Shown here in pieces: positions 1-53,274 of a stretch of DNA of 53,274 bases. The notes beneath the pieces are model-generated. The model saw only the letters and a program-made list of their open reading frames with translations, was not told the DNA's origin and did not search any database. The stretch lies in NCBI GenBank assembly GCA_017406175.1, contig JAFQZB010000316.1, positions 1-53,274 on the forward strand, in the 5' to 3' direction. Source of the stretch: Selenomonadaceae bacterium (GTDB taxonomy: Bacteria; Bacillota; Negativicutes; Selenomonadales; Selenomonadaceae). The position numbers were made by a program, and so were the translations under genes. Position 1 is the stretch's first letter. Each line of letters begins with the position of its first letter.

Positions 1-196
1 CATCCGCGAAACCGGAAGTGCCGAGATGCAGGCGATAGGTGCCGGAGCGCTGAACCAAGCGGTTAAAGCAGTTGCCATTGCACGCGGCTTCGTGGCACCG
101 CACGGCGTAGACCTCATCTGCATTCCTGCTTTTACGGACATTGAAATTGACGGGAGTGAACGAACTGCTATCAAACTCATAGTCGAACCGCGTTAA
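1..196 (+). CDS. spoVS: Stage V sporulation protein S (SpoVS), 5' end cut by the window edge
   Basis: The frame starting at nt 2 reads IRETGSAEMQAIGAGALNQAVKAVAIARGFVAPHGVDLICIPAFTDIEIDGSERTAIKLIVEPR*. This matches the highly conserved SpoVS C-terminal two thirds. TAA stop at 194-196. Confidence 0.85.
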   Translation, partial: IRETGSAEMQAIGAGALNQAVKAVAIARGFVAPHGVDLICIPAFTDIEIDGSERTAIKLIVEPR

Positions 197-268
197 TTCC
201 TCACTCCGCCAAAGGATTTATGAAGCCGTGAAGGTGAACATTGTCAAAAGTTACGGAGGTAAAGTCAA

Positions 269-1093
269 ATGGCCGGCGATTTGCACACCCATACGAATTT
301 TTCGGACGGGTCATATTCCCCCGAAGGACTCGTGGCGGCGGCGAAAAAAATCGGTCTCCACTATCTGGGTATTACCGATCATGACACGGTTGATGGTGTT
401 CGCCAGCTTTATGAAAACGGGCTTTATCCGGGAAGGGGCGTAAATATAATTCCTGGAATCGAGCTCAGTGCGAATCATCCAGAAAAAGACATTCACATTG
501 TCGGTTACAACATTGATATTTACAATGAAGCTCTTTTAGAAATGATTGATAAGATTATTGAGGCGCGTTGGGAGAGATTCAGCGAAATTATCCGTATACT
601 CCAAAACAAAAAGTACAATATTCGTGAGGCAGACGTTTTGAAAATCGCGGGCACAAGTCGTTCAATCGGACGGGCGCACATTGCCAGAACTTTGGTTAAG
701 GTTGGCACTTTCAAAACTGTCCGCGAGGTCTTTGAAAAGATGCTCGGCAAAGGTTGCCCCGCTTACGTGCCGCGCTATCAGCCCGAAGTCGACGAGATAG
801 TTGACGTTATTCATCAAGCGGGCGGCTTAGCGACGTTGGCTCACCCAAAACTTATCGGAGATGATGATCTTGTCGAGGAGCTGTGTAAAAAATTGGATGG
901 GCTGGAAGTCTACTACCCCTGCCACAAGCCCGAAGACACGCAACATTATTTCTTCCTTGCTAAGAAATATAATCTGCTGATAACGGGCGGAAGCGATTTT
1001 CACGGTACGTCTTCACGATTCGTAAACAATCTCGGCGAATTCACTATAAGCGACAAGCTTGCCGAAAAATTCTTTGCCGAGCCCGTCAACTAA
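269..1093 (+). CDS. PHP-domain metal-dependent phosphoesterase (TrpH/YciV-like)
   Basis: N-terminal DLHTHTNFSDGS motif and C-terminal GGSDFHG motif are typical of the PHP family. SD GGAGG lies 8 nt upstream of the ATG. Confidence 0.85.
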   Translation: MAGDLHTHTNFSDGSYSPEGLVAAAKKIGLHYLGITDHDTVDGVRQLYENGLYPGRGVNIIPGIELSANHPEKDIHIVGYNIDIYNEALLEMIDKIIEARWERFSEIIRILQNKKYNIREADVLKIAGTSRSIGRAHIARTLVKVGTFKTVREVFEKMLGKGCPAYVPRYQPEVDEIVDVIHQAGGLATLAHPKLIGDDDLVEELCKKLDGLEVYYPCHKPEDTQHYFFLAKKYNLLITGGSDFHGTSSRFVNNLGEFTISDKLAEKFFAEPVN

Positions 1094-1168
1094 TATTGAG
1101 CAACAAGATAATCCGTCTGCGAAATGCGGCGGGTTATTTTTTTGTCAGCTTATAATTGTATTAAAACC

Positions 1169-1197
1169 TTGCATATTTTTTTCAGATAAGATAGAAT
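1169..1197 (+). promoter_or_regulatory. Sigma70-type promoter for the 1232 gene
   Basis: TTGCAT (1169-1174), 17-nt spacer, TAGAAT (1192-1197), about 35 nt upstream of the start codon. Confidence 0.5.
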
Positions 1198-1231
1198 ACG
1201 CCTGAAAACATTCTAAATGAGGTGAGCGGCG

Positions 1232-1984
1232 TTGCGTAAAATTTTTTTCCTAACGGCACTGTTGATGATGATTCTGACGGCTACGGCTTTTGCCGAGGAG
1301 ACAACCGAAGCTAAAACTCCTGATGAACCTTCCGTTTCCGAGGAGGCAACCGAGCCTGAAGCCGAGATTCCCGAAGGTCCTTACGTTTACACGAGCGAGG
1401 ATTTCAAATACTCAATAACCTGCCCGTTTAAACCCCTTGCAGTTGTAGAAAATCCTTGGCAAGAAACCGATAAGCACGGTGAGATGTTAGTCTTCGTGAG
1501 TGAAGGTATCGATGTTCTTTACGGCTACATTATCCAGGTCGACGCCTTCGATACAAATGAGGTTCCCGACTTCAACAAAGGCTCTGTGATGGCTATCGGC
1601 GAGTATCTGAGCGGGCTAAAGAAGAATAACGGCTTCGGTGACGCAAGACTGGTGAACATTAACAAGAAAAATAAAGGCGTAGCCGCCGTGACTGCCGAAA
1701 AGATTGATGTCATCAATCCGGAGACGGGCGAGGTCGAAGGCGAATTTGTCGCTGACAAGCAGTACATTTATACTTTCTTCCGTACGCCTGAAGGTCGTTG
1801 CATAAGCATTCAGCTAATAAGCGCGAATCTCGATGATAAAATGTACGTTGATACCTATCGCGGTAGTGTCGCCAGCTTCAAGGACAATATCAAAGACAAG
1901 AAGTCCAAAAAGGATAAAGATAAGAAGTCTAAGAAGGACAAGGACAAGAAAGATAAAAAGAACAAGGATAAAGAAAAGAAATAA
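1232..1984 (+). CDS. Secreted protein of unknown function with a Lys/Asp-rich C-terminal tail
   Basis: TTG start after SD GAGGTGAG. Signal peptide MRKIFFLTALLMMILTATAFA. Tail KDKKSKKDKDKKSKKDKDKKDKKNKDKEKK. Confidence 0.6.
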   Translation: MRKIFFLTALLMMILTATAFAEETTEAKTPDEPSVSEEATEPEAEIPEGPYVYTSEDFKYSITCPFKPLAVVENPWQETDKHGEMLVFVSEGIDVLYGYIIQVDAFDTNEVPDFNKGSVMAIGEYLSGLKKNNGFGDARLVNINKKNKGVAAVTAEKIDVINPETGEVEGEFVADKQYIYTFFRTPEGRCISIQLISANLDDKMYVDTYRGSVASFKDNIKDKKSKKDKDKKSKKDKDKKDKKNKDKEKK

Positions 1985-1989
1985 TCTAG

Positions 1990-2018
1990 TTGACAAAGCA
2001 AACGCCGTGTGGTATAAG
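1990..2018 (+). promoter_or_regulatory. Sigma70-type promoter for tRNA-Gln
   Basis: TTGACA (1990-1995), 17-nt spacer, TATAAG (2013-2018). The tRNA 5' end lies 20 nt downstream. Confidence 0.55.
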
Positions 2019-2037
2019 TGACAACGGTTTTACTCAA

Positions 2038-2113
2038 AGGGGTATCGCCAAGTTGGTAAGGCACCAGACTCTGAATCTGGTATGCGTTGGTTCGAGTCCA
2101 GCTACCCCTGCCA
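2038..2113 (+). tRNA. tRNA-Gln (anticodon CUG), CCA encoded
   Basis: Cloverleaf read by hand. Acceptor AGGGGTA/TACCCCT. Anticodon stem CCAGA/TCTGG with loop CTCTGAA, giving anticodon CUG. T arm GTTGG-TTCGAGT-CCAGC. Discriminator G plus CCA. Overall very close to E. coli tRNA-Gln. Confidence 0.9.
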
Positions 2114-2127
2114 ATCTCGAAATTATT

Positions 2128-2160
2128 AAAAGCCTGCGTCTTAAACGGCGCGGGCTTTTT
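2128..2160 (+). terminator. Rho-independent terminator after tRNA-Gln
   Basis: AAAGCCTGCG...CGCGGGCTTTTT hairpin followed by a T-run. Confidence 0.6.
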
Positions 2161-2179
2161 GGATTTTAAAAAGGAGGTC

Positions 2180-2881
2180 ATGGGCATGGAAGAAACAATG
2201 GTATCGAGTTTTTCGGGAGCACTGAACTTTTTGGCATTGGGCTTGGGCGTCGTGCTATTATTCGCGGTGGCTTATCTATGGTCGAGCAACAGCAATAAGA
2301 CCGCCGAGCTTGAACGAATTCAATCAGAGCTTAAGCGCATGAAAAAAACTTTGACGGCGTTGCAAGAGAAGGTCAATCAGATACGGGAGCCAAAAGTTAT
2401 TTCGGAGGTTCCGCAAGCCGAGCCGTTCGGGTTGGATTTATCGGAGCCGCGAAGTTCGAGTATAACGCCGCTTGCGCCGCAAGACCCGTGGCTTAACTTC
2501 GTCGACGATTATAACAAGTTGGCGGAGGTCATGAAAAATCCGGGACAACTCATGAAATGTGAAAAATTTGTTCGGGAGCATAAGCTGAGGATTTTGACTT
2601 ACGGCGGGGCGATGACTTTCCGGACGGCAATCGACGTTAAGGACAGCAGCTATTGGGCGTTCAAGTGCGGGCTTGATGAATATGCGGTCGTTCCCAATCC
2701 GATGAACCCTTGCGACGAAGAACTGCACGAGCACGGCGGCATGAAGGAGATTTACGCGCTGAACTATCAAGACGGCGTTTATCGGAAGTACTTTGTTAAG
2801 TTGCCGGCGATTGTCAATTTGAACGGGGACGGCGTTTGGCAGATAAAAAATCCGGGCGTCGTTAATTTGGAGAGGAAATGA
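2180..2881 (+). CDS. Membrane-anchored coiled-coil protein, unknown function
   Basis: The ORF-track start at 2087 overlaps the tRNA. The ATG at 2180 follows SD AAGGAGG. One N-terminal TM segment (LNFLALGLGVVLLFAVAYLW), then a coiled coil. Confidence 0.6.
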   Translation: MGMEETMVSSFSGALNFLALGLGVVLLFAVAYLWSSNSNKTAELERIQSELKRMKKTLTALQEKVNQIREPKVISEVPQAEPFGLDLSEPRSSSITPLAPQDPWLNFVDDYNKLAEVMKNPGQLMKCEKFVREHKLRILTYGGAMTFRTAIDVKDSSYWAFKCGLDEYAVVPNPMNPCDEELHEHGGMKEIYALNYQDGVYRKYFVKLPAIVNLNGDGVWQIKNPGVVNLERK

Positions 2882-2882
2882 C

Positions 2883-3980
2883 ATGAAAAAGTTTTTTGCG
2901 ATGATGTGTGCACTAATGATATTGCTGACGGGTTGCGGCGAAGTCAAAGAAGTTCAAGCCGACATGTTGCCGCCGCTCGACCCAATCGAGGAGCAATTAA
3001 ACTCGATGACGCTGGAGGAAAAAGTTGGGCAGATGGTTATGGTTGGCGTCTATGGCACGGAGCTTAACGAGGACATAATTTATTCGTTGAATAACTTTCA
3101 CTTTGGCGGCGTTATTTTTTTTGATAGGAACCTTGAGAGCGTCGCGCAGGCTAAGAAGTTCGCTGAAGACATTGAGGCGGCGGCTAATCAGAAGGCTCCG
3201 CTGTTCTTTGCAATCGACGAGGAAGGCGGGCGCGTTGCTCGCGGCAGAGATTTTTTGGAAGTCGCCCCGTCTCAGGAAAGCATCGGTCAGAGCGGAGACC
3301 CAGCCAACGCAACTTATTGGGCTAAGCACAACGCGACGATTCTAAAAAGTATCGGCATGAACATAAACTTTGCGCCCGTGGCGGACGTTGGTAGCCGTGA
3401 TACTCGTTCCTTCGGTGACGACCCGCAACTTGTAGCCCAATTTGTCGACGCCGCCGCGCAGGGTTACGAGGCTGAAACCTTTCTTTACACGCTGAAGCAT
3501 TTCCCTGGCATCGGCAAAAGCAAGATTGACCCGCACAAAGAAGTTTCCAGCGTCGAGGACAGCAAAGCAGTTTTGGACGTCGAAGACTTGCCGACGTTCA
3601 AAAAAGTTATTCGCGAACACGACAACTCAAGATTTATGATTATGGTCGGGCATTTGAGATACGACGCATTAGACCCCGTGAACTCGGCGAGCCTGTCCCC
3701 TGCCGTCATGACTGGGCTTTTGCGCAACGAGCTGGGCTTTAGCGGCGTGGTGATTACCGACGATTTGGAGATGGGCGCGATTAAGAACCATACGGACTTG
3801 GCTAGCTTGGGCGTGCAGATGATTAAGGCGGGCGGCGATATTGCGCTTGTCTGCCACAACTACGAGAGCCAGCAGATTGTTTATAACAGCATACTTGCGG
3901 CGGTTCAGCGCGGCGAAATTTCCGAACAACGCATTAATGAATCCGTCCGCCGAATTTTACGCATGAAGGCGCATTTGTAA
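2883..3980 (+). CDS. Glycoside hydrolase family 3 beta-N-acetylhexosaminidase (NagZ-like) lipoprotein
   Basis: Lipobox LLTGC. GH3 motifs GGVIFFDRN, FAIDEEGGRV and KHFPGIG. Confidence 0.8.
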   Translation: MKKFFAMMCALMILLTGCGEVKEVQADMLPPLDPIEEQLNSMTLEEKVGQMVMVGVYGTELNEDIIYSLNNFHFGGVIFFDRNLESVAQAKKFAEDIEAAANQKAPLFFAIDEEGGRVARGRDFLEVAPSQESIGQSGDPANATYWAKHNATILKSIGMNINFAPVADVGSRDTRSFGDDPQLVAQFVDAAAQGYEAETFLYTLKHFPGIGKSKIDPHKEVSSVEDSKAVLDVEDLPTFKKVIREHDNSRFMIMVGHLRYDALDPVNSASLSPAVMTGLLRNELGFSGVVITDDLEMGAIKNHTDLASLGVQMIKAGGDIALVCHNYESQQIVYNSILAAVQRGEISEQRINESVRRILRMKAHL

Positions 3981-3995
3981 TGGGAGGCGATTGTT

Positions 3996-4289
3996 ATGTT
4001 GCGGCATATTTTTATCGGGACGTTCAAGGCGGACATAAGCGGCGCAATTAAAAGCAAAGTTCTTGTCGACTTGCGGGCAATGCGTAGGAAAATCCCCGGC
4101 ATCATCTCGTTGGATGCAAACTTCAGCACGGGTTGGGTCGGCAGTGAAAATTCCGTCGTCATGACCGTTGACTTCGCGACCAAGGAAGACTTTGATAATT
4201 ACATGGCGCACCCTTACCACGTTGACCACGTTGCGAAATTGGGCGAAGCTTATATTGCCAGCTACGTTGTCGCGCAGTTCGAGTTATGA
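3996..4289 (+). CDS. Dabb-family stress-responsive alpha/beta-barrel protein
   Basis: 97 aa, MLRHIFIGTFK...DFDNYMAHPYHVDHV, typical of the Dabb domain. Confidence 0.7.
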   Translation: MLRHIFIGTFKADISGAIKSKVLVDLRAMRRKIPGIISLDANFSTGWVGSENSVVMTVDFATKEDFDNYMAHPYHVDHVAKLGEAYIASYVVAQFEL

Positions 4290-5032
4290 TAGTTTCAATC
4301 GCACAATTCAAATCGGAGCTTGGCAAGGTCTACGAAAATTTTTCTACGGCGGCAAGGCTAATCGAGGCGGCGCAGGGTTCGGACGTGATACTTTTGCCGG
4401 AGCTTTGGTCGACGGACTATTACCCCACGCCAGTTGAGACTTTCGCGGACATTGACGGCATTAAAACTAAAGAATTTCTCTGCGCGGCGGCTAAAAGGTT
4501 CAACGTGAACATAATCGGCGGCTCAGTCATTGTCCAAAGCGGCGGGAAGATTTTCAATCGTTGCCACGTCGTCAATCGTCGCGGGGAAATCGTCGCGGCT
4601 TACGACAAAACGCACCTGTTCAGCTTTGCGGGCGAGGATAAAGTTTTCAATGCAGGCGATAAGGTTTCTGTCGTGACTTTGGACGGCGTTTGTTGTGGCG
4701 TGGCGATTTGCTATGACCTGCGTTTTCCCGAATTCATAAGGAAGATTGCGCTGGCGGGTGCGGAAATTATCTTTATCCCTGCCGCCTGGAGCTTAAAACG
4801 TTTGACGCCGCGACAGATTTTAACTAAAGCGCGGGCGATTGAGAATCAAGCCTTCGTGGTCTTCGCGAACTCGTCTGGCAAATCAGAGGTCGTCAATCCC
4901 CGCGGCGAAGTCATTGCCGAAAGCGGGCGCGGCGAAGAACTTTTGACGGCGCAAATCAATCTAGACGAACGCGCAAAAGTTATCGCAACTATGAATCTCC
5001 TTGCCGATAGGAATTTGAGCGTTGACGCATGA
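4286..5032 (+). CDS. Carbon-nitrogen hydrolase family protein (nitrilase/amidase superfamily)
   Basis: LPELW (catalytic Glu region), YDKTHLF (Lys) and ICYDLRFPE (Cys) motifs. ATGA overlap with the upstream gene. Confidence 0.8.
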   Translation: MIVSIAQFKSELGKVYENFSTAARLIEAAQGSDVILLPELWSTDYYPTPVETFADIDGIKTKEFLCAAAKRFNVNIIGGSVIVQSGGKIFNRCHVVNRRGEIVAAYDKTHLFSFAGEDKVFNAGDKVSVVTLDGVCCGVAICYDLRFPEFIRKIALAGAEIIFIPAAWSLKRLTPRQILTKARAIENQAFVVFANSSGKSEVVNPRGEVIAESGRGEELLTAQINLDERAKVIATMNLLADRNLSVDA

Positions 5033-5060
5033 AAATAGAGCCGCGACTTTTGCCGTGGCT
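5031..5060 (-). terminator. Rho-independent terminator on the minus strand
   Basis: On the minus strand: GAGCCACG-GCAAAAGT-CGCGGCTC followed by TATTTT. The same hairpin on the plus strand lacks a T-run. Confidence 0.55.
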
Positions 5061-5067
5061 CCAGAAT

Positions 5068-5258
5068 GTGTAGGCTTTGTTTTGACGTAGTTCGCGGGTT
5101 CATCTTCGAGCTACGTTTTTTTTGTCCCAGACGTTTCTTAAGACTTGGGGAAGTCCTAAGCTGTGTAGGATTTCTGCGACGGACTCGCGGGTTCATCTTC
5201 GAGCCGCGCCGCCTGCCGTAGAACGAGCTACCTGCTTGAGACTTGGGGAAGAATCTAG
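5068..5258. repeat. Two tandem ~95-98-bp repeat units inside the candidate ncRNA
   Basis: GTGTAGG..CGCGGGTTCATCTTCGAGC.. occurs at 5068 and 5163. GACTTGGGGAAG occurs at 5142 and 5240. Confidence 0.8.
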
Positions 5259-5533
5259 GCGGGCTTCTCGTCCCTTAGATTTTACGACGTTGCTTTGACG
5301 ATTCGCATAAAAGGTACCGGCATCAGCTGATCAAGCTTTAGGTGAGCCGCCGCCTTTCTGCGAGCCTTTCAAGCTCCCAAGCGTCGAAATATATAAACCT
5401 GCTCCGAACATTCGCGGGCAAGGGTAACCTGGAAAGCCGAACCCAATCGCTTGAGTTCTCTGGGCGGGCGAGTGATCAAATCGCCGCCTTCAAAAGTCAA
5501 TCGGCTAGGACTTTTGCCCTAAGCCGCCGTGAT

Positions 5534-5561
5534 TTTATAACCAATATCCCTTTCGTGTCAA
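5534..5561 (-). promoter_or_regulatory. Sigma70-type promoter driving the candidate ncRNA
   Basis: On the minus strand: TTGACA (5561-5556), 16-nt spacer, TATAAA (5539-5534). It lies immediately downstream of the recX stop. Confidence 0.55.
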
Positions 5562-5587
5562 TACTTTAAATGAAACCGCCCTGAACG

Positions 5588-6046
5588 TCATTCCTCCTGC
5601 AAAAAGTTTTCGATAGCCGACGAGATAACATCTCCACCGAAGCCACGAGCTACTAAGAATTGCCACGCCTTAGCCTTGAAGGTCTTATCGTCCTTCCGCT
5701 TGAATTTCTTTTCCAGCAGACGAGTCGCTGCTAAGCGTTCGTGTTCGTCGGCGTCGTCGGGGATAAGCTGTTCGATAAAATTTTTGTCAAAGCCGCGTTG
5801 CATAAGCTTGTAGACAATCTGCCGCACACTTAGCTTGCCTTCCTCGTAGAGATTTTCAAACTGCCGCCGGCACGTTTCCTCATCGTCCAGGTAATTAGCC
5901 TTCTTGAGCTTGTCAATCGCCTCGTCGACTTCTGCGGCGTCATACTTCCTTATAAGCAACTTCCGCCTTAGGACTGTCGAGCTTTGGTCTTGTCGTGCTA
6001 GCAAGTCTGTTGCCTTCTGCAGGGCGGTTTTGTTTTGCTTAATCAT
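5588..6046 (-). CDS. recX: Recombination regulator RecX
   Basis: RecX-like repeats ([16 protein letters not shown]..., [15 protein letters not shown]..., [14 protein letters not shown]). The ATG at 6046 overlaps the recA stop in ATGATTAA. The longer ORF-track start at 6106 lies inside recA. Confidence 0.8.
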
Positions 6047-7100
6047 TTTCGTTAAAAGTCTCCGCGTCTGCGAAGTCTTCCTCCGTATCATTTTCCGTCG
6101 TCTCAATCGGCTTTATCGACTTCAACGCCGCCTCTTGAATCTTGTCTTCAATCTCTTTTGCTAGGTCGGGGTGTTCGGTCAAATATTTCTTAGTGTTCTC
6201 CTTGCCGTTGCCGAGCTTCGCGCCGTTGTAGTAGATGTACGCGCCCGCCTTGCTTAGTATGTCGAACGCAACGCCCATATCGATAACGCTACTTAGTTGC
6301 GAATAACCCTCGCCGTAAATCAAATCGAACTCGGCGGCACGGAAAGGCGGCGCAACTTTATTCTTTGAAACTTTCATCTTGACGCGATTGCCGACAATCT
6401 CCGAGCCTTGCTTAATCGGTTCACCCTTCCTGACCTCAAGCCGAATCGTCGAATAGAATTTCAAGGCGCGTCCGCCCGTCGTGACTTCTGGACTGCCGAA
6501 CATAACTCCGACCTTTTCGCGAACCTGATTGATAAAGACAACGATTGTATCCGTCTTGCTAATGACGCCCGCCATTTTACGCATCGCCTTGCTCATCATT
6601 CGTGCGTGCAGTCCAACTTGAGCATCGCCCATTTCGCCATCAATCTCACTCTTTGGCACGAGCGCGGCGACCGAATCAACGACGATAATATCAACGGCAC
6701 CAGAGCGAACCAGCGTTTCTACAATGTCTAGCCCTTGTTCGCCGGTGTCGGGTTGCGAGAGCAGAAGATTATCTACGTCGACGCCGAGCCGCTTTGCATA
6801 CGCAGGGTCAAGGGCGTGTTCCGCGTCTATAAAAGCCGCCGTGCCGCCTTGACGTTGAACCGCGGCTATCATGTGCAAAGTAACTGTCGTCTTGCCGCCA
6901 GCTTCGGGTCCGTAAATCTCGGTTATCCTGCCGCGTGGAAGTCCGCCGACCCCCAACGCAATGTCCAGAGGCAAAATCCCCGTAGACAACGCTTTAATAT
7001 CTTTGCGCGTCGTGTCGTCGCCCAGCCGCATGATTGCCCCTTTGCCGAATTGCTTTTCGATATTCTTTAATGCCGCCGCTAATGCTTCTTGCTTCGTCAT
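6039..7100 (-). CDS. recA: Recombinase RecA
   Basis: Canonical RecA sequence: [17 protein letters not shown], Walker [20 protein letters not shown]. Confidence 0.97.
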
Positions 7101-7135
7101 GATTGCGCTCCTTTATCATCTTATTTTTGCCGTGA

Positions 7136-7164
7136 TTATATCAAAGAGCCGTGTGATTGTAAAA
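7136..7164 (-). promoter_or_regulatory. Sigma70-type promoter for recA
   Basis: On the minus strand: TTTACA (7164-7159), 17-nt spacer, TATAAT (7141-7136). Confidence 0.6.
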
Positions 7165-7172
7165 CGACAACA

Positions 7173-7204
7173 AAAAAGACCGCCGAACTTCTGCTCCGCA
7201 GTCT
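7173..7204 (-). terminator. Terminator after the 64-aa gene
   Basis: On the minus strand: GACUGCGGAGC-AGAA-GUUCGGCGGUC hairpin (with G-U pairs and one mismatch) followed by U6. Confidence 0.45.
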
Positions 7205-7225
7205 TAAACAACTAGCTCTTTCCAA

Positions 7226-7414
7226 TTAAGCAAGCCCGCGTTCCTTAGCCGCCTTCATGTAGCCCTGATAACGTGCACTGCTAGGACTTCTGCGCCAACG
7301 CCTAAGTTCTTCGCGCAACTCTTCGCGGCTCATGCTCATTCCTTCGCGATAGTATTCTTGAATTTTTTCTGCCCATTCCGTTCCTTTGTTATACAAGTCG
7401 CTGAAAAATCCCAT
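7226..7414 (-). CDS. Small hypothetical protein (62 aa from the ATG at 7414)
   Basis: SD AGGAGG lies 8 nt upstream of the ATG at 7414. Helical, charged sequence with no recognisable family. Confidence 0.5.
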   Translation of the reverse strand: MGFFSDLYNKGTEWAEKIQEYYREGMSMSREELREELRRWRRSPSSARYQGYMKAAKERGLA

Positions 7415-7430
7415 AAACAATTCCTCCTAA

Positions 7431-7498
7431 CCTTTGCTGACCTTGATTCTATTCTGCCCATATTCGACGCTGTAGCGTTTGCCGCAAACAGGACAACT
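7431..7498. repeat. 68-bp remnant copy of the 3' half of the zinc-ribbon gene at 7895-8056
   Basis: Aligns with 7899-7966 at most positions. On the minus strand it encodes ..SCPVCGKRYSVEYGQNRIKVSKG* but has no start codon or N-terminal CxxC. Confidence 0.8.
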
Positions 7499-7503
7499 AA
7501 TCG

Positions 7504-7854
7504 TTAATCTTCGTCGTCCTCATCGTTTTCTTCATACAAACTTTCATAAGCAACCTCAGAAATAACGATTTCATAATTATCGCGTGTTCCGTCCTGGTAA
7601 TCATCGAAGCCGAAAAACAAAGCCCTATAGCCCATGAAACGTCCGCGTCTATTATCTTTTGGGGGAACAAGAGACTCCTCCAACGTCTTGCGGAGATTTA
7701 AGCTCAATTCGTTCGGGCGAACCCTTGCCACGTAGAAAGTATCGTTAGCTCTTACGCCTAAATATTCTTCCATCTTCCATTTCCCGAATCTGACTACATT
7801 ACTGCTCCTCATAAAAAGTTTTTCAACAAGTTCCATTTGATTATTCGTCATCAT
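7504..7854 (-). CDS. Hypothetical protein with an acidic C-terminal tail (116 aa)
   Basis: SD AAGGAGG upstream of ATGATG. Tail EENDEDDED. No family recognised. Confidence 0.55.
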   Translation of the reverse strand: MMTNNQMELVEKLFMRSSNVVRFGKWKMEEYLGVRANDTFYVARVRPNELSLNLRKTLEESLVPPKDNRRGRFMGYRALFFGFDDYQDGTRDNYEIVISEVAYESLYEENDEDDED

Positions 7855-7894
7855 TTGACCTCCTTAAATAAACAACAAGTCAATGCGTCTTTTA

Positions 7895-8056
7895 TTATCC
7901 TTTGCTGACTTTAAGCTTGCCTTGCCCGTATTCGACGCTATAGCGTTTGCCGCAACTGGGACAACTGCCGCCGGTGTGTTGGGGTCGCGGCGTGTCGATT
8001 GGGTATGAACCGAGCTTACGCCCGCAGTGCGGACAATTCACGCTCTTTGAAGCCAT
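7895..8056 (-). CDS. Small zinc-ribbon protein (53 aa), below the ORF-track cutoff
   Basis: Hand translation gives MASKSVNCPHCGRKLGSYPIDTPRPQHTGGSCPSCGKRYSVEYGQGKLKVSKG*, with two CxxC pairs. SD AAGGAG upstream. It starts 6 nt after the XRE gene stop. Confidence 0.6.
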   Translation of the reverse strand: MASKSVNCPHCGRKLGSYPIDTPRPQHTGGSCPSCGKRYSVEYGQGKLKVSKG

Positions 8057-8061
8057 ATACA

Positions 8062-8433
8062 TCACTCCTTCTTGCCGGAAAATATTTTGTCTGCCTTCTC
8101 GAATTGCTCAAGCATTTTATCCATATCTTCGTTGAGTTTTTTTATCTCCTCGAACGTATCTTTCATGTCGCTCCAAAAATTTTTCAAGTCCGATTTGTAA
8201 ATGCCGTCAATATCAGTGAGCAAAGCCAATTCCACGTCCAACGCTCTGGAAATCCTTATCAGCATTGGCAGAGAGATTGTTTTATTTGTGGAAGCGTTCT
8301 CGATTTGCGACAGATAGTTTTTATTTATGTTCAGCTTGTCGGCGAGTTCTGCTTGGGTCATGTTCCTCAGCTTGCGAAAGCCTGCGATACGCATTCCGAT
8401 ACAGCGCATTTCGGCTTGAAAATCTTCCTTCAT
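8062..8433 (-). CDS. XRE-family helix-turn-helix transcriptional regulator
   Basis: IAGFRKLRNMTQAELADKLNINKNYLSQIE is a classic HTH_3/XRE motif. C-terminal coiled coil. Confidence 0.85.
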   Translation of the reverse strand: MKEDFQAEMRCIGMRIAGFRKLRNMTQAELADKLNINKNYLSQIENASTNKTISLPMLIRISRALDVELALLTDIDGIYKSDLKNFWSDMKDTFEEIKKLNEDMDKMLEQFEKADKIFSGKKE

Positions 8434-8570
8434 GTGTTCTCCTCCCGACCTTTGTTTGATAAATATTCTACCAAAAATTTCCCCGTTGTCGATTAACTGA
8501 AAGTCGTATTCCTACACCCTTTAGATACACTTTAACAAAAAAGCCCCCGCACAGGGAGCTTAGATAATCT

Positions 8571-9143
8571 TCAAGTCAAATTGCAATCTTGACAGGCTCT
8601 GTACCAGTTATTTACGTCGTTATTCAAAAGCAGTGCCGGATTCGCCGCAACATATTCCATAAACCAACCGGACAACCCATCCCAATCTTCCAATTTGCCT
8701 GGCGGGTGAAGTGTCCAACCAATTTCCTTAAGTGTGGAAGTCGACTTTGCCATATTCCGTTTCATTGACGTGCAAACCAAATTATCATCGTCATTCGTGC
8801 CAACGAAGGCAAGCGGGATAATGTGGTCAATGCTCGGAAATAAATCCCAACAAGCTTGATGAGTTTCGTCCGTCTTCCAATTTGCATGACAAGGAAAAAC
8901 ATCGGGCAACGTAGCCGACAAGACACACAGCACGCCCGGAAAGATTAGCCGTTCGCCCGAATAGCGGTCGATAAAGTCGTCTCTCATGAACAGGGCGATT
9001 TGCTCCTTCTTCGTAAATGCCTTGCGTTTCTTGAGCGGCTTAACGTGTGGATAATTTGTCCGAATGATATATTTTGCTTGTTCTATGTCGCCGACTGTCA
9101 GAGCTGTGCAAGTCTGTTTGATAGCGTTTACAGAGCTTAACAA
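8571..9143 (-). CDS. HNH-motif endonuclease-like protein
   Basis: C-terminal half contains IDHIIPLAFVGTNDDDNLVCTSMKRNMAKS (D-H...N...N-x-x-K, an HNH-like pattern). A terminator hairpin lies at ~8541-8566. Confidence 0.55.
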   Translation of the reverse strand: MLSSVNAIKQTCTALTVGDIEQAKYIIRTNYPHVKPLKKRKAFTKKEQIALFMRDDFIDRYSGERLIFPGVLCVLSATLPDVFPCHANWKTDETHQACWDLFPSIDHIIPLAFVGTNDDDNLVCTSMKRNMAKSTSTLKEIGWTLHPPGKLEDWDGLSGWFMEYVAANPALLLNNDVNNWYRACQDCNLT

Positions 9144-9155
9144 TACCGCACCTCT

Positions 9156-12100
9156 TTACATGTAGTCGATTGAGGATTTCTGCTTCTCTTGCTTCATAAA
9201 GCCCAGTTTCTTAGCGACCCACTCCGTTATGACGAACAGCACGGGGATAACGAAGATTCCCAGCATCGTCGCGAAAAGCAAACCGCCCACGACGCAAACG
9301 CCCATACCATTTCGAGCTGCAGAACCTGCGCCCGTCGCCACAGCTAAGGGCAAGCAACCGATTATGAACGCAAAGGAAGTCATGAGTATCGGACGCAAGC
9401 GCAAGCCCGCCGCCTCAATAGCCGCCTTGACGGGGGGCATTCCTCTATCGACGCGGACTTTTGCGAACTCGACGATTAGGATTGCATTCTTCGCCGCCAA
9501 GCCGATTATAGTTATAACACCAATCTGGAAGTAAACGCTATCTTGTAATCCGGCGTTTTGCTGACCGTTGTTAAGAAACGCCTCAAACCACGCCATGAAG
9601 TATTCCGAGAAGACCGCGCCGAAAAGTCCTGTAGGCACGCTGAGCAACACCGCATACGGCACCGACCAACTTTCATAAAGCGCGGCGAGCATTAGGAAGA
9701 CGAACACCAACGCCAACGCTAAGACTTGCCCGGTGGAGCTTGCCGCTTTTTTTTCTTCGCGAGACTGCCCCGACCACTCGATATTGAAGCCGACGCCCGC
9801 CTCCTCGTTGACGATTTCTTCAATGGCAGCCATTGCTTGACCGGAGGAATAACCTTGCCCCGCGTTGCCCTGAATCGTCACTGCACGCGCCGCATTGAAC
9901 CTTGAAATCTGCGTTGGACCTGTCGAAAGTTTTGGCGTGATTAAACTCATGAGCGGCACCATTTGCCCGCCCGAACCTTTGACGAAAACGAACCGAGCGC
10001 AGTCCGCCTCTGAACGATAAAGCACGTCCGATTGAAGCATTACCTTGTAAGTGCGCCCGAACTTGTTAAAGTCGTTTACTTGCATGCCGCCGAAATTGAC
10101 TTGCAGAGCCGTGAAGACGTCCGCCAAATTCACGCCGAGGAGTTTAACCTTTTCGCGGTCAATCTCGTATTCGACGGTCGGGGAGGCAATGTTAAAGGTC
10201 GTGCGCACTCCTTGCATTTCTGGACGCTGATTGGCTCTGGCGACGATTCGTTTTGTCAGGTCGTCAAGCTCCGTGTCCGTGTGTCCCGCCATGTCTTGAA
10301 GTTGCATAGACCAGCCGCCGACGTTGCCTAAGCCGGGCAGTGCGGGCGGGTTGAAGGCGATAACCTGCGCTTCGGGAACAGTCATTGCGCCGAGCCTAAA
10401 CATCGTCCCGATACACGCATTAACCGACGCATCCTTGCCGCGCTTAGTCCAATCCTCCAGACCGCAGACGATAATACCCGCGCTAGGCTTTGCGCCGAAC
10501 GACAGAATATCAAAGCCCGTAATCATCATGCAGTTTTTAAGCCCAGGCATCTCCTTCATAACCGCGCCGCCGAGCTTGTCAATCGTCGCAACGGTATGAT
10601 TCATTGAAGTTCCTTCGGGCAGGTTTATCGACGTGAAGAAATATCCTTGGTCTTCTTCGGGTACGAACGTGGACGGGAGCCGCTGATAAATCAATCCCGT
10701 AACACCGACGATAATCAGCAGGAAGACTATCGCGAGCTTTGAACGCTTGATGAACGCCGCGACGATATTAACGTAAGAATTCTTCGTGCGGTCGAACCAG
10801 TTATTGAAGGCGTTAAAGAACTTGTCGAAGAGCCCCTGTTTTTTGTTGGGGTCTTTAGGTTTAAGAATCATGGCGCAAAGTGCCGGCGTCAAAGTCAGCG
10901 CGACGAATGCCGATAAGCCCATGGAAATTGCGATTGTTAGCGCGAACTGCCGATAGAGGACGCCCATCATGCCGCCGAGGAAAGCAACGGGCACGAACAC
11001 CGCCGCCAAGACGAACGCAATAGCCACGACCGGTCCTTGCACCTCGTCCATAGCGCGTTCAGTTGCGTCCACGGGTTGCAGTCCTTCTTCCATGTGGTGT
11101 TCGACGTTTTCGATAACAACTATTGCGTCGTCGACGACCAGACCGATTGCCAAAACCATTGCGAACAGTGTTAGCGTATTGATTGAGAAGCCTAAAACGA
11201 TGAACGCCGCGAACGTTCCGATTAACGACACGGGCACGGCGAGGAGCGGAATCAGCGTTGCCCGCCAACTTTGCAGGAAGATAAAGATAACCAGCACGAC
11301 CAGAGCCAACGCCTCAATGAACGTGTGCGCGACTTCATTAATCGAGGCGCGGATATAATCTGTGCTGTCGAAGATTTCGCTGATAAAAAGGTTGGGCGGT
11401 AGGTTCGGTCTCTGCCGTTCGATAATGTCTTGCACGCCGCGGACGGTTGTCATTGCGTTTGCGTCGCTGGTTAGCTGAATACCGAAGCCGACAGCCGGAT
11501 AGCCATTGAACTTCGCGACGATATTATTTTGGCGTTGCCCCGGCTCAATTCTGGCAACGTCTTTCATGTAAACAAAGGTGCCGTCGTCGTTCGCCTTGAG
11601 GATAATGTTCTCGAATTGTTCAATCTCCGTGAGCCGCCCCTGAACTTTGCCAGTGAATTGTTTCTCCTGACCTTGCGCCAGAGGCATTGAACCGATTGTG
11701 CCAGCCGCCGCCTGAAGGTTCTGTTCGTTAATGGCGGCTGAAACGTCGGAAACAGCCAAATCGAATTCGGCGAGCTTGTCGGGGTTGAGCCAGATACGCA
11801 TTGAGTAATCGGAGCCGAAGATTTGAACATCGCCCACGCCGTCGACGCGTTTAATCTCGTCCATCAGATAAATATCGGCGTAGTTCTTCATGAAAGCGCG
11901 GTCGTATTCACCGGTCGGCGAGTACATTGATAGGAACAGAGCCATTTCATTGGACGCCTTACGAGTCGTGACGCCTTGCCGCTGAACGTCGGTTGGCAAG
12001 CTTGCGTTGGCGATTGCGACGTTGTTTTGAACCTTAACGGAGTCCATATCGCCATCGGTGCCGACCTCGAAGACGACTTGCAAGCTATATCGTCCCGTGT

Positions 12101-12350
12101 CGTCAGAGTTGGAGCTCATGTAGTCCATACCGTCAGTACCGTTTACCTGCTGTTCGATGACTTGCGCGATAGTTTCGTTGACGACTCCGGCATTAGCCCC
12201 CGTGTAAGTCGTGCTAACGGAGATTGTCGGCGGAGAGATTTGCGGATATTGCGCGATTGGCAGTTGCATTCCCGCCAGGATTCCCACAAGCGTAATTATC
12301 AGCGCAATGACTATCGCAAAGATTGGTCTGTGAATAAAAAATTTTGCCAT
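9156..12350 (-). CDS. RND efflux transporter permease (AcrB/HAE1 family)
   Basis: 1064 aa, MAKFFIHRPIFAIVIALIITLVG N-terminus, 12-TM architecture with two large periplasmic loops. Confidence 0.93.
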   Translation of the reverse strand: MAKFFIHRPIFAIVIALIITLVGILAGMQLPIAQYPQISPPTISVSTTYTGANAGVVNETIAQVIEQQVNGTDGMDYMSSNSDDTGRYSLQVVFEVGTDGDMDSVKVQNNVAIANASLPTDVQRQGVTTRKASNEMALFLSMYSPTGEYDRAFMKNYADIYLMDEIKRVDGVGDVQIFGSDYSMRIWLNPDKLAEFDLAVSDVSAAINEQNLQAAAGTIGSMPLAQGQEKQFTGKVQGRLTEIEQFENIILKANDDGTFVYMKDVARIEPGQRQNNIVAKFNGYPAVGFGIQLTSDANAMTTVRGVQDIIERQRPNLPPNLFISEIFDSTDYIRASINEVAHTFIEALALVVLVIFIFLQSWRATLIPLLAVPVSLIGTFAAFIVLGFSINTLTLFAMVLAIGLVVDDAIVVIENVEHHMEEGLQPVDATERAMDEVQGPVVAIAFVLAAVFVPVAFLGGMMGVLYRQFALTIAISMGLSAFVALTLTPALCAMILKPKDPNKKQGLFDKFFNAFNNWFDRTKNSYVNIVAAFIKRSKLAIVFLLIIVGVTGLIYQRLPSTFVPEEDQGYFFTSINLPEGTSMNHTVATIDKLGGAVMKEMPGLKNCMMITGFDILSFGAKPSAGIIVCGLEDWTKRGKDASVNACIGTMFRLGAMTVPEAQVIAFNPPALPGLGNVGGWSMQLQDMAGHTDTELDDLTKRIVARANQRPEMQGVRTTFNIASPTVEYEIDREKVKLLGVNLADVFTALQVNFGGMQVNDFNKFGRTYKVMLQSDVLYRSEADCARFVFVKGSGGQMVPLMSLITPKLSTGPTQISRFNAARAVTIQGNAGQGYSSGQAMAAIEEIVNEEAGVGFNIEWSGQSREEKKAASSTGQVLALALVFVFLMLAALYESWSVPYAVLLSVPTGLFGAVFSEYFMAWFEAFLNNGQQNAGLQDSVYFQIGVITIIGLAAKNAILIVEFAKVRVDRGMPPVKAAIEAAGLRLRPILMTSFAFIIGCLPLAVATGAGSAARNGMGVCVVGGLLFATMLGIFVIPVLFVITEWVAKKLGFMKQEKQKSSIDYM

Positions 12351-12372
12351 AAGCAGTCTCCTTCGCGGGGAA

Positions 12373-13986
12373 TCAGTTCCCCAAATAAATTTTCTCGTCC
12401 GTCAAGTTTTCAGTTCGCGCCAAGACAAATGCCGCCGCTACGTCGCCCGTCACGTTGAAGCAAGTTATAGGTCTGTCGCAGAGTGCGCCGATACAAAACA
12501 CCAGCCCTGTAATATCGTTGGGCACGCCGAAGGTACCGACGATTGTCAAAATGCAAATCACTCCAGCATTGGGCACGGCAGGCATTCCGACGGACAGAGA
12601 CACGGTCATTGCCAAAATTGCCGCCAGAGTGTTCAAGTCGACTTCCACGCCGTACATCTTCAAGAACATAATCGACATACTAGACAAGCCAATACAAGCA
12701 CCGTTCATGTTGACAGTCGTGCCAATCGGAATGGCGAATGAAGAAATCTTCGGCGAAATACCAAGTTTCTCCGTGCAAAGCTTCATCGTTATGGGCATTG
12801 AGACACTACTACTGCTCGTCGCAAAAGGTACAGTCCACATCGACGGGATTTTCTTTAGGAAAGGCAACGGAGTAATTTTCCCTAAGAACAAAATCATCAG
12901 CATATAGACGCCGAGCATTAAGATAAGGCAGACCAGTTGCAGGAAAACCAATTTGGAAATCTCCAGAAGTAGCTCCGTGTTCGTGTCCAGTGCCATAGAC
13001 ATCATCGCGGAAAAGACTATCAGCGGCATAAAGGAAATTATCATGCCGACCATCTTCATGAACAGTTCGTTGCAGTTGTCTATGAGTTCTTCAAGGAGCT
13101 TGACTTTTTCGCCGAGCGCGTTCAAACATATTCCCGACAGCACGGCTATAAAAATCACCTGCAATAAGTTTCCGTCGACAATCGGGCTAACCAAGTTGTT
13201 CGGGATTATGTCGACGACAAATTTAACCAGCGAAAATTCGTAAGGCTGACCCTTGACGTTATCGGCGACAATCGTCGCGACTTGAGGTGCGCCGCTTTGA
13301 AAGAAAATCATCGAGAGCATCAACGTAATCGCCGCAGCAATGCCCATTGTACTCACATACAAGCCGATTAACTTTGAACCGACTTTGCCGAGGTTAGCAC
13401 CTTCGCCCATGCCCTTGACGCCGCTTATAATGCTAAAGAAAATCACGGGCGCGATAACCATGTTCAGCGCGTGCAGAAACATCGTATTGATTGGCGTCAT
13501 AATATCTTTTTCAATGAACGAAATTATTTCGGGCGAAAGAATTAAATTCATCAACACACCGCAGACGACGCCGCCCGCCATTGACCCCAAAGTCAGCTTC
13601 ATCAGGCGGTTGCTTTCGTCGCGCACGTTGATTATCACGACGCTGAAATTTTTCTCGCGGAACCAGTTTATCCTCTGCCGATTAGCCTTGAGAATCAGTA
13701 AGCGGTAATAATCTTCGTCCTCGCTCCATTCCGAAATGTTGACGGCTGAAAAGGTCGGACTATCGGCGGCGGTCATACGAACTTGAACCTTGCCGAAAAA
13801 GTTTTTGACGACGCGAACTTTAACTTGCTTGGCGTTTCGGCGATTAATCATGAGCCAAAAGATTTCTTCGACCAAAAGCTCCGTGTTCAAAATGTCGCGT
13901 GGTTCAACTTTCAATCGTTCAAGTTGTTTCTCAAGTTCCTCGTTCATTTGCGAAAAATTTTCTGCGGTTATCAAGATTGATTCCAT
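12373..13986 (-). CDS. Dicarboxylate/amino acid:cation symporter (DAACS) with a ~130-aa N-terminal degenerate GHKL/anti-sigma-kinase-like domain
   Basis: The C-terminal ~400 aa has the DAACS look (multiple TMs, reentrant-loop-like PIGTTVNMNG and TGDVAAA). The N-terminus (TELLVEEIFWLMINR...) aligns by eye with the RsbW-like protein at 25134-25541 (TELVIEEIFVNIASYAY...). Confidence 0.75.
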   Translation of the reverse strand: MESILITAENFSQMNEELEKQLERLKVEPRDILNTELLVEEIFWLMINRRNAKQVKVRVVKNFFGKVQVRMTAADSPTFSAVNISEWSEDEDYYRLLILKANRQRINWFREKNFSVVIINVRDESNRLMKLTLGSMAGGVVCGVLMNLILSPEIISFIEKDIMTPINTMFLHALNMVIAPVIFFSIISGVKGMGEGANLGKVGSKLIGLYVSTMGIAAAITLMLSMIFFQSGAPQVATIVADNVKGQPYEFSLVKFVVDIIPNNLVSPIVDGNLLQVIFIAVLSGICLNALGEKVKLLEELIDNCNELFMKMVGMIISFMPLIVFSAMMSMALDTNTELLLEISKLVFLQLVCLILMLGVYMLMILFLGKITPLPFLKKIPSMWTVPFATSSSSVSMPITMKLCTEKLGISPKISSFAIPIGTTVNMNGACIGLSSMSIMFLKMYGVEVDLNTLAAILAMTVSLSVGMPAVPNAGVICILTIVGTFGVPNDITGLVFCIGALCDRPITCFNVTGDVAAAFVLARTENLTDEKIYLGN

Positions 13987-13999
13987 GTTAGGTTATTCC

Positions 14000-15277
14000 T
14001 TATTTGCCGCGCAAGTTATCGGGGGCATTGGGATTAGTATTGGGTGCAGTGAGTCCCGCGTCCGCGTTATAAGTGCTAGTGACGTTCGCAAGCGTGAAGC
14101 CCATTTCGCCGGGCGTAACAGTCTTAACATCAAGTTCAACGCCCTCGCGCAAGTTCGTCAAGCCTTCTACAACAACAGTATCGTCCGTGCTAATGCCGCT
14201 GTTCACGACGAAATAACTGCCGACTTGGTCGCCAAGCTCCACGGTGCGTGCCTCGGATTTATTCTCTTTGCCGACGACCATAACGAACGACTTGCCTAAG
14301 AGCTGCTGAACGGCTCGTTGCGGAACTAAGATTGCATTAGGAATGACTTCGCCGGTTAGTTTGACGCGGGCGAACATGCCGGGCATCAAAAGACCGCTGG
14401 GATTAGGAAAGAGTGCTTTCATGATAAGCGAGCCAGTGTTGTTTGCAAGCTCGCGGTCGACCTCGACGATACGACCTTCAAAAGGATATTCTTTGCCGTC
14501 GGAAAGAGTTATCGTCACGTCGATTGGGTTATGGTCGGATTGCATGTTCTGAACCGTCATGAAGTGCAGGTAATCCGCCTCGCTTATGGAGAACTGAACA
14601 AAGATTGGGTCGGGCGCACCGATTGTAACCAGATTAGTTTGCCCTGATGATACGAACGTACCGATTGACACGTCGTCGACGCCGAGCTGACCTGACATAG
14701 GCGCGTAAATCTTTGTGTCGTCGAGATTCTCTTGAGCAGTCCTAAGGGCGGCTTGGCAGGCGTAAATTGCCGCCTCGTTTGCCTCGCACGTCGCCTCGTC
14801 TGCCCGGACTTTTGCCGCTTGAGTAGTTACGGCTTGTTCGGGGATTGCCGATTCTTTAAACAGTTGCTCATTGCGCCGCAAGTCCGTCAAAGAGTTGTTG
14901 TAAGTCGCTATCGACTGCTGAAGAACCGCCTCGGCTTGAGCTAAGTCGGCTTGCGCTCGGAGAACGGCGGATTGATATTGCCGCGAATCGATTTGATAGA
15001 GCAACTGCCCCGCCTCGACGTATTGCCCGCCGACGATATACTTTTCGACGACGTTGCCTGAGACTTTTGATTGAACCTTAACTTCCTCCGTGCCGACCAA
15101 ATGCCCGGCGTACTCACTTGCTAGCGGCGTGTCTCGTCGAATGACCTTCATCGCTTTGACTTGCGCCTTTTGAACTTGAGCTTGCTGTTGCTTATCGTCA
15201 CCGCAACCGCCGAACAGTATCGAAGACGCGGCGAGAATTGCCGCCAGTGTCGTCAATTTGGCTTTCGATAAAACCAC
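14000..15277 (-). CDS. RND efflux periplasmic adaptor (membrane fusion protein), lipoprotein
   Basis: GTG start after SD GGGAGGGG. Lipobox FGGCG. Coiled-coil hairpin and beta-barrel regions typical of the HlyD/AcrA family. Confidence 0.88.
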   Translation of the reverse strand: MVLSKAKLTTLAAILAASSILFGGCGDDKQQQAQVQKAQVKAMKVIRRDTPLASEYAGHLVGTEEVKVQSKVSGNVVEKYIVGGQYVEAGQLLYQIDSRQYQSAVLRAQADLAQAEAVLQQSIATYNNSLTDLRRNEQLFKESAIPEQAVTTQAAKVRADEATCEANEAAIYACQAALRTAQENLDDTKIYAPMSGQLGVDDVSIGTFVSSGQTNLVTIGAPDPIFVQFSISEADYLHFMTVQNMQSDHNPIDVTITLSDGKEYPFEGRIVEVDRELANNTGSLIMKALFPNPSGLLMPGMFARVKLTGEVIPNAILVPQRAVQQLLGKSFVMVVGKENKSEARTVELGDQVGSYFVVNSGISTDDTVVVEGLTNLREGVELDVKTVTPGEMGFTLANVTSTYNADAGLTAPNTNPNAPDNLRGK

Positions 15278-15314
15278 TTAGACCCCTCCCATTTCTCTGC
15301 GTATTTGCTAAAGA

Positions 15315-15343
15315 ATTTTAAGGTTTCGGCGGCTAAATGTCAA
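15315..15343 (-). promoter_or_regulatory. Sigma70-type promoter for the efflux operon
   Basis: On the minus strand: TTGACA (15343-15338), 17-nt spacer, TAAAAT (15320-15315). Confidence 0.55.
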
Positions 15344-15344
15344 T

Positions 15345-15373
15345 TTGAACTTGCGCGAACAATAAGTTATAAT
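15345..15373 (+). promoter_or_regulatory. Sigma70-type promoter for the fol operon, divergent from the efflux promoter
   Basis: TTGAAC (15345-15350), 17-nt spacer, TATAAT (15368-15373). The -10 box overlaps the ORF-track ATG at 15372, which argues for a downstream start. Confidence 0.55.
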
Positions 15374-15392
15374 GCGGGCGGGAGATGATGTC

Positions 15393-16226
15393 TTGAAAAA
15401 ATTTTTTAAACTACGCGAAGACCGGAGATTGAAGGTCGGCGGCAAAACTTTGATTATGGGTATCTTGAACGTCACGCCCGATTCATTTTCGGACGGCGGG
15501 AAGTATTTCTCGGTCGAGGCGGCGACGGCTCATGCCGCGCAGATGATTGAATACGGCGCGGACATTATCGACATAGGCGCGGAGTCCACCAGACCGAACG
15601 CGATTCCAATCAGTGCAGAGGAAGAGTTCGCCCGCCTTGAAAAAGTCGTGCCTGCAGTAAAGAATCTCGGCGTGCCAATCTCAATCGACACTTATAAACC
15701 CGAAGTCGCCTCGCGTGTCTTGCAGATGGGGGCGGACATTATAAACGACGTTCACGGCTTGGAAGATGTGCGCATGATTGACGTTGCTAAAAAGTTTAAT
15801 GCACCAGTCGTCGCCATGCACAATGAGAAGTGTTCGGACGCTGACATTGTCGAGGACGTGAAAAGATTTTTCCGACGCACAGTAAAGAATTGTTTGGAGC
15901 ACGGCTTCGACACCACGCAAATTATCTTCGACCCTGGCATAGGCTTCGGGAAGACTTACAGCGATGACTTGACGATATTGCGCCGCCTCAGGGAGCTTAG
16001 GACTTTGGACGAACGAAGAATCCCTTTGCTGATTAGTGTAAGCCGCAAACGCGTTATCGGGCGGGCGACGCGGCTTAGCCTTGACCAACGCGACGAGGCG
16101 ACTGGGGCTTTGTGCGTCGACGCGATAACTAAGGGCGTAAATATTGTCCGCGTCCACAACGTCAAGATGATTTCGCGGATGTGTTTGATGATTGACAGAC
16201 TGATTAAAGGAGACAGGGTAGCATGA
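15393..16226 (+). CDS. folP: Dihydropteroate synthase
   Basis: MGILNVTPDSFSDGG and DIGAESTRP motifs. TTG at 15393 was chosen because the ATG at 15372 lies inside the -10 box. The start is uncertain. Confidence 0.88.
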   Translation: MKKFFKLREDRRLKVGGKTLIMGILNVTPDSFSDGGKYFSVEAATAHAAQMIEYGADIIDIGAESTRPNAIPISAEEEFARLEKVVPAVKNLGVPISIDTYKPEVASRVLQMGADIINDVHGLEDVRMIDVAKKFNAPVVAMHNEKCSDADIVEDVKRFFRRTVKNCLEHGFDTTQIIFDPGIGFGKTYSDDLTILRRLRELRTLDERRIPLLISVSRKRVIGRATRLSLDQRDEATGALCVDAITKGVNIVRVHNVKMISRMCLMIDRLIKGDRVA

Positions 16227-16585
16227 CGGACAAAATTATTTTGCAGGGCTTTGAAGTCAAAGGGCGGCATGGTTGCTCGGAGGAGGAGCGCAAGCACGAG
16301 CAACCTTTTATCGTGGACTTGGAACTTTATCTGGACTTGTCGCAGTCGGCGAAGACTGACGACTTGGGCGACTCTATTGACTATACGCTTATCCTTGACG
16401 ACGTTAAGAAGATTATCGGCGGCACCTCGCGCAATCTGATTGAAACCGTCGCCTATGACATCAGCGAGTTCTTGCTTAGGCGTTATCTGCTCTTGGAGGG
16501 CGTGAAGATTGTTCTTCGCAAGCCCAATCCGCCCGTCAAAGAGAAATTCGCGGGCGCGGCAGTCGAAATCGTCCGCCACAGATGA
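16223..16585 (+). CDS. folB: Dihydroneopterin aldolase
   Basis: DKIILQGFEVKGRHGCSEEERKHEQPFIVDLELYLDL is the FolB signature. ATGA overlap with folP. Confidence 0.88.
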   Translation: MTDKIILQGFEVKGRHGCSEEERKHEQPFIVDLELYLDLSQSAKTDDLGDSIDYTLILDDVKKIIGGTSRNLIETVAYDISEFLLRRYLLLEGVKIVLRKPNPPVKEKFAGAAVEIVRHR

Positions 16586-17616
16586 TTTACTATCTGGGCT
16601 TGGGGGCGAACCTCGGCGAACGTGAACGGACATTGCGGCGGGCGATTGAACTCATAAAAAAAATTCCCGCCGTCAAACTTCAGCGGGTGTCGTCGTTTTA
16701 TGAGTCGGAGCCGTGGGGCGTCGTCAATCAACCGAACTACATCAACGCCGCGATAAAGATAGCAACGGAGAGGGAGCCGCTGGACTTGCTAGACGAGTTG
16801 CAACGGATTGAATTGGAGCTGGGCAGAGTTCGCCGCGAGCATTGGGGCGCACGCACGATTGATATTGACGTTCTCTACGGCGCGGAAATTTCTTGCGAAC
16901 GGCTGACGGTGCCGCATAAGTTCCTTTTCGACCGTGACTTTGCATTAGTGCCGCTCAAGGAGATTTGCCCGACGCTTGATTGCAAGTTGCATGGCGATAA
17001 AGTCTTCCGCGTGGCAGGTTCGCCGATTGACTTTGGGCTTAAGCTCGTCGCGTGCATTGATAAAGACTTCGGGCTGGGCAAGGGCGGTCGATTGCTTTTC
17101 CGCATTCCCGAAGACCTAAAGAACTTCCGAAGCCTGACGCTTGGTCACACGATAATTTACGGACGCAAGACGCTTGAGACCTTCCCGAATCGTCAGCCGC
17201 TAGACGGGCGCAGGAACATTATCCTAAGTCGCACGCTGAAGAGTTTATCGGGCGCGGAGGTCGTCGGCAGTGTCGAGGAGCTGTTTAACGTCCTTGACGC
17301 GGCAGAGAACTTTGTTATCGGCGGCGGGCAAATCTTTAACGAACTCATTGCATACGCGGCGGGCAACGTGACGTTGCATCCAGCGAACGCGTCCAAGTCG
17401 TCGATAAACTCAGCTAATCCCCGCGCTCAAATGAAGAACTTTGTTATCGGCGGCGGGCAAATCTTTGATGAACTCATTGCATACGCGGCGGAGATTCTTT
17501 TAACGGTCGTCGATGCTAAGGCTCAAGCCGATACTTTCTTCCCGAACGTTGACGACTTCACCTTGACTGATAAGAAAATCCTTGACGGCTTCGAGTTTAG
17601 GAGATATACACGATGA
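16582..17616 (+). CDS. Bifunctional HPPK (FolK) - dihydrofolate reductase (FolA) fusion with a 43-aa in-frame insertion
   Basis: The N-terminal ~150 aa is HPPK-like (YLGLGANLG..., [19 protein letters not shown]). The C-terminal part is DHFR-like ([65 protein letters not shown]). Confidence 0.85.
17306..17491 (+). repeat. 57-bp direct repeat (17306-17362 and 17435-17491) flanking a 72-bp insert inside the DHFR domain
   Basis: The two 57-mers differ only at AAC versus GAT. The period of 129 bp keeps the reading frame. The insert contains the palindrome GCAACGTGACGTTGC. Confidence 0.9.
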
Positions 17617-18290
17617 AGAAGATTTTTAAAAACGATTGGCAAGAGCTTTTAGCGGACGAATTGAACGAGCCGTATTATCAGGAGTTGCGCAAGTTTCTAA
17701 TCGACGAGTACAGCACGAAGAAAATTTTCCCGAACATGTACGACATCTTCAACGCCCTGCACTACACGAGCTACGCGGCTACAAAGGTCGTAATCTTGGG
17801 GCAAGACCCGTATCACGAGCCAGGGCAAGCGCACGGCTTGAGCTTTTCTGTTTTACCGGACGTGCCGCCGCCGTCGTCGCTGATTAATATCTTTAAGGAG
17901 TTGCGGAGCGACCTCGGTTGCTTTATCCCGAATAACGGTTGCTTAGAGCCGTGGGCTAGGCAGGGCGTTTTGCTTCTCAATGCCGTCTTGACTGTCAGGG
18001 CGCACGCGGCGAATTCTCATCGCGGGCACGGCTGGGAGACTTTCACGGATAAGATAATTCGCCTGCTCAACGACCACGAACGCCCGCTTGCCTTTATCCT
18101 GTGGGGCAATCCCGCTCGGCGCAAAAAAAATATGATAACGAACCCGCGCCATTTTATCGTTGAGTCGGCGCATCCCAGTCCGTTATCAGCTGACAGAGGT
18201 TTCTTCGGCAGTCGTCCATTTTCCCGCGTGAATCAATTCCTAGAATCAATCGGAGAAACGCCTATCGATTGGCAAATCCCCAATATCTAG
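17613..18290 (+). CDS. ung: Uracil-DNA glycosylase
   Basis: [16 protein letters not shown] and HPSPLS motifs. ATGA overlap with the upstream gene. Confidence 0.93.
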
Positions 18291-18305
18291 AAAGGAGTCG
18301 CCCTC

Positions 18306-18674
18306 ATGACGAAAAAAACGATTACTCAAATCCTTATGGCGGTCTTGATTATCTCAAATATCTATCTGGTTTATCGCGTCAATGCAAACACGATGTCGAT
18401 TGCCTCATACGACGCGGGCATTAATCAGCGCACAGGCGTCGGCAAACTCGAAAGTTTCTGGACAAAATATATCGGCGGCTCCAAAGGGCTTGGAACTTAC
18501 GAGGACAGAGAGCGCGCCGAGGCAGATAGTCAAACGGTTACTTACGTTCTCTTTGTACTGGACGCTGTTCTTATCGGGGCAATGTATTTGCTTAACAGGA
18601 AACCCAAGCCCAAACCCGCGCCCGTCGACGAGGACGACTGGAGAAGCCCGCGTAGGTCTCGTCGTCGCAGATAA
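18306..18674 (+). CDS. Small membrane protein with a Pro/Lys and Arg-rich tail
   Basis: Two predicted TM segments. Tail KPKPKPAPVDEDDWRSPRRSRRRR. SD AAGGAG upstream. Confidence 0.55.
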   Translation: MTKKTITQILMAVLIISNIYLVYRVNANTMSIASYDAGINQRTGVGKLESFWTKYIGGSKGLGTYEDRERAEADSQTVTYVLFVLDAVLIGAMYLLNRKPKPKPAPVDEDDWRSPRRSRRRR

Positions 18675-19256
18675 TCATTCAAAATCCCGGCAGTAGTAGC
18701 GTATCTCGTCAAGCCTTCTGTAAAGGTTATCGCCGGGGCAAGCCGTGTCGTTCAAATCCCGGTGCCCGACGATAACGCCCTTTTGCATTGGGTCTAGCTT
18801 GTACCTTTGACAAAGCCACGCCGTCAACAGCTTAAGCGAATCCATCTGCACCGACGGAACTTTAACTAAGTCGAAGTTGCCCGCAACGCAAATCCCGACG
18901 GAGTTCTTGTTATGTTGATAGGCATGAGCACCGACCGCTAAAGGCTTGCGCCCTTGCTCTATCCTGCCGTCCTTGCGTATCACGTAATGATAGCCGATTC
19001 CCGCCCAACCGTTTACTTCTTGGTGGAACTTGTGAATCTCCTCGGCGGAAGAATCCTTATCGCCGTCGGGAAAGCCTGCATGGTGAATCACGATGACTTC
19101 AGTTGACGGTCGCTCCTCGTACTCGGTGAACCGCAAAAATAATTTTCTTATCGGCGGCTCCCACGTCTCCAAGATGTAGGCGGCTGCTTTTTTGTCGCCC
19201 AAAAACATTCCGCACGCCGTCAAAGCCAACGCCCTTAAAAATTTTCTCCTGTCCAA
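18675..19256 (-). CDS. N-acetylmuramoyl-L-alanine amidase (Amidase_2/PGRP fold) with a twin-arginine-like signal
   Basis: MDRRKFLRALALTA signal. VIVIHHAG, GYHYVIRKDGRIEQGR and GHRDLNDTACPG motifs. Confidence 0.85.
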   Translation of the reverse strand: MDRRKFLRALALTACGMFLGDKKAAAYILETWEPPIRKLFLRFTEYEERPSTEVIVIHHAGFPDGDKDSSAEEIHKFHQEVNGWAGIGYHYVIRKDGRIEQGRKPLAVGAHAYQHNKNSVGICVAGNFDLVKVPSVQMDSLKLLTAWLCQRYKLDPMQKGVIVGHRDLNDTACPGDNLYRRLDEIRYYCRDFE

Positions 19257-19267
19257 TGCGTCGCCCC

Positions 19268-19612
19268 CTAGACCTTCGGCAAGACACGCAAGGTTATCTC
19301 GCCCGTGAAATTGTCGTGCCCCGCAAAGGATATGTCGTGATTGCCGGGCGGCACGTCAAGCGAAGTCTCCTGCGTCTTGTCAAAGGTGTAACTCTTGCCG
19401 CCGACGATTACTTCAATCTGCCCTTGCTCAATCTTCGTATCGACTGCCAAAGCCCCGCTAACTAACAGGGACTTTGAATCGCTCGTGTCGTTGAAGTTCT
19501 TGCCCGACATTTGAATTTCAGTATCAGTCGATTTAATGGAATGGCTTTCCGTCGAACAGCCGCCCACAATCAGAGCCGCCGCCAACATCATCATGCAAAA
19601 AAGTTTCTTCAA
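19268..19612 (-). CDS. Small lipoprotein, unknown function
   Basis: MKKLFCMMMLAAALIVGGCS lipobox. The start overlaps the stop of the upstream phosphatase (ATGA). Confidence 0.65.
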   Translation of the reverse strand: MKKLFCMMMLAAALIVGGCSTESHSIKSTDTEIQMSGKNFNDTSDSKSLLVSGALAVDTKIEQGQIEVIVGGKSYTFDKTQETSLDVPPGNHDISFAGHDNFTGEITLRVLPKV

Positions 19613-21804
19613 GTCTTATCGCCTCCGTTGAATCGTAAAGCAAACATCGTAATATCGTCCGATTGTTCAGCCTCGCCGACGTGCTTTGCCAAATCGCCGC
19701 GAACATTCCTAAGCAAATTCTCCAAGTCCTTTGTACAATCCGTCGAATTCATGAAGGCTATCAAGCGGTCGGGCAAATACTCTTCCTCCTTGACGTTCAA
19801 AGCCTCGGTGACACCGTCGGTATAAAGGAAAAGCAAATCGCCACGTTCAAGATTAATCTTCTGTTCGATAAAAGGAATGCCGTCCATGGGTCCGAGAACA
19901 AAATTTTTCTTAACGTCTAGGAAGTCGCAATGGTTGGTCGCCGCGTGATAGACGACTGGCGGATTGTGCCCCGCGTTGACGAAGGTAAATTCTCCCGTCT
20001 CAAGGTCGAGTACACCAACGAACGCCGTAACGAACATCATAGCCTCGTTGGTCGCGCAAAGTTGCTCATTGGCGGCGGCGACCACGGGTGCCAGTCCGTT
20101 TTGCTTATAAGAACTCGTGGCGAAGTTATTGAGCACGGTTTTAGCAATGACCATGAACAATGCGGCAGGAATTCCCTTGCCAGAGACATCAGCGACCGTT
20201 ATCGCTAGGTGCGTCTCGTCGAGGAAGTAGAAGTCGTAGAAGTCTCCGCCGACTGCCTTAGCAGGTTTCATCGTGGCTAATAGTTCAAAGTCTTTGCGCG
20301 TGGGAAAGTCCTTGGGCAGCATGCCGCTTTGAATATCTTTGGCAACGTCAAGTTCAGTGGCAATGCGTTCCTTCTCCGCCGTGACTTTCGTTAGGTTCGA
20401 CATCTGCGCTTTAAGGTCGTCGGTCATTGCGTTAAAGCACGTGGCAAGGTGTTCAATCTCGTCGCCAGTGTGTATTTCCAATTTCTTATCAAGGTTACCG
20501 CTTGCAATCTCGCGCACGCCGTCCGACAGCTCGCGAATCGGCTTGACGAACCGCCGCGAAAGGTTAGTACTCATTAAGACCAAAATTATCAGTAACACCA
20601 CGGGAATAATCACGGCGAGATTGTTCACGTAAGAATATTCCTGGCGCATTTTCTTTTGCAGGTTGGCGACTTGTTGCAAGAAGTATGCTCCCGTGCCCGC
20701 AGTAGCCCGTAATACTTCATTTTCCGAAACGAGCATACCGAAGCTCCAACCCGTCACTGGCATCGGCGCGAAAGCAAGATAATATTTATCGCCGTTCAAC
20801 TTGATGGGAACAACATCTTGCTCGCCGTTAGCCATGCGCTCAGCCGTCCTAGCCAAGTAAGTATCGCGCAAGTCGTCAGCCTCACCCACGGCAAGAACTC
20901 CTTTTGTCTGCGACGAGAAGATAACTTCGCCGTATTCGTTCATGACAAAGTTTATTCCGCCCTTAAACATATTTGCCATATTGATGAAGTTGTAAACGTC
21001 AATATTCGAGGCATCTACGCCCGCTACGCCAATCAGATTCCCCGCCGCGTCATAGAAGGGAGCCGCCGACCCGATTTGGTCATAAGATTTCTTTCCCTTA
21101 ACCTCAATCGTGCGATAAAGTTCAGAGATAACGGGAGCATTCTTTCTTTTGGCGGCGATATACCACGGACGCTTGCGCGGGTCGAATTCGTAAACGCGCT
21201 CGTGAGAAAAATGAAGCGTCGCGTTTAAGTCGGTATAGCCGTTCTCGTCGGGGACAAGTCGGGCACAAATATACCAGCCCTTTTCCCCGCCAACAAAAAT
21301 CGTCGCACTGTAGCCTAGGTAAGTTTTCAAAGCATCTTTCATAATGTCTTTGATGTTGGCGGCAAGCTCCAGTTCGCGTTGGATTTCGGGCGTGATATTG
21401 TCGCGGATATTGGGCGCATAAATCTTGTAAGGTTCGCCCTGCTTAACGGGGTCGGTGCGCGGGTCGGGCAATGTCTTTGGCAAATAGTCATCGGGGTGCG
21501 ACATTATCTCCGTCATTGCGTCGGCAATAATTTGGGCATCTTCCCGCGAGATTGACATTTCGCGGTCGACGTATTGCGCTTTGGCTTCGGCAAGTTCTCC
21601 GAGCGTTTGCTTTAGGTGTTTAACTAATAAATCATCAGCATAAGTTGCGCTTTCCTCGCCAAGCTCAATGCTCATCGCCACCATATCACGCCTTACGACG
21701 CCGCGCCCATAGTAAGAGAACAAACCGAGTATCAAGAATGTTACCAGCCCCGCCCCCAAGACCAGTATTAAAACCTTTTTGTGAATGTTAAGCTTCACTG
21801 TCAA
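19609..21804 (-). CDS. Membrane sensor PP2C/SpoIIE-family serine phosphatase (Cache-like periplasmic domain, HAMP, PP2C)
   Basis: N-terminal TM, a ~350-aa extracytoplasmic domain, a second TM, HAMP (LSDGVREIASGNLDKKL) and the SpoIIE domain (GGDFYDF, VADVSGKGIPAALFM, LYTDGVTEA, DDITMFALRF). Confidence 0.88.
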   Translation of the reverse strand: MTVKLNIHKKVLILVLGAGLVTFLILGLFSYYGRGVVRRDMVAMSIELGEESATYADDLLVKHLKQTLGELAEAKAQYVDREMSISREDAQIIADAMTEIMSHPDDYLPKTLPDPRTDPVKQGEPYKIYAPNIRDNITPEIQRELELAANIKDIMKDALKTYLGYSATIFVGGEKGWYICARLVPDENGYTDLNATLHFSHERVYEFDPRKRPWYIAAKRKNAPVISELYRTIEVKGKKSYDQIGSAAPFYDAAGNLIGVAGVDASNIDVYNFINMANMFKGGINFVMNEYGEVIFSSQTKGVLAVGEADDLRDTYLARTAERMANGEQDVVPIKLNGDKYYLAFAPMPVTGWSFGMLVSENEVLRATAGTGAYFLQQVANLQKKMRQEYSYVNNLAVIIPVVLLIILVLMSTNLSRRFVKPIRELSDGVREIASGNLDKKLEIHTGDEIEHLATCFNAMTDDLKAQMSNLTKVTAEKERIATELDVAKDIQSGMLPKDFPTRKDFELLATMKPAKAVGGDFYDFYFLDETHLAITVADVSGKGIPAALFMVIAKTVLNNFATSSYKQNGLAPVVAAANEQLCATNEAMMFVTAFVGVLDLETGEFTFVNAGHNPPVVYHAATNHCDFLDVKKNFVLGPMDGIPFIEQKINLERGDLLFLYTDGVTEALNVKEEEYLPDRLIAFMNSTDCTKDLENLLRNVRGDLAKHVGEAEQSDDITMFALRFNGGDKT

Positions 21805-22949
21805 TTCTCCCAGCCGAGTTGCTTTGCCTTAACGAAATCCTCTTGAGACTTCTTAATATCGCCGCGTGCCTTATAACATTCGCCACGGGAACGATACGTC
21901 AAAGCATTTGCATGGAACGGACTAAACTCAAGAGCCTTACTGAAATAAGTTATCGCCTTGTCATACTTGTCTAACTGCATGTAAGCATGCCCCAAACCGT
22001 TATAAGCCTCGCCGATTTTGGGATTTAGTTCAAGTGCCTTTTGGTAATAAAAAATGCTCTTCTCGTAATCCCGTTCGCCGTTGTAGATGTTGCCGAAGGT
22101 AGACCACGCCCAAGCATTTTTAGGATTCAAAGCCAACGAATCACTTGCAAGCGGTGCCGCCTCGGTGTATTTCTCTTCGTCGCAGAGTTTGCGAGCCGCC
22201 CTTATCTTTTCCCTAGCCGTGTTAATGTTCTTCGCCTGGATAAAGTCTGCGCGAGCCTTTTCCTTGTCGCCGAGAGCTTGATAACATTCGCCTCTGCCGT
22301 TGAAAGCCGTGCCGTTGTTCGGGTCGAGTTTGATTGCCTTGTCGTAGTTTTGGATTGCGTTCCCGAAATCGTTCTTAGTCTTATAAAACCAACCGAACTT
22401 TTCATAAACAGCGGCGTTGTTTGAATCCAGATTAATCGCCTCAGTTAAAAGGGACAGCACGTTATCAAAGCTACCCGCGTTCATGAGGTTATTGGCTTCC
22501 TCAACCTTCCTGTTCGACATGTAAAGATTTTCGTTATCTTGATTCACGGGCGGCGGCGGAATATTTTTCGGATTGCTGTCGCCAGAATTTTGCAAGCGGC
22601 GGTTCAAGTCTTCGGGGTCAATATCAACTTTAACGATGGCTTTAACGATTAAATCCGACCGCTCGTAGACGACTTCGCGAACTTGCAAGACAGCCCCCGT
22701 CCTTGAGGTTATCACGTCCTCGACAAGTTCAAAATCCTCCGTGCGTGAACGGCTCGTAACCAAAACGCCGGCTTGCTCCAGAGCATTGCGCATCGCCTTT
22801 TCCTTAGCACCCTGCTTGGCAATCTCCAGCGTGTCACGTTCGCCAATCATGTATTCGCCAACGCCTGTATAAGTTTTAACTTCGGCGTGACTTGTCGGCA
22901 TGAAGAGCAAACTACTGACGAGAGCCGCCAGCAAAAAAAGTTTCTTCAA
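21801..22949 (-). CDS. Exported LPP20-like N-domain plus TPR-repeat protein
   Basis: Signal peptide MKKLFLLAALVSSLLFMPTSHA. N-domain YTGVGEYMIGERDTLEIAKQGAKEKAMRNALEQAGV. About seven TPR units toward the C-terminus. Confidence 0.75.
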   Translation of the reverse strand: MKKLFLLAALVSSLLFMPTSHAEVKTYTGVGEYMIGERDTLEIAKQGAKEKAMRNALEQAGVLVTSRSRTEDFELVEDVITSRTGAVLQVREVVYERSDLIVKAIVKVDIDPEDLNRRLQNSGDSNPKNIPPPPVNQDNENLYMSNRKVEEANNLMNAGSFDNVLSLLTEAINLDSNNAAVYEKFGWFYKTKNDFGNAIQNYDKAIKLDPNNGTAFNGRGECYQALGDKEKARADFIQAKNINTAREKIRAARKLCDEEKYTEAAPLASDSLALNPKNAWAWSTFGNIYNGERDYEKSIFYYQKALELNPKIGEAYNGLGHAYMQLDKYDKAITYFSKALEFSPFHANALTYRSRGECYKARGDIKKSQEDFVKAKQLGWEN

Positions 22950-25123
22950 GTCTTATCACCTCCGTTGAATCGTAAGGCAAACATCGTTATATCGTCCGAT
23001 TGCTCAGCCATGCCGACATGCATTGACAAGTTGCCGCGAATATTTTTCAGCAACCCTTTTAAGTCCGTCGTGCAGTCCGTCGAGTTCATGAAGTTAATCA
23101 GGCGTTCGGGAAGATACTCCTCGTCGTTGACATTCAAAGCCTCGGTGACGCCGTCGGTATAAAGATAAAGCAGGTCGCCGGGCTTGAGTGAAATCTTTTG
23201 CTCAGCAAAGGGAATGTCGTCCATGGGTCCGAGAACAAAATTTTTCTTAACGTCTAGGAAGTCGCAATGATTTGTTGCCGCGTGATAGACGACTGGCGGA
23301 TTGTGCCCCGCGTTGACGAAGGTAAATTCTCCCGTCTCAAGGTCTAGCACACCGACGAACGCAGTCACGAACATCATAGCCTCGTTATTGGCGCAAAGCT
23401 TATCATTGGCGGCGGCGACCACTTCGGCTAGTCCCTCCCGGTTGTGCGTCGAGACCATAAAATTTTTAAGCACAGTCTTAGAGATGACCATAAAGAGCGC
23501 GGCGGGAATTCCCTTGCCAGAGACATCAGCGACCGTTATTGCTAGGTGCGTCTCGTCAATGAAGTAGAAGTCGTAGAAGTCTCCGCCGACCTCCTTAGCT
23601 GGCTTCATCGTGGCTAATAGTTCAAAGTCTTTGCGCGTGGGAAAGTCCTTGGGCAACATGCCGCTTTGAATATCTTTGGCAACGTCAAGTTCAGTGGCAA
23701 TGCGTTCCTTCTCCGCCGTGACTTTCGTTAGGTTCGACATGTAAGCTTTAAGCTCATCGGTCATTGCGTTAAAGCACGTGGCAAGGTGTTCAATCTCGTC
23801 GCCGGTGCGTATGTCCAGTTTCTTATCAAGGTTACCGCTTGCAATCTCGCGCACGCCGTCCGACAGCTCGTTAATCGGTTTAACAAGCTTAGCTGAAGCC
23901 TTATTGCTCACCGTAAAGAAAACATAAAGCAAGCCTCCAAGCAATATAATTGTGCAAAACGTCATGAAGATATATTCGTTCTGCAGTCTTAAGCTGAAGC
24001 CTTCGACCTGAGCGACAAAGTATTCTCTGCTTTTTTCGACAATATCATCAACGTCCTTGCGCAAAGTCAGCGTGCCGAAACTCCAGCCAGTACTTTCCAT
24101 CGGCGCAAATGCTAGGAAATAGTCTTCGCCGTCAATCGTAACTGGCATGATTCCGCTTTCGCCGTGCATCATCTTCCATACGGCGCGGGCAAATCTTCTT
24201 TTGGTAGTACTGCGCAAGTCTTCGCCGTCAACCATTGCAACAAGCTCGCCTTCGGTGCGTGAAGAGAAAATTATTTTGCCGTCCTTATTCAGAACGAAAC
24301 TGGAGCCGTCCGAGCCGATAGCCGTTTCATTAATCGCCTCGTAAATGTCAGTGTTCGATACGTCAATGCCAACGACGCCCGCCGCATTGCCCGACGCGTC
24401 GTAATAGGGCGCGGAGCAACCGATAAGCTGATACTTGCCTATGTTCATATGGGCGTAGAGGTCAGAGAAAACGGGAGCATTAGCCGCAATCGCCGCCTTG
24501 TACCAAGGACGCTCGCGGGGGTCGTAATCAAAGAACTCGCTCTCCTCGAATGGCAACGGACCATCATTATCAGGGAAGACGCTACTGCAGATTAACCAGC
24601 CGTGTTTGGAGCCGACATAGCATGAAGACTTATAATTGATAAAAGCACCTGCAAGCGGAGCGAGCAAAGTACGAATGTTGCTAGCGATTCCTATTTCGTG
24701 TTCCAATTCGGGCGTTAAACCGTCGCGCTTTACGTCAGGACCGTAAGTCAGATAAGTTTGCTTGTTGTAGACTGGTTCAAATCGCGGATTGAGGACTTTA
24801 ACGGGCTTATAGTCGTTGGGATTGGAAGCGATTTGCGTCATCGTATCTGCCAAAACTTTCACGTCCGAACGAATCAATTCCGTTTCGTTGTCAATGAATT
24901 CCGCACGAGCCCTAGCTAAATCTTCGAGCGTCCTTTTAAGCTGATACGTTACTAGATTTTCCGTGAAGTTCGCGCCCGCCTTGCTTAGGTCGTCGCCCAT
25001 CTCTTCCATTTCGTTTCGCACGGTCAATAAACCGTAAAAAGAAAGACCGCTCAAAGTCAAGAATGACAATATCCCCGCAGCCAAGACGAGGACGAGCAGT
25101 CTTTTTTGTATGTTCCATTTCAT
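22946..25123 (-). CDS. Membrane sensor PP2C/SpoIIE-family serine phosphatase, paralogue of 19609-21804
   Basis: Same architecture. The HAMP plus PP2C half is nearly identical to the paralogue, while the sensor half has diverged. Confidence 0.88.
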   Translation of the reverse strand: MKWNIQKRLLVLVLAAGILSFLTLSGLSFYGLLTVRNEMEEMGDDLSKAGANFTENLVTYQLKRTLEDLARARAEFIDNETELIRSDVKVLADTMTQIASNPNDYKPVKVLNPRFEPVYNKQTYLTYGPDVKRDGLTPELEHEIGIASNIRTLLAPLAGAFINYKSSCYVGSKHGWLICSSVFPDNDGPLPFEESEFFDYDPRERPWYKAAIAANAPVFSDLYAHMNIGKYQLIGCSAPYYDASGNAAGVVGIDVSNTDIYEAINETAIGSDGSSFVLNKDGKIIFSSRTEGELVAMVDGEDLRSTTKRRFARAVWKMMHGESGIMPVTIDGEDYFLAFAPMESTGWSFGTLTLRKDVDDIVEKSREYFVAQVEGFSLRLQNEYIFMTFCTIILLGGLLYVFFTVSNKASAKLVKPINELSDGVREIASGNLDKKLDIRTGDEIEHLATCFNAMTDELKAYMSNLTKVTAEKERIATELDVAKDIQSGMLPKDFPTRKDFELLATMKPAKEVGGDFYDFYFIDETHLAITVADVSGKGIPAALFMVISKTVLKNFMVSTHNREGLAEVVAAANDKLCANNEAMMFVTAFVGVLDLETGEFTFVNAGHNPPVVYHAATNHCDFLDVKKNFVLGPMDDIPFAEQKISLKPGDLLYLYTDGVTEALNVNDEEYLPERLINFMNSTDCTTDLKGLLKNIRGNLSMHVGMAEQSDDITMFALRFNGGDKT

Positions 25124-25133
25124 CGAAACAACC

Positions 25134-25541
25134 TCAGAAGAATTTTTTCATGCGCAGAATATTTTTTCCATCTGTGTATTCGTAAGCGATCTCATCAACA
25201 TTTTTTTTGACAAGGAAGATTCCTAAGCCGCCAACGTCGCGCTCCTCAATGCTAAGGGTCGTATCGGGGGATTCCTGTTCAAGCGGATTGTAAGGTTTGC
25301 CGCTATCAATGAAAGTCATCAACATGGCGTTAGGATTTTCTTCAAACTCCATGCAAAAAGTCGCCGGTCCCGTCTCAGGGTGATAGGCATAGCTGGCAAT
25401 GTTGACGAAGATTTCTTCAATGACAAGCTCGGTCTGCATTATGGCTTTCATAGAGCAATCGCGAGCCTCAAGTTTTTCCGTCGCGAAGTCGATAACCGCC
25501 TGCAGATTGTCGAGCACCGCATCAACTGTAATCTTTTCCAT
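25134..25541 (-). CDS. Anti-sigma regulatory factor-type Ser/Thr kinase (RsbW/SpoIIAB-like GHKL ATPase)
   Basis: 135 aa with ELVIEEIFVNIASYAY, DSGKPYNPL and GGLGIFLVKK motifs. Confidence 0.8.
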   Translation of the reverse strand: MEKITVDAVLDNLQAVIDFATEKLEARDCSMKAIMQTELVIEEIFVNIASYAYHPETGPATFCMEFEENPNAMLMTFIDSGKPYNPLEQESPDTTLSIEERDVGGLGIFLVKKNVDEIAYEYTDGKNILRMKKFF

Positions 25542-25553
25542 GAGAAGTCTCCG

Positions 25554-25850
25554 TTAAACGATCGTCATCAGGCTAGCAAAGCCCGTCATGTCCAAGACTT
25601 CCATAACCGCTTCGCTGACGTTTATGAGTTTCATTGAGCCTTGCTTGCTCATGCGCTTTTGGGCGACGAGCAAAACCCTAAGCCCAGCCGAGGCAATGTA
25701 CTTAAGCTCTGCGAAGTCGAACGTTAAATCCGTCACGTCGTTAAGGGCGGTCGTCAGTTCCTTGGACAGTTCTGGCGCGGAGCCTGCGTCGAGGCGTCCG
25801 ATAACTTTGATTGTCAATGCGCTACCTTGTTGTTCCTTTTTGATTTCCAT
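25554..25850 (-). CDS. STAS-domain anti-sigma-factor antagonist (RsbV/SpoIIAA-like)
   Basis: The ATG at 25850 follows SD AAAGGAG. LTIKVIGRLDAGSAPELSKEL...YIASAGLRVLL includes the conserved phosphorylatable Ser context. Confidence 0.85.
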   Translation of the reverse strand: MEIKKEQQGSALTIKVIGRLDAGSAPELSKELTTALNDVTDLTFDFAELKYIASAGLRVLLVAQKRMSKQGSMKLINVSEAVMEVLDMTGFASLMTIV

Positions 25851-25863
25851 TTTACAATCTCCT

Positions 25864-27501
25864 TTATAATTCTTTTCTTGCGGCAATGTACTTGTTGACA
25901 GAGGCAATGAGTTGCGCCACGTCAAACGGTTTGGCAATGTGGTAGTTCATGCCGCTTTCCATGCTCATGCGTTTATCCTCATCGCGAGAGTTTGCACTCA
26001 ACGCGATTATCGGCAAAACTTTTGCGTCGGGGCGGTCGAGTGCACGAATTGCCCGCGTCGCTTCGTAGCCGTTCATTATCGGCATCTGTATATCCATTAA
26101 CACAAGGTCATAATAGCCCGGCGGGTGCTTAGTAAAAACTTCCACAGCCTCCACGCCGTCGGCTACGGTCTCGACTGAAAAGCCCGACTCCTCCAAAATC
26201 GTCTCGGCAAGCATTCGATTGAGTTCAATGTCGTCGACCAAAAGGATTCGATGATTGTAGTTGTCATCGGCAACGAGTTCTTTAACCTCCTCAATGAAGG
26301 TTTTCTCGTCCTTTTCGCGATAAATCTTGAACGGCAAGCCCACGGTAAAGGTCGTGCCCTCGCCCTTCTTGCTTTCCGCTTCGATTGAACCGCCCATTGC
26401 GTCGACGAGCTTTTTAGTTATCGACAGCCCCAGCCCCGCGCTTATATGCCCCGTCTTAGTCGAAGTCTCTTCGCGTTCAAAGGTCTCATACATGCGCTTC
26501 ATAAATTCTTCCCGCATGCCCACGCCGTCATCACTAATCACGAACTCGCAACGAATATAATTTTCGTCTTCGGAAGTCTTCTTCTTCCTAGCAGTTAGTT
26601 TGACGTGTCCGCCCGGTTGCGTGAACTTAATCGCGTTGTCAAGCAGGGCAGAAAGTATCTTCCTTAAGTTCACGTCGTCGGTATAAACCATCTCTCGCGG
26701 CAGGTTGATGACACTCTCAAGCGAAATGTTTTTAACTTCCGCCCGACTTTTGAAGGCGTGCACCACGACCATAACTTGTTCTTCCAAGTCGCAAATCTCG
26801 GAGCGCAGTTGCGTCTTGCCGTAGGTTATCTTGCTCATGTCTAGGAGGTCATTGACGAGGTTAAGCATTTGCAGGCTACTTTCGTCGACCTTCTCTAGAT
26901 AATTCTTCAAGAGTTCAGGCTCGTTGATGTGCCGCCGCGCCAGTTCCGTGAAGCCTCTGATTGAGTTTAACGGCGTCAAGATGTCGTGCGAAATGCTGAA
27001 GAGAAACGCCGCTTTGATTTCGCTAGCTTGCTTTTCCTTGTCCAATTCCATTTCCATGCGTAGTTTCTCCTCCTGAATAAGCCGTCGTTCCGTAATATCG
27101 CTGATAAAAACATAAAAGGCGTCGCCGTGCTCAGGGAACGTCGCGAAGTGCCCGTAGTCGTCAATCCAGCGAATCGAACCATCTTTGCGCGTGATTCGAT
27201 ATTCTACGTGGTCTAAATGGTCGTTATCGGGGTCGGCAATTTGTTCTTCGATTGATTCTTGAATTGCGTCGAAGTCATCGGGATAAACCATGCCGCGGAA
27301 AGTGTAACCTGTCAGCTCCTTGAACTCGTCGAGGCTCTTGCAACCGTAAATATCCAAAACTTCATTGTTGGCGTAAAAAAGTTCGTAAGGCTCTTTGGCA
27401 GAGTAGACGAAGAAGCCGCCCGGAACTTGCTCGGCAACCCATTTTAGCATCGGCAAGACCTCGTACAAATGTTTCTTGCCTAAAAAACTCGTTCTTCCCA
27501 T
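25864..27501 (-). CDS. Hybrid sensor histidine kinase (PAS, HisKA, HATPase_c, receiver)
   Basis: H-box FSISHDILTPLNSI. N/G boxes LLDNAIKF and DDGVGM...GLGLSI. Receiver ILLVDDIELNRM...LVLMDIQMPIMNGYEA. Confidence 0.9.
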   Translation of the reverse strand: MGRTSFLGKKHLYEVLPMLKWVAEQVPGGFFVYSAKEPYELFYANNEVLDIYGCKSLDEFKELTGYTFRGMVYPDDFDAIQESIEEQIADPDNDHLDHVEYRITRKDGSIRWIDDYGHFATFPEHGDAFYVFISDITERRLIQEEKLRMEMELDKEKQASEIKAAFLFSISHDILTPLNSIRGFTELARRHINEPELLKNYLEKVDESSLQMLNLVNDLLDMSKITYGKTQLRSEICDLEEQVMVVVHAFKSRAEVKNISLESVINLPREMVYTDDVNLRKILSALLDNAIKFTQPGGHVKLTARKKKTSEDENYIRCEFVISDDGVGMREEFMKRMYETFEREETSTKTGHISAGLGLSITKKLVDAMGGSIEAESKKGEGTTFTVGLPFKIYREKDEKTFIEEVKELVADDNYNHRILLVDDIELNRMLAETILEESGFSVETVADGVEAVEVFTKHPPGYYDLVLMDIQMPIMNGYEATRAIRALDRPDAKVLPIIALSANSRDEDKRMSMESGMNYHIAKPFDVAQLIASVNKYIAARKEL

Positions 27502-27581
27502 ATCGTCTCCCCTGAACTAAAAATTTTTCTGCCATAATAACACAGCTTGTCAATTTTGCAAAAGTTTTTTTCAAGCCGTGG

Positions 27582-29564
27582 TCATAGATGCTCTTCCAGC
27601 TTTAAGATTATGTCGCGAAGCTCGGCGGCTCGCTCGAATTCCAAAGCCCGCGACGCCTCCCGCATTTGAGCCGTTAAACTCTTTACTAAGTTCCGTTTCT
27701 GCGCGGGGCTTAATTTTTTTATCAACTCGCTCGGTGACTTAGGTTTCTTAGTGGACTTCTTGAGCGGCAGTTCAATCAGCGGGGCTATCGGCTTTTGAAT
27801 CGTCTTGGGTGTCACGTGGAACTTTGCGTTGTAAGTCTCCTGAATTGTCCGCCTCCGCGAGGTCTCGTCCATTGCCCGCCGCATTGAGTCCGTCACCTTG
27901 TCTGCGTAGAGAATTACTTTGCCATGAACGTTTCGCGCCGCCCGCCCGATTGTCTGAATCAAAGACGTGTCCGAACGCAGGAACCCTTCCTTGTCCGCGT
28001 CTAGGATTGCAATCAACGAGACTTCCGGCATGTCCAAACCCTCGCGCAGTAAGTTTATCCCGACGAGCACATCGAAGACGCCAGCCCTAAGGTCGTGGAC
28101 TATCTCCGCCCGCTCCAAGGTCACAACGTCCGAATGCAAATACTTCACGCGGATTTTTACGCCGCTAAGGTAATCGGTCAGCTCCTCGGCGAATTTCTTT
28201 GTAAGCGTCGTGATTAGTACTCGTTCGTTCATCTGGACGCGCTGATTGATTTCTTTGATTAGGTCGTCGATTTGGTTTTCAATCGGGCGAACCTCTACGA
28301 CTGGGTCAAGCAAGCCCGTCGGGCGTATGATTTGTTCGACGGTGTTTTGCGACTCGGCAAGCTCATAATCGGCGGGCGTGGCTGAGACGTAGATTATCTG
28401 ATTAATCTTGTCGTTGAACTCGTCAAAGGTCAGCGGGCGATTGTCCAACGCGCTAGGAAGTCTGAAGCCGTTTTCTATCAGCGAAGACGTTCTAGACCGG
28501 TCGCCGGCGTACATCGCCCTAAGTTGCGGCAGGGTCACATGGGATTCATCGACGACCGTCAAAAAATTTTCTGGGAAATAATCAATCAGCGTGAAGGGTG
28601 GCTCGCCTGCGTTGCGTCCAGTCAAATGCCGCGAATAGTTTTCTATGCCGGAGCAAAAGCCCATCTCGTGAATCATTTCCAAATCAAAGCGCGTGCGTTG
28701 CTCAATGCGTTGAGCCTCGATTAGCTTGCCCGCCGCCGTAAACATTTCGACCTGCGCGGCAAGTTCCGAACGGATATTTTTCTCCGCTCGCTCCAAGTCG
28801 TCAAGGTCTGTCACGTAATGGGACGCCGGGAAGATAAACACTTCATCACGCCGCCCGATAACCTTGCCCGTTAATATCTCGAACTCGCTAATCTTGTCGA
28901 CCTCGTCGCCGAAAAGTTCAATGCGCAATGCCCGACCGTTGTAACCAGCCGGCGTGACTTCGATTGTATCGCCGCGAACTCGGAAATTGCCGCGCTCAAT
29001 AATCATGTCGTTGCGGTTGTAGCGAATCTCAATCAGCCGCCGCAAAATTTTATCACGCGGAATCACTTGCCCAACCTTAACATGCAAAAGGAGTTTGTAA
29101 TAACTTTCGGGCGAACCTAAGCCGTAAATGCAAGAGACGCTAGCCACAATGATAACGTCGCGGCGTTCGAAGAGACTACACGTCGCCGAATGCCTCATTT
29201 GGTCAATCTCGTCGTTAATGGAGGCGTCCTTCTCAATGTAAGTATCCGTGGCGGCAATGTAGGCTTCGGGCTGATAGTAATCGTAGTAGCTGACGAAGTA
29301 GCCAACGTAGTTATCTGGGAAAAAAGCTTTGAACTCGGCGGCTAGCTGTGCGGCAAGGGTCTTGTTGTGCGCGATAACGAGCGTCGGCAACTGAATCTGT
29401 TCAATGACTTTGGCAATGGTGAAGGTCTTGCCTGTGCCAGTCGCCCCCAAGAGGACTTGAGCCTTTAAGCCGCCGTCAATGCCTTCCGCCAGTGATTCAA
29501 TCGCTTGAGGTTGGTCGCCCGTCGGCTGAAAGTTTGAAACGACCTTGAATTTTTTCTTAAGCAA
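27582..29564 (-). CDS. uvrB: Excinuclease ABC subunit B
   Basis: Canonical UvrB: [20 protein letters not shown], a helicase core and the C-terminal UVR domain. TTG at 29564 is preferred (SD AGGAG 8 nt upstream) over GTG at 29573. Confidence 0.95.
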
Positions 29565-29610
29565 GGAATTCACTCCTAACTAAAACGAAGGAACGGAGCC
29601 GCCATGGACG

Positions 29611-29690
29611 GCGGGCAACGTGAACGTTGCATCCAGCGGTCGCGTCCTGCTTGCCGATAATCCAGACTTTATCCCCGCGACAACGTGCGC
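29611..29690. repeat. ~80-bp palindrome-containing element, related to the insert at 17363-17434
   Basis: GGCGGGCAACGTGAACGTTGCATCCAGCG..CGCGTCC..CGATAA..ATCCCCGCG aligns with the DHFR insert at roughly three quarters of positions by eye. Confidence 0.7.
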
Positions 29691-29708
29691 TAACAAAAGA
29701 AAAGTTTT

Positions 29709-30797
29709 TCAAGAAGCCTCTTGAGCAGTAAGCAGGGCGGCAACCTTCAAATCCGAACGGCGATTTAAATCAATGAACTCCCCTTTAGTCGTCTGCACGA
29801 CGGGAAGAGACGTAATCCGCGAGTCGTCGAGGTAAACAATCTTAGCGCGTTGCCCGTCGCTCAAGCCGACCCAAGAGCCGTTAATCGCCTGCAAAAGTTT
29901 CTTCATGAAGACAACTACAAAATGCGTATCGAGTTTGCCCGCCAAGGCGTCGCCGTACAAAACTTTGATGATGTCGAAGGGCGAATTCCTCTTTGCGTAG
30001 GAACGATGAGTCGCCATCGCGTCATAAATGTCGAGTATCGCGATAATCTTTCCGAAGTCGCTAATCTTGTTGCCCTTGAGCTTGCTAGGATAGCCCGACC
30101 CGTCGCAACGTTCATGATGATGCAAGACGCCGAGCAAAACATTTTTTAAGCTCCTAATCGACGACTCCATTAGCAAGGCATAACCGAAGACGACATGTTT
30201 ACGAACCTCGGCAAGTTCCTCGTCGTCCAGCTTGTCCGTCTTGTTGAGAATGCCCTTTGAAATTTTCATCTTGCCAATCTCGCTCAGAAGACCCGCGATA
30301 ACCAGTTCGCCGACCTGCGTAGCCCGATAGTCGAGCCAATGAGCCATAATCCCCGCTAAGATTCCGACGTTCAATGCGTGGTGGATTATATAATCGCCGT
30401 CGCGTTTCATGTTGTGAATTTGAGTTATCGCCTTAATGCCGTCGTCGCAAAGCTCGGAGATATTATCCGCACGAACGATTTCTACTAGCCCCGCCCGGTC
30501 TAGCTTGCCAGTATTGGCGAAGCCGTAATAAAGATTTTGCGTTAGGGCGAAGCATTTCTTATAGCAGGTAATATAATCATCGTCTAGCAGGTGTTCTTGA
30601 CTTGCCTTGGTGGGTTTGTAGTCTTCGGGTGTCACGTCGATATAGACGGAGAAAATATTTTTACCGCGCAAGCTGTCTAGCATTTCTGACGTAAGTTTGA
30701 CGTTGGCTTTTATAAGCGTCTTGCCGTCGAAGTCTTTCACGGCTCGTCCGACTGTCATGCCCACTCGCAGTTCTGTCACGTCGTAGGATCTGAGCAT
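29709..30797 (-). CDS. HD-GYP domain cyclic-di-GMP phosphodiesterase-like protein
   Basis: HHALNV...HHHERCDGSGYP motif. The ATG at 30797 follows a purine-rich SD (AGGGGGAAACGGA). The ORF-track start at 30908 is unlikely. Confidence 0.85.
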   Translation of the reverse strand: MLRSYDVTELRVGMTVGRAVKDFDGKTLIKANVKLTSEMLDSLRGKNIFSVYIDVTPEDYKPTKASQEHLLDDDYITCYKKCFALTQNLYYGFANTGKLDRAGLVEIVRADNISELCDDGIKAITQIHNMKRDGDYIIHHALNVGILAGIMAHWLDYRATQVGELVIAGLLSEIGKMKISKGILNKTDKLDDEELAEVRKHVVFGYALLMESSIRSLKNVLLGVLHHHERCDGSGYPSKLKGNKISDFGKIIAILDIYDAMATHRSYAKRNSPFDIIKVLYGDALAGKLDTHFVVVFMKKLLQAINGSWVGLSDGQRAKIVYLDDSRITSLPVVQTTKGEFIDLNRRSDLKVAALLTAQEAS

Positions 30798-30907
30798 TCC
30801 GTTTCCCCCTTGCTTGAAGTTAAAACTGGTATTTGCCGCGCCTGGAAAAATTCCTGCGTTGTTTACAAATTTCATTGATGGTTTATAATCGTGGCGAGGT
30901 GATTCCA

Positions 30908-31774
30908 TTGACTGATAAAAAAATTCCGCGCAGTAACGTTTCGGCTTATGTTAAGAAGTATCTTCAGCTTTGTATCGGGGCAGTGATTGCGGCACTGGGT
31001 CTTGAACTCTTCCTGATTCCAAACGAAGTCATTGATGGCGGCGTTGTCGGCTTGTCGATTATGGCGCAGTATCTGACGGGCTTGCCGCTAGGAACCTTCC
31101 TTATCCTGTTCAATATCCCGTTCCTGTGGCTGGCTTATAAGCAGATTGGCAAAGATTTCGTCATCGCGACGATTGTGGCGATAATTTTCCTTAGCATATG
31201 GTCTGAGGTCGTCGGCGAATATCCCAAGGTGACGAATGACCCGTTCTTAGCGGCGATATTCGGCGGGATAATTGACGGCTTAGGCGTCGGCTTGATTATG
31301 CGGGCGGGCGGCTCCCTAGACGGTACGGAGATTGTAGCAATCATCGTAGACAAGAAAACAATCTGGTCGGTCGGCGAAGTCGTCATGTTTATCAACCTGT
31401 TTATCCTGAGTGGCGCGGGCTTGCTCTTCGGTTGGGATAAGGCAATGTATTCGCTGTTTGCTTACTTCGTTATTTCCAGAATGATTGACGTTGTGATTAA
31501 GGGTCTCGACGAGATGTACGCGGTGATGATTGTCTCGAATATGCCCTATGAATTGACTGATGAGCTCAACGCCAAACTCGGACGCGGCGTCACGCTCCTG
31601 CACGGCGAAGGCGGCTACACCCACCAGAGCAAAGAAATTCTCTACTGCGTCGTCACACGCCTTGAGGTCGACAAGCTAAAGAAGATTGTTCTTGAGAAGG
31701 ACGAGCACGCCTTTGTTACGATTTATCCCGTCAACGATATTGTCGGCGGTCGCTTCAAGAAGTCTGGACACTAA
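30908..31774 (+). CDS. YitT-family membrane protein (DUF2179 C-terminal domain)
   Basis: IGAVIAALGLELFLIPNEVIDGGVVGLSI is typical of YitT. TTG at 30908 follows SD GAGGTGA. The start is uncertain. Confidence 0.75.
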   Translation: MTDKKIPRSNVSAYVKKYLQLCIGAVIAALGLELFLIPNEVIDGGVVGLSIMAQYLTGLPLGTFLILFNIPFLWLAYKQIGKDFVIATIVAIIFLSIWSEVVGEYPKVTNDPFLAAIFGGIIDGLGVGLIMRAGGSLDGTEIVAIIVDKKTIWSVGEVVMFINLFILSGAGLLFGWDKAMYSLFAYFVISRMIDVVIKGLDEMYAVMIVSNMPYELTDELNAKLGRGVTLLHGEGGYTHQSKEILYCVVTRLEVDKLKKIVLEKDEHAFVTIYPVNDIVGGRFKKSGH

Positions 31775-31825
31775 ATTAAAATCCCCCGTCAAACTTTCGA
31801 CGAGGGATATTTTTATACCGTCATG

Positions 31826-32200
31826 TTAAGCCGCTTTGATGAGGTCGAGAACCTGCCCATGAGTTAAGCTCTTGCCGTCTTTGCTGTAGTAGTTGTCGCT
31901 CTCGCGGAAGCCCGTTCCACCCCAACCAATGCTTATGTTCGATTTGATTCCGAGGCTGTCCTTTAGAATGCGTTCGGCAATCCGTGAGCCTACATTATTC
32001 CATGCTGCGGTTCCGACTTGACCGGCTACGGGGATTGCGCCGCCGATTTTCCGGATTCCGTTTGAAATATCTCCAACAACGCCCATCTTCTTTTCCATCG
32101 CGCTGTAGATTTCGTTGAATTCGTCCACCGTGCCGCCGCTGATGTTGTCGAGTTGCTCCATGTTGAGGATTTCTTCGTTGATGATGTTGATGTTTTTCAT
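31826..32200 (-). CDS. Double-glycine-leader secreted protein, paralogue 1 (124 aa precursor)
   Basis: Leader MKNINIINEEILNMEQLDNISGG fits the L(-12), L(-7), I(-4), GG(-2,-1) pattern. SD AAGGAG upstream. The C-terminal motif NYYSKDGKSLTHGQ is shared with 45697 and 50418. Confidence 0.7.
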   Translation of the reverse strand: MKNINIINEEILNMEQLDNISGGTVDEFNEIYSAMEKKMGVVGDISNGIRKIGGAIPVAGQVGTAAWNNVGSRIAERILKDSLGIKSNISIGWGGTGFRESDNYYSKDGKSLTHGQVLDLIKAA

Positions 32201-32250
32201 TGTTATCAGTCTCCTTTTTGTTTTTGTTTGGGATTTTGTTTTCTGTCCCT

Positions 32251-32278
32251 TATACGCAAGCCGAGCTGATTTGTTACA
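32251..32278 (-). promoter_or_regulatory. ECF-sigma-type promoter, TGTAAC-N16-CGTATA
   Basis: On the minus strand: TGTAAC (32278-32273), 16 nt, CGTATA (32256-32251), then AAGnnnCAGAAAAC. It lies directly after the clpB terminator. Confidence 0.6.
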
Positions 32279-32317
32279 AAAAAATCCCCGACTTTTTCAT
32301 CGGGGATAAAACGTTAA

Positions 32318-34942
32318 TTATTTATCGAGCTTAACGGCTGGCGTCTCCTTAACATTGAAGGTAAAGTCGCCGTCAAAGTCAATCTCGACCGTGTCGCCGT
32401 CCTTGACTTCGCCCGCGATAATCTTCTTGCTTAGCTCCGTCTCGACCGTGCGTGTCAAAAGCCGTTTAAGCGGTCGTGCGCCGTAGTTCGCGTCGAAGCC
32501 CTTATCAGCCAGCGTATCGACCGCGCCTTGCGTCCACGTGAGATTTATATTTGCCTGCTTGCTGAGTCGTTCGCCCAAAGTCTTAAGCAGAATCTCCGCG
32601 ATAGCTTTGACTTGCTCCTTAGCCAACGACTTGAAGACGATAATATCATCAATGCGGTTGAGGAATTCGGGACGGAAGTAATCCTTAAGCAAATTCTTGA
32701 TAATGCTCTCTGCCTCCGCGAATGCCTTGCTTGTGATGAATCCAATTTTTGCCCGCTGAAGGATTTCCTGCGAACCAAGATTGCTCGTCATGATGATAAC
32801 GGTGTTCTTGAAGTTCACGACGCGCCCTTTGCCGTCAGTCAATCTGCCGTCGTCTAGGATTTGCAGTAAGACGTTGAATACGTCGCGATGAGCCTTCTCA
32901 ATCTCGTCAAGCAGAATCACGCTGTAGGGTTTGCGGCGAATCTGTTCTGTTAATTGCCCGCCCTCGTCGTAGCCGACGTAACCAGGAGGCGCACCGATTA
33001 ATCTAGCGACCGTATGCTTTTCCATGTATTCGGACATGTCGACGCGGACAATACTGCGTTCGTCGTCGAAGAGTGCTTCCGCCAATGCCTTAGCTAATTC
33101 CGTTTTGCCGACGCCCGTCGGACCTAAGAAGATGAACGAGCCGATTGGGCGATTGGGGTCTTTGATACCTGCACGGGCGCGGAGGATAGCCTCGCTTACG
33201 GCTTTAACGGCTTCATCTTGCCCGACAACGCGTTCATGCAAAGTATCTTCCAAGTGCAAGAGCTTTTCGCGTTCGCCCGTCAACATTTTGGCAAGGGGGA
33301 TACCCGTCCACCGGCTGACGACGCGGGCAATATCTTCCTCGCCGACTTCCTCTTTTAACATGCGATTATCTTTATCCTGCGCGGCAATGTCTTCTTCCGC
33401 CTGCTTTAGCGTGGTCATCAGTTCGGGCAACTTGCCGTATTTAAGCTCGGACGCCTTCTGCAAGTTGTACGCCCGTTGAGCCTCCTCAATTTCACCGTTC
33501 ACGCTGTCGATTTCCTTCTTAATCGCACGCACACGCAGGATAGCTTCCTTTTCCGCCTCCCACTTGTCGCGAAGAACTTTTTCCTTGTCCTTGAGCTGGG
33601 TTATTTCTTCGGCAATGGCTTTAAGCTTTTCTTGGGACGCCGCGTCTGATTCTTTGTTAAGGGCTTGCTCCTCAATCTCAAGTTGCATAATCTTGCGGCG
33701 GGTCTCGTCGATTGGCGCGGGCAGTGATTCAATTTCCGTGCGGAGTTTAGCCGCCGCCTCGTCGACAAGATCAATCGCCTTATCGGGCAAGAATCGGTCG
33801 CTGATATAACGGTCGGAAAGAGTCGCCGCACTGACTAAAGCCGCGTCCCGAATCCTAACGCCGTGATGAACTTCGTAGCGTTCCTTTATGCCGCGCAGGA
33901 TTGTAATCGTGTCCTCAACGCTCGGTTCGCCGACCATGACGGGTTGAAAGCGGCGTTCAAGGGCGGTGTCCTTCTCCAGATACTTGCGGTACTCGTTAAG
34001 GGTCGTCGCGCCTATGCAACGCAATTCGCCACGCGCCCGCATCGGCTTAAGGATATGGCCCGCGTCCATTGCGCCTTCGGACGTGCCAGCCCCCACGACC
34101 GTATGCACCTCATCGATAAACAGCAGTATTTGCCCGTCGGACTTGGTAATTTCGTTGAGCACGGACTTTAACCGCTCCTCGAATTCGCCGCGGAACTTCG
34201 CGCCCGCAATCAACGCCGCCATGTCCAAAGCGTAAAGCGTTTTGTTCTTGAGCGATTCGGGCACGTCACCCGCGACGATACGTCTTGCAAGCCCCTCAAC
34301 GATAGCCGTTTTGCCGACGCCCGGTTCACCGATGAGCACAGGATTATTTTTCGTCCGCCGACTTAGGATTTCAATCGTCCGCCTAATTTCCTCGTCGCGC
34401 CCGATGACGGGGTCGAGCTCGCCAGCCAACGCCGCTTGCGTCAAATCCCGTCCGAACTTCGCTAAGCTCTGGTAAGTCTCTTCGGGATTGTCGCTCGTGA
34501 CGTTCTGTTTACGATTCTTTTTTATCGCCGCGTCGATTCGGTTCTTGTTCAGGTTAAATTCGCGGGCAATGTCTTGCACTTCCTTTTTGCCGTCGGTGAC
34601 TAGGGCAAGCAGTAAATGTTCCGTGCTGATAAATTCGTCTTTCATAGACGCCGCGTAATCTTTTGCCTTGCCCATGACACGCGCCAAATCCACGCCCATT
34701 GACAGCCGCTCTTGACCTTTGACTTGCGGAATCTTATTCAACTCCGCCTCCAGCCTGACTTTGAGCATTGGCAAATCCGTTTGACATTCCCTAAAGATTG
34801 TCGCCAATAATCCTTCCGGCTCCTTAGCCAACGCCAACATCAAATGCACCGAGCTGAATTCCTGATGATATTTCATTGCCGCGAGCTGTTGCGCCGCTTG
34901 AATTGCCTCTTGCGCTTTGTTCGTATATCTTTCTGCTACCAT
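32318..34942 (-). CDS. clpB: ATP-dependent chaperone/disaggregase ClpB
   Basis: Two AAA+ modules ([18 protein letters not shown]) and a long middle coiled coil. The ATG at 34942 follows SD AAGGAG. Confidence 0.95.
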
Positions 34943-34979
34943 GATTATCACTCCTTAGCGTTTCTTTCTAACGTTGCCA

Positions 34980-35008
34980 ATGATAATTGTAAATAATCAA
35001 AAAGTCAA
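34980..35008 (-). promoter_or_regulatory. Sigma70-type promoter for clpB
   Basis: On the minus strand: TTGACT (35008-35003), 17-nt spacer, TATCAT (34985-34980). Confidence 0.45.
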
Positions 35009-35084
35009 TACGTCAAGGTAAATTTTTTGTCGAAGGATTTATTACGGGCTTGACGAAAAACTTTTCCCAGAGGAGGCGAGACTC

Positions 35085-35993
35085 ATGAACAAAGATGAAT
35101 TGCTTGGCTTGTTGGACGATGCTGACGTTCGGGAAAAGATTTTGGCAATCGTGAATCAGCAGGCGGACGACGTGCAGGAACCCATTCCGGAGGCAATCAA
35201 AGTTGAATCACAGCGGGCGGATAGACTTTTAGCCGAGGTCGACCCGTGGAAGCAAAAGTTTGACGACGAACGCCAGCGGGCAAAAATTCTTCAAGCTGAA
35301 CTTAAAGCTGAGGGCAAGCGGGCGGATAAACTTCAACGCGAGGTCGACGCTTGGAAGGAAAAGTTTAACGCCGAACGCAGACGGGCAGATAAGCTCAAAA
35401 TCGACGGCGACGCCTGGATTAAGCAGTACGAACATCAGCAACGGCGCGCAAATGAACTTCAAGGCAAGCTCGAAACGTGGATTAAAAAGTTTAACGACGA
35501 ACAGGAGAAGTCGGAAAAACTTCAAAGGGATTTCGACGACGCGGAAGGAAAACTTTCTAGGCTGGAGGACTTCACTCGCGGCTTTGAAATCTATCAGAAG
35601 TATCAAGGCGTCGGCTCTCATGCTCAACAGCTCTTGTCGGCGGGAGTCTTCACGCGCAATGACTTTACGTCGTTCATCTGCGGCGGGGCGCAAGTCAATT
35701 CCCTTGAGACGATTTGGGATGTGTGGCGTGAATGCGTCATGGGCGGCAAGAATCAGGACGCTAAGATTTTGTGCGAAGTTTTCATGTATTGCTTGGGGCT
35801 GGTCAACGCCTCTAAGGTGCAGGCGAGCTATTCAATCTTGCCCGTGAAGGTCGGCGACCCTTTCGACTCGGATATTCACGTTGAAGCCCCCGGCAGTCGT
35901 GCGCAAGGCAAAATCTCCGAAGTCTATCTGCCCGGCTACCGCAACAACTATAATCAACGTATCATCAAGAAAAGTATCGTTAAGGTTAGCTAA
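35085..35993 (+). CDS. Coiled-coil repeat protein with a GrpE-like C-terminal domain
   Basis: SD GAGGAGG upstream. Residues 44-163 are five to six 21-22-aa repeats (RADKLQREVDAWKEKFNAERR type). The C-terminus VGDPFDSDIHVEAPG...ISEVYLPGYRNNYNQRIIKKSIVKVS aligns with the GrpE beta-domain signature. Confidence 0.7.
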   Translation: MNKDELLGLLDDADVREKILAIVNQQADDVQEPIPEAIKVESQRADRLLAEVDPWKQKFDDERQRAKILQAELKAEGKRADKLQREVDAWKEKFNAERRRADKLKIDGDAWIKQYEHQQRRANELQGKLETWIKKFNDEQEKSEKLQRDFDDAEGKLSRLEDFTRGFEIYQKYQGVGSHAQQLLSAGVFTRNDFTSFICGGAQVNSLETIWDVWRECVMGGKNQDAKILCEVFMYCLGLVNASKVQASYSILPVKVGDPFDSDIHVEAPGSRAQGKISEVYLPGYRNNYNQRIIKKSIVKVS

Positions 35994-36001
35994 GGAGTTG
36001 T

Positions 36002-36778
36002 ATGTCAATGGAGACGAAAAGCAAGAATGAAATCCAATCGTTATTTGAAAAATACCACGTGATTATAAAGACGGACGATATGCAAAATGAGGATATGATT
36101 GATGTTATTGAGCACTTGGAAACGGACGCCGTAGCATATGAACGCCCTGATGCTTACATTCTGCGCGGAAAATTTATTTATGCGATAGAACACTTCTGCG
36201 TTTCTCAATACGCAAAGAAAAAGAATTCCGATTTATCAAAAGAGGCTGAAGGAGCCAAAATTTGTCGAGATAAAATGAAGACAGACAGAGACTTTAACCT
36301 CTTTCCGTCTCGTTCAAATCTGGAACGTAGCTTTCGGGAAAATTTAGATAAACACTCTAAAAGCTTTTCTACTTATAAAAAAAATATCATGGCGATTGAT
36401 AAAGCTAAAAATCACGATTACCGCCTAATCATATTAATCGAAGACATTACTGAAAGCTGGCTTGTGAAAAGTCGCGAAGTCAATATAATTAATCCCTTAA
36501 ATTTATCAACGATGTTCGACATCTTATCGGAATATCAAAATTCTGTTTGGGGTATTGCTTGCTTGTATGGCAATGAGCGAGATAAATTTTTGACAGGATA
36601 CACCGTGGAAGAATTGGACGAACGAAAGAAGAATGGTAAATTACTCTGTGCGGAAAATTATGTTCCCTTTGAAACGGAACGCAAGGTTCATGTCTCTAAG
36701 AATAATTCAAAAGACGATAGAAACTCTGTGACAATAAAATTGTATGACTGCTTTTGTAACAGGGATGGTATTAAATAA
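36002..36778 (+). CDS. Hypothetical protein (258 aa), AT-rich orphan
   Basis: SD AAGGAG lies 5 nt upstream. Composition is visibly more AT-rich than both neighbours. No family recognised by eye. Confidence 0.6.
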   Translation: MSMETKSKNEIQSLFEKYHVIIKTDDMQNEDMIDVIEHLETDAVAYERPDAYILRGKFIYAIEHFCVSQYAKKKNSDLSKEAEGAKICRDKMKTDRDFNLFPSRSNLERSFRENLDKHSKSFSTYKKNIMAIDKAKNHDYRLIILIEDITESWLVKSREVNIINPLNLSTMFDILSEYQNSVWGIACLYGNERDKFLTGYTVEELDERKKNGKLLCAENYVPFETERKVHVSKNNSKDDRNSVTIKLYDCFCNRDGIK

Positions 36779-36790
36779 GGAGATGAGATT

Positions 36791-39700
36791 ATGCCATTCA
36801 ATCGCCCGACGATGAAAAAAGCTTTGAGCGTGCCGAAGGTGCAAATCCCCGCGCTCGTCAAGCAAACGACCATTGCAAATATCGCGCCCGCTACCGCCAA
36901 AGTCAAAGCCGACATCCTCAACCTTGCCGAGAACATCAAGCCCGTCGCGGACAAAACGTTTGTCATGATGAAAAATAAAAAGGTTTGGTTCGACAGGAAC
37001 AACGCCGCCATTTATCCCAAGTTTGAGCATTTCACTCTGCCCGAATTCAAAACCAAAGGTCAGCCGTCGAAAAATTATAGCGTCGACTTTGAAGGTTTTC
37101 ACTTCGTAGGAATGACTCGCCGCGAAGGTCTCAACAGCTTTACTCAACTTGAACGCAATCCCTATCTACAGGACGACGGCAACTTTAGGAACTTTCCGAA
37201 CTCCCAAAATAGATTCGCCGGTGTTTTGACGGGCGACCTTAAACCAGAGGGCGGCGTTTGGTGCGTTCATTCAGATGGCTCTATTGATGGTTGGAACGAC
37301 GACGAAAACTTTTTTACATTAGTGCCGATTAGTCACTTAAAAGGCAAGGACAGCAGACGCATTGACTTTTTCGAGGCGGTGTGGCTGTGGTTGAAGAATG
37401 GACTTATTCCCAAAGGCATGAACGCCGAAGACGAGCGCGAATTCCTCCGAATCATTAACGAGTATAAAAATTTCTTCTCTTATCTTGACTTCAACGATAA
37501 CGAACTCCGCCTTGCCGAAAACATCAGCGGAGATTTGTCTGCTCTCGTTGCGGAACTTTCAAGCATCGTCAATAAAACTTTCGTGATGATGAAGAACAAG
37601 CAAGTTTGGTTCGACAGGAACAACGCTGCACTTTATCCCAAGTTCGAGCATTTCACTCTGCCCGAATTCCAAGCTAAAGGTCAGCTGTCGAAAAATTACA
37701 GCGTCGACTTCGAGGGCTTTCATTTTGTGGGAATGATGCGCCGCGAAGGTTTGAACAGTTTTACTTGCCTTGAACGCAATCCCTATTTGCAGGACGATAA
37801 AACTTTTAGAAACTTTCCAATGAAACACAATACATCTGTAATGACAAGCGATATTCGCTCTGATAGCAGAGTATATGTTATTTATCCATGGTATGGTTTA
37901 TCTCATTGGGGAGATACTAGTACAACTGCATTGGTTCCGATTAGTCGTTTGAAGGGCATAAACAGCGGGCGCGTTGGTTTTGTCGAGGCGGTCTGTCTTT
38001 GGCTGAAGAACGGACTTGTTCCCGAAGGCTTGAGCACGGAGCTTGAAAAGAAATATACGGACTTCATGAGCCGCCCTAATCTACAAGCGACGATAAATGA
38101 GTTCTTCAACGAAATGACGCGACTAAAACTTTCTGCGGCGGCGATAACCTTTGACGGCGACCGCTTTAAAAGGGACGTGCTCGGCGGAAAGTTCACGGCG
38201 AAAGTTTTTGATTACGATTTCGACATAAAAGGGACGCTCGAAGGTATCATGGACGGTTCGCGGCAGTATACAGGCTCGGTTGCGTCGCTCAAGCAAGAAC
38301 TTTTGAACTGCGACTTCAAACGCGCAAACATTGAGCCCTATGACGAACGACTGCTAATTGATGTTAATCGCGGACATTGGGAGCTATTCGAGGACTCGGC
38401 GAAGGATTCAATTCAAGTACAGTTGCCCGCCGCTGAAATGCTCGTGGCTCGTCCGCCTCAACTCGACGTGCGACTTAATGGCATTTGCGCAATCGACTTC
38501 GGCACCAAAAATACAATCGTAGTTTGCCGCGACGGTGAATCACGTATGCTGAGGATTGGCAAGGGCGACTATTCCAAAGCCCCGACTGTCGACGACTTCC
38601 AAAATCCGACCGTGATTGAACTGCGCGACCTGCAAAACTTCTTGGCGGCGTATCGTCAGCGGACAGGGCGACCCTTCACGGAATGGAATCAAGTTACGGT
38701 CTCTCACAAGGCGGCGGAGGCAATCTTCAAAGAAAACGTCGGCTCCTCGGTTTATAATTCGGTCTTCAGCGAGCTAAAGCAGTGGGCTAAGGACGAGCAA
38801 AGCTATCCCGTGCTAAAGGACTTGCAAGGGGCGATTCAGGAGATTAAACCCTACCTTGAAACGGATTCGATTGACGCGGGCGACTTCGACCCCATTGAGC
38901 TTTACGCCTATTACCTCGGACTTTATATCAACAACATGCACCGGCAGATTTATTTGGATTATATCTTGTCGTATCCGGTCAATTACAGGAAGGACGTTCG
39001 CGAGCACATTCGCCAGAGCTTTGAACGCGGGCTAAGGAAATCACTGCCGCCCGCCCTGCTTGCCGACGAAGAGCTTATGAAACGTTTCCGCGTGTATTTG
39101 GGAGCCAGCGAGCCAGCCGCCTATGCAATTAGTGCTTTGGAGGGTTTCAAGCTTGAGCCTAAGAACACCGACGATAAGATTGCTTACGGGGTGTTCGACT
39201 TCGGGGGCGGCACCACGGATTTTGACTTTGGGATTGAGTACGTGCCGGAGAATCACCGCCGCAACTTTATCATTGAGCAATTTGGGTTCAATGGCGATGC
39301 TCTGCTTGGCGGCGAAAATATTTTGGAGTTGCTAGCCTATGAAGTCTACAAAGACAACTTGCAGGAGATGCGCAGTAAAAAAATTCCGTTCGCGTTGCCG
39401 GCGGGCTGTGAAGTCTTCGCGGGAGCCGAGACGCTTGTAAGTCGCACGCGGGATTCAGCGGCGCACATGAACAATCGGATACTCGCCGAGGCATTGCGCC
39501 CGATTTGGGAGAACACCGACCGCACTAAGCTGACCGAAGACGCCCTGCCCTTGAAACTGTTTGCTAAGGAATCAGTGCCCGTCACGCTGAAAATTGACGT
39601 TGACAAGTTAGACGGGCTGATTGAGCGGCGGATACGTGAAGGCGTCGTGAATTTCTTCCAGTCGCTAAAAGTTGCGTTCGCGGGCAAGGACATTTCCCCG

Positions 39701-40495
39701 ATTCACATTTTCCTTGCGGGCAATTCGTGCCGTTCGCCGGTAGTCAGGAAGATTTTCGACGAATTCATCAGCCGCGAGGACGGAGAATTTATTCTGCACA
39801 TGCCGCTTGGTATGGACTTTGAAGCCGAACTGCTTGCCCTTGCCGATAAACTTTCCGCCGCTGAAAATATCATTCCCGCCGCGAAAGAAATTGCGACGTT
39901 GGCTAGGGAGATTGGAGCCACAGAACTTGCCGAGCTTGCGGAGGATAGCATTTCCAAAGCCGAACGAAACGAACGGAGCGACGACTTGGCGAACGCAATC
40001 AAAGCTTTCTTTGCCGATAAGAACAGTCAATCGAACGTCATGGAACTAGACAGGCAACGAACCGGCAAAACGGGCGTGGCGTTCGGGCTGATTCGCTGTC
40101 GACGCGGCGGCAAGGACATTCAGATTATTAATCGCAACGTCGACGCAAACGATGAGATGATTTTTCCGTACTTCCTCGGCGACGCGGGCAACGACGGCAA
40201 TACATTCACGGTAAAGATTGGGCGCGAAGTCGGCTACGGCGTTTGGACTTACTTTACGTTCGCTGACGAGCCGGAGTTTGAACTTTACTACACTACGGAG
40301 CCGCGAGCCTTGAAGGGCGACCTAGCCGCCGATAAGGTTAAGATGGTTCACTGCTTGCTTGACGACACCAGCGACGATGAGGATTTTGGCGTTTACGTCC
40401 GAAAAGTCACGCCGAATCAGATTGAATACGCCGTCGGGCGAGCGGAAGACTTCAAAGATAATTTCAGCGGAAAAATTTATCGGCAGGCGTTGTAA
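36791..40495 (+). CDS. 1234-aa protein: tandem duplicated unknown N-terminal domains plus an Hsp70/actin-fold (ASKHA) ATPase domain
   Basis: SD AAGGAG upstream. ASKHA motifs occur in canonical order: ICAIDFGTKNT, YGVFDFGGGTTDFDFG, GDALLGGENI, IHIFLAGNSCRSPVV, TGKTGVAFGL. No Hsp70 substrate-binding domain is recognisable. Confidence 0.75.
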   Translation: MPFNRPTMKKALSVPKVQIPALVKQTTIANIAPATAKVKADILNLAENIKPVADKTFVMMKNKKVWFDRNNAAIYPKFEHFTLPEFKTKGQPSKNYSVDFEGFHFVGMTRREGLNSFTQLERNPYLQDDGNFRNFPNSQNRFAGVLTGDLKPEGGVWCVHSDGSIDGWNDDENFFTLVPISHLKGKDSRRIDFFEAVWLWLKNGLIPKGMNAEDEREFLRIINEYKNFFSYLDFNDNELRLAENISGDLSALVAELSSIVNKTFVMMKNKQVWFDRNNAALYPKFEHFTLPEFQAKGQLSKNYSVDFEGFHFVGMMRREGLNSFTCLERNPYLQDDKTFRNFPMKHNTSVMTSDIRSDSRVYVIYPWYGLSHWGDTSTTALVPISRLKGINSGRVGFVEAVCLWLKNGLVPEGLSTELEKKYTDFMSRPNLQATINEFFNEMTRLKLSAAAITFDGDRFKRDVLGGKFTAKVFDYDFDIKGTLEGIMDGSRQYTGSVASLKQELLNCDFKRANIEPYDERLLIDVNRGHWELFEDSAKDSIQVQLPAAEMLVARPPQLDVRLNGICAIDFGTKNTIVVCRDGESRMLRIGKGDYSKAPTVDDFQNPTVIELRDLQNFLAAYRQRTGRPFTEWNQVTVSHKAAEAIFKENVGSSVYNSVFSELKQWAKDEQSYPVLKDLQGAIQEIKPYLETDSIDAGDFDPIELYAYYLGLYINNMHRQIYLDYILSYPVNYRKDVREHIRQSFERGLRKSLPPALLADEELMKRFRVYLGASEPAAYAISALEGFKLEPKNTDDKIAYGVFDFGGGTTDFDFGIEYVPENHRRNFIIEQFGFNGDALLGGENILELLAYEVYKDNLQEMRSKKIPFALPAGCEVFAGAETLVSRTRDSAAHMNNRILAEALRPIWENTDRTKLTEDALPLKLFAKESVPVTLKIDVDKLDGLIERRIREGVVNFFQSLKVAFAGKDISPIHIFLAGNSCRSPVVRKIFDEFISREDGEFILHMPLGMDFEAELLALADKLSAAENIIPAAKEIATLAREIGATELAELAEDSISKAERNERSDDLANAIKAFFADKNSQSNVMELDRQRTGKTGVAFGLIRCRRGGKDIQIINRNVDANDEMIFPYFLGDAGNDGNTFTVKIGREVGYGVWTYFTFADEPEFELYYTTEPRALKGDLAADKVKMVHCLLDDTSDDEDFGVYVRKVTPNQIEYAVGRAEDFKDNFSGKIYRQAL
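36917..38080 (+). repeat. Intragenic tandem duplication of ~590 bp (aa 43-239 versus 240-430)
   Basis: 36953-37195 and 37574-37810 encode near-identical sequence (KTFVMMKNK.VWFDRNNAA.YPKFEHFTLPEF...LERNPYLQDD). DNA differences are mainly at third codon positions. Confidence 0.9.
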
Positions 40496-40570
40496 GGTTC
40501 AATCGGCAGGAAAAAGGCGGCATGGGCAGAATAACCTTCCAAACAATATCACTTTGCGAGGAGATTATTG

Positions 40571-41095
40571 ATGAACTCAATCATTGGTCAGGAAGTAAGA
40601 AGTTGGATAATTTCAATCGTGTCGGCAATCGTGGTCGCGCTGTTGATTAGAACTTTTATCGTGGAACTGTATGTAGTGGACGGACCGAGTATGCAACCGA
40701 CGCTACAGGACGGCGAGCGGTTGGTCGTCAACAAGTTCATTTATCATTGGCGAGACCCGTTAAAAGGCGAGGTCGTCATCTTCCGCTATCCGCGAGACCA
40801 CAGCCGCGACTTTATTAAGCGCGTGATTGCCGTCGGCGGAGACACGATTGAAATTAAGGACGGGCATGTTTTGGTTAATGATGCGATTGTCAACGAGGAT
40901 TACATTGCCGAGAAGACGCGCACCGAGTATCCCAAGCAGACCGTGCCCGAAGGAACTTTGTTTGTGTGCGGAGACAATCGGCGGAACTCTTTGGATTCGC
41001 GGTTCCCTGACGTGGGTTTTGTTCCGCTGGAGCTTGTCAAAGGGAAGGCGACGTTAATTTTTTGGCCGATAGCGAACGCCGCCGCACTTCCGTAA
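40571..41095 (+). CDS. lepB: Signal peptidase I
   Basis: GPSMQPTL (catalytic Ser), KRVIAVGGDTIE (Lys) and GDNRRNSLDSR motifs. Confidence 0.92.
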   Translation: MNSIIGQEVRSWIISIVSAIVVALLIRTFIVELYVVDGPSMQPTLQDGERLVVNKFIYHWRDPLKGEVVIFRYPRDHSRDFIKRVIAVGGDTIEIKDGHVLVNDAIVNEDYIAEKTRTEYPKQTVPEGTLFVCGDNRRNSLDSRFPDVGFVPLELVKGKATLIFWPIANAAALP

Positions 41096-41108
41096 TCTTT
41101 CGAGAGGG

Positions 41109-42065
41109 GTGAGCTTTTTGGAAAGAGTTGCAGTAAGTTTATTGGGCAAGAGCGTCGTTGCGATGGAAAATTTTTCGGCGGAGGAGATTCGGCTCGTCTT
41201 GGACACGGCGTATAAGATGAAGCAAATCATTCGACGCGGCGGCGACAAGAAGTTATCGAACCTTCGCGGCAAGTCGATAGTCAATCTGTTCTATGAGCCG
41301 TCGACTAGGACGCGGACATCATTTGAGCTGGCGGGCAAGTATCTTGGCGCGGACGTGGTTAGCATTAACAGCGGCACAAGTTCAATCGTCAAGGGTGAGA
41401 GCCTCCGCGACACGTTACGGACGATTGAGGCAATGGGCGTTGATGCAATCGTCATGCGGCACAAGTCAGAGGGGGCGGCGGACTTCGCGACGCGTGCAGT
41501 TAAGCCCGTGATAATCAATGCTGGCGACGGAGCACACGCGCACCCCTCGCAAGCACTGCTGGACTTATTCACGATTGAACAGCGCAAAGGACGCCTAGCC
41601 GGTCTCAAGGTCGCAATCGTCGGAGATATTCTGCACAGCCGCGTTGCCCGTTCGGACGTCTACGCAATGACTAAGGTCGGGATTGAAGTTCACCTTGCCG
41701 GACCGAAGACGCTACTGCCGAGGTTCTTTGACTTTGACGGCGTGACGGTTCATGAAAGCCTTGACGAGGCGATAACGGGAGCCGACGTGATTAACGTCCT
41801 GCGAATTCAACTGGAACGACAGCAAGCGGGGCTTTTCCCGTCAACCAGAGAATATGCGCGGGTCTTCGGCATAAACGACGCACGTTTGAGCCTAGCAAAG
41901 GACGATGTGTTAATCCTGCACCCTGGTCCACAGAACAAAGGCTTAGAGATTTCGTCGGAGGTCACTTACTGCGAACAGTCAGCGATTCAAGAGCAAGTTC
42001 AAAACGGCGTGGCGATTCGTATGGCGTTGCTCGACTTGACATTGAACGGAGGCAGCGCGAAATGA
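41109..42065 (+). CDS. pyrB: Aspartate carbamoyltransferase catalytic subunit
   Basis: FYEPSTRTRTSFE, HPSQALLD and HPGP motifs. The start (GTG at 41109 or TTG at 41118) is uncertain. Confidence 0.93.
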   Translation: MSFLERVAVSLLGKSVVAMENFSAEEIRLVLDTAYKMKQIIRRGGDKKLSNLRGKSIVNLFYEPSTRTRTSFELAGKYLGADVVSINSGTSSIVKGESLRDTLRTIEAMGVDAIVMRHKSEGAADFATRAVKPVIINAGDGAHAHPSQALLDLFTIEQRKGRLAGLKVAIVGDILHSRVARSDVYAMTKVGIEVHLAGPKTLLPRFFDFDGVTVHESLDEAITGADVINVLRIQLERQQAGLFPSTREYARVFGINDARLSLAKDDVLILHPGPQNKGLEISSEVTYCEQSAIQEQVQNGVAIRMALLDLTLNGGSAK

Positions 42066-42526
42066 AATTTATCCTAACCGAAAGAGGTAACGAAGCTATC
42101 AGCCTCGCGTTCGTGAAAGACTTCGCCATTGAGCGCGTCGTTTATCAGGACAACACAACCGGCTCTCACGTGATTGCGGAGCTTGATGACGATGACGACG
42201 TCACCATAAAAATTTTTGAATCGGAAGACGCGGACGGGAATTTTTCTGCGGCTAAAGCTTACATTGCGAAGCTCATCGAGAAGTTGAACATCGACGGGGC
42301 AAAATTTCTTCTTAGCGCGAGCGGCAATGAAGCTATCAATCTTATGTTCGTCAACACTTTCAACATCGGTCAGGTCGTTTATAATGACGCGGAAAAATTT
42401 TGCGTGGCGGCGGTTCTTTCCGATGAATCCCAAAAAACTATTTCAAAAGAATTCGACACTGCTACCGAGGCGGAAAAATTTTTGGCAGAACTCGTCGAAC
42501 AATTGAACGGAGGCGAGGCATTATGA
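42062..42526 (+). CDS. Hypothetical acidic protein made of two ~75-aa tandem repeats, embedded in the pyr operon
   Basis: ATGA overlaps at both ends. KFILTERGNEAISLAFVKDF... and KFLLSASGNEAINLMFVNTF... are clearly homologous halves. Confidence 0.6.
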   Translation: MKFILTERGNEAISLAFVKDFAIERVVYQDNTTGSHVIAELDDDDDVTIKIFESEDADGNFSAAKAYIAKLIEKLNIDGAKFLLSASGNEAINLMFVNTFNIGQVVYNDAEKFCVAAVLSDESQKTISKEFDTATEAEKFLAELVEQLNGGEAL

Positions 42527-43830
42527 ATCAAACGTGGCAATTCCAAAATAAGTTTCAATCGCTCGTCATTCGCGGCGGACGCGTGATTGACCCTGCTAAC
42601 GACTTCGACGGCGTGGCGGACGTGTTGATTGTCGACGGCAAGATTGCGGCAGTCGCGCCCGATATAAAATCTTCCGCGCAGATTGAATTCGACGCAACGG
42701 GAAAATTAGTTGTGCCCGGCTTGATTGATATGCATGTACACCTGCGCGAGCCGGGGCAAGAGGCTAAAGAAGACTTCATCAGCGGGGCAAAGGCGGCGAT
42801 TGCGGGCGGCTATACGACGGTTGCGACTATGCCGAATACTTCCCCAGTCGTCGATAATGCGGCTCTTGTCCGTTCGATGGTCAAGCGTGCCGAAGATGTC
42901 GGACTCGTCAACATAAAGATAATCGGAGCCGTCACCAAAGGTCAGCAAGGGCAGGAGCTTGCCGAGATGCGCGATATGATTGCGGCAGGTGCGGTTGCCT
43001 TCAGCGATGACGGACACTTTGACGACAACGCGAAGATTTTCCTTAACGCCTTGGATTATCTTCACGACACCGGCAAGCTTATCATCTGTCACGAGGAGGA
43101 AACGACTTTAGTTAAAGGTGGCGTCATGAACGAGGGCAAACGGTCTGCTTTGTTGGGCTTGAAGGGTCGCCCGACGGTCGCCGAAGATATTGCCGTTGCT
43201 CGCGACGTGTTGTTAGCGGAGTACACTGGCGGGCGCGTCCACATTGCCCATATCAGTTCGGCGCGAGCGGTCGAGATTGTCCGCGACGCTAAGAAACGCG
43301 GAGTAAAGGTTACGGCTGAAGTCACGCCCCAACACTTGACGATGACCGATGACTTGGTTAATCCTGCCGACGCCTCGACGAAGATTAATCCGCCGCTTAG
43401 AACTCAAGCCGACTGCGACGCTTGCTTAGTGGGATTGCTCGACGGGACGATTGATGCGATAGTCACTGACCATTCACCGCACGCACCAGAGGAAAAAGAC
43501 CGCGAGTACATCTACGCGCCGAGCGGCTTCCCAGGGCTTGAAACGAGCGTCGGCGTTTTGTTCACGGAACTTTATCACACGGGCAAGATTGACCTTCGGA
43601 CGCTGATTTCAAAGATGACAGCCGAGCCTGCAAAAATTTTCGGACTGGACGCCGGCACGTTATCAATCGACGCACCAGCCGATGTGACAATCATCGACCC
43701 CGAATTTATCTGGACAGTCGACGCGAAGAACTTTTACACTAAGGGAAGTCATTCGCCGTTCATCGGTCGCGAACTTAGAGGGCAAGCCGTCGCGACCATT
43801 GTTCGCGGCAACTTAAATAGGAGGTTCTGA
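42523..43830 (+). CDS. pyrC: Dihydroorotase
   Basis: [14 protein letters not shown] and DHSPH motifs in a 435-aa multifunctional-type DHOase. Confidence 0.92.
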
Positions 43831-43831
43831 T

Positions 43832-45070
43832 ATGCAATCAATCGTTAAGGACATGGCATTAGCTCCGAGCGGGCACGCCAAAATTGAATGGGTAAAAAAC
43901 TTTATGCCAGTGATGTCGGCTATCGATAAGGAGTTTTCCGAGTCCAAACCTTTCGCGGGCAAGAGGATTTCGATAACCTTGCATCTTGAGGCGAAGACGG
44001 CTTATATGGCGGAAGTCTTCATGCACGCGGGCGCGGACGTCGTGATAACCGGCTCCAATCCGCTTTCCACTCAAGACGACGTGGCGGCGGCTCTAGCTGA
44101 AGACGGCGTAACTGTATTTGCTACTCATGGTTGCTCGCCCGAAGAGTACGACGACTATTTGAATAAGGCGGCGGACTTCGCGCCCGACATTTACATTGAC
44201 GACGGCGGCGACTTCACCGAGCTTATCCACACCAAACGCCGCGACGCCCTCCAAAAGATTATTGGCGGCTCCGAGGAAACTACAACGGGTGTATTGAGGC
44301 TTCGGGCTTTGGAACGACAAGGCAAGCTCGCCTTCCCGATGATTGCTGCTAATGACGCTTACTGCAAGTTCCTGTTCGATAATCGCTACGGCACGGGGCA
44401 ATCGACTTGGGATGGAATCATGCGCACGACTAATCTTGTTATCGCGGGCAAGACGGTTGTTATCGCGGGCTACGGCTGGTGCGGCAAAGGCGGCGCGATG
44501 CGTGCTAAGGGTTTGGGCGCGAACGTCATCATCACGGAAGTTGACCCGATTAAAGCGATTGAGGCGGTCTTCGACGGGTTCCGCGTTATGCCGATGATTG
44601 AGGCGGCTCCGCTCGGCGATATTTTCCTGACTTTGACGGGCGACAAGGACGTTATCACCGGCGAACACTATCCTCTGATGAAAAACGGAGCAATGCTCGC
44701 TAATGCTGGGCATTTCGACGTTGAAATTAATATTCCGCAACTCGAAGCGCAATCCGTGAGCCGCAAAGTCGTCCGCAACAACGTCGAGGAATTTTTACAG
44801 CACGACGGACGCAAGATTTATCTTTTGGCAGAAGGTCGGCTGGTAAATCTGGCTTCGGGCGACGGGCACCCCGCTGAAATCATGGATTTAAGCTTTGCCG
44901 TTCAATTCTTCAGCGCGGCGCACATTCTCCACAATCACACAAAGCTTGAGAACAAAGTTTACCTCATGCCCGAAGAAATCAATACAAAAATTGCCGAAAT
45001 CAAATTGGAATCAATCGGCGTGAAAATCGACACCCTAACCGACGAGCAAAGAGCTTATCTCGGCTTATGA
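43832..45070 (+). CDS. ahcY: Adenosylhomocysteinase
   Basis: [21 protein letters not shown] and the NAD-binding GYGWCGKG motif. Confidence 0.92.
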
Positions 45071-45408
45071 AAACTTCAATTGACGGGCGGCTTTTCGAGT
45101 GGGACGACGCCAAAAATAAAATTAACAAGATTAAACACGGCATCAACTTCAAGACGGCGGCGCGGGTTTTCAGCGACCCGTATCTCATTGAAGAATACGA
45201 CGAAGAGCATTCTACAGATGAAGACAGATGGAAAATTATTGGTATGGTTGACGATGTTTTATTTGTTATTTATACCAACCGCGACGAAAAAATACGATTG
45301 ATTTCTGCTCGTGAAGCGACCGAACAAGAAAGGGGAAGATATTATGGCAACCGTATTTTACTACTTACCAAATCCGCCGCCGCCGCTGACGGAAGAGGAA
45401 AAAGCTGA
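45067..45408 (+). CDS. brnT: BrnT-family (DUF497) type II toxin
   Basis: [29 protein letters not shown]...EDRWKIIG...[13 protein letters not shown] matches the BrnT pattern. The start overlaps the ahcY stop (ATGA). Confidence 0.8.
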
Positions 45409-45592
45409 ACTTGCCGCCCTAAAAGACCGTCCGATTACTTACGACGAGGATTGCCCGCCAATGACTGAGGAACAACTCGACGAACTCGATTATCTTATGC
45501 GCAAGTATAAAACGCGACGCATTACCAAAGAAATAAAGATGAAAGAATTCCCCGAACGTTTTCAAAAGCATAAATCAGAGGCAGCAGGATAA
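45344..45592 (+). CDS. BrnA/DUF4415-like antitoxin
   Basis: The ATG at 45344 follows SD AAAGGGGA. The acidic DRPITYDEDCPPMTEEQLDE segment is typical of BrnA-like partners. It overlaps the toxin ORF tail. Confidence 0.6.
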   Translation: MATVFYYLPNPPPPLTEEEKAELAALKDRPITYDEDCPPMTEEQLDELDYLMRKYKTRRITKEIKMKEFPERFQKHKSEAAG

Positions 45593-45605
45593 AAATTCTT
45601 TCGCG

Positions 45606-45629
45606 GGCGTCTTCGGACGCCTATTTTTT
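45606..45629 (+). terminator. Rho-independent terminator ending the long plus-strand gene string
   Basis: GGCGTC-TTCG-GACGCC followed by TATTTTTTATTTTT. Confidence 0.7.
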
Positions 45630-45642
45630 ATTTTTGGCAACG

Positions 45643-45678
45643 AAAAACCCTCCGACTTGTCGCCGAAGGGCTTTTTTT
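45643..45678 (-). terminator. Bidirectional terminator after GG-leader gene 2
   Basis: On the minus strand: GCCCTTCGGCGACAAGTCGGAGGG followed by TTTTT. Nearly the same hairpin follows gene 3 at 50775-50806. Confidence 0.65.
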
Positions 45679-45696
45679 AATGTTTTGCGTTATGAA

Positions 45697-46008
45697 TTAG
45701 CGGATAATCTTCGTTCCGTTCTCTGCGTCGAAATTTTTCCAGAATTGTTCGCGGGTAATCGTGTTGCCGCTCTTGTCGGTGTAAATGTTGGCGTTTAAGA
45801 GTCCGCCGTTGTCCTTGTAGCCCGCGTAACCCATTTTGTGGAGCAATTCGCGTACCGGAGTGGAATGAATGGAGTTTTCCGCGCTCAAAAGTCCGCGTTT
45901 GTACAGTTCGTCGCCGTCTTGCAATGTTTCGATTATTGTGCCGCCCGCCACGCCGTCAAGTTCCTCGTCGCTCAACACTTCGTCCTTCAAAATCTTTTCG
46001 TCAGCCAT
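45697..46008 (-). CDS. Double-glycine-leader secreted protein, paralogue 2 (103 aa precursor)
   Basis: The ATG at 46008 follows SD GGAGG. Leader MADEKILKDEVLSDEELDGVAGG is a perfect L(-12), E(-8), L(-7), V(-4), GG pattern. Confidence 0.75.
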   Translation of the reverse strand: MADEKILKDEVLSDEELDGVAGGTIIETLQDGDELYKRGLLSAENSIHSTPVRELLHKMGYAGYKDNGGLLNANIYTDKSGNTITREQFWKNFDAENGTKIIR

Positions 46009-46040
46009 TTTTATCAACCTCCAAATCGTTTTCTGCTTCT

Positions 46041-46068
46041 TATACGTTGAATTTCCGATTTCGTTACA
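46041..46068 (-). promoter_or_regulatory. ECF-sigma-type promoter, TGTAAC-N16-CGTATA
   Basis: On the minus strand: TGTAAC (46068-46063), 16 nt, CGTATA (46046-46041). A sigma70-like TTGACC-N17-TAAAGT lies just upstream (46098-46070). Confidence 0.6.
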
Positions 46069-46164
46069 AACTTTAGCAAAAAATTTTTTCGCGGTCAACG
46101 AAATTTTTTCAGGGCAGGAAATTTGCTTCAAGTACAGAAAAAATCTTCGCGAGGAGGGATTTAT

Positions 46165-47982
46165 ATGGGAAAAATCTTTAGACGAACGCTGACGGCTCTG
46201 CTAATCGTGATTTTCGCATTAAGTGCGGCAATCGTCGGCGCAAAAATCCAAATGTACACGGCGACTGGCGAAGATTACGCTAACGAAGTCGAATCGCAGG
46301 ATATTGCTAAGCTCCGTGCACGCGACAAGGCTATCAAGAAGGCGACAAAACAAGCCGGCGTTTATTTGAAAACCTATTCGCGCTCCGTCAACAGCGAATT
46401 AACCGATGATGAAGTCACTGCGATAACGTCAAACGCTTGGCAACTCGTCGGCGAGCCTAAATACTCAAGTAAGATAGTAAAAGGTTCCGATGAAACGTCG
46501 ATTATCATTTGGACGGCGACTGTTGAGGTTAATGTCGACGATTCAGAGATTCAAAGCTGGATTAAACGCGATGATAAAGATAAATCGACGATAATCACTC
46601 AAACACAAGAGGCGCAGAAGTCTGCAGAAGAAAACGACCGCAAAATTGAAGACTTGAGAGAAAAATACAACCGCGCAACGTCTCAAGCCGAAAAAGATAG
46701 CCTTCGCAAGCAGATGAACGACTCCGACCGCGACTTTTTAGCTAATCAGAAGCTTGAAGAAGGAAATAAGCTTTATTATGCCAAAGATTATTACGGAGCG
46801 ATTAAACTCTACAGAGAAGTTATTAAAATTAAGCCAGATTGGTCTTTTCCGTACAACAATCGCGGCGTTGCTTATAATGATTTAGAACAATACGAGCGAG
46901 CCATTGCTGATTACGATAAAGCTATTCAACTCAATCCGAATTTAGCCGAGGCGTACAACAATCGCGGAGTTGCTTATAATAAATTAGGACAATACGAGCA
47001 AGCCTTCAATGATTACAATCGAGCTATCGAACTCAATCCGAATTATGCATCTGCGCACAACAATCGCGGCAATGCTTATAGCCTTTTAAAACAAAACGAG
47101 CGAGCAATTCAAGATTTTGACAAAGCTATCGAACTCAATCCGAAGTATGCGGAGGCGTACAACAATCGCGGCAATGCTTATAGCCTTTTAAAACAAAACG
47201 AGCGAGCAATTCAAGACTACAATAAAGCAATCGAACTCAATCCGAATTATGCCAATGTGTATTATAACCGCGGTATTGCTTATTCTGATTTAGGACAAAA
47301 AGAGCGGGCAATTCAAGATTATTCCAAAGCTATCGAACTCAATCCGAATTTTGCATCTGCGTACAATAATCGCGGCAATGCTTATTATTATTTAGGACAA
47401 TATGAGAATGCGATAGCTGATTATTCTAAAGCAATAGAACTTAATCCAAATCATACTGGGGCGTACAGACGGCGTGCTCAAGCTTATAAAGAACTTGGAC
47501 AATATGAGCAAGCTATTGAGAATTATACTATGTCTATTAAAATTAAATCAGATGATATCTTCTTATATGAAGGCAGAGGTATAGCCTATTACAAAGTAAA
47601 AAAATATCAGAAAGCTATTGCTGATTTCAATAAAGCTCTCAAACTCAATCCGGAATTTACAGCGATTCGTGCTTCTAGAGGAAATGTTTATTACGAATTA
47701 AAAGATTACAAAAAAGCTATCCAAGATTATGATAAGTACATTGAAAAAAATCAAACGGATTATCGTGTTTATTTTAAACGCGGTATGTCTTATAAAAATT
47801 TAAAGCAATACGAAATGGCTATTCAAGACTTTGAGAAGGTTTTTAAACTTACTCGTTATGAATTTAGTTTTGATAAATCTGAGTTATATTTTAATCGTGG
47901 ATTTTGTTATCAACAACTCGGCGATGAGGCAAAAGCGCAAGCTGACTTCGCGAAAGCAAAAGAACTCGGCTACAAAGGCTGA
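46165..47982 (+). CDS. Membrane-anchored/exported LPP20-like N-domain plus TPR-repeat protein (~13 TPR units)
   Basis: The ATG at 46165 follows SD GGAGGG. Signal/anchor LTALLIVIFALSAAIVGA. Long TPR array with AYNNRG..Y..L.Q.E.AI.DY.KAIELNPN consensus. AT-rich. Confidence 0.8.
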   Translation: MGKIFRRTLTALLIVIFALSAAIVGAKIQMYTATGEDYANEVESQDIAKLRARDKAIKKATKQAGVYLKTYSRSVNSELTDDEVTAITSNAWQLVGEPKYSSKIVKGSDETSIIIWTATVEVNVDDSEIQSWIKRDDKDKSTIITQTQEAQKSAEENDRKIEDLREKYNRATSQAEKDSLRKQMNDSDRDFLANQKLEEGNKLYYAKDYYGAIKLYREVIKIKPDWSFPYNNRGVAYNDLEQYERAIADYDKAIQLNPNLAEAYNNRGVAYNKLGQYEQAFNDYNRAIELNPNYASAHNNRGNAYSLLKQNERAIQDFDKAIELNPKYAEAYNNRGNAYSLLKQNERAIQDYNKAIELNPNYANVYYNRGIAYSDLGQKERAIQDYSKAIELNPNFASAYNNRGNAYYYLGQYENAIADYSKAIELNPNHTGAYRRRAQAYKELGQYEQAIENYTMSIKIKSDDIFLYEGRGIAYYKVKKYQKAIADFNKALKLNPEFTAIRASRGNVYYELKDYKKAIQDYDKYIEKNQTDYRVYFKRGMSYKNLKQYEMAIQDFEKVFKLTRYEFSFDKSELYFNRGFCYQQLGDEAKAQADFAKAKELGYKG

Positions 47983-47987
47983 AACGT

Positions 47988-48120
47988 AAAAATCCGGTAT
48001 TTCGGATAAAAATCCTGTATGCTGGATTTTTCAGCCCCTATCAAGCCCTGAACAGGGGCTTTTTTTGTTGTTTCGCGTTATGACGCCATTTAGCCTTTTG
48101 AAAAATCCGGTATTTCGGAT
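47988..48120. repeat. Two identical 20-mers AAAAATCCGGTATTTCGGAT (47988-48007 and 48101-48120), each a small hairpin
   Basis: Exact repeat read directly. Each contains the ATCCG/CGGAT inverted repeat. Confidence 0.85.
48033..48067 (+). terminator. Rho-independent terminator after the TPR gene
   Basis: AGCCCCT...CCCTGAACAGGGGCT followed by T7. Confidence 0.7.
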
Positions 48121-48174
48121 TTTCCGTTTTGTACCTCAAAATCGACCTCAAAACCATTTTCAAGCAAATTTTCG

Positions 48175-48203
48175 TTGCAAAATCGTTTTTCGGCGCGTAT
48201 GAT
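48175..48203 (+). promoter_or_regulatory. Sigma70-type promoter for mtaD
   Basis: TTGCAA (48175-48180), 17-nt spacer, TATGAT (48198-48203). Confidence 0.55.
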
Positions 48204-48230
48204 ACTCAAAAACAGAAATGAGGTATGAAA

Positions 48231-49514
48231 ATGGCTAATGAATTCGTGATTCAAGGCGTCAAACTCTTAAATCCCGCCGGCGAGGTCGTTACGGCTAATA
48301 TTTTCGTCTCCGGCGATAAAATTTCTAAAATCTCTGCCGATGAACCCGCAAATACTAAAATTATCGACGGCAAAGGCAAATTCGCAACTCCAGGACTCGT
48401 AAACGCCCATACACACGCCTCAATGACCCTTCTGCGCAGTTATTCCGACGATAAAGCCCTTATGGACTGGCTCCAAAAAGATATTTGGCCTATCGAAGAC
48501 AAAATGACCCGTCAAGATATTTATTGGGGCGCGAAATTGGCGGCGGTCGAGATGATTCGCGGCGGCACGACTGCTTTTGCCGATATGTACGGTCCTTGCA
48601 TGGAAGAAGTCGCTAAAGTCGTCGACGAATCTGGCTTGCGCGGCAGTTTGAGCCAAGGTCTTATCAGTTTTGCCAACGGCGATAAAAAATTAGCCTCGAA
48701 CGTCGAACTTTACAAGAATTTTCACGGCGCGGCGGACGGCAGGATAACAATTATGCTCGGACCGCACGCGATTTACACTTGCCCGCCCGATTATCTTAAA
48801 AAAGTCGTCGTTGAGGCTGAAAAACTCGGCGCGGAAATTCATATGCACATGAACGAGACTAAAACCGAAATTGAGGACTGTTTGAAGAATTATGGCAAGC
48901 GACCGTTTGAAGTCGTCGCCGAAACTGGGCTTTTGGATTGCGGAATGCTCGCGGCGCATTGTGTTTGGTTGAGCGACGCCGAAATTGAGATTATGAGCAA
49001 AAAAAATGTCCGAGTGGCGCATAATCCAGGCTCGAACATGAAATTGGCTAGCGGAATCGCTCCAGTGACCAAACTTTTAGCTAAAAATGTGACGGTTGCC
49101 CTTGGGACGGATGGCGCGTCGTCGAATAATAACCTTGACATGCTGGAGGAAGTCAGATTGGCGGCATTGCTCGCGAAAGTCGACACGTTAGACCCGTTAG
49201 CGGTTCCGGCGGCGCAAGCTTTGCAAATGGCAACGGAATTCGGCGCAAAAGCTCTGAATTTGTCTAAGGTCGGGCGACTTGAGGCAGGATTTAAGGCTGA
49301 CATCGTGCTTTGGGATATGGGCGGCGTCGATTGGCAACCGAATTATAATCCGGCGTCGCTTTTGGTGTATTCGGCGAACGCATCGGCGGCTGATACGGTG
49401 ATTGTTGACGGAAAAATATTAATGCAGGGTCGCGAACTGAAAACTTTGGACGAGGAAAAGATTATCGCGGAATTTAATTCATGTGCTAATCGTTTGACCG
49501 GAAAAAATTCCTAA
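48231..49514 (+). CDS. mtaD: 5-methylthioadenosine/S-adenosylhomocysteine deaminase-type amidohydrolase
   Basis: NAHTHASMTLLRSYSDDKALMDWLQKDIWPIE and the downstream HMHMNE, HCVW and GTDGASSNN motifs are typical of MtaD. The ATG at 48231 has better SD spacing than 48225. Confidence 0.82.
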   Translation: MANEFVIQGVKLLNPAGEVVTANIFVSGDKISKISADEPANTKIIDGKGKFATPGLVNAHTHASMTLLRSYSDDKALMDWLQKDIWPIEDKMTRQDIYWGAKLAAVEMIRGGTTAFADMYGPCMEEVAKVVDESGLRGSLSQGLISFANGDKKLASNVELYKNFHGAADGRITIMLGPHAIYTCPPDYLKKVVVEAEKLGAEIHMHMNETKTEIEDCLKNYGKRPFEVVAETGLLDCGMLAAHCVWLSDAEIEIMSKKNVRVAHNPGSNMKLASGIAPVTKLLAKNVTVALGTDGASSNNNLDMLEEVRLAALLAKVDTLDPLAVPAAQALQMATEFGAKALNLSKVGRLEAGFKADIVLWDMGGVDWQPNYNPASLLVYSANASAADTVIVDGKILMQGRELKTLDEEKIIAEFNSCANRLTGKNS

Positions 49515-50295
49515 TCTTAGTGAAGAACTCTGCTTTGAACAGTCTAAATTTAAATTCAGTCAGCCCGAAGCGCGGCTTGCGAATATGCACGCGATAAAGT
49601 TCATAAGGATTAGTTTTAAGGGTATTCAAGCCCGCCTCGCCAGTTACAGCGGTCAAATAATTTTCTTCCTGCAAAATCTCGACCAAATCGGAATTAAAAG
49701 CCCCGTTCGGATAAGAAAAGCTATAAATCGTGTCTAAGCCGCTCCATTCCAAGAAAATTTTCGATTCTTTAATCTGTCTGCGTTGAGTATTTTTATCTAA
49801 GGTTGTTAAATCCAAATGGTCGGCGGTATGGGAACCGATTTCGATACCATACTGTTGCATAACCTTGAGTTGATTGAACTTGAGGTAATTTTTTTGCCCG
49901 ATTTCGTTAGTGATGACGTAAACAACGGCTTTCATGTCGTGCGCCTTCAAAATCGGGAACATCTCGGAAAAATTATCTTCGTAGCCGTCATCGAAGGTTA
50001 GGACGATTGGTTTATCAGGCAAATTGCCTTTACCGTGCATGACGCGCATAAAATCCTGCAAAGTTATCGTCGTGTAGCCTTCTGACTGCAGATAATCGAG
50101 TTGGGCGGCGAAATCGGCTGGCGGCACGTTATAAATTTCAAAATCCGGGTCGAGCGGTTCATTAGTGACTTGATGATATTCGAGAATGGGAAAACCTTCG
50201 GGCTCCGGCAGAAAAAAGATAATCGCCGCGAGTAATGAGCTTAAGATAAGAAAAATGATAGCGATGATGCGCAAAATAATCACCTCCGCGAACAT
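49486..50295 (-). CDS. Polysaccharide deacetylase (CE4 / PgdA family), membrane-anchored
   Basis: N-terminal TM. LTFDDGYEDN and SHTADH motifs. The 3' end overlaps the mtaD 3' end by 29 nt (convergent genes). Confidence 0.85.
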   Translation of the reverse strand: MFAEVIILRIIAIIFLILSSLLAAIIFFLPEPEGFPILEYHQVTNEPLDPDFEIYNVPPADFAAQLDYLQSEGYTTITLQDFMRVMHGKGNLPDKPIVLTFDDGYEDNFSEMFPILKAHDMKAVVYVITNEIGQKNYLKFNQLKVMQQYGIEIGSHTADHLDLTTLDKNTQRRQIKESKIFLEWSGLDTIYSFSYPNGAFNSDLVEILQEENYLTAVTGEAGLNTLKTNPYELYRVHIRKPRFGLTEFKFRLFKAEFFTKIRNFFRSND

Positions 50296-50328
50296 TTTAA
50301 CACGCCGCCGATATTTTAAAAAGATTCT

Positions 50329-50356
50329 TTGACTGCGGAAGATTTTTTGCTAAAAT
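50329..50356 (+). promoter_or_regulatory. Sigma70-type promoter upstream of GG-leader gene 3
   Basis: TTGACT (50329-50334), 16-nt spacer, TAAAAT (50351-50356). Confidence 0.5.
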
Positions 50357-50357
50357 G

Positions 50358-50385
50358 TGTAACGAAATGGATTTTTGAACGTATA
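50358..50385 (+). promoter_or_regulatory. ECF-sigma-type promoter, TGTAAC-N16-CGTATA
   Basis: TGTAAC (50358-50363), 16 nt, CGTATA (50380-50385), then AAGCTTCAGAAAAC. Confidence 0.6.
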
Positions 50386-50417
50386 AGCTTCAGAAAACAC
50401 TTTGGAGGTTGATAATC

Positions 50418-50756
50418 ATGGCAAAGGACATTTTGAAGGACGAAATCTTGAAGGACGAGGAACTCGAACAGGTAGCCGGCGGAACTTTTGCGGAAAGTTA
50501 TAGCGACGCTCAACAGTTTGAAAAACTCGGCGTGAAAATCTTCAAAAATGATTTGGTTGGCGTTCCGCTTCTCGACCCTGAAGGTTTCGTAAACCTGCGC
50601 GCAGCGTTTGATAAATACGGCGTCACAATCAAAGACGATGGGAGCATTTGGGGCGACTTGACTGGCAAATCCAAAGCAAATCAATATTATATCGACGGCA
50701 AGGAAGTCAGCCGCGAAGATGCCTGGAAACACATCAACGCGCAGTTCGGTAAGTAA
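50418..50756 (+). CDS. Double-glycine-leader secreted protein, paralogue 3 (112 aa precursor)
   Basis: The ATG at 50418 follows SD GGAGG. Leader MAKDILKDEILKDEELEQVAGG. The C-terminal NQYYIDGKEVSREDAWKHI matches the family motif. Confidence 0.75.
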   Translation: MAKDILKDEILKDEELEQVAGGTFAESYSDAQQFEKLGVKIFKNDLVGVPLLDPEGFVNLRAAFDKYGVTIKDDGSIWGDLTGKSKANQYYIDGKEVSREDAWKHINAQFGK

Positions 50757-50774
50757 AAAATCGTTTCAAAATCA

Positions 50775-50806
50775 AAAGCCCTTCGGCGAGTGTCGGAGGG
50801 CTTTTT
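50775..50806 (+). terminator. Terminator after GG-leader gene 3
   Basis: AAAAGCCCTTCGGCGAGTGTCGGAGGGCTTTTT, a near copy of the hairpin at 45643-45678. Confidence 0.7.
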
Positions 50807-50808
50807 AA

Positions 50809-51648
50809 TTAGTAGCTTAGCCACGTGAAGATAAAGATTGCGATAGAAACGATGCCATTGCGCATGAAGTAGGCTTGAGTGACTTCGCGATAGTCATTGG
50901 GACGAACAATAGCATGTTGATAGACAAGGGCAAGAGCCGCAATCGCCACGCCGACGAAATAAAGCTTACCCAAGCCGAGCATAAGCCCGACGATAACAAA
51001 GCAGATAATCGACACGACGTGAAGCCCGCGAGCAATGTTTAGGGCACCCGCCGCCCCGTACTTAGTCGCCAAAGAGTGAAGGCGTTGTGACTTGTCAAAG
51101 CGTTCGTCCTGTGCACCGTAGACCGCGTCGAAAGCTCCAATCCACAACGCGACCGCCACGCATAAGATTATCATTGGCAAGGAGATTGATTCGGTCAAGG
51201 CGACCCACGCGCCCGCCGGAGCCATTGCGATTGCCACGCCCAAGCACAGGTGACACCACGCGGTAAATCGTTTCGTGAACGGGTAAATTATGAACGGCAC
51301 CGCCGCCACGGGCAAAAGCTTTAAGCATATCGGCGGAAGTTGTGCGACTGTCACGACTAAAACTATCATACACAAAGCCACGAAGATTAACGCCTCGCCT
51401 TTGGTGACTTCGCCGCGAACCATTGCCCGATAAGATAGCCGCGGTTGCAACTTGTCGTATTTCAAGTCGGCTATGTTGTCAATGACGATTGCCGCCCAAC
51501 GCGCTGACGTTATCGCGACTAAGATTAAGACGACCGTCCAGAAGTCTGGCTGACCGTTCGTTGCCATGAAGGAGCTTGCCAACGCGAACGGCAGACTAAA
51601 TATCGTGTGCGGCAAGGCGACGTTGTTTGCATGAGCTTTTAATTTCAT
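50809..51648 (-). CDS. UbiA-family aromatic prenyltransferase
   Basis: Polytopic membrane protein with the NIADLKYD (NxxxDxxxD) and YGAQDERFD Asp-rich motifs. Confidence 0.82.
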   Translation of the reverse strand: MKLKAHANNVALPHTIFSLPFALASSFMATNGQPDFWTVVLILVAITSARWAAIVIDNIADLKYDKLQPRLSYRAMVRGEVTKGEALIFVALCMIVLVVTVAQLPPICLKLLPVAAVPFIIYPFTKRFTAWCHLCLGVAIAMAPAGAWVALTESISLPMIILCVAVALWIGAFDAVYGAQDERFDKSQRLHSLATKYGAAGALNIARGLHVVSIICFVIVGLMLGLGKLYFVGVAIAALALVYQHAIVRPNDYREVTQAYFMRNGIVSIAIFIFTWLSY

Positions 51649-52397
51649 TGCCTCGCGAAGTCACAGTCCGATAAAAGTTTCCATGTCTCGTCAGCTCGCG
51701 CAGAGTTCTTTAAGACTCGTTCGATATTTTTGCTGTCGCTGAAGTCGAAGAACCTTTCCGCCTCTTCACGAGACTTGCCGCCCTTAACCTTGCGATTAAT
51801 CAGCCGCTCGCGTAAAAGCTCTGGCTCGGTGTCAATGAAAACAGAATAATCGCTGAGCACGCGGACATTAGTCCAGCCCGCTTCCTTTAGCAGAAGATAA
51901 TTTCCCTCCAGCAAAATGATGTCGTCCTCAACGCTCCAGTAATCGGGCAACACGTCATGTATCCTGCGGTCGTAAATATTCCAATCAGTGCCCTCTTGCC
52001 GAACCGCACGAATCTTATCAACGAGCAAGTCCACGTCGAAGGTTTCAGGCGCGCCCTTAACGTCACGCATTAAAATTTGTTCGCCGTCGCGTTCAATCTT
52101 GGTGATGTTCATGTAAGCCGCCGTGAAGTGGTAGCCGTCAATGCCTAGGGCGCGAATCGGGTCGACCTCATTGGAACGGTCGCGGCTAAGCTTTTCCAGG
52201 AACTGTGCAAGCGTCGATTTACCTGCTCCGGGCGGTGCGACGAGATACGCGATAACCTTCCTATCCATTGTCATTTTTAAATCGGTTAGCTCGTGCAGGA
52301 ACGGCATAAAGATTTCTTCAACCGCCGCCTCGCTGAACTTGACCTCTTGCCACAGCCCGTTGACTTCCATTTTGTACGTTAGAAATTTTTTCTCCAT
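51645..52397 (-). CDS. P-loop nucleoside/nucleotide kinase family protein (uridine kinase/PRK-like)
   Basis: Walker A APPGAGKST. ATGA overlap with the downstream UbiA gene. SD GAGGAGG upstream. Confidence 0.7.
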   Translation of the reverse strand: MEKKFLTYKMEVNGLWQEVKFSEAAVEEIFMPFLHELTDLKMTMDRKVIAYLVAPPGAGKSTLAQFLEKLSRDRSNEVDPIRALGIDGYHFTAAYMNITKIERDGEQILMRDVKGAPETFDVDLLVDKIRAVRQEGTDWNIYDRRIHDVLPDYWSVEDDIILLEGNYLLLKEAGWTNVRVLSDYSVFIDTEPELLRERLINRKVKGGKSREEAERFFDFSDSKNIERVLKNSARADETWKLLSDCDFARQ

Positions 52398-52410
52398 GAC
52401 TCCTCCTCAA

Positions 52411-52659
52411 TCAATCGTCCTTCACGACGAAGATAATAACTTTGTCGTCTTCAATCTTAGCGATGATTCGATAGTCGCCAACACGATAACGCCAATACCC
52501 GCGCCACTCGCCGCTCAATGCCTTACCGAGCTGTCAAGGATTCTCGCAACCTACCAAATTTTTATCAACCCACGTCAGGATTCGATTACGAACGGGCACA
52601 TCAAGCTTGTTAAGTTTTTTTATTACATGCGGGTCGTATTCAATGCGGTATTGTTTCAT
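52411..52659 (-). pseudogene. RelE/ParE-family toxin interrupted by an in-frame TGA (codon 42)
   Basis: Hand translation gives MKQYRIEYDPHVIKKLNKLDVPVRNRILTWVDKNLVGCENP*QLGKALSGEWRGYWRYRVGDYRIIAKIEDDKVIIFVVKDD*. The internal TGA is at 52534-52536. ATGA overlap with the antitoxin stop. Confidence 0.75.
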
Positions 52660-52880
52660 AACAATCCAAACTCCTGTTTTAATTGTTCGTGTGAAATGGT
52701 CACCGGATTTTTCAAGTACTCCGCATAAGCCGCGTCCGCGTCGCGAATGTCCTCATCGTCTTCAAGGCGGTCGAGTGCTGCTTGCTTAACATATTCCGCC
52801 AGGCTGATACCTTTTTTAGCCGCAAAGCCTTTCATCAGTTCAATAGCCCCGTCATTAAAAGTCAAAGTAACTTCAGCCAT
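52656..52880 (-). CDS. Type II antitoxin (RelB/DinJ- or RHH-like) paired with the RelE-like gene
   Basis: 74 aa. MAEVTLTFNDGAIELMKGFAAKKGISLAEYVKQAALDRLEDDED suggests a ribbon-helix-helix-like N-terminus. It lies immediately upstream of the toxin and overlaps it. Confidence 0.65.
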   Translation of the reverse strand: MAEVTLTFNDGAIELMKGFAAKKGISLAEYVKQAALDRLEDDEDIRDADAAYAEYLKNPVTISHEQLKQEFGLL

Positions 52881-52901
52881 TGTAATCGCGCTCCTTTTCC
52901 G

Positions 52902-53120
52902 TCACAGCGTATAGCGAGAAAGTTCTTCCACTTCGACGCCCGTCGCTTTTATCTTGAGCCGGTAATAAATATCTTCAGGCTCTGAATATTCAACTGCAAC
53001 GATGATTAAATTTCCGTCGTCGTAATCGCCCAAAAGGATTTCGCTGTCGAGTTCATCGGAAAAAATTCTGCCGGCAATATCATCGTCATATTCAAAGCTC
53101 GAAACGTCCTTGAACGTCAC
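52902..53120 (-). CDS. Small acidic hypothetical protein (72 aa), possibly 5'-truncated
   Basis: GTG start with no convincing SD. It begins 20 nt from the inferred IS end, so the native 5' end may have been lost. Confidence 0.35.
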   Translation of the reverse strand: MTFKDVSSFEYDDDIAGRIFSDELDSEILLGDYDDGNLIIVAVEYSEPEDIYYRLKIKATGVEVEELSRYTL

Positions 53121-53139
53121 ACAGATTAAACCGTTCTAA

Positions 53140-53274
53140 GAACATGTGTTCACAAACGTTTGATTAAAGTGTGGATATGAGAAATTTTGATTAAAGTTTC
53201 AGCAGAAGCGGCAGTTAACTCGTAATCCTTGCTGAGTCGGCGGGAGTGATTGAGCCAAGCAAACGTTCGTTCTA
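53140..53274 (-). mobile_element. IS5-family insertion sequence, partial (3' end of the transposase gene plus terminal sequence)
   Basis: The minus-strand frame reads [40 protein letters not shown] with the stop at 53150-53152. [15 protein letters not shown] is the hallmark C-terminus of IS5-family DDE transposases. The inferred end is preceded by CTAA (53136-53139), an IS5-type target. Confidence 0.7.

Follow-up and report, generated by a model that had tools for sequence, protein, structure and literature searches.

The 53,274-nucleotide stretch of Selenomonadaceae DNA analysed here (the window), from a rumen bacterium, raises the question of whether a non-canonical Hsp70-type ATPase and a GrpE-like partner act as a chaperone or as the switch of a conflict system. 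ORF calling recovered the three tightly packed genes described in a first-pass annotation: gene A (35085-35993, 302 aa), gene B (36002-36778, 258 aa) and gene C (36791-40495, 1234 aa), all on the + strand, with gaps of 8 nt (A-B) and 12 nt (B-C), and each with a Shine-Dalgarno site (AGGAGG or AAGGAG) 5-9 nt 5' of its ATG. The A-C pair sits between clpB, directly upstream and divergent (32318-34951, - strand), and lepB-pyrB. A promoter and terminator scan of the locus performed no better than on shuffled sequence. In our preferred reading, A and C would be the core that is conserved in a multi-gene system, one that is rare, horizontally mobile and apparently undescribed.

Profile and model evidence solidly assigns C to the Hsp70 superfamily by fold. 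The predicted nucleotide-binding domain (NBD; aa 565-1105, 38483-40105) carries the full Hsp70 ATP-binding set in order, with every motif where the first-pass annotation had seen it: phosphate-1, ICAIDFGTKNT (565-575); phosphate-2, YGVFDFGGGTTDFDFG (799-814); adenosine, IHIFLAGNSCRSPVV (971-985); and TGKTGVAFGL (1091-1100), with GDALLGGENI also present. Core residues of these motifs are invariant in an alignment of 29 homologues (D569, E774-P775, D803, G805-G807, T808-T809). The C-family profile matched the DnaK NBD in the PDB (E=2.9e-7), hhalign aligned the family with DnaK 169-363 (probability 95.6%, E=1.3e-8), and Foldseek placed the AF2 model on DnaK/Hsp70 (E=4e-17, probability 1.0) at about 14% structural identity. 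E774-P775 aligns with DnaK E171-P172, D803 with D194, and T808/T809 with T199; D569 pairs with D8 in an HMMER stretch below threshold, lobe I aligning structurally only. The alignable hydrolysis residues of Hsp70, a set that excludes the K70 equivalent (lobe I), are kept. The missing Pfam HSP70 match at E<=1, together with NCBIfam DnaK, HscA and PRK11678 scores of 10.6-14.9 bits, far below the cut-offs of 331-822, rules out a DnaK, HscA, HscC or YegD orthologue, and the description of C as non-canonical holds.

Beyond the shared core, the NBD is interrupted by a helical insertion of ~80 aa (aa 1010-1088, 39818-40054; residues 775-853 of the AF2 model), placed before the TGKTGVAFGL helix, where the family consensus varies and has gaps. 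A beta-rich C-terminal domain follows (aa 1110-1233, 40118-40492), modelled with nine strands. Targets containing both NBD and substrate-binding domain (SBD) ranked first in Foldseek, their alignments reaching about 715 columns, against about 450-475 for NBD-only entries, a gain of ~250 columns. Because these alignments extend past the NBD on NBD+SBD-beta constructs, a beta-sandwich at the SBD-beta position is likely in the model. At the sequence level hhalign found no similarity to the DnaK SBD (probability 0.05%); the earlier claim that C lacks an SBD is thus upheld for sequence and probably wrong for fold. The protein ends in ...KIYRQAL ~125 aa after the NBD, with neither an alpha-helical lid nor an EEVD tail, and Pfam and NCBIfam gave no DnaJ or J-domain match in A, B or C, in keeping with the EEVD and J-domain absences already remarked on.

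Gene A combines a repeat-built coiled coil, as first described, with a GrpE-like module. The coiled coil (35199-35513) comprises 84-nt units at 35199, 35304 and 35430 (direct-repeat family D2, whose copies match the reference at 77% and 63% identity) and drew only weak matches of coiled-coil type in Pfam, NCBIfam and PADLOC. The GrpE-like module (35445-35990) is modelled by AF2 (pLDDT 80.7) as a long helix (aa 121-174), a helical bundle (aa 178-243) and a beta-domain (aa 249-302), the last carrying G-D-P-F-D-x-D-x-H ... G-Y-R-N ... K-K-S-I-V-K-V. Foldseek returned GrpEL1, T. thermophilus GrpE and M. tuberculosis GrpE at PDB ranks 1-4 and 6, over 157-186 columns (E=7e-3 to 0.07; probability 0.90-0.63 for ranks 1-4; TM about 0.3). 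Among families, Pfam GrpE (PF01025) alone recurred, matching 8 of the 32 A-family members (best E=8e-4), at 11.9-14.4 bits and below the gathering score of 25.8. In hhalign, a 32-sequence profile aligned residues 106-150 of a 150-aa fragment with residues 147-193 of a manually entered E. coli GrpE sequence (P=0.0027), matching DxFDxDxH...GYRN...IRKSIV. Each GrpE score, whether the Foldseek E and TM or the sub-cut-off Pfam bits, is weak on its own. The modelled layout is that of GrpE, and the predicted GrpE-like fold, as originally proposed, is solid.

A and C are also tightly linked across genomes. An HMM of the A C-terminal domain matched in 44 of the 80 C-family loci fetched, the A-like gene lying immediately 5' of C; the misses were 21 short-form loci of oral Selenomonas/Centipeda, nine loci without upstream sequence, and six others. 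Pairwise identities of A and of C (NBD-SBD) are correlated (Spearman 0.77 over 465 pairs). On sequence and model grounds A and C would form a cognate pair of GrpE-type nucleotide-exchange factor and Hsp70-type ATPase. The family is rare, with 349 stretches among the 185,579 species of the collection. Bacillota have the system, as do plasmids of Acinetobacter and Helicobacter; it also lies beside a relaxase, and phage collections yielded no relatives.

The conserved unit is this pair, not the A-B-C trio originally suggested. Besides the window, B lies between A and C only in L082-L084, one further contig group that we fetched; it is absent from the 80 C-family loci tested and missing from the closest relatives, L009 and L007 (95-97% identical), which carry A-C without an evident effector. 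Nor is B an orphan: it belongs to a separate, uncharacterised family of ~250 aa, with five homologues that are close and, at E<=1e-3, 158 representative clusters. Members of this family adjoin diverse large proteins (Ank repeats, NUMOD, AAA), and one setting is a resolvase/WYL island. Family invariants are P49-D50, E63(-H64-F65), H118, Y125 and E147-D148; E63-H64-F65 lies 13 residues past P49-D50, and K74 is invariant only among the six closest members. Searches of B against Pfam, the PDB, PADLOC and PHROG gave no match. The single pointer to a nuclease, of the PD-(D/E)xK type, is the PD...E motif, Pfam and PDB profile searches having returned nothing. B is an accessory gene, no core member, and a candidate effector.

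B and the N-terminal part of C have been exchanged as a cassette between near-identical loci. Identity of the window to L009 is ~97% through the stop codon of A, is then lost, and rises again at about nt 38150, from 0.4-0.6 to 0.97-1.0 in comparison with relatives; in place of B and the first ~450 aa of C, L009 and L007 have a shorter, different segment, and outside it the loci are 97-100% identical. These sharp breaks, with the GC trough, delimit a swapped cassette at 35994-38149 (+ strand; B plus C residues 1 to ~453). The AT-richness first noted for B coincides with this trough, the window's lowest at 39% GC between flanks of ~50%. Locus pairs whose NBDs are 97-98% identical have N regions only 53-77% identical, and the first N-domain copy of the window is 85% identical to the corresponding region of L096, the ATPase parts being 68% identical.

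The exchanged part of C belongs to a family-specific N-terminal extension of 330-560 aa, followed by a linker to the NBD. In the window it is duplicated, and the tandem duplication reported from the first reading is real: 36953-37214 and 37574-37835 share 82% nucleotide identity, and a second pair, 37317-37428 and 37929-38040, shares 77%. Local alignment of the copies and repeat families D1 and D3 define a beta-rich copy 1 (aa 48-218, 36932-37444) and a copy 2 (aa 256-422, 37556-38056; pLDDT about 80-93), the latter with a conserved KTFVMMKNKxVWFDRNNAA...NPYL core and a variable central segment.

In other loci the pair usually sits in a larger operon, which the window lacks. Fuller systems add a HerA/FtsK-like ATPase and a Gly-rich hydrophobic protein, and some loci also have a dynamin-like GTPase, a WYL regulator or nuclease effectors. 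The HerA-like ATPase is the usual downstream partner (PADLOC mad8 E=2e-21, HerA E=1.5e-17; Pfam DUF87 above cut-off); no such gene occurs in the window. It is ~1070 aa long, with a unique N-terminal domain, weak TrwB/FtsK matches and a disordered, Ser/Thr/Asn-rich low-complexity linker of roughly 110-160 aa, of a type common to L001 (Selenomonadaceae) and L077 (Lachnospiraceae). The optional dynamin-family protein is the only GTPase seen (Pfam Dynamin_N 1.3e-14, PADLOC LeoBC 3e-11). An Acinetobacter plasmid (L085), MOBP-typed and mobilizable, carries WYL, HerA-like, Gly-rich, A, C, C, HEPN and dynamin genes, then integrase, HipA and IS elements, and a Helicobacter plasmid (L086) has HNH with SMI1/KNR4 and an FtsK-type (FtsK/SpoIIIE) ATPase. 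Genes for a relaxase and a NikA-like protein precede the full operon of L096-L098 by ~2 kb, and in L096 and L098 it is closely followed by DUF932. A WYL-HTH gene is directly upstream in Veillonella (L059), and the same protein cluster is upstream in Phascolarctobacterium (L044) and in L050. In L005, AHH and Imm11 directly follow C, and the operon adds a spike-like protein (Phage_base_V) and another HSP70, this one of canonical type; in Ureibacillus a Hsp70-vWA fusion lies upstream. Toxin and immunity pairs such as AHH/Imm11 and HNH/SMI1 fit interbacterial antagonism better than phage defence, and their proximity to A-C counts against a phage-defence reading.

Nearest neighbours include matches to DruE, JetD, a type IIG RM enzyme, NERD/UvrD, Nhi and AbiO; across loci, most immediate neighbours are ordinary metabolic genes. 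These metabolic neighbours speak against a conflict reading, as do the clpB and lepB-pyrB flanks of the pair in the window, the missing PADLOC model match for A, B and C and the effector-less pair of L009 and L007. In PADLOC-DB 2.0, B, C and a second C homologue went unmatched and A gave coiled-coil noise only, and none of the curated families, PADLOC models and searchable papers describes this system.

How, then, does the system compare with those already described? With DnaK-GrpE (PDB 1DKG, 4ANI, 8GB3) it shares an NBD of actin fold, the phosphate-1, phosphate-2 and adenosine motifs, the E-P-x-A, D-x-G-G-G-T and G-G-E elements aligned with DnaK 169-363, a beta-domain after the NBD, and a partner with long helix, bundle and beta-domain (PxDxxxH ... 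GY ... R/K-x-x-x-V). The partner is encoded adjoining the ATPase gene. In contrast to DnaK-GrpE, A and C fall below the curated Pfam HSP70 and GrpE thresholds; C adds the 330-560 aa N-extension and the ~80-aa insertion and has no lid or EEVD, nor does the cassette encode a J-protein; in A, ~160 aa are repeat-built coiled coil; and the family is rare, found in mobile contexts and in operons with HerA-like and nuclease genes.

Hsp70 homologues have been placed in conflict systems before. The GAP1-N2 DO-GTPase systems predicted computationally in Firmicutes and Actinobacteria recruit an Hsp70 paralogue and GrpE, sometimes with a second Hsp70 without peptide-binding domain and variable components, and have as defining components DO-GTPases, GAP1, and proteins that are FNIII-repeat or DnaJ-fused (Kaur, Burroughs, Iyer & Aravind 2020, PMC7159879). 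The Hsp70 and GrpE theme is common to both, but the published account includes neither the HerA-like ATPase nor the N-domain of C (PMC7159879). We rejected a GAP1-N2 assignment, the A-C operons examined containing no DO-GTPase, GAP1, FNIII-repeat or DnaJ-/TPR-fused protein and a dynamin-family protein as their sole GTPase. Type III CoCoNuTs (McrBC-type), predicted coiled-coil-rich defence operons, encode CnuD/CnuCD with a divergent Hsp70-like NBD/SBD, sometimes with FtsK/HerA-type ATPases, glycine-zipper proteins and HEPN nucleases, and neighbour Druantia type III; CoCoNuTs are defined by an McrB-type GTPase and an McrC (DUF2357) homologue, the nucleotide motifs of CnuD are described as degenerate, and no GrpE-like partner of CnuD is mentioned (Bell et al. 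2024, PMC11090510). C resembles CnuD in its divergent NBD and SBD-like domain, optional FtsK/HerA ATPase and HEPN context, but its nucleotide motifs are invariant and it has a GrpE-like partner. Neither an McrB-type GTPase nor McrC/DUF2357 appeared in the annotations of the A-C operons examined, and a type III CoCoNuT was likewise rejected. HerA-based defence (SIR2-HerA, DUF4297-HerA; PADLOC HerA and mad8 models) shares the HerA/FtsK-family ATPase found downstream of A-C, but the A-C partner differs in its ~1070 aa length, unique N-domain and low-complexity linker, and comes without a SIR2 or DUF4297 effector.

We favour a conflict or defence device over a housekeeping chaperone because the pair moves among bacteria and plasmids in the company of genes of nuclease and ATPase type. 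Its most likely role is to defend against phages or other mobile elements, or to serve in competition between such elements; housekeeping proteostasis is less likely. That A-C is the core of an undescribed, mobile, multi-gene conflict system driven by Hsp70 and its exchange factor is a proposition that we consider evenly balanced. The first-pass annotation had read the cassette as an NTPase switch of the conflict-system kind; module swapping, mobile carriage, WYL regulators and nearby nuclease genes lend this circumstantial support, and we continue to infer it. In such a device the N-domain or N-domains of C would be a module for recognition or docking that can be exchanged, the NBD-SBD would work as a clamp or switch powered by ATP, and A, as a dimer, would reset the switch through ADP release. 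The output would be an effector: a HerA/FtsK-like ATPase, Gly-rich hydrophobic protein, dynamin-like GTPase, or HEPN/AHH/HNH nucleases in full systems, with B the candidate in the window. More tentatively, A-C may be the engine of an unrecognised immune or conflict class, in which an Hsp70 clamp with swappable N-domains and private GrpE reset detects a protein of the invader and licenses effectors that are exchangeable (the B family, HEPN/AHH/HNH nucleases, the HerA-like ATPase, and membrane or dynamin-like proteins). If so, the Hsp70 cycle would serve as a switch in immunity, much as STAND or MoxR-vWA switches do.

Alternatively, A-C might be a dedicated client-specific chaperone or assembly system that has no immune role and folds, holds or disassembles one partner, such as the HerA-like ATPase or components of a toxin-delivery or contractile apparatus. 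We judge this unlikely, even with the classical triad of Hsp70 NBD, SBD-like domain and exchange factor, minus a J-protein, in its favour; the conserved type of linker in the HerA-like partner of L001 and L077, the L005 operon headed by the pair, with its AHH toxin, Imm11, spike-like protein and canonical-type HSP70, and the Ureibacillus Hsp70-vWA fusion would also suit a client. A fixed client, however, would not need replacement of the N-domain cassette between 97%-identical strains, the minimal pair persists without any putative client, the cassette has no J-domain, and carriage on plasmids and relaxase elements with WYL regulators suggests an accessory function, not assembly. Those mobile settings might instead point to transfer, maintenance or entry-exclusion machinery, the FtsK/HerA-like protein being a DNA translocase or coupling protein, A-C remodelling a relaxosome or membrane complex, and the window pair a chromosomal remnant. 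The relaxase and NikA-like genes upstream of the operon with DUF932 downstream, the MOBP and Helicobacter plasmids, the latter with its FtsK/SpoIIIE protein, and the weak TrwB/FtsK matches are consistent with this, yet many full operons lie in chromosomal housekeeping contexts without relaxase or integrase, HEPN/AHH/HNH effectors and WYL regulators are atypical of transfer systems, and the clpB-A-C-lepB order, kept across relatives whose C genes are 66-97% identical, argues for retained function, not decay; we regard this explanation as improbable.

Cooperation between DnaK and ClpB is established, and a divergent clpB lies directly upstream in the window, L009 and L020, as would suit the first-pass alternative of a specialised Hsp70 system acting with it as a bi-chaperone disaggregase. 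This proposal does not survive the wider survey: clpB (cluster 55) adjoins only two of the 80 related loci plus the window, with unrelated neighbours elsewhere, which already points to a linkage confined to this Selenomonadaceae lineage, C has neither lid nor J-protein, and the A-C family is rare and mobile while ClpB is, to our knowledge, universal, which leaves a ClpB partnership highly improbable. Hardly more credible is the view of C as a cytomotive or segregation ATPase related to actin (ParM/MreB/FtsA type), with A as coiled-coil adaptor: the fold common to actin, Hsp70 and sugar kinases leaves the motifs alone ambiguous, and plasmid carriage would fit, but all top structural and profile matches are to Hsp70 and none to ParM, MreB or FtsA, the alignment of C runs into the SBD region, and its partner models as GrpE.

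The cassette consists of three packed ORFs on the + strand: gene A (35085-35993, 302 aa), gene B (36002-36778, 258 aa) and gene C (36791-40495, 1234 aa), separated by gaps of 8 nt (A-B) and 12 nt (B-C) and each preceded by a strong Shine-Dalgarno site, AGGAGG or AAGGAG, upstream of its ATG. A divergent clpB (32318-34951) lies upstream of A, and lepB, pyrB and pyrC lie downstream of C; a promoter and terminator scan gave nothing better than shuffled sequence. The first-pass annotation had observed something real and read it largely correctly: the peptide motifs it quoted are all found in A or C, 84-nt repeats make up the A coiled coil, B is AT-rich, sitting in a 39% GC trough of the window, and the N-terminal tandem duplication of C (~205 aa) is genuine. 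Within that duplication nucleotides 36953-37214 and 37574-37835 are 82% identical; at the protein level, approximately the first 90 aligned residues are ~90% identical, followed by a divergent middle and then renewed similarity. Four points needed correction, concerning the conserved unit, which is A-C, the accessory status of B, a domain of C resembling the Hsp70 substrate-binding beta-sandwich (SBD-beta), and the larger mobile system of which the pair is part.

Scanned directly with Pfam, NCBIfam, PADLOC and PHROG, the three proteins came near no curated family cut-off and gave only weak coiled-coil, GrpE and DnaK matches. Because C had no HSP70 match in a single-sequence Pfam scan, and scored 14.9 bits with NCBIfam DnaK against a cut-off of 648, it is not an ordinary DnaK, HscA, HscC or YegD orthologue. 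Comparisons at the level of the family are far more telling than such single-sequence searches. A profile of 29 C homologues matched the DnaK nucleotide-binding domain (NBD) in the PDB (E=2.9e-7), and hhalign aligned the C family to residues 169-363 of E. coli DnaK with 95.6% probability (E=1.3e-8). In this alignment E774-P775 of C falls on DnaK E171-P172, D803-x-G-G-G-T-T on D194-x-G-G-G-T, GGE on GGE, and LAGNSCRSP on LVGGQTRMP; these motif residues, together with D569-F-G-T-K, are invariant throughout the C family. An AlphaFold2 model of residues 236-1234, built from 30 sequences (mean pLDDT 74.6), matched DnaK/Hsp70 structures in Foldseek (E=4e-17, probability 1.0). By these alignments we conclude that C is an ATPase of the Hsp70 type, with its catalytic motifs intact where they could be aligned.

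The view that C lacks both a substrate-binding domain and an EEVD tail holds for the tail, which is absent, as is the alpha-helical lid, but an SBD-beta-like domain is probably present by fold. Residues 1110-1233 are modelled as nine strands, and constructs comprising NBD and SBD-beta took Foldseek ranks 1-31 with ~690-725 aligned columns, NBD-only entries following from rank 32 with ~447-475; viral Hsp70 homologues repeat this pattern. Because alignments are longer when SBD-beta is included, the nine-stranded domain probably corresponds to it; a profile of the domain gave no sequence signal against the DnaK SBD or the PDB. C also carries an ~80-aa helical insertion ahead of the last NBD helix, and its N-terminal domain is beta-rich and well modelled (pLDDT 80-93). 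No relative of the N-domain was detected in Pfam or the PDB, and a BFVD fold search returned viral Hsp70 homologues only, with no clue to the N-domain; a weak RuvB_N match in its first copy was treated as chance.

The A family, assembled from neighbours of C homologues, is conserved over its C-terminal ~140 aa. Among 32 members scanned, GrpE was the only Pfam family to recur, with 8 matches (best E=8e-4) that all fell at the C-terminal end of its model, and hhalign placed the A block DxFDxDxH...GYRN...IRKSIV onto E. coli GrpE 147-193 (P=0.0027). An AlphaFold2 model of A residues 120-302 (pLDDT 80.7) comprises a long helix, a helical bundle and a small beta-domain. GrpE structures (GrpEL1, T. 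thermophilus GrpE and M. tuberculosis GrpE) filled ranks 1-4 and 6 of its Foldseek PDB search with essentially full-length alignments, at E=7e-3 to 0.07 and probability 0.90-0.63 for ranks 1-4; TM was only ~0.3 because helix orientation differs from that of GrpE. The A-family profile did not match GrpE by sequence in the PDB, and GrpE emerged solely in the scan of members against Pfam, in hhalign and in the fold search, three independent weak signals that each gave GrpE and nothing else. The predicted GrpE-like fold of A is thereby supported, with weak scores, and we consider it likely that A has this fold and probably acts as a nucleotide-exchange factor (NEF).

Close homologues of C number 45 in a large protein database, all unannotated and all from Selenomonadaceae-type MAGs. 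With one genome scanned per species, 349 stretches matched the C family; they fall in Negativicutes (Selenomonas, Veillonella, Megasphaera, Phascolarctobacterium) and Bacilli/Clostridia (Ureibacillus, Evansella, Peribacillus, Natroniella, Heliorestis, Ruminococcus, Lachnospiraceae); the loci nearest to the window are from Selenomonadaceae RGIG6124 (L009) and a Quinella sp. (L007), which marks its source as a Selenomonadaceae member of the rumen. Neither GenBank phages nor IMG/VR yielded C relatives. When 80 C-family loci were searched with an HMM made from the C-terminal domain of A, 44 proved to have an A-like gene, directly upstream of the C-like gene or tandem C set wherever both were called. 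Of the other 36, 21 are oral Selenomonas/Centipeda loci whose C is shorter (~889 aa), in 9 the C match begins at a contig end and upstream sequence was not covered, and 6 are others. Pairwise A identity tracks C (NBD-SBD) identity (Spearman 0.77, 465 pairs), and A is co-inherited with C. Relatives of B were found in none of the 80 loci; the conserved unit is A-C and not the proposed A-B-C trio.

The short C of the oral Selenomonas/Centipeda loci (L026-L045 and L056; ~885-910 aa, without an A-like gene) resembles the window protein from residue ~404 onward. Upstream of it lie two conserved ORF clusters, cl5 (~235 aa, with an N-terminal hydrophobic segment) and cl10 (~230-290 aa), and the chromosomal context is conserved. 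Two or three tandem C paralogues with differing N-terminal domains, sometimes each with its own A-like gene, occur in L003 (1870-13081), L085, L099 and L100.

Alignment to the nearest relatives revealed a swapped segment. The window and L009 are ~97% identical across clpB, the intergenic region and all of A, and this identity breaks off at the A stop codon; it jumps from 0.4-0.6 to 0.97-1.0 at ~nt 38150 (~C residue 454), and L007 has the same break. The segment (~2.16 kb) holds B and two N-domain copies (N1, N2) in the window, and in L009 and L007 no B and a single N-domain only 30-56% identical to the window's. N1 is 85% identical to the N-domain of L096, the ATPase parts only 68%; in close pairs the N region is 53-77% identical, versus 97-98% for the NBD. 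Because the N region diverges far more than the NBD, and N1 is closer to L096 than the ATPase is, these comparisons indicate that the N-terminal module of C is exchanged by recombination, documenting a clean natural case of within-gene cassette exchange.

B is an accessory gene swapped into the window locus. The A-B-C order recurs in one further contig group (L082-L084, 55-69% identity), and elsewhere the slot between A and C is occupied by an unrelated 289-aa gene (L016; PIN-like by eye only, with no Pfam match) or a 128-aa gene (L096). A 276-aa candidate in L065 was discarded as a frameshifted fragment of a C-like N-domain. The B family (~250 aa) comprises 158 representative clusters at E<=1e-3, with invariant P49-D50, E63(-H64-F65), H118, Y125 and E147-D148; profiles of 6 and 50 sequences found nothing in the PDB or Pfam, and a metagenome scan for B returned three short contigs only. 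Members elsewhere follow an ankyrin-repeat protein, a NUMOD-type protein or an AAA ATPase, and one sits in an island that also carries WYL, DUF5906, a resolvase and a gene of the HTH_17 family. This placement fits a portable effector or accessory module, and the PD...E spacing suggests that B may be a PD-(D/E)xK-like nuclease.

Calling and clustering ORFs in all loci revealed a frequent operon of A, C (one to three paralogues), cl2, cl3, a small protein, cl6 and, optionally, a dynamin-family GTPase (Dynamin_N 1.3e-14; PADLOC LeoBC 3e-11). Cluster cl2 is a HerA/FtsK-like ATPase of ~1070 aa (Pfam DUF87 above cut-off; PADLOC mad8 2e-21, HerA 1.5e-17) with a low-complexity, Ser/Thr/Asn-rich linker, and is usually followed by cl3 (~300 aa, with a hydrophobic, Gly/Ser/Ala-rich N-terminus) and cl6 (~210 aa); the small protein (~100-180 aa) has weak coiled-coil-type matches only. 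The cl2 linker, Ser/Thr/Asn/Gly-rich over ~110-160 aa between N-terminal domain and ATPase, is conserved in type between Selenomonadaceae L001 (12946-16152) and Lachnospiraceae L077 (12667-15777), and may be a client segment of an Hsp70. The window has none of cl2, cl3, the small protein, cl6 or dynamin and represents a minimal A-C form, as do L009, L012, L016, L017, L062, L073, L075 and others. The clpB-A-C-lepB synteny is kept where C genes are 66-97% identical, and the minimal pair is therefore maintained, not decaying.

The family occurs in several further contexts. A mobilizable plasmid of Acinetobacter piscicola (pYH12207-1, L085) carries WYL, cl2, a 78-aa gene, a cl3-like gene, a 310-aa gene, an A-like gene (HMM E=8.6e-15), two C genes, HEPN and dynamin, with an integrase, HipA toxins and IS elements beyond, and a Helicobacter plasmid (L086) carries A-like and C genes, an HNH endonuclease with SMI1/KNR4, and an FtsK/SpoIIIE protein. 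In L096-L098 the full operon is preceded, at ~2 kb, by a NikA-like gene and a relaxase, and in L096 and L098 DUF932 closely follows it. A WYL-HTH regulator is directly upstream in Veillonella, and proteins of the same cluster are upstream in Phascolarctobacterium L044 and in L050. In L005 (6419-16406, one strand, tightly packed) A-C is directly followed by an AHH nuclease with a Cys-rich N-terminus (PAAR-like by eye only), Imm11 and unannotated 755-aa and 144-aa proteins. A Phage_base_V spike-like protein comes next, then two more unannotated proteins (415 aa and 223 aa) and an HSP70 of canonical type; the arrangement may represent a locus for toxin delivery or one akin to contractile injection. 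L010 (18-9846) looks like a Druantia type III-like neighbourhood: its C-like gene, which has no A-like partner, is immediately preceded by a DruE-like 2013-aa DEAD/Helicase_C/MZB protein (PADLOC DruE E=7e-109) and another protein of 1238 aa. In Ureibacillus xyleni (L067, 3403-8729) A-C comes closely after an Hsp70-vWA fusion (Pfam HSP70 3e-102, VWA 9e-21) and a 1084-aa protein that lacks annotation. We conclude that A-C is the core of a larger mobile system, showing horizontal mobility and recurrent association with a HerA-like ATPase and nuclease-type genes.

The closest mechanistic relative of A-C is DnaK-GrpE, from which it differs in that C and A fall below the curated family thresholds and that lid, EEVD tail and J-partner are absent. 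Computational studies have predicted conflict systems with an Hsp70+GrpE theme among GAP1-N2 DO-GTPase systems (PMC7159879) and with the Hsp70-like NBD/SBD protein CnuD in type III CoCoNuTs (PMC11090510). The operons examined here lack the genes that define either group (DO-GTPase, GAP1 and FNIII for the former; McrB and McrC for the latter), and membership in both was rejected on that ground; we found no description of the operon in the searchable open-access literature. We read A-C as an Hsp70/NEF machine whose configuration is apparently undescribed and probably related to conflict.

We suggest that the N-domain of C would serve as a recognition or docking module, replacing a J-protein as targeting device, that NBD-SBD would act as an ATP-dependent clamp or switch, that A, as a dimer, would reset C via ADP release, and that the output would be an effector activated or released, in this window B. 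Strong PADLOC matches among the 94 nearest non-redundant neighbours include a type IIG RM enzyme, DruE, JetD, NERD/UvrD, Nhi, AbiO and SngC; the majority of neighbours are ordinary metabolic genes. On balance we put a conflict or defence role at close to even chances. A dedicated chaperone or assembly role, which the DnaK-GrpE kinship would accommodate, seems to us unlikely, and a role in transfer or maintenance of the mobile elements that carry the operon is less likely still. Proteostasis coupled to clpB, as the first-pass annotation had offered, draws on the divergent neighbour in the window, but clpB adjoins A-C only here and in two related loci; because this adjacency is lineage-specific we rejected the partnership, and consider such coupling very improbable.

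Hsp70 with GrpE is among the best-understood molecular machines, and that knowledge is almost wholly about protein folding. The A-C family would keep the ATPase and exchange-factor chemistry while substituting a covalently attached, exchangeable N-terminal module for J-protein targeting; it drops the lid and travels with HerA-like, dynamin-like and nuclease genes. If the conflict role is true, the Hsp70 cycle has been reused as a switch in biological conflict, so far only hinted at by comparative genomics (DO-GTPase/GAP1-N2 systems, CoCoNuT CnuD). The idea is directly testable because the operons are compact and occur in tractable hosts or their relatives (Acinetobacter, Peribacillus, Veillonella). 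Several previously unannotated families are now defined: the C N-domain, gene B, cl3 and cl6.

Several other ORFs of the window merit mention. A 124-aa ORF (31826-32200, - strand) without a Pfam match starts with MKNINIINEEILNMEQLDNISGG, resembling the double-glycine (GG) leader of bacteriocin or peptide-pheromone precursors, and continues into a Gly-rich body. Between pyrB and pyrC, a 154-aa ORF (42062-42526, +), also without a Pfam match and missing from the otherwise syntenic L009, is internally duplicated, its two ~70-aa halves sharing ...SGNEAI.L.FV..F.I..VVY.D.... A 619-aa TPR-repeat protein (46123-47982, +) is encoded where the GC of the window is lowest (the 46-48 kb trough, 0.35-0.42), and a relative, cluster 62, closely precedes C-like genes in L047 and L048. 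A 399-aa ORF (29709-30908, - strand) bears the HD-GYP-type signature HHHERCDGSGYP and, to judge by sequence reading, is probably a cyclic-di-GMP phosphodiesterase-like protein.

Follow-up and report, generated by a model that had tools for sequence, protein, structure and literature searches.

Three solitary double-glycine-leader genes of a Quinella-like rumen bacterium share an ECF-type promoter motif and may belong to a dispersed secretion regulon

We analyzed a 53,274-nucleotide stretch of DNA from a Selenomonadaceae bacterium (referred to here as the window) in which three small genes, A, B, and C, encode precursors with double-glycine (GG) leaders. The most informative feature of these genes, absent from a first-pass annotation of the same DNA, is a common ECF-type promoter motif together with conserved terminators. 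This shared architecture would place A, B, and C in a regulon that spans the genome and comprises dozens of cassettes. On the basis of sequence comparison, we consider it fairly probable that A, B, and C belong to a clade-specific ECF-sigma regulon of dispersed cassettes that encode type I secretion system (T1SS) substrates.

Precursors, leaders, and cargo domains

The three genes come from a rumen Quinella-like bacterium, and all are monocistronic.

31826-32200, minus strand: gene A, 124-aa precursor; leader residues 1-23 (32132-32200), cargo of 101 aa
45697-46008, minus strand: gene B, 103-aa precursor; leader residues 1-23 (45940-46008), soluble cargo domain of 80 aa
50418-50756, plus strand: gene C, 112-aa precursor; leader residues 1-22 (50418-50483), cargo domain of 90 aa

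The open reading frames and leaders reported in the first-pass annotation were confirmed. Each gene starts with an ATG located 6 to 9 nt downstream of a Shine-Dalgarno sequence, GGAG(G), and the leaders (MKNINIINEEILNMEQLDNISGG in A, MADEKILKDEVLSDEELDGVAGG in B, and MAKDILKDEILKDEELEQVAGG in C) each end in a predicted GG cut site that precedes a T. We took a GG leader to be a stretch of about 15 to 30 aa that ends in GG, GA, or GS, is hydrophobic at positions -4, -7, and -12, and is acidic near -8; A, B, and C fit this pattern at all four positions, the acidic residue being at -8 in each. A regular expression for such leaders, applied to all six frames of the whole window, matched these three genes only. 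The leader is kept across hundreds of homologs, and this conservation and the residue pattern together indicate that the proposed classical GG export leaders are genuine. Directly after the GG, the T-x-x-E start noted earlier is conserved; alignments A2 and A5 show little or no variation at T1, E4, and D8. The mature parts (101, 80, and 90 aa) contain no cysteine, as had been stated.

A, B, and C are real genes, not chance ORFs. Across species they keep their synteny as core genes and evolve under purifying selection, unlike strain-variable islands: dN/dS against orthologs is 0.14 to 0.28 (0.14 to 0.21 for A and 0.28 for B), with one outlier of 0.44 when C is compared with locus L013, and the flanking genes give values of 0.02 to 0.12. 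Homolog searches returned 564 proteins for B (the best 120 of the 564 at 74 to 99% identity), 128 for C, and 11 for A. The three genes had been presented as one family, which is partly right, since A is akin to B and C only in its leader and C-terminal motif. B and C align as homologs from end to end (34% identity, E value of 4e-14), C being a paralog of B. When A is compared with B and C by BLAST, the match is confined to the leader, and hhalign of A against the B/C profile aligns the C-terminal motif only, at a probability of 6%. The cargo of A combines a hydrophobic, Gly/Ala-rich middle with this common motif, N-x-Y-...-G-K-x-[ILV]-[ST]-x-x-[EQ]. The motif is real and recurs among related cassettes, where 31 of 41 long cargos carry it.

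The cargo of B and C is predicted to be a compact alpha/beta domain of about 80 to 90 aa and is hydrophilic (GRAVY of -0.7 for B and -0.5 for C). Modeling of the mature domain had been suggested at the outset; with a deeper alignment, AlphaFold2 gave mature C a pLDDT of 90.8 and a pTM of 0.81, and Foldseek found no match to this model in PDB or BFVD. Full-length B modeled only moderately well (pLDDT of 66), and that model had no Foldseek match. Neither the family databases (Pfam, NCBIfam, PADLOC) nor PDB sequences nor Foldseek yielded a relative of the B/C cargo: 49 mature domains scanned against Pfam returned nothing, a PADLOC scan of the A, B, and C proteins gave no above-threshold match, and a PDB sequence-profile search gave nothing meaningful. 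In a search of representative clusters, the domain lies directly 3' of a GG leader in 60-odd of 67 matches (clusters of about 100 aa); long repeat proteins from that search (P0262, P0274, P0286, and others) were taken as spurious partial matches. The earlier suggestion of a new family is borne out for B and C, whose cargo, judged from these searches and models, is an undescribed family of at least 60 clusters with a confidently predicted fold that lacks a known relative. The domain lacks conserved residues of a catalytic type and so probably binds something outside the cell.

We also considered whether the resemblance to GG leaders is coincidental and the proteins are intracellular. Curated leader models do score below their cutoffs, matching the leader region only (Pfam Bacteriocin_IIc, PF10439, at 14.2 bits versus 27.1; ComC, PF03047, at 13.8 bits versus 20.4). 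However, among dozens of unrelated cargos the leader is the part of the protein that is conserved best, it immediately precedes the B/C domain in nearly all of the matches counted above, and family members lie within or beside operons for peptidase-containing ABC transporters (PCATs). Moreover, profile and Pfam searches of the mature domains matched no known intracellular family, the finding that the first-pass annotation had said would make the resemblance coincidental. We give an intracellular role next to no credence.

Each cassette is solitary among housekeeping genes, as first described. The gaps flanking A, B, and C measure 50 to 120 nt and hold no ORF for a cognate immunity protein, which would be small and usually membrane embedded, no modification enzyme lies near any of the three cassettes in the window, and tblastn of the window with PCAT, ABC2, HlyD, MFP, TolC, and sigma factor queries yielded no match. 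This search and a survey of ORFs uphold the earlier statement that a PCAT, a modification enzyme, and an obvious immunity gene are all missing from the window. The large ORFs at 18.6 to 31 kb encode SpoIIE phosphatases, TPR proteins, UvrB, and similar proteins; those at 19.6 to 25.1 kb, considered as PCAT or HlyD candidates, were ruled out as Cache-HAMP-SpoIIE phosphatases and a TPR protein. The absence of immunity genes beside the cassettes is atypical for toxins.

The promoter motif and cassette architecture

Upstream of each gene lies the sequence TGTAAC-N16-CGTATAAG-N3-CAGAAAAC, and the 53-kb window has no further copy. The part TGTAAC-N16-CGTATAAG has these three matches in the window, against 0.16 expected by chance; the minimal core GTAAC-N16-CGTA is likewise found three times, against 0.23 expected. 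By the published rule for ECF promoters (PMC5758882), the -35 element contains AAC, the -10 element contains CGT(A), and the spacer measures 14 to 17 bp; the motif of A, B, and C fits this rule with AAC at -35, CGTA at -10, and a 16-nt spacer. The regulatory elements at the three genes are as follows.

32249-32278, minus strand: ECF-type promoter motif of A, the sole promoter-like element there
46039-46068, minus strand: ECF-type promoter motif of B, TGTAAC-N16-CGTATAAG, followed by CAGAAAAC and then the Shine-Dalgarno sequence
50358-50387, plus strand: ECF-type promoter motif of C, from the motif scan of the window
46070-46098, minus strand: sigma-70-like promoter of B, TTGACC-17-TAAAGT with an upstream TG, 9/12 in a consensus scan, abutting the ECF-type motif
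50329-50356, plus strand: sigma-70-like promoter of C, TTGACT-16-TAAAAT with an upstream TG, just 5' of the ECF-type motif
31781-31808, minus strand: intrinsic terminator of A, -18.3 kcal/mol, z-score -4.0
45640-45676, minus strand: intrinsic terminator of B, AAAGCCCUUCGGCG...GUCGGAGGGUUUUU, -20.5 kcal/mol, z-score -5.5
50774-50810, plus strand: intrinsic terminator of C, stem approximately the same as that of B, -22.1 kcal/mol, z-score -5.4
32284-32307, minus strand: terminator of clpB, which abuts the motif of A and shields A from read-through

A cassette opens with a conserved promoter block that includes an A/T tract, in many cases a sigma-70-like TTGAC-N17-TAAAGT, and without exception (G)TAAC-N16-CGTATAA. 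This block is followed by a short 5' untranslated region with CAGAAAAC and GGAGG, a conserved GG leader, a freely varying cargo, and a conserved terminator. The terminator stem of B is also present in cassettes of other genomes.

The sigma-70-like sites suggest a different explanation, in which the housekeeping sigma factor uses TTGAC-N17-TAAAGT and TGTAAC...CGTATAAG...CAGAAAAC is not a promoter but a transcribed 5' leader, or an operator for a repressor or an RNA-level regulator, kept by shared ancestry. Good sites of this kind, with an upstream TG, abut the motif at B, C, and most cassettes; their use would turn the conserved block into a transcribed leader or an operator. Conservation also extends into the spacer GAAATCGGATTTGAA and the CAGAAAAC block (around +1), beyond what a promoter needs. 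However, the sigma-70-like site is kept in most, not all, related cassettes; about 15 others besides A lack TTGAC and retain the motif. At A, a scan of positions 31700 to 32400 found no sigma-70-like site and the clpB terminator stands directly 5', so the motif would have to serve as the promoter by itself. This explanation is further weakened by the fit of the motif to the ECF rule and, as described below, by the motif copy at the ECF sigma stop codon in several species and the shift of the motif with sigma divergence. In addition, an Rfam scan found no RNA family at the cassettes, its only match in the window being a tRNA. We judge it unlikely that the housekeeping sigma factor accounts for the conserved block. 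A reading of the motif as LytTR/ComE-type direct repeats was ruled out, as its halves have only GTA in common and no space would remain for downstream -35 and -10 elements before the start codon.

We examined the distribution of the motif among 185,579 species genomes. The 22-base motif is found at 57 loci (L006 to L062, collected by the motif, which is present in all of them by retrieval), and these belong to Selenomonadaceae/Quinella except for one 4.4-kb contig labeled Bacteroidales, which is probably misbinned. Of the 62 copies that could be assessed, 61 are followed by a GG-leader gene, with cargos that vary widely. Among GG genes found independently of the motif, 8 of 8 from Quinella-like loci carry it. 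The closest named relative, Quinella sp. 1Q5, has orthologs of A, B, and C at L009 and L038. The sister cassette L040 encodes a classic hydrophobic, Gly-rich, bacteriocin-like cargo, and a radical-SAM/PqqD cluster lies near paralogs in L001.

A sigma gene and exporter locus in relatives

The first-pass annotation had proposed a PCAT search beyond the window, and such a search located an NHLP-type export operon with an ECF sigma gene on a contig 92 to 95% identical to the window at the nucleotide level, about 52 kb from the C ortholog. This locus comprises the ECF sigma gene, a copy of the motif, and genes for a small leader-like protein, TolC, a C39 PCAT, ABC2, HlyD, and MFP; in the relatives, MFP, HlyD, PCAT, ABC2, and TolC form one locus. 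A 95%-identical C ortholog and the sigma/PCAT locus occur together on contig k141_191243, and in UBA7018 cassette orthologs and the sigma/exporter locus are both on a single 374-kb contig. Quinella sp. 1Q5 has the same sigma/TolC/ABC2 locus (L103, sigma gene at 8550-9095), on a contig that stops inside the operon, after ABC2. Given this synteny with a 92 to 95% identical relative, the lack of a transporter in the window appears to be a window-edge effect, and the same genome appears to carry the exporter.

The exporter proteins of the relatives score above curated cutoffs (973 to 977 bits versus 853 for TIGR03796, 725 to 740 versus 709 for TIGR03797, and 224 to 227 versus 156 for TIGR03794). 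All three are adjacent and above cutoff in L067 and L105, and L103 shows TIGR03797 only. The C39 catalytic triad of Cys, His, and Asp is intact in the PCAT of the relatives (QMEATECG, NHFVVL, and LNDPA). Members of the B/C family are also encoded at these loci, directly 3' of ABC2 in L082 (hhalign probability of 90%) and, in the operon region of L089, 5.6 kb 3' of TolC (93%). ABC exporters next to GG genes in L024, L026, and L060 were considered as PCATs and ruled out; they have no C39 domain and look like CydC/ABCB exporters.

The sigma gene adjoins the export operon in nine loci, with sigma identities of 40 to 100%. In L018, L067, L069, L103, and L105, it is directly followed by the motif copy, located at the sigma stop codon, and the gene for the small leader-like protein. 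In L080, where sigma is 44% identical, the motif takes the form TGT(C/A)AT-N16-C(A/G)TATAA(C/T), and sites of this variant lie 5' of sigma, 5' of a GG gene within the operon, and 5' of the small-protein gene. Judged from L080, sigma and motif co-vary in the relatives. In the window's lineage, the sigma gene has its own sigma-70-type promoter, with no obvious autoregulation. The gene 3' of sigma encodes a 60- to 64-aa soluble protein in which the N-terminal 50 aa are conserved, followed by a leader-like ...ELDQVAAAG and a variable tail of 10 to 15 aa; a 61-aa single-TM protein is encoded upstream of sigma. Neither protein matched any model, and no canonical anti-sigma factor was identified at the sigma loci of the relatives.

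Based on these observations, we propose that the ECF-type sigma factor encoded beside the export operon would read AAC (-35) and CGTA (-10) and turn on all cassettes together. The C39 domain of the NHLP-type ABC exporter (TIGR03796) would recognize the precursor leader and cut after the GG, freeing a cargo with a T-x-x-E N terminus. Selenomonadaceae are diderm, and the cargo would be exported across both membranes via the PCAT (ABC1), ABC2 (TIGR03797), HlyD (TIGR03794), MFP, and TolC. Once exported, the B/C cargo would bind some target outside the cell.

NHLP/N11P precursors are those for which this three-gene export cassette was defined (PMC2887384); its TIGR03794 HlyD, TIGR03796 C39-ABC, and TIGR03797 ABC proteins are above cutoffs in the relatives. 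As in the NHLP/Nif11 systems (prochlorosin-like), there are many precursor paralogs per genome, many of them far from the transporter, and the leader is conserved up to the GG with a hypervariable core. A, B, and C might then be RiPP precursors whose cores are modified before export like NHLP/Nif11 substrates, a reading with which the radical-SAM/PqqD cluster in L001 is consistent. In contrast to those substrates, the leaders here are short (22 to 29 aa) and classical, not NHase or Nif11 derived, and an NCBIfam scan of A, B, and C gave no TIGR03793, TIGR03795, or TIGR03798, even at E<=1. The cores consist of long folded domains without Cys or of peptides that cannot be modified, that of B/C being predicted to fold alone, and modification enzymes are absent near the window cassettes. 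We regard modified RiPP precursors as very improbable. The putative ECF regulon also departs from NHLP/Nif11 systems in having one promoter-terminator cassette per precursor, an ECF sigma gene at the transporter locus, and a diderm rumen Firmicute as host.

Comparison with known systems and possible functions

The genes resemble class II microcins (MccV/CvaAB-TolC) in having precursors below 150 aa (103 to 124 aa here) with a GG signal of 15 to 25 aa and a PCAT, MFP, and TolC route, here a predicted one, for cutting and export over two membranes. Mature parts that had been called unusually long are indeed so beside Gram-positive class II bacteriocins, but they fall within the precursor size of <150 aa used in screens for diderm class II microcins (PMC12219008). 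The proteins could accordingly be microcin-like antibacterial toxins of a diderm Firmicute, with immunity encoded elsewhere or unneeded: a GG leader, a precursor below 150 aa, and PCAT, MFP, and TolC make up the definition of a class II microcin (PMC9746304, PMC12219008). The hydrophobic cargo of some sister cassettes (L040) and the middle of A are in line with a toxin, as are the A-like genes in L024 and L026, which adjoin ABC exporters that could give immunity. Unlike class II microcin genes, however, A, B, and C have no adjacent immunity-like ORF and lie apart from the exporter, which has two ABC proteins, and they have a dedicated ECF-type promoter. B and C are hydrophilic and predicted to be folded domains, not membrane-active peptides, and the conserved synteny and purifying selection described above do not suggest strain-variable islands. 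A toxin function for these proteins is possible, if somewhat unlikely; the B/C cargo could serve class II-microcin-like antagonism or be a signal.

Streptococcal and pneumococcal GG regulons (ComAB/BlpAB/RtgAB; PMC7018657, PMC7595303) likewise span several loci with a common promoter element, rely on promiscuous PCATs to export GG peptides, and include a small pheromone-like GG peptide gene beside the regulator and transporter. Their hosts, in contrast, are monoderm and need no TolC or MFP, and their cargos are short peptides. LytTR or Rgg regulators bind upstream repeats in these regulons, which a sigma factor is not known to control. In actinomycete RiPP clusters (e.g., MibX/MibW of microbisporicin), a cluster-situated ECF sigma drives peptide and export genes, and everything it controls lies in a single compact cluster that includes a membrane anti-sigma factor. 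The targets here are instead dozens of dispersed cassettes, and a canonical anti-sigma factor is not visible. No earlier account turned up when the literature was searched for GG peptides, microcins, or PCATs of Selenomonas, Quinella, or Negativicutes, and for ECF sigma combined with double-glycine.

We also speculate about a secretion checkpoint, which we consider quite unlikely as a full account. The 60- to 64-aa protein would be a leader-bearing anti-sigma factor or a pheromone precursor, and once the PCAT engaged, cut, or exported it, sigma would be released or would receive feedback, much as when FlgM is exported through the flagellum. Exporter activity would in this way be coupled to expression of dozens of cassettes. 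The new fold of B/C would then be a secreted binding or signaling family specific to Quinella-like rumen bacteria, not a toxin.

"Orphan" GG genes without a nearby transporter would be explicable by a regulon of this type, in which one exporter and one sigma factor serve scattered cassettes with exchangeable cargo. The promoter-sigma pair, leader-C39 cleavage, and secretion could be reconstituted heterologously without culturing the host. If the reading is true, diderm Firmicutes too would secrete folded domains, of about 10 kDa, by the PCAT/type I route. Quinella and other Selenomonadaceae are abundant rumen bacteria, and a simple DNA pattern, GTAAC-N16-CGTATAA with a GG leader downstream, would make the whole secreted repertoire of their uncultivated members readable from metagenomes.

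Cassette structure of the three double-glycine genes

Inspection of open reading frames (ORFs) confirmed the three small genes with double-glycine (GG) leaders reported in the first-pass annotation, and a six-frame regular-expression scan of the whole window found the leader pattern nowhere else. The genes are listed below, with a slash between leader and cargo.

Gene A, 31826-32200, minus strand: ORF of 124 aa, leader ...LDNISGG/T, cargo of 101 aa
Gene B, 45697-46008, minus strand: ORF of 103 aa, leader ...LDGVAGG/T, cargo of 80 aa
Gene C, 50418-50756, plus strand: ORF of 112 aa, leader ...LEQVAGG/T, cargo of 90 aa

Each ATG sits a few bases 3' of a GGAG(G) Shine-Dalgarno sequence, and the cargos are indeed Cys-free. 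The homologues recovered (564 proteins for B, 128 for C, 11 for A) and dN/dS values against syntenic orthologues of 0.14-0.28, with a single outlier of 0.44 (C versus locus L013), show that A, B and C are real genes; the flanking housekeeping genes gave 0.02-0.12. The host belongs to the Selenomonadaceae and is Quinella-like; DNA flanking the genes shares ~92-95% identity with Quinella sp. 1Q5 and with related rumen MAGs. The earlier grouping of all three genes into one family holds for B and C, which are paralogues end to end (34% identity, E 4e-14), but A resembles them only in its leader and, by hhalign at a probability of 6%, in a short motif at the C-terminus.

An alignment of the upstream regions of A, B and C revealed a feature absent from the first-pass annotation, a common block of the form TGTAAC-N16-CGTATAAG-N3-CAGAAAAC followed by GGAGG-N-TGATAA-N-ATG. 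When at most two mismatches were allowed, the 53 kb contained exactly three copies of the motif (0.16 expected), each 5' of A, B or C; its 9-base core, GTAAC-N16-CGTA, is likewise limited to those three places (0.23 expected; 0 of 100 shuffles reached three). Strong intrinsic terminators, with free energies from -18 to -22 kcal/mol and z-scores from -4 to -5.5, close all three genes; the stems of B and C are nearly identical and recur in cassettes of other genomes. The shared upstream block and a terminator at each gene make A, B and C cassettes. The sequence CGTTGCCAAAAATAAAAAAT (45600-45660, minus strand), which comes after the B terminator, is like the start of a further cassette's promoter block and may be left over from an earlier tandem array.

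Other features lie near the cassettes or elsewhere in the window.

45067-45592, plus strand: toxin of the BrnT family (90 bits in Pfam), overlapped by a 93-aa ORF, directly beside B; probably a BrnT/BrnA toxin-antitoxin pair
31775-32310: clpB/yitT slot, variable in content, occupied by A here and in loci L006 and L009 and by another, membrane-like GG cargo in L012 (1047-1500)
19609-27501, minus strand: partner-switching-type signalling module with two Cache-HAMP-SpoIIE phosphatases, an RsbW-like kinase, a STAS protein, a hybrid histidine kinase and a TPR protein whose N-terminus is weakly FlgT_N-like; no sigma gene was found near it

An ECF sigma gene, its probable promoter motif and the adjacent export operon

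Promoters of ECF sigma factors are recognizable by a -35 element containing AAC and a -10 element containing CGT(A), separated by 14-17 bp; CGTA is characteristic of the sigma-W type (PMC5758882). The cassette motif, with AAC, CGTA and N16, fits this rule. One copy stands apart from the dispersed ones: in reference locus L018, the motif runs over the stop codon of a gene for an ECF sigma factor (TIGR02937, 131 bits; Sigma70_r2 and r4_2) and precedes a 64-aa ORF, MTTIENKLGNVDFSQFSKVKDSLLFRLKLRRRAINEEMSLEDLDQVAAAG/NPNLKPDFNKIPVV. The order sigma, motif, small protein is repeated in L067, L069, L103 (Quinella sp. 1Q5) and L105 (a close relative of the window). In the more distant L080, whose sigma is 44% identical, a variant motif, TGT(C/A)AT-N16-C(A/G)TATAA(C/T), stands 5' of three genes, namely sigma, a GG gene flanked by the two ABC genes and the gene for the homologous small protein. 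At B and C, a sigma-70-like TTGAC-N16/17-TAAA(G/A)T lies immediately 5' of the motif, so that these two genes could instead have a sigma-70 promoter followed by a conserved transcribed leader or operator. We consider this unlikely. The ECF architecture of the motif, its physical linkage to the sigma gene, the co-variation of motif and sigma, and gene A, upstream of which no sigma-70-like site was found and whose motif abuts the clpB terminator, leaving no alternative promoter, together support the inference that the motif is an ECF-dependent promoter.

Two small proteins flank the sigma gene.

Directly 3' of sigma, 60-64 aa: L018 3684-3878; L067 13625-13813; L103 9150-9344; L105 10604-10786
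Directly 5' of sigma, 61-69 aa, one N-terminal TM helix, conserved, no family match: L018 2805-3014; L103 8300-8485; L105 9748-9933

In the downstream protein, a conserved stretch of 50 N-terminal aa leads into ...ELDQVAAAG, after which a tail of 10-15 aa varies; the protein may serve as anti-sigma factor, pheromone precursor or decoy substrate. That this small leader-bearing protein is exported or cleaved, as an anti-sigma factor or pheromone coupling exporter activity to the regulon, is a quite speculative idea to which we give little credence. Tandem heptamer repeats (TAGGGAC, GGAATTG/AGGAATT, TGCGTAA) occur 5' of the sigma locus (L105 9620-9720) and of some cassettes (L041, L057, L031).

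Adjoining the sigma gene is a type I secretion operon, whose products matched the following models.

MFP: RND_mfp
HlyD: TIGR03794, 224-227 bits (cut-off 156)
ABC1, with C39 peptidase (PCAT): TIGR03796, 973-977 bits (cut-off 853)
ABC2: TIGR03797, 725-740 bits (cut-off 709)
TolC: TolC family

The C39 domain retains its Cys in QMEATECG, its His in NHFVVL and its Asp in LNDPA. The operon is conserved in ~25 rumen metagenome loci, with the ECF sigma beside it in nine, including L018. GG-leader genes lie within or next to it in L080, L082, L086 and L089, those of L082 (hhalign probability 90%) and L089 (93%) belonging to the B/C cargo family. ABC2 (L067 9356-10000; L103 10873-13566; L105 12314-15007) has 897 aa and an N-terminal extension of ~200 aa that by eye looks like a cyclic-nucleotide-binding-type barrel. 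In L081 (12073-13000) and L077, the operon itself abuts yitT.

The first-pass annotation saw no transporter nearby, which is true within the window, where we found neither sigma nor PCAT genes, but not of this genome type. Contig ERZ28018703:k141_191243 (85,756 bp), 92-95% identical in nucleotides to the window over amidohydrolase, deacetylase, C, UbiA and PRK, carries sigma/TolC/ABC2/PCAT/HlyD/MFP at ~20-30 kb. Its C orthologue, at ~81.4 kb, is 95% identical, and the sigma/exporter locus lies ~52 kb from C, beyond the UbiA side; provided that gene order is conserved, this spacing would place the host locus just past the window's right end. Orthologues of A, B and C are also present in Quinella sp. 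1Q5 (L009, L038), whose L103 reads glgB, 61-aa protein, sigma, motif, 64-aa protein, TolC, ABC2 before the contig stops inside the operon. In UBA7018, the C orthologue (L051) is on a 374,538-bp contig and the PCAT on a contig also recorded as 374,538 bp, so both are probably on a single contig. Close relatives (L107 2530-3984; L108 1511-3013; L109 1759-3312) have an extra gene of 484-517 aa, without a Pfam match, between deacetylase and C, which is absent from the window.

Cassettes and cargos across genomes

Scanning the 22-base motif against one genome per species (185,579 species) gave 57 loci, all in Selenomonadaceae/Quinella rumen MAGs except one 4.4-kb contig, which is probably misbinned, with up to 7 copies per genome. 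We classified 68 copies (65 from these loci, 3 from the window): a GG-leader ORF begins ~20-110 nt 3' of the motif in 61, a Sec-signal protein follows in 1, and 6 could not be assessed at locus edges or pseudogenes. Among GG genes retrieved without use of the motif, it was present in 8 of 8 from Quinella-like loci and absent from those of more distant lineages. Solitary placement between housekeeping genes, noted earlier for A, B and C, extends to paralogues elsewhere, which are solitary or in small arrays of genes with individual promoters and terminators.

Two leader types recur, MAKEILKDEILKDEELDNVAGG and MATREENLKKINDELEKLSDEELEKVAGG, and the cargo is very diverse. There are 14 short peptides of 15-37 aa (e.g., FYARSNGG...IIHVR), and the L040 cargo is hydrophobic, Gly-rich and bacteriocin-like. 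The common C-terminal motif described earlier, N-x-Y...G-K-x-[IV]-[ST]-x-x-E, is present in 31 of 41 longer cargos. Among the cargos of L020, L039 and L043, some contain an additional leader-like segment in their interior (...EKVAGG-LMPQNG...KLSDDELEKIAGG-YTWNHWDC...) and others repeat the FYAR peptide unit, which suggests recombination between cassettes. Just 5' of two GG-leader paralogues, L001 has a radical-SAM/PqqD cluster (5498-7862) that includes four or five tiny RiPP-like ORFs. ABC exporters of 502-560 aa without C39 (CydC/ABCB-like) adjoin A-like and other GG-leader genes in L024 (2595-4103), L026 and L060 (600-2282) and could be immunity or auxiliary pumps.

A search of 1.84 billion proteins with a profile built on the mature domain of B and C recovered 67 clusters at 50% identity, almost all of ~90-130 aa with the domain beginning immediately after the GG leader; named members are Selenomonadaceae. 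AlphaFold2, run on a 49-sequence alignment, gave a confident model (pLDDT 90.8, pTM 0.81) with the predicted topology alpha, beta-hairpin, alpha, beta, short alpha, beta-hairpin, alpha. Foldseek found no match in the PDB (best E 1.1, TM ≤ 0.34) or BFVD, and sequence searches found none in the PDB or Pfam. The domain is hydrophilic, with invariant Gly, Asn and Tyr and a near-invariant Asp, and its alignment contains no enzyme-type conserved Cys, His or Ser. We infer a secreted binding domain, a toxin or a signal with neither favoured. The lack of adjacent immunity genes, the cross-species synteny and the purifying selection argue against a classical bacteriocin island, though they are compatible with antagonism.

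Relation to known secretion systems

Haft et al. (PMC2887384) linked the same export cassette to large families of NHLP/Nif11 precursors. Judged by their leaders, A, B and C are not members of these families. The definition of class II microcins fits them incompletely, since no immunity gene is adjacent, and no curated bacteriocin model matches them above cut-off. The system appears to resemble class II microcin/NHLP-type export in its mode of export and streptococcal GG-peptide regulons in the organization of its cassettes. Overall, the original observation stands, and its interpretation is supported in part. We found no description of such cassettes, ECF-type control or cargo in the searchable literature. 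New here are the modular promoter-leader-terminator cassette and its host group, the diderm Firmicutes, together with a putative ECF-type control attached to the exporter and the predicted cargo fold.

Follow-up and report, generated by a model that had tools for sequence, protein, structure and literature searches.

A candidate ECF-type promoter and a putative cognate sigma factor for double-glycine-leader peptide genes of the Quinella group

The window, meaning the whole 53,274-nucleotide stretch of DNA analyzed here, is ~95% identical to Quinella sp. 1Q5 and to the MAG RGIG6124. Three double-glycine (GG)-leader genes lie in it. Gene 1 (31826..32200, minus strand) encodes 124 aa with the leader MKNINIINEEILNMEQLDNISGG, gene 2 (45697..46008, minus strand) encodes 103 aa with the leader MADEKILKDEVLSDEELDGVAGG, and gene 3 (50418..50756, plus strand) encodes 112 aa with the leader MAKDILKDEILKDEELEQVAGG. 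A leader-pattern scan returned no further GG-leader ORFs in the window, and the same pattern missed the third known one. The three peptides match neither NHLP nor Nif11 models. Their homologues are all annotated as hypothetical, and every source-named homologue belongs to Selenomonadaceae or Quinella. A Pfam survey of ~48 window ORFs also located an unrelated partner-switching module at 19609-25937.

Each of the three genes is preceded by one copy of TGTAAC-N16-CGTATA. The window contains exactly three such sites compared to the 0.07 expected by chance from shuffled sequence, and none of 100 shuffled windows contained three. The positions given in an earlier sequence-only reading of this DNA were recovered exactly at 50358-50385 (plus), 46068-46041 (minus) and 32278-32251 (minus). 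That reading had seen no other full match in the window, and the computed scans agree even when mismatches are allowed. A search with the 12 specified bases and one mismatch returned just these three sites, as did a search with a 13-base core and up to two mismatches. The shared element was also said to extend past CGTATA, and all three loci do read TGTAAC-N16-CGTATAAG-N3-CAGAAAAC.

The locus 3 element is on the plus strand (core 50358-50385). Its -35 element is an exact TGTAAC at 50358..50363, a hexamer that is near-invariant in the 113 non-redundant copies described below. The -10 element CGTATAAG follows 16 nt later at 50380..50387, and the start-site box CAGAAAAC is at 50391..50398. The predicted +1 is A50392, placed by analogy with locus 1, and would give a 26-nt 5' UTR before the ATG at 50418. 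The locus 2 element spans 46028..46068 on the minus strand (core 46068-46041), with TGTAAC at 46068-46063, CGTATAAG at 46046-46039, CAGAAAAC at 46035-46028 and a predicted +1 at A46034. The locus 1 element is adjacent to clpB and spans 32238..32278 on the minus strand (core 32278-32251), with TGTAAC at 32278-32273, CGTATAAG at 32256-32249, CAGAAAAC at 32245-32238 and a predicted +1 at A32244. ECF promoters are marked by AAC in the -35 and CGT in the -10 element, the latter extended to CGTA for sigmaW (PMC5758882). The AAC, the CGT and a 16-nt spacer, within the ~16-17 nt typical of ECF promoters, are present at all three loci.

The loci differ in what lies upstream of this element. Locus 3 has a sigma70-type promoter at 50329..50356 on the plus strand (TTGACT-N16-TAAAAT), and locus 2 has one at 46070..46098 on the minus strand (TTGACC-N17-TAAAGT). 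Both have a TGn extension, and these are the upstream boxes that the sequence-only reading had described. Locus 1 has no sigma70-like match. The only feature upstream of it is the clpB intrinsic terminator (stem 32284..32307, minus strand), which abuts the element so closely that the first T of TGTAAC belongs to its T-run. The arrangement reported for this locus, an element directly after the terminator and without sigma70 boxes, is correct; the sequence-only reading likewise calls it locus 1, whereas the coordinates heading that reading (50329-50417) belong to locus 3.

The distribution of the element was determined by scanning its 22 specified bases against one genome per species (185,579 species, 596 Gb), a search space in which ~0.07 chance matches were estimated. 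The pattern occurs as 65 exact copies in 57 loci. The contigs with exact copies are labeled Selenomonadaceae, Selenomonadales or Quinella in all cases but one, a MAG labeled Bacteroidales that may be mis-binned, and they derive mostly from ruminant gut samples. Seven exact copies are found in the MAG RGIG5621 alone. Downstream of about 59 of the 62 assessable exact copies lies a GG-leader ORF, whose leader is for example MATREENLKKINDELEKLSDEELEKVAGG or MAKEILKDEILKDEELDNVAGG, and the mature parts of these peptides are very diverse. The three exceptions precede a signal-peptide protein, a questionable 31-aa ORF and a small ORF located beside a sigma factor gene. A genome scan had been suggested as a check on the motif, and it links the motif to GG-leader genes throughout the lineage.

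A relaxed scan of the same loci added ~50 copies. The productive ones all have a spacing of 16, and the tolerated changes are TGTAA(C/T), CGTATAA(G/A/T) and (C/T)A(G/T)AAAAC. A few of the relaxed copies precede Nif11-like-leader or signal-peptide genes, and many motif copies are found in tandem arrays. The full set contains 124 unique copies, of which 113 non-redundant copies remain after removal of copies that share 85% identity or more. The spacer is 16 nt in essentially all 124. The conservation profile of the 113 copies consists of two rigid blocks around the variable 16-nt spacer, with little constraint on the spacer, the UTR or the encoded cores. The distance from the motif to the ATG is also variable (median 60 nt, maximum 119). 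Three features that were not used for retrieval are conserved as well. The first is the start box, with A34 kept at 94% and A36-38 at 96-98%. The second is the GAA that follows TGTAAC. The third is an A5T6 tract located 10-19 nt upstream of TGTAAC, which is kept at 64-94% per position and, taken as a tract, in more than 80% of copies. The tract extends from about -53 to -44 relative to the predicted +1 and probably acts like an UP element. This pattern of conservation suits a promoter and not mere shared ancestry.

The window encodes no sigma factor, and no sigma or anti-sigma gene lies beside its peptide genes according to the Pfam survey. Clustering of the ORFs neighboring the 57 motif loci yielded no recurrent regulator, the largest clusters being antisense artefacts of the peptide genes. 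The link to a sigma factor came from one motif copy that sits at the end of a 182-aa gene (L013:3080-3628). The encoded protein is a clear ECF sigma factor. It scores 131 bits on NCBIfam TIGR02937 (cut-off 42.9; 131-133 bits across the sigma proteins scored) and contains the Pfam domains Sigma70_r2 and Sigma70_r4_2. The protein reaches the cut-off of no NCBIfam subfamily or equivalog model. It scores 75-90 bits against the SigW models (cut-offs 209 and 243) and 66-72 bits against the SigX models (cut-offs 194 and 260). Orthology to Bacillus subtilis SigW or SigX was rejected on these equivalog scores, which are far under the cut-offs.

Orthologues of the sigma factor were retrieved by protein homology, independently of the motif. 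They are present in ~25 Quinella-group MAGs, share 64-100% identity and are 181-182 aa in length. In 17 of the 25 orthologue loci the sigma gene is directly followed by the motif (no more than one mismatch), and in 13 of these TGTAAC overlaps the sigma stop codon. The copies at the stop codon are within coding sequence and have no sigma70 box. More distant homologues (41-49% identical) occur in Selenomonas and Anaerovibrio. They are accompanied by drifted motifs (TGTAAT-N16-CGTATAT; TGTAAC-N16-GCATATAAAGAACA) followed by AAAG- or GG-leader ORFs, and the CGT of the -10 element is lost in distant homologues (GCATATAA, GGATATAA). The sigma locus is present in both Quinella sp. 1Q5 and RGIG6124; in 1Q5 the sequence GACATGTAACGAATTCCGCTCGTCAACGTATAAGCTTTAGAAAAA leads into the ATG of the small ORF. 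The sigma gene is expected to be present in the genome analyzed here, given that these two relatives are ~95% identical to the window. Transcripts of the sigma gene occur in rumen metatranscriptomes.

The sigma gene itself has no upstream copy of the motif with fewer than three mismatches within 320 nt in any of the 25 orthologues. Many orthologues have instead a TGn-extended sigma70-type promoter, TTGTTA-N17-TA(A/C/G)AAT. The sigma gene is thus not autoregulated through the motif, unlike typical ECF sigma genes. No recognizable classical or membrane anti-sigma was found beside it. The sequence-only reading had advised a search for ECF sigma/anti-sigma pairs. Such a search finds the sigma, conserved in relatives, but not a classical anti-sigma.

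The genomic setting of the sigma gene connects it to peptide export. The sigma gene and the small ORF sit after glgB and a gene for a 61-aa membrane protein, and they face a convergent five-gene operon. The operon encodes a 390-aa membrane-fusion protein with RND/MFP-type Pfam hits, a 320-aa second membrane-fusion protein with faint MFP-type Pfam hits, a 736-aa ABC transporter with Peptidase_C39, ABC_membrane and ABC_tran domains, an 897-aa second ABC protein (ABC2) that matches the TIGR03797 (NHLP bacteriocin export) equivalog at 724.8 bits (cut-off 709.4), and a 492-aa TolC-like outer-membrane protein with an OEP domain. A diderm cell would be expected to use machinery of this kind to process and export double-glycine-leader peptides. 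The motif was not found upstream of the operon, which has a sigma70-like promoter.

The motif lies before more than 100 peptide genes and directly behind an ECF sigma gene, and together these two facts make a dedicated alternative-sigma regulon for secreted peptides the most likely explanation. We consider it probable that the motif is an alternative-sigma promoter and that the ECF sigma factor described here reads it. A group IV (ECF-type) sigma would recognize TGTAAC as the -35 element and CGTATAA(G) as the -10 element across the fixed 16-nt spacer, and transcription would start at the A of CAGAAAAC, 7 nt past CGTATA. The likely cognate sigma would be the 181-182-aa protein of the Quinella group, encoded outside the window between glgB and the peptide-export operon. 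The sigma gene and the exporter operon would be transcribed from sigma70-type promoters, and the substrates from the ECF-type promoter. These substrates would include GG-leader genes by the dozen, some scattered and others in tandem, together with a small number of Nif11-like-leader and signal-peptide genes and the leader-bearing small ORF right behind the sigma gene. Such an arrangement, with the substrates driven by the ECF sigma and both the sigma and the exporter driven by sigma70, would gate the output of secreted peptides by the activity of a single sigma factor. We infer the pairing of this sigma with the motif, the exact +1 and the control of sigma activity from the evidence given here.

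The motif could instead be a genuine promoter or activator site that is read by another ECF sigma or by a transcription activator, in which case its adjacency to the sigma gene would be uninformative. This reading, which we regard as unlikely, takes support from the absence of autoregulation through the motif and from the detection of the sigma gene by homology scans in only 18 of 29 motif-bearing assemblies. The 1Q5 orthologue was found separately from these scans, and the assemblies without a detected sigma may be incomplete MAGs or lie beyond the reach of the search. Against this reading, the two-block AAC/CGT layout with its 16-nt spacing is the ECF signature, and the motif recurs behind the sigma gene at the frequency given above and at a fixed offset in 13 loci. 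The motif and the sigma are also confined to the same narrow lineage, and drifted motifs persist beside the 41-49% identical homologues, as expected of a cognate pair. These observations favor the neighboring ECF sigma as the factor that reads the motif.

Transcript evidence came from assembled contigs of public RNA runs, which reflect true 5' ends poorly. At locus 1, a single RNA contig from run X25 spans 32022-32242 and stops inside CAGAAAAC. The strain in this run is near-identical to the window, with two differences in 221 nt. The contig end at 32242 is 9 nt past CGTATA and 2 nt past the predicted +1 at A32244. The interval 32243-32316 is covered by none of the four RNA runs, and the clpB contigs stop aligning at 32317-32318 in two runs. 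A contig from run X44, for which the library type is not on record, is continuous across 32052-32292. This continuity makes it unlikely that the X25 RNA end is an artefact of the assembly graph. The RNA 5' end at this one locus is as expected if transcription begins shortly after CGTATAAG. Loci 2 and 3 are uninformative on starts, as Logan unitigs break at the sequence shared among paralogues and no RNA run of the same strain is available. Some RNA contigs of paralogous tandem arrays span both the motif and the sigma70-like boxes, which read-through, sigma70-driven transcripts or contaminating DNA would explain. The peptide family is very highly represented in rumen RNA, with word depths of 1,600-6,000 in the leader region.

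The sigma70-like boxes raise a second alternative. The sigma70-type promoter (TTGAC-N16/17-TAnnnT) would be the working one, and TGTAAC...CGTATAAG...CAGAAAAC would be an operator or a 5'-leader element that modulates expression, for example as the target of a repressor between +1 and +40 or through an effect on RNA stability or translation. The promoters at loci 2 and 3 are good extended -10 promoters, and across the 113 non-redundant copies a TAnnnT with TGn lies 1-4 nt upstream of TGTAAC in 61, with a full box in 48. Some paralogue RNA contigs span the motif, and the conservation of the start box beyond the -10 element is unusual in a plain promoter. More than half of the copies nevertheless keep the motif without a sigma70-type box. 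Locus 1 is expressed with only a terminator upstream and its RNA contig begins inside CAGAAAAC, and the copies at the sigma stop codon are embedded in coding sequence with no sigma70 box. Since most copies, including locus 1 and the sigma-adjacent ones, lack these boxes, a shared mechanism cannot depend on them.

The regulatory elements that this second alternative calls for were also sought directly, and RNA structure, an Rfam match and shared repeats are all absent. A structured RNA leader was rejected on the basis of an RNAalifold consensus with 0 pairs in 35 diverse copies and fold z-scores of -0.43, -0.07 and -2.2, with loci 2 and 3 near zero. The only Rfam match in the window is a tRNA. 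An operator or LytTR-type site was rejected because no dyad or direct repeat is common to the three loci; the repeats at loci 2 and 3 are A/T tracts only, and locus 1 has none. A sigma70 promoter with a downstream modulating element is accordingly an improbable account of the motif.

The sigma70-type boxes look real where they are present, and a tandem arrangement with the ECF-type promoter is the simplest reading. Tandem promoters are well known for ECF-controlled genes in B. subtilis. The sigma70-type promoter located 1-4 nt upstream at ~40% of the genes, loci 2 and 3 included, may supply basal expression. In these tandem arrangements the A5T6 tract occupies the UP-element place for the ECF-type +1, but it also falls within the spacer of the sigma70-type promoter, as seen at locus 3 where the spacer contains the A/T tract AAGATTTTTT (~50339-50348).

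Shared ancestry alone, with peptide genes that multiplied recently together with their upstream DNA and a functionless motif, would account for the likeness of loci 2 and 3 across the whole upstream region and for the many copies in tandem arrays, but is very improbable because locus 1 has only the motif blocks in common with loci 2 and 3 and not the spacer, upstream DNA or UTR, because the blocks are near-invariant in 113 copies less than 85% identical whose spacers, UTRs and cores diverge, and because the motif is also found inside the 3' end of the sigma gene.

The sequence-only reading had taken the ECF element as the functional promoter. The hallmark bases, the lineage-wide association with peptide genes, the sigma-adjacent motif and the RNA end at locus 1 all support that choice. 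It had also called the genes a dedicated ECF regulon of the envelope-stress type. The dedicated regulon is supported, but envelope stress is not, since the neighbor of the sigma gene is a peptide exporter and a membrane anti-sigma was not detected.

The conserved partner of the sigma gene is the small ORF. An ORF of 60-66 aa comes next after the sigma gene in 20 of the 25 orthologue loci, and in RNA run X25 the two genes lie on one contig and are co-transcribed. The protein has no family match. It has the consensus MTiEeRf.QtDFSQFSKiKDSLL.RLKLRRRAINEEMSLeELD.VAAAG, to which a short tail is attached. Conservation covers the first 48 residues, up to and including the GG-type processing motif EELDxVAAAG. 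The tail of 11-16 residues is hypervariable, with 103 distinct tails among 113 proteins. All homologues are annotated as hypothetical, and the source-named ones come only from Selenomonadaceae or Quinella. We tentatively raise the possibility that the small ORF couples sigma activity to the exporter, either as an anti-sigma or as a signal precursor. In the first version, the protein may be an anti-sigma that is cleaved or exported by the C39-peptidase ABC transporter, which would match synthesis to export capacity in a manner analogous to FlgM. In the second version, it may give rise to a secreted signal peptide, specific to the strain, that acts back on the sigma factor. Either version, if true, would be a circuit that is undescribed for ECF sigma factors or for exporters of double-glycine peptides.

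The closest promoter-level comparison is to the ECF sigma factors of B. subtilis. The motif comes close to the consensus of these promoters (sigmaW TGAAAC-N16-CGTA; sigmaX with CGAC), sharing AAC in the -35 element, the CGT(A) start of the -10 element and the 16-nt spacer, and the Quinella-group protein is likewise a small sigma with regions 2 and 4 only. The differences are considerable. The Quinella-group sigma is not an orthologue of sigmaW or sigmaX, it is not autoregulated, and it has no adjacent membrane anti-sigma. Its putative targets are secreted leader peptides and not genes of envelope defence or maintenance. The promoters have an additional conserved start box and an upstream A5T6 tract, and the conserved partner, unlike that of textbook ECF modules, looks like a substrate of the neighboring exporter. 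The evidence supports a system that is ECF-type yet departs from known modules in its sigma factor, autoregulation, partner and targets.

Control of ribosomal peptide antibiotics by ECF sigma factors is known from actinomycetes, where MibX/MibW and PspX/PspW regulate microbisporicin and planosporicin, respectively. These systems resemble the one proposed here in that a dedicated ECF sigma switches on ribosomally made, exported peptides. Each of them is a single biosynthetic cluster in which the sigma is autoregulated and paired with a classical anti-sigma. In the Quinella group, by contrast, a single sigma seems to act on dozens of precursor genes that are scattered and have individual copies of the promoter, and the exporter is sigma70-driven. 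On the export side, the closest likeness is to NHLP/Nif11 systems (the TIGR03796/TIGR03797 ABC pair with a membrane-fusion protein). The TIGR03797 exporter is likewise located beside a C39-peptidase ABC transporter, and one exporter would serve many unlinked precursor genes. We know of no sigma-factor regulon for NHLP/Nif11-type systems, and a literature search for one in this type of export found none.

Class II bacteriocins are under quorum-sensing control by LytTR response regulators of the ComE/BlpR/PlnC type. The similarities to these systems are the co-regulation of GG-leader genes through one repeated upstream element and a small gene for a peptide with a GG-type leader beside the regulator. 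LytTR promoters have two direct repeats ~21 bp apart upstream of the -10 element, whereas no 9-10 bp repeat pair is common to the three loci here. The regulator here is a sigma factor, and the sigma locus contains neither a histidine kinase gene nor a LytTR gene.

A literature search on Quinella bacteriocins and on ECF control of double-glycine peptides found nothing relevant and no description of this regulon. Quinella is an abundant and still uncultured bacterium of the rumen, and in rumen metatranscriptomes the leader-peptide genes rank among its best-represented transcripts. A precise promoter, a candidate sigma factor and an exporter can now be proposed for more than 100 secreted peptides of unknown function, so that genes annotated only as "hypothetical proteins" become a defined regulon. 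The pair also offers a compact orthogonal sigma and promoter, with a sigma factor that is atypical in lacking autoregulation and a classical anti-sigma and in having a partner that resembles an exporter substrate. Should the partner peptide prove to control the sigma factor, the system would represent a new coupling of gene expression to secretion or to cell-cell signaling.

The motif, a predicted ECF-sigma promoter of the TGTAAC-N16-CGTATAA type, bears a close relationship to the end of the ECF sigma gene conserved in the Quinella group and encoded outside the window. In one related locus (L059, identical to L068) the motif is displaced and lies 141 nt beyond the sigma stop codon, in the region about 145 nt past it. 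Ahead of it stands a non-coding remnant (aagctgaaaaaatttttaaccaaca) of what is usually the 3' end of the sigma gene. This remnant suggests that the A/T tract and TGTAAC normally double as the coding sequence of the sigma C-terminus.

A small ORF is located directly 3' of the ECF sigma gene (L013:3684-3878 and, in Quinella sp. 1Q5, L117:2501-2695). About 245 homologues were found, of which P0001-P0120 are listed, and all those with a named source come from Selenomonadaceae or Quinella. Conservation is strong in the N-terminal 48 residues, which close with EELDxVAAAG and are followed by a very diverse tail of the NPN...KYPPR type with 103 distinct versions in 113 proteins. The small ORF had no family match, and it could be an anti-sigma factor or the precursor of a signal peptide.

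A complete peptide-export operon is convergent to the sigma locus (L119:10221-18733, minus strand; L118:9382-13566). It encodes two MFP proteins, a C39-peptidase ABC transporter, a TIGR03797-type ABC transporter and a TolC-like OEP. The operon has a sigma70-type promoter and lacks the ECF motif. A gene for a C39-less ABC transporter (502-560 aa) adjoins some of the motif-driven GG-leader genes (L019:2121-4103, L021 and L055), and in L019 it lies directly 3' of the GG gene. These transporters may have a role in immunity or dedicated export.

The window also contains a partner-switching module on the minus strand (19609-27501) with no adjoining sigma gene. The module consists of a PAS hybrid histidine kinase (25864-27501), a STAS protein (25554-25937), a HATPase_c_2 anti-sigma-like kinase (25134-25541) and two dCache-HAMP-SpoIIE phosphatases (22946-25123 and 19609-21804) that are separated by a TPR protein gene. 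Three consecutive plus-strand ORFs of 302, 258 and 1234 aa (35085-40495), divergent from clpB, had no Pfam match. The divergent neighbor of the second GG-leader gene encodes a protein of 619 aa that contains about ten TPR repeats (46123-47982, plus strand). Four related loci (e.g. L033) carry a similar ORF of 593 aa, which has a hydrophobic segment at its N-terminus. A BrnT-family ribonuclease toxin gene of a type II toxin-antitoxin system (45067-45408, plus strand) is overlapped by a 93-aa ORF (45311-45592) that may encode its partner.

The 81-nt stretch that begins with the motif and runs to the start codon at locus 1 (32198-32278, minus strand) folds better than shuffled sequences (z = -2.2), with 3 of 200 shuffles folding equally well. 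The corresponding stretches at loci 2 and 3 fold no better than shuffled sequence, and the motif family has no consensus structure. A related locus (L006, minus strand) carries a perfect motif copy (offset 1135 in reverse-complement coordinates) followed by a GG-leader gene that is likely a pseudogene because a stop codon interrupts the leader early. In sheep rumen metatranscriptome contigs, the leader-coding parts of the GG genes (50416-50467 and 45933-45976) have word depths of 1,600-6,000, summed over many paralogues. Among Quinella transcripts, those of the GG-leader family belong to the most highly represented.
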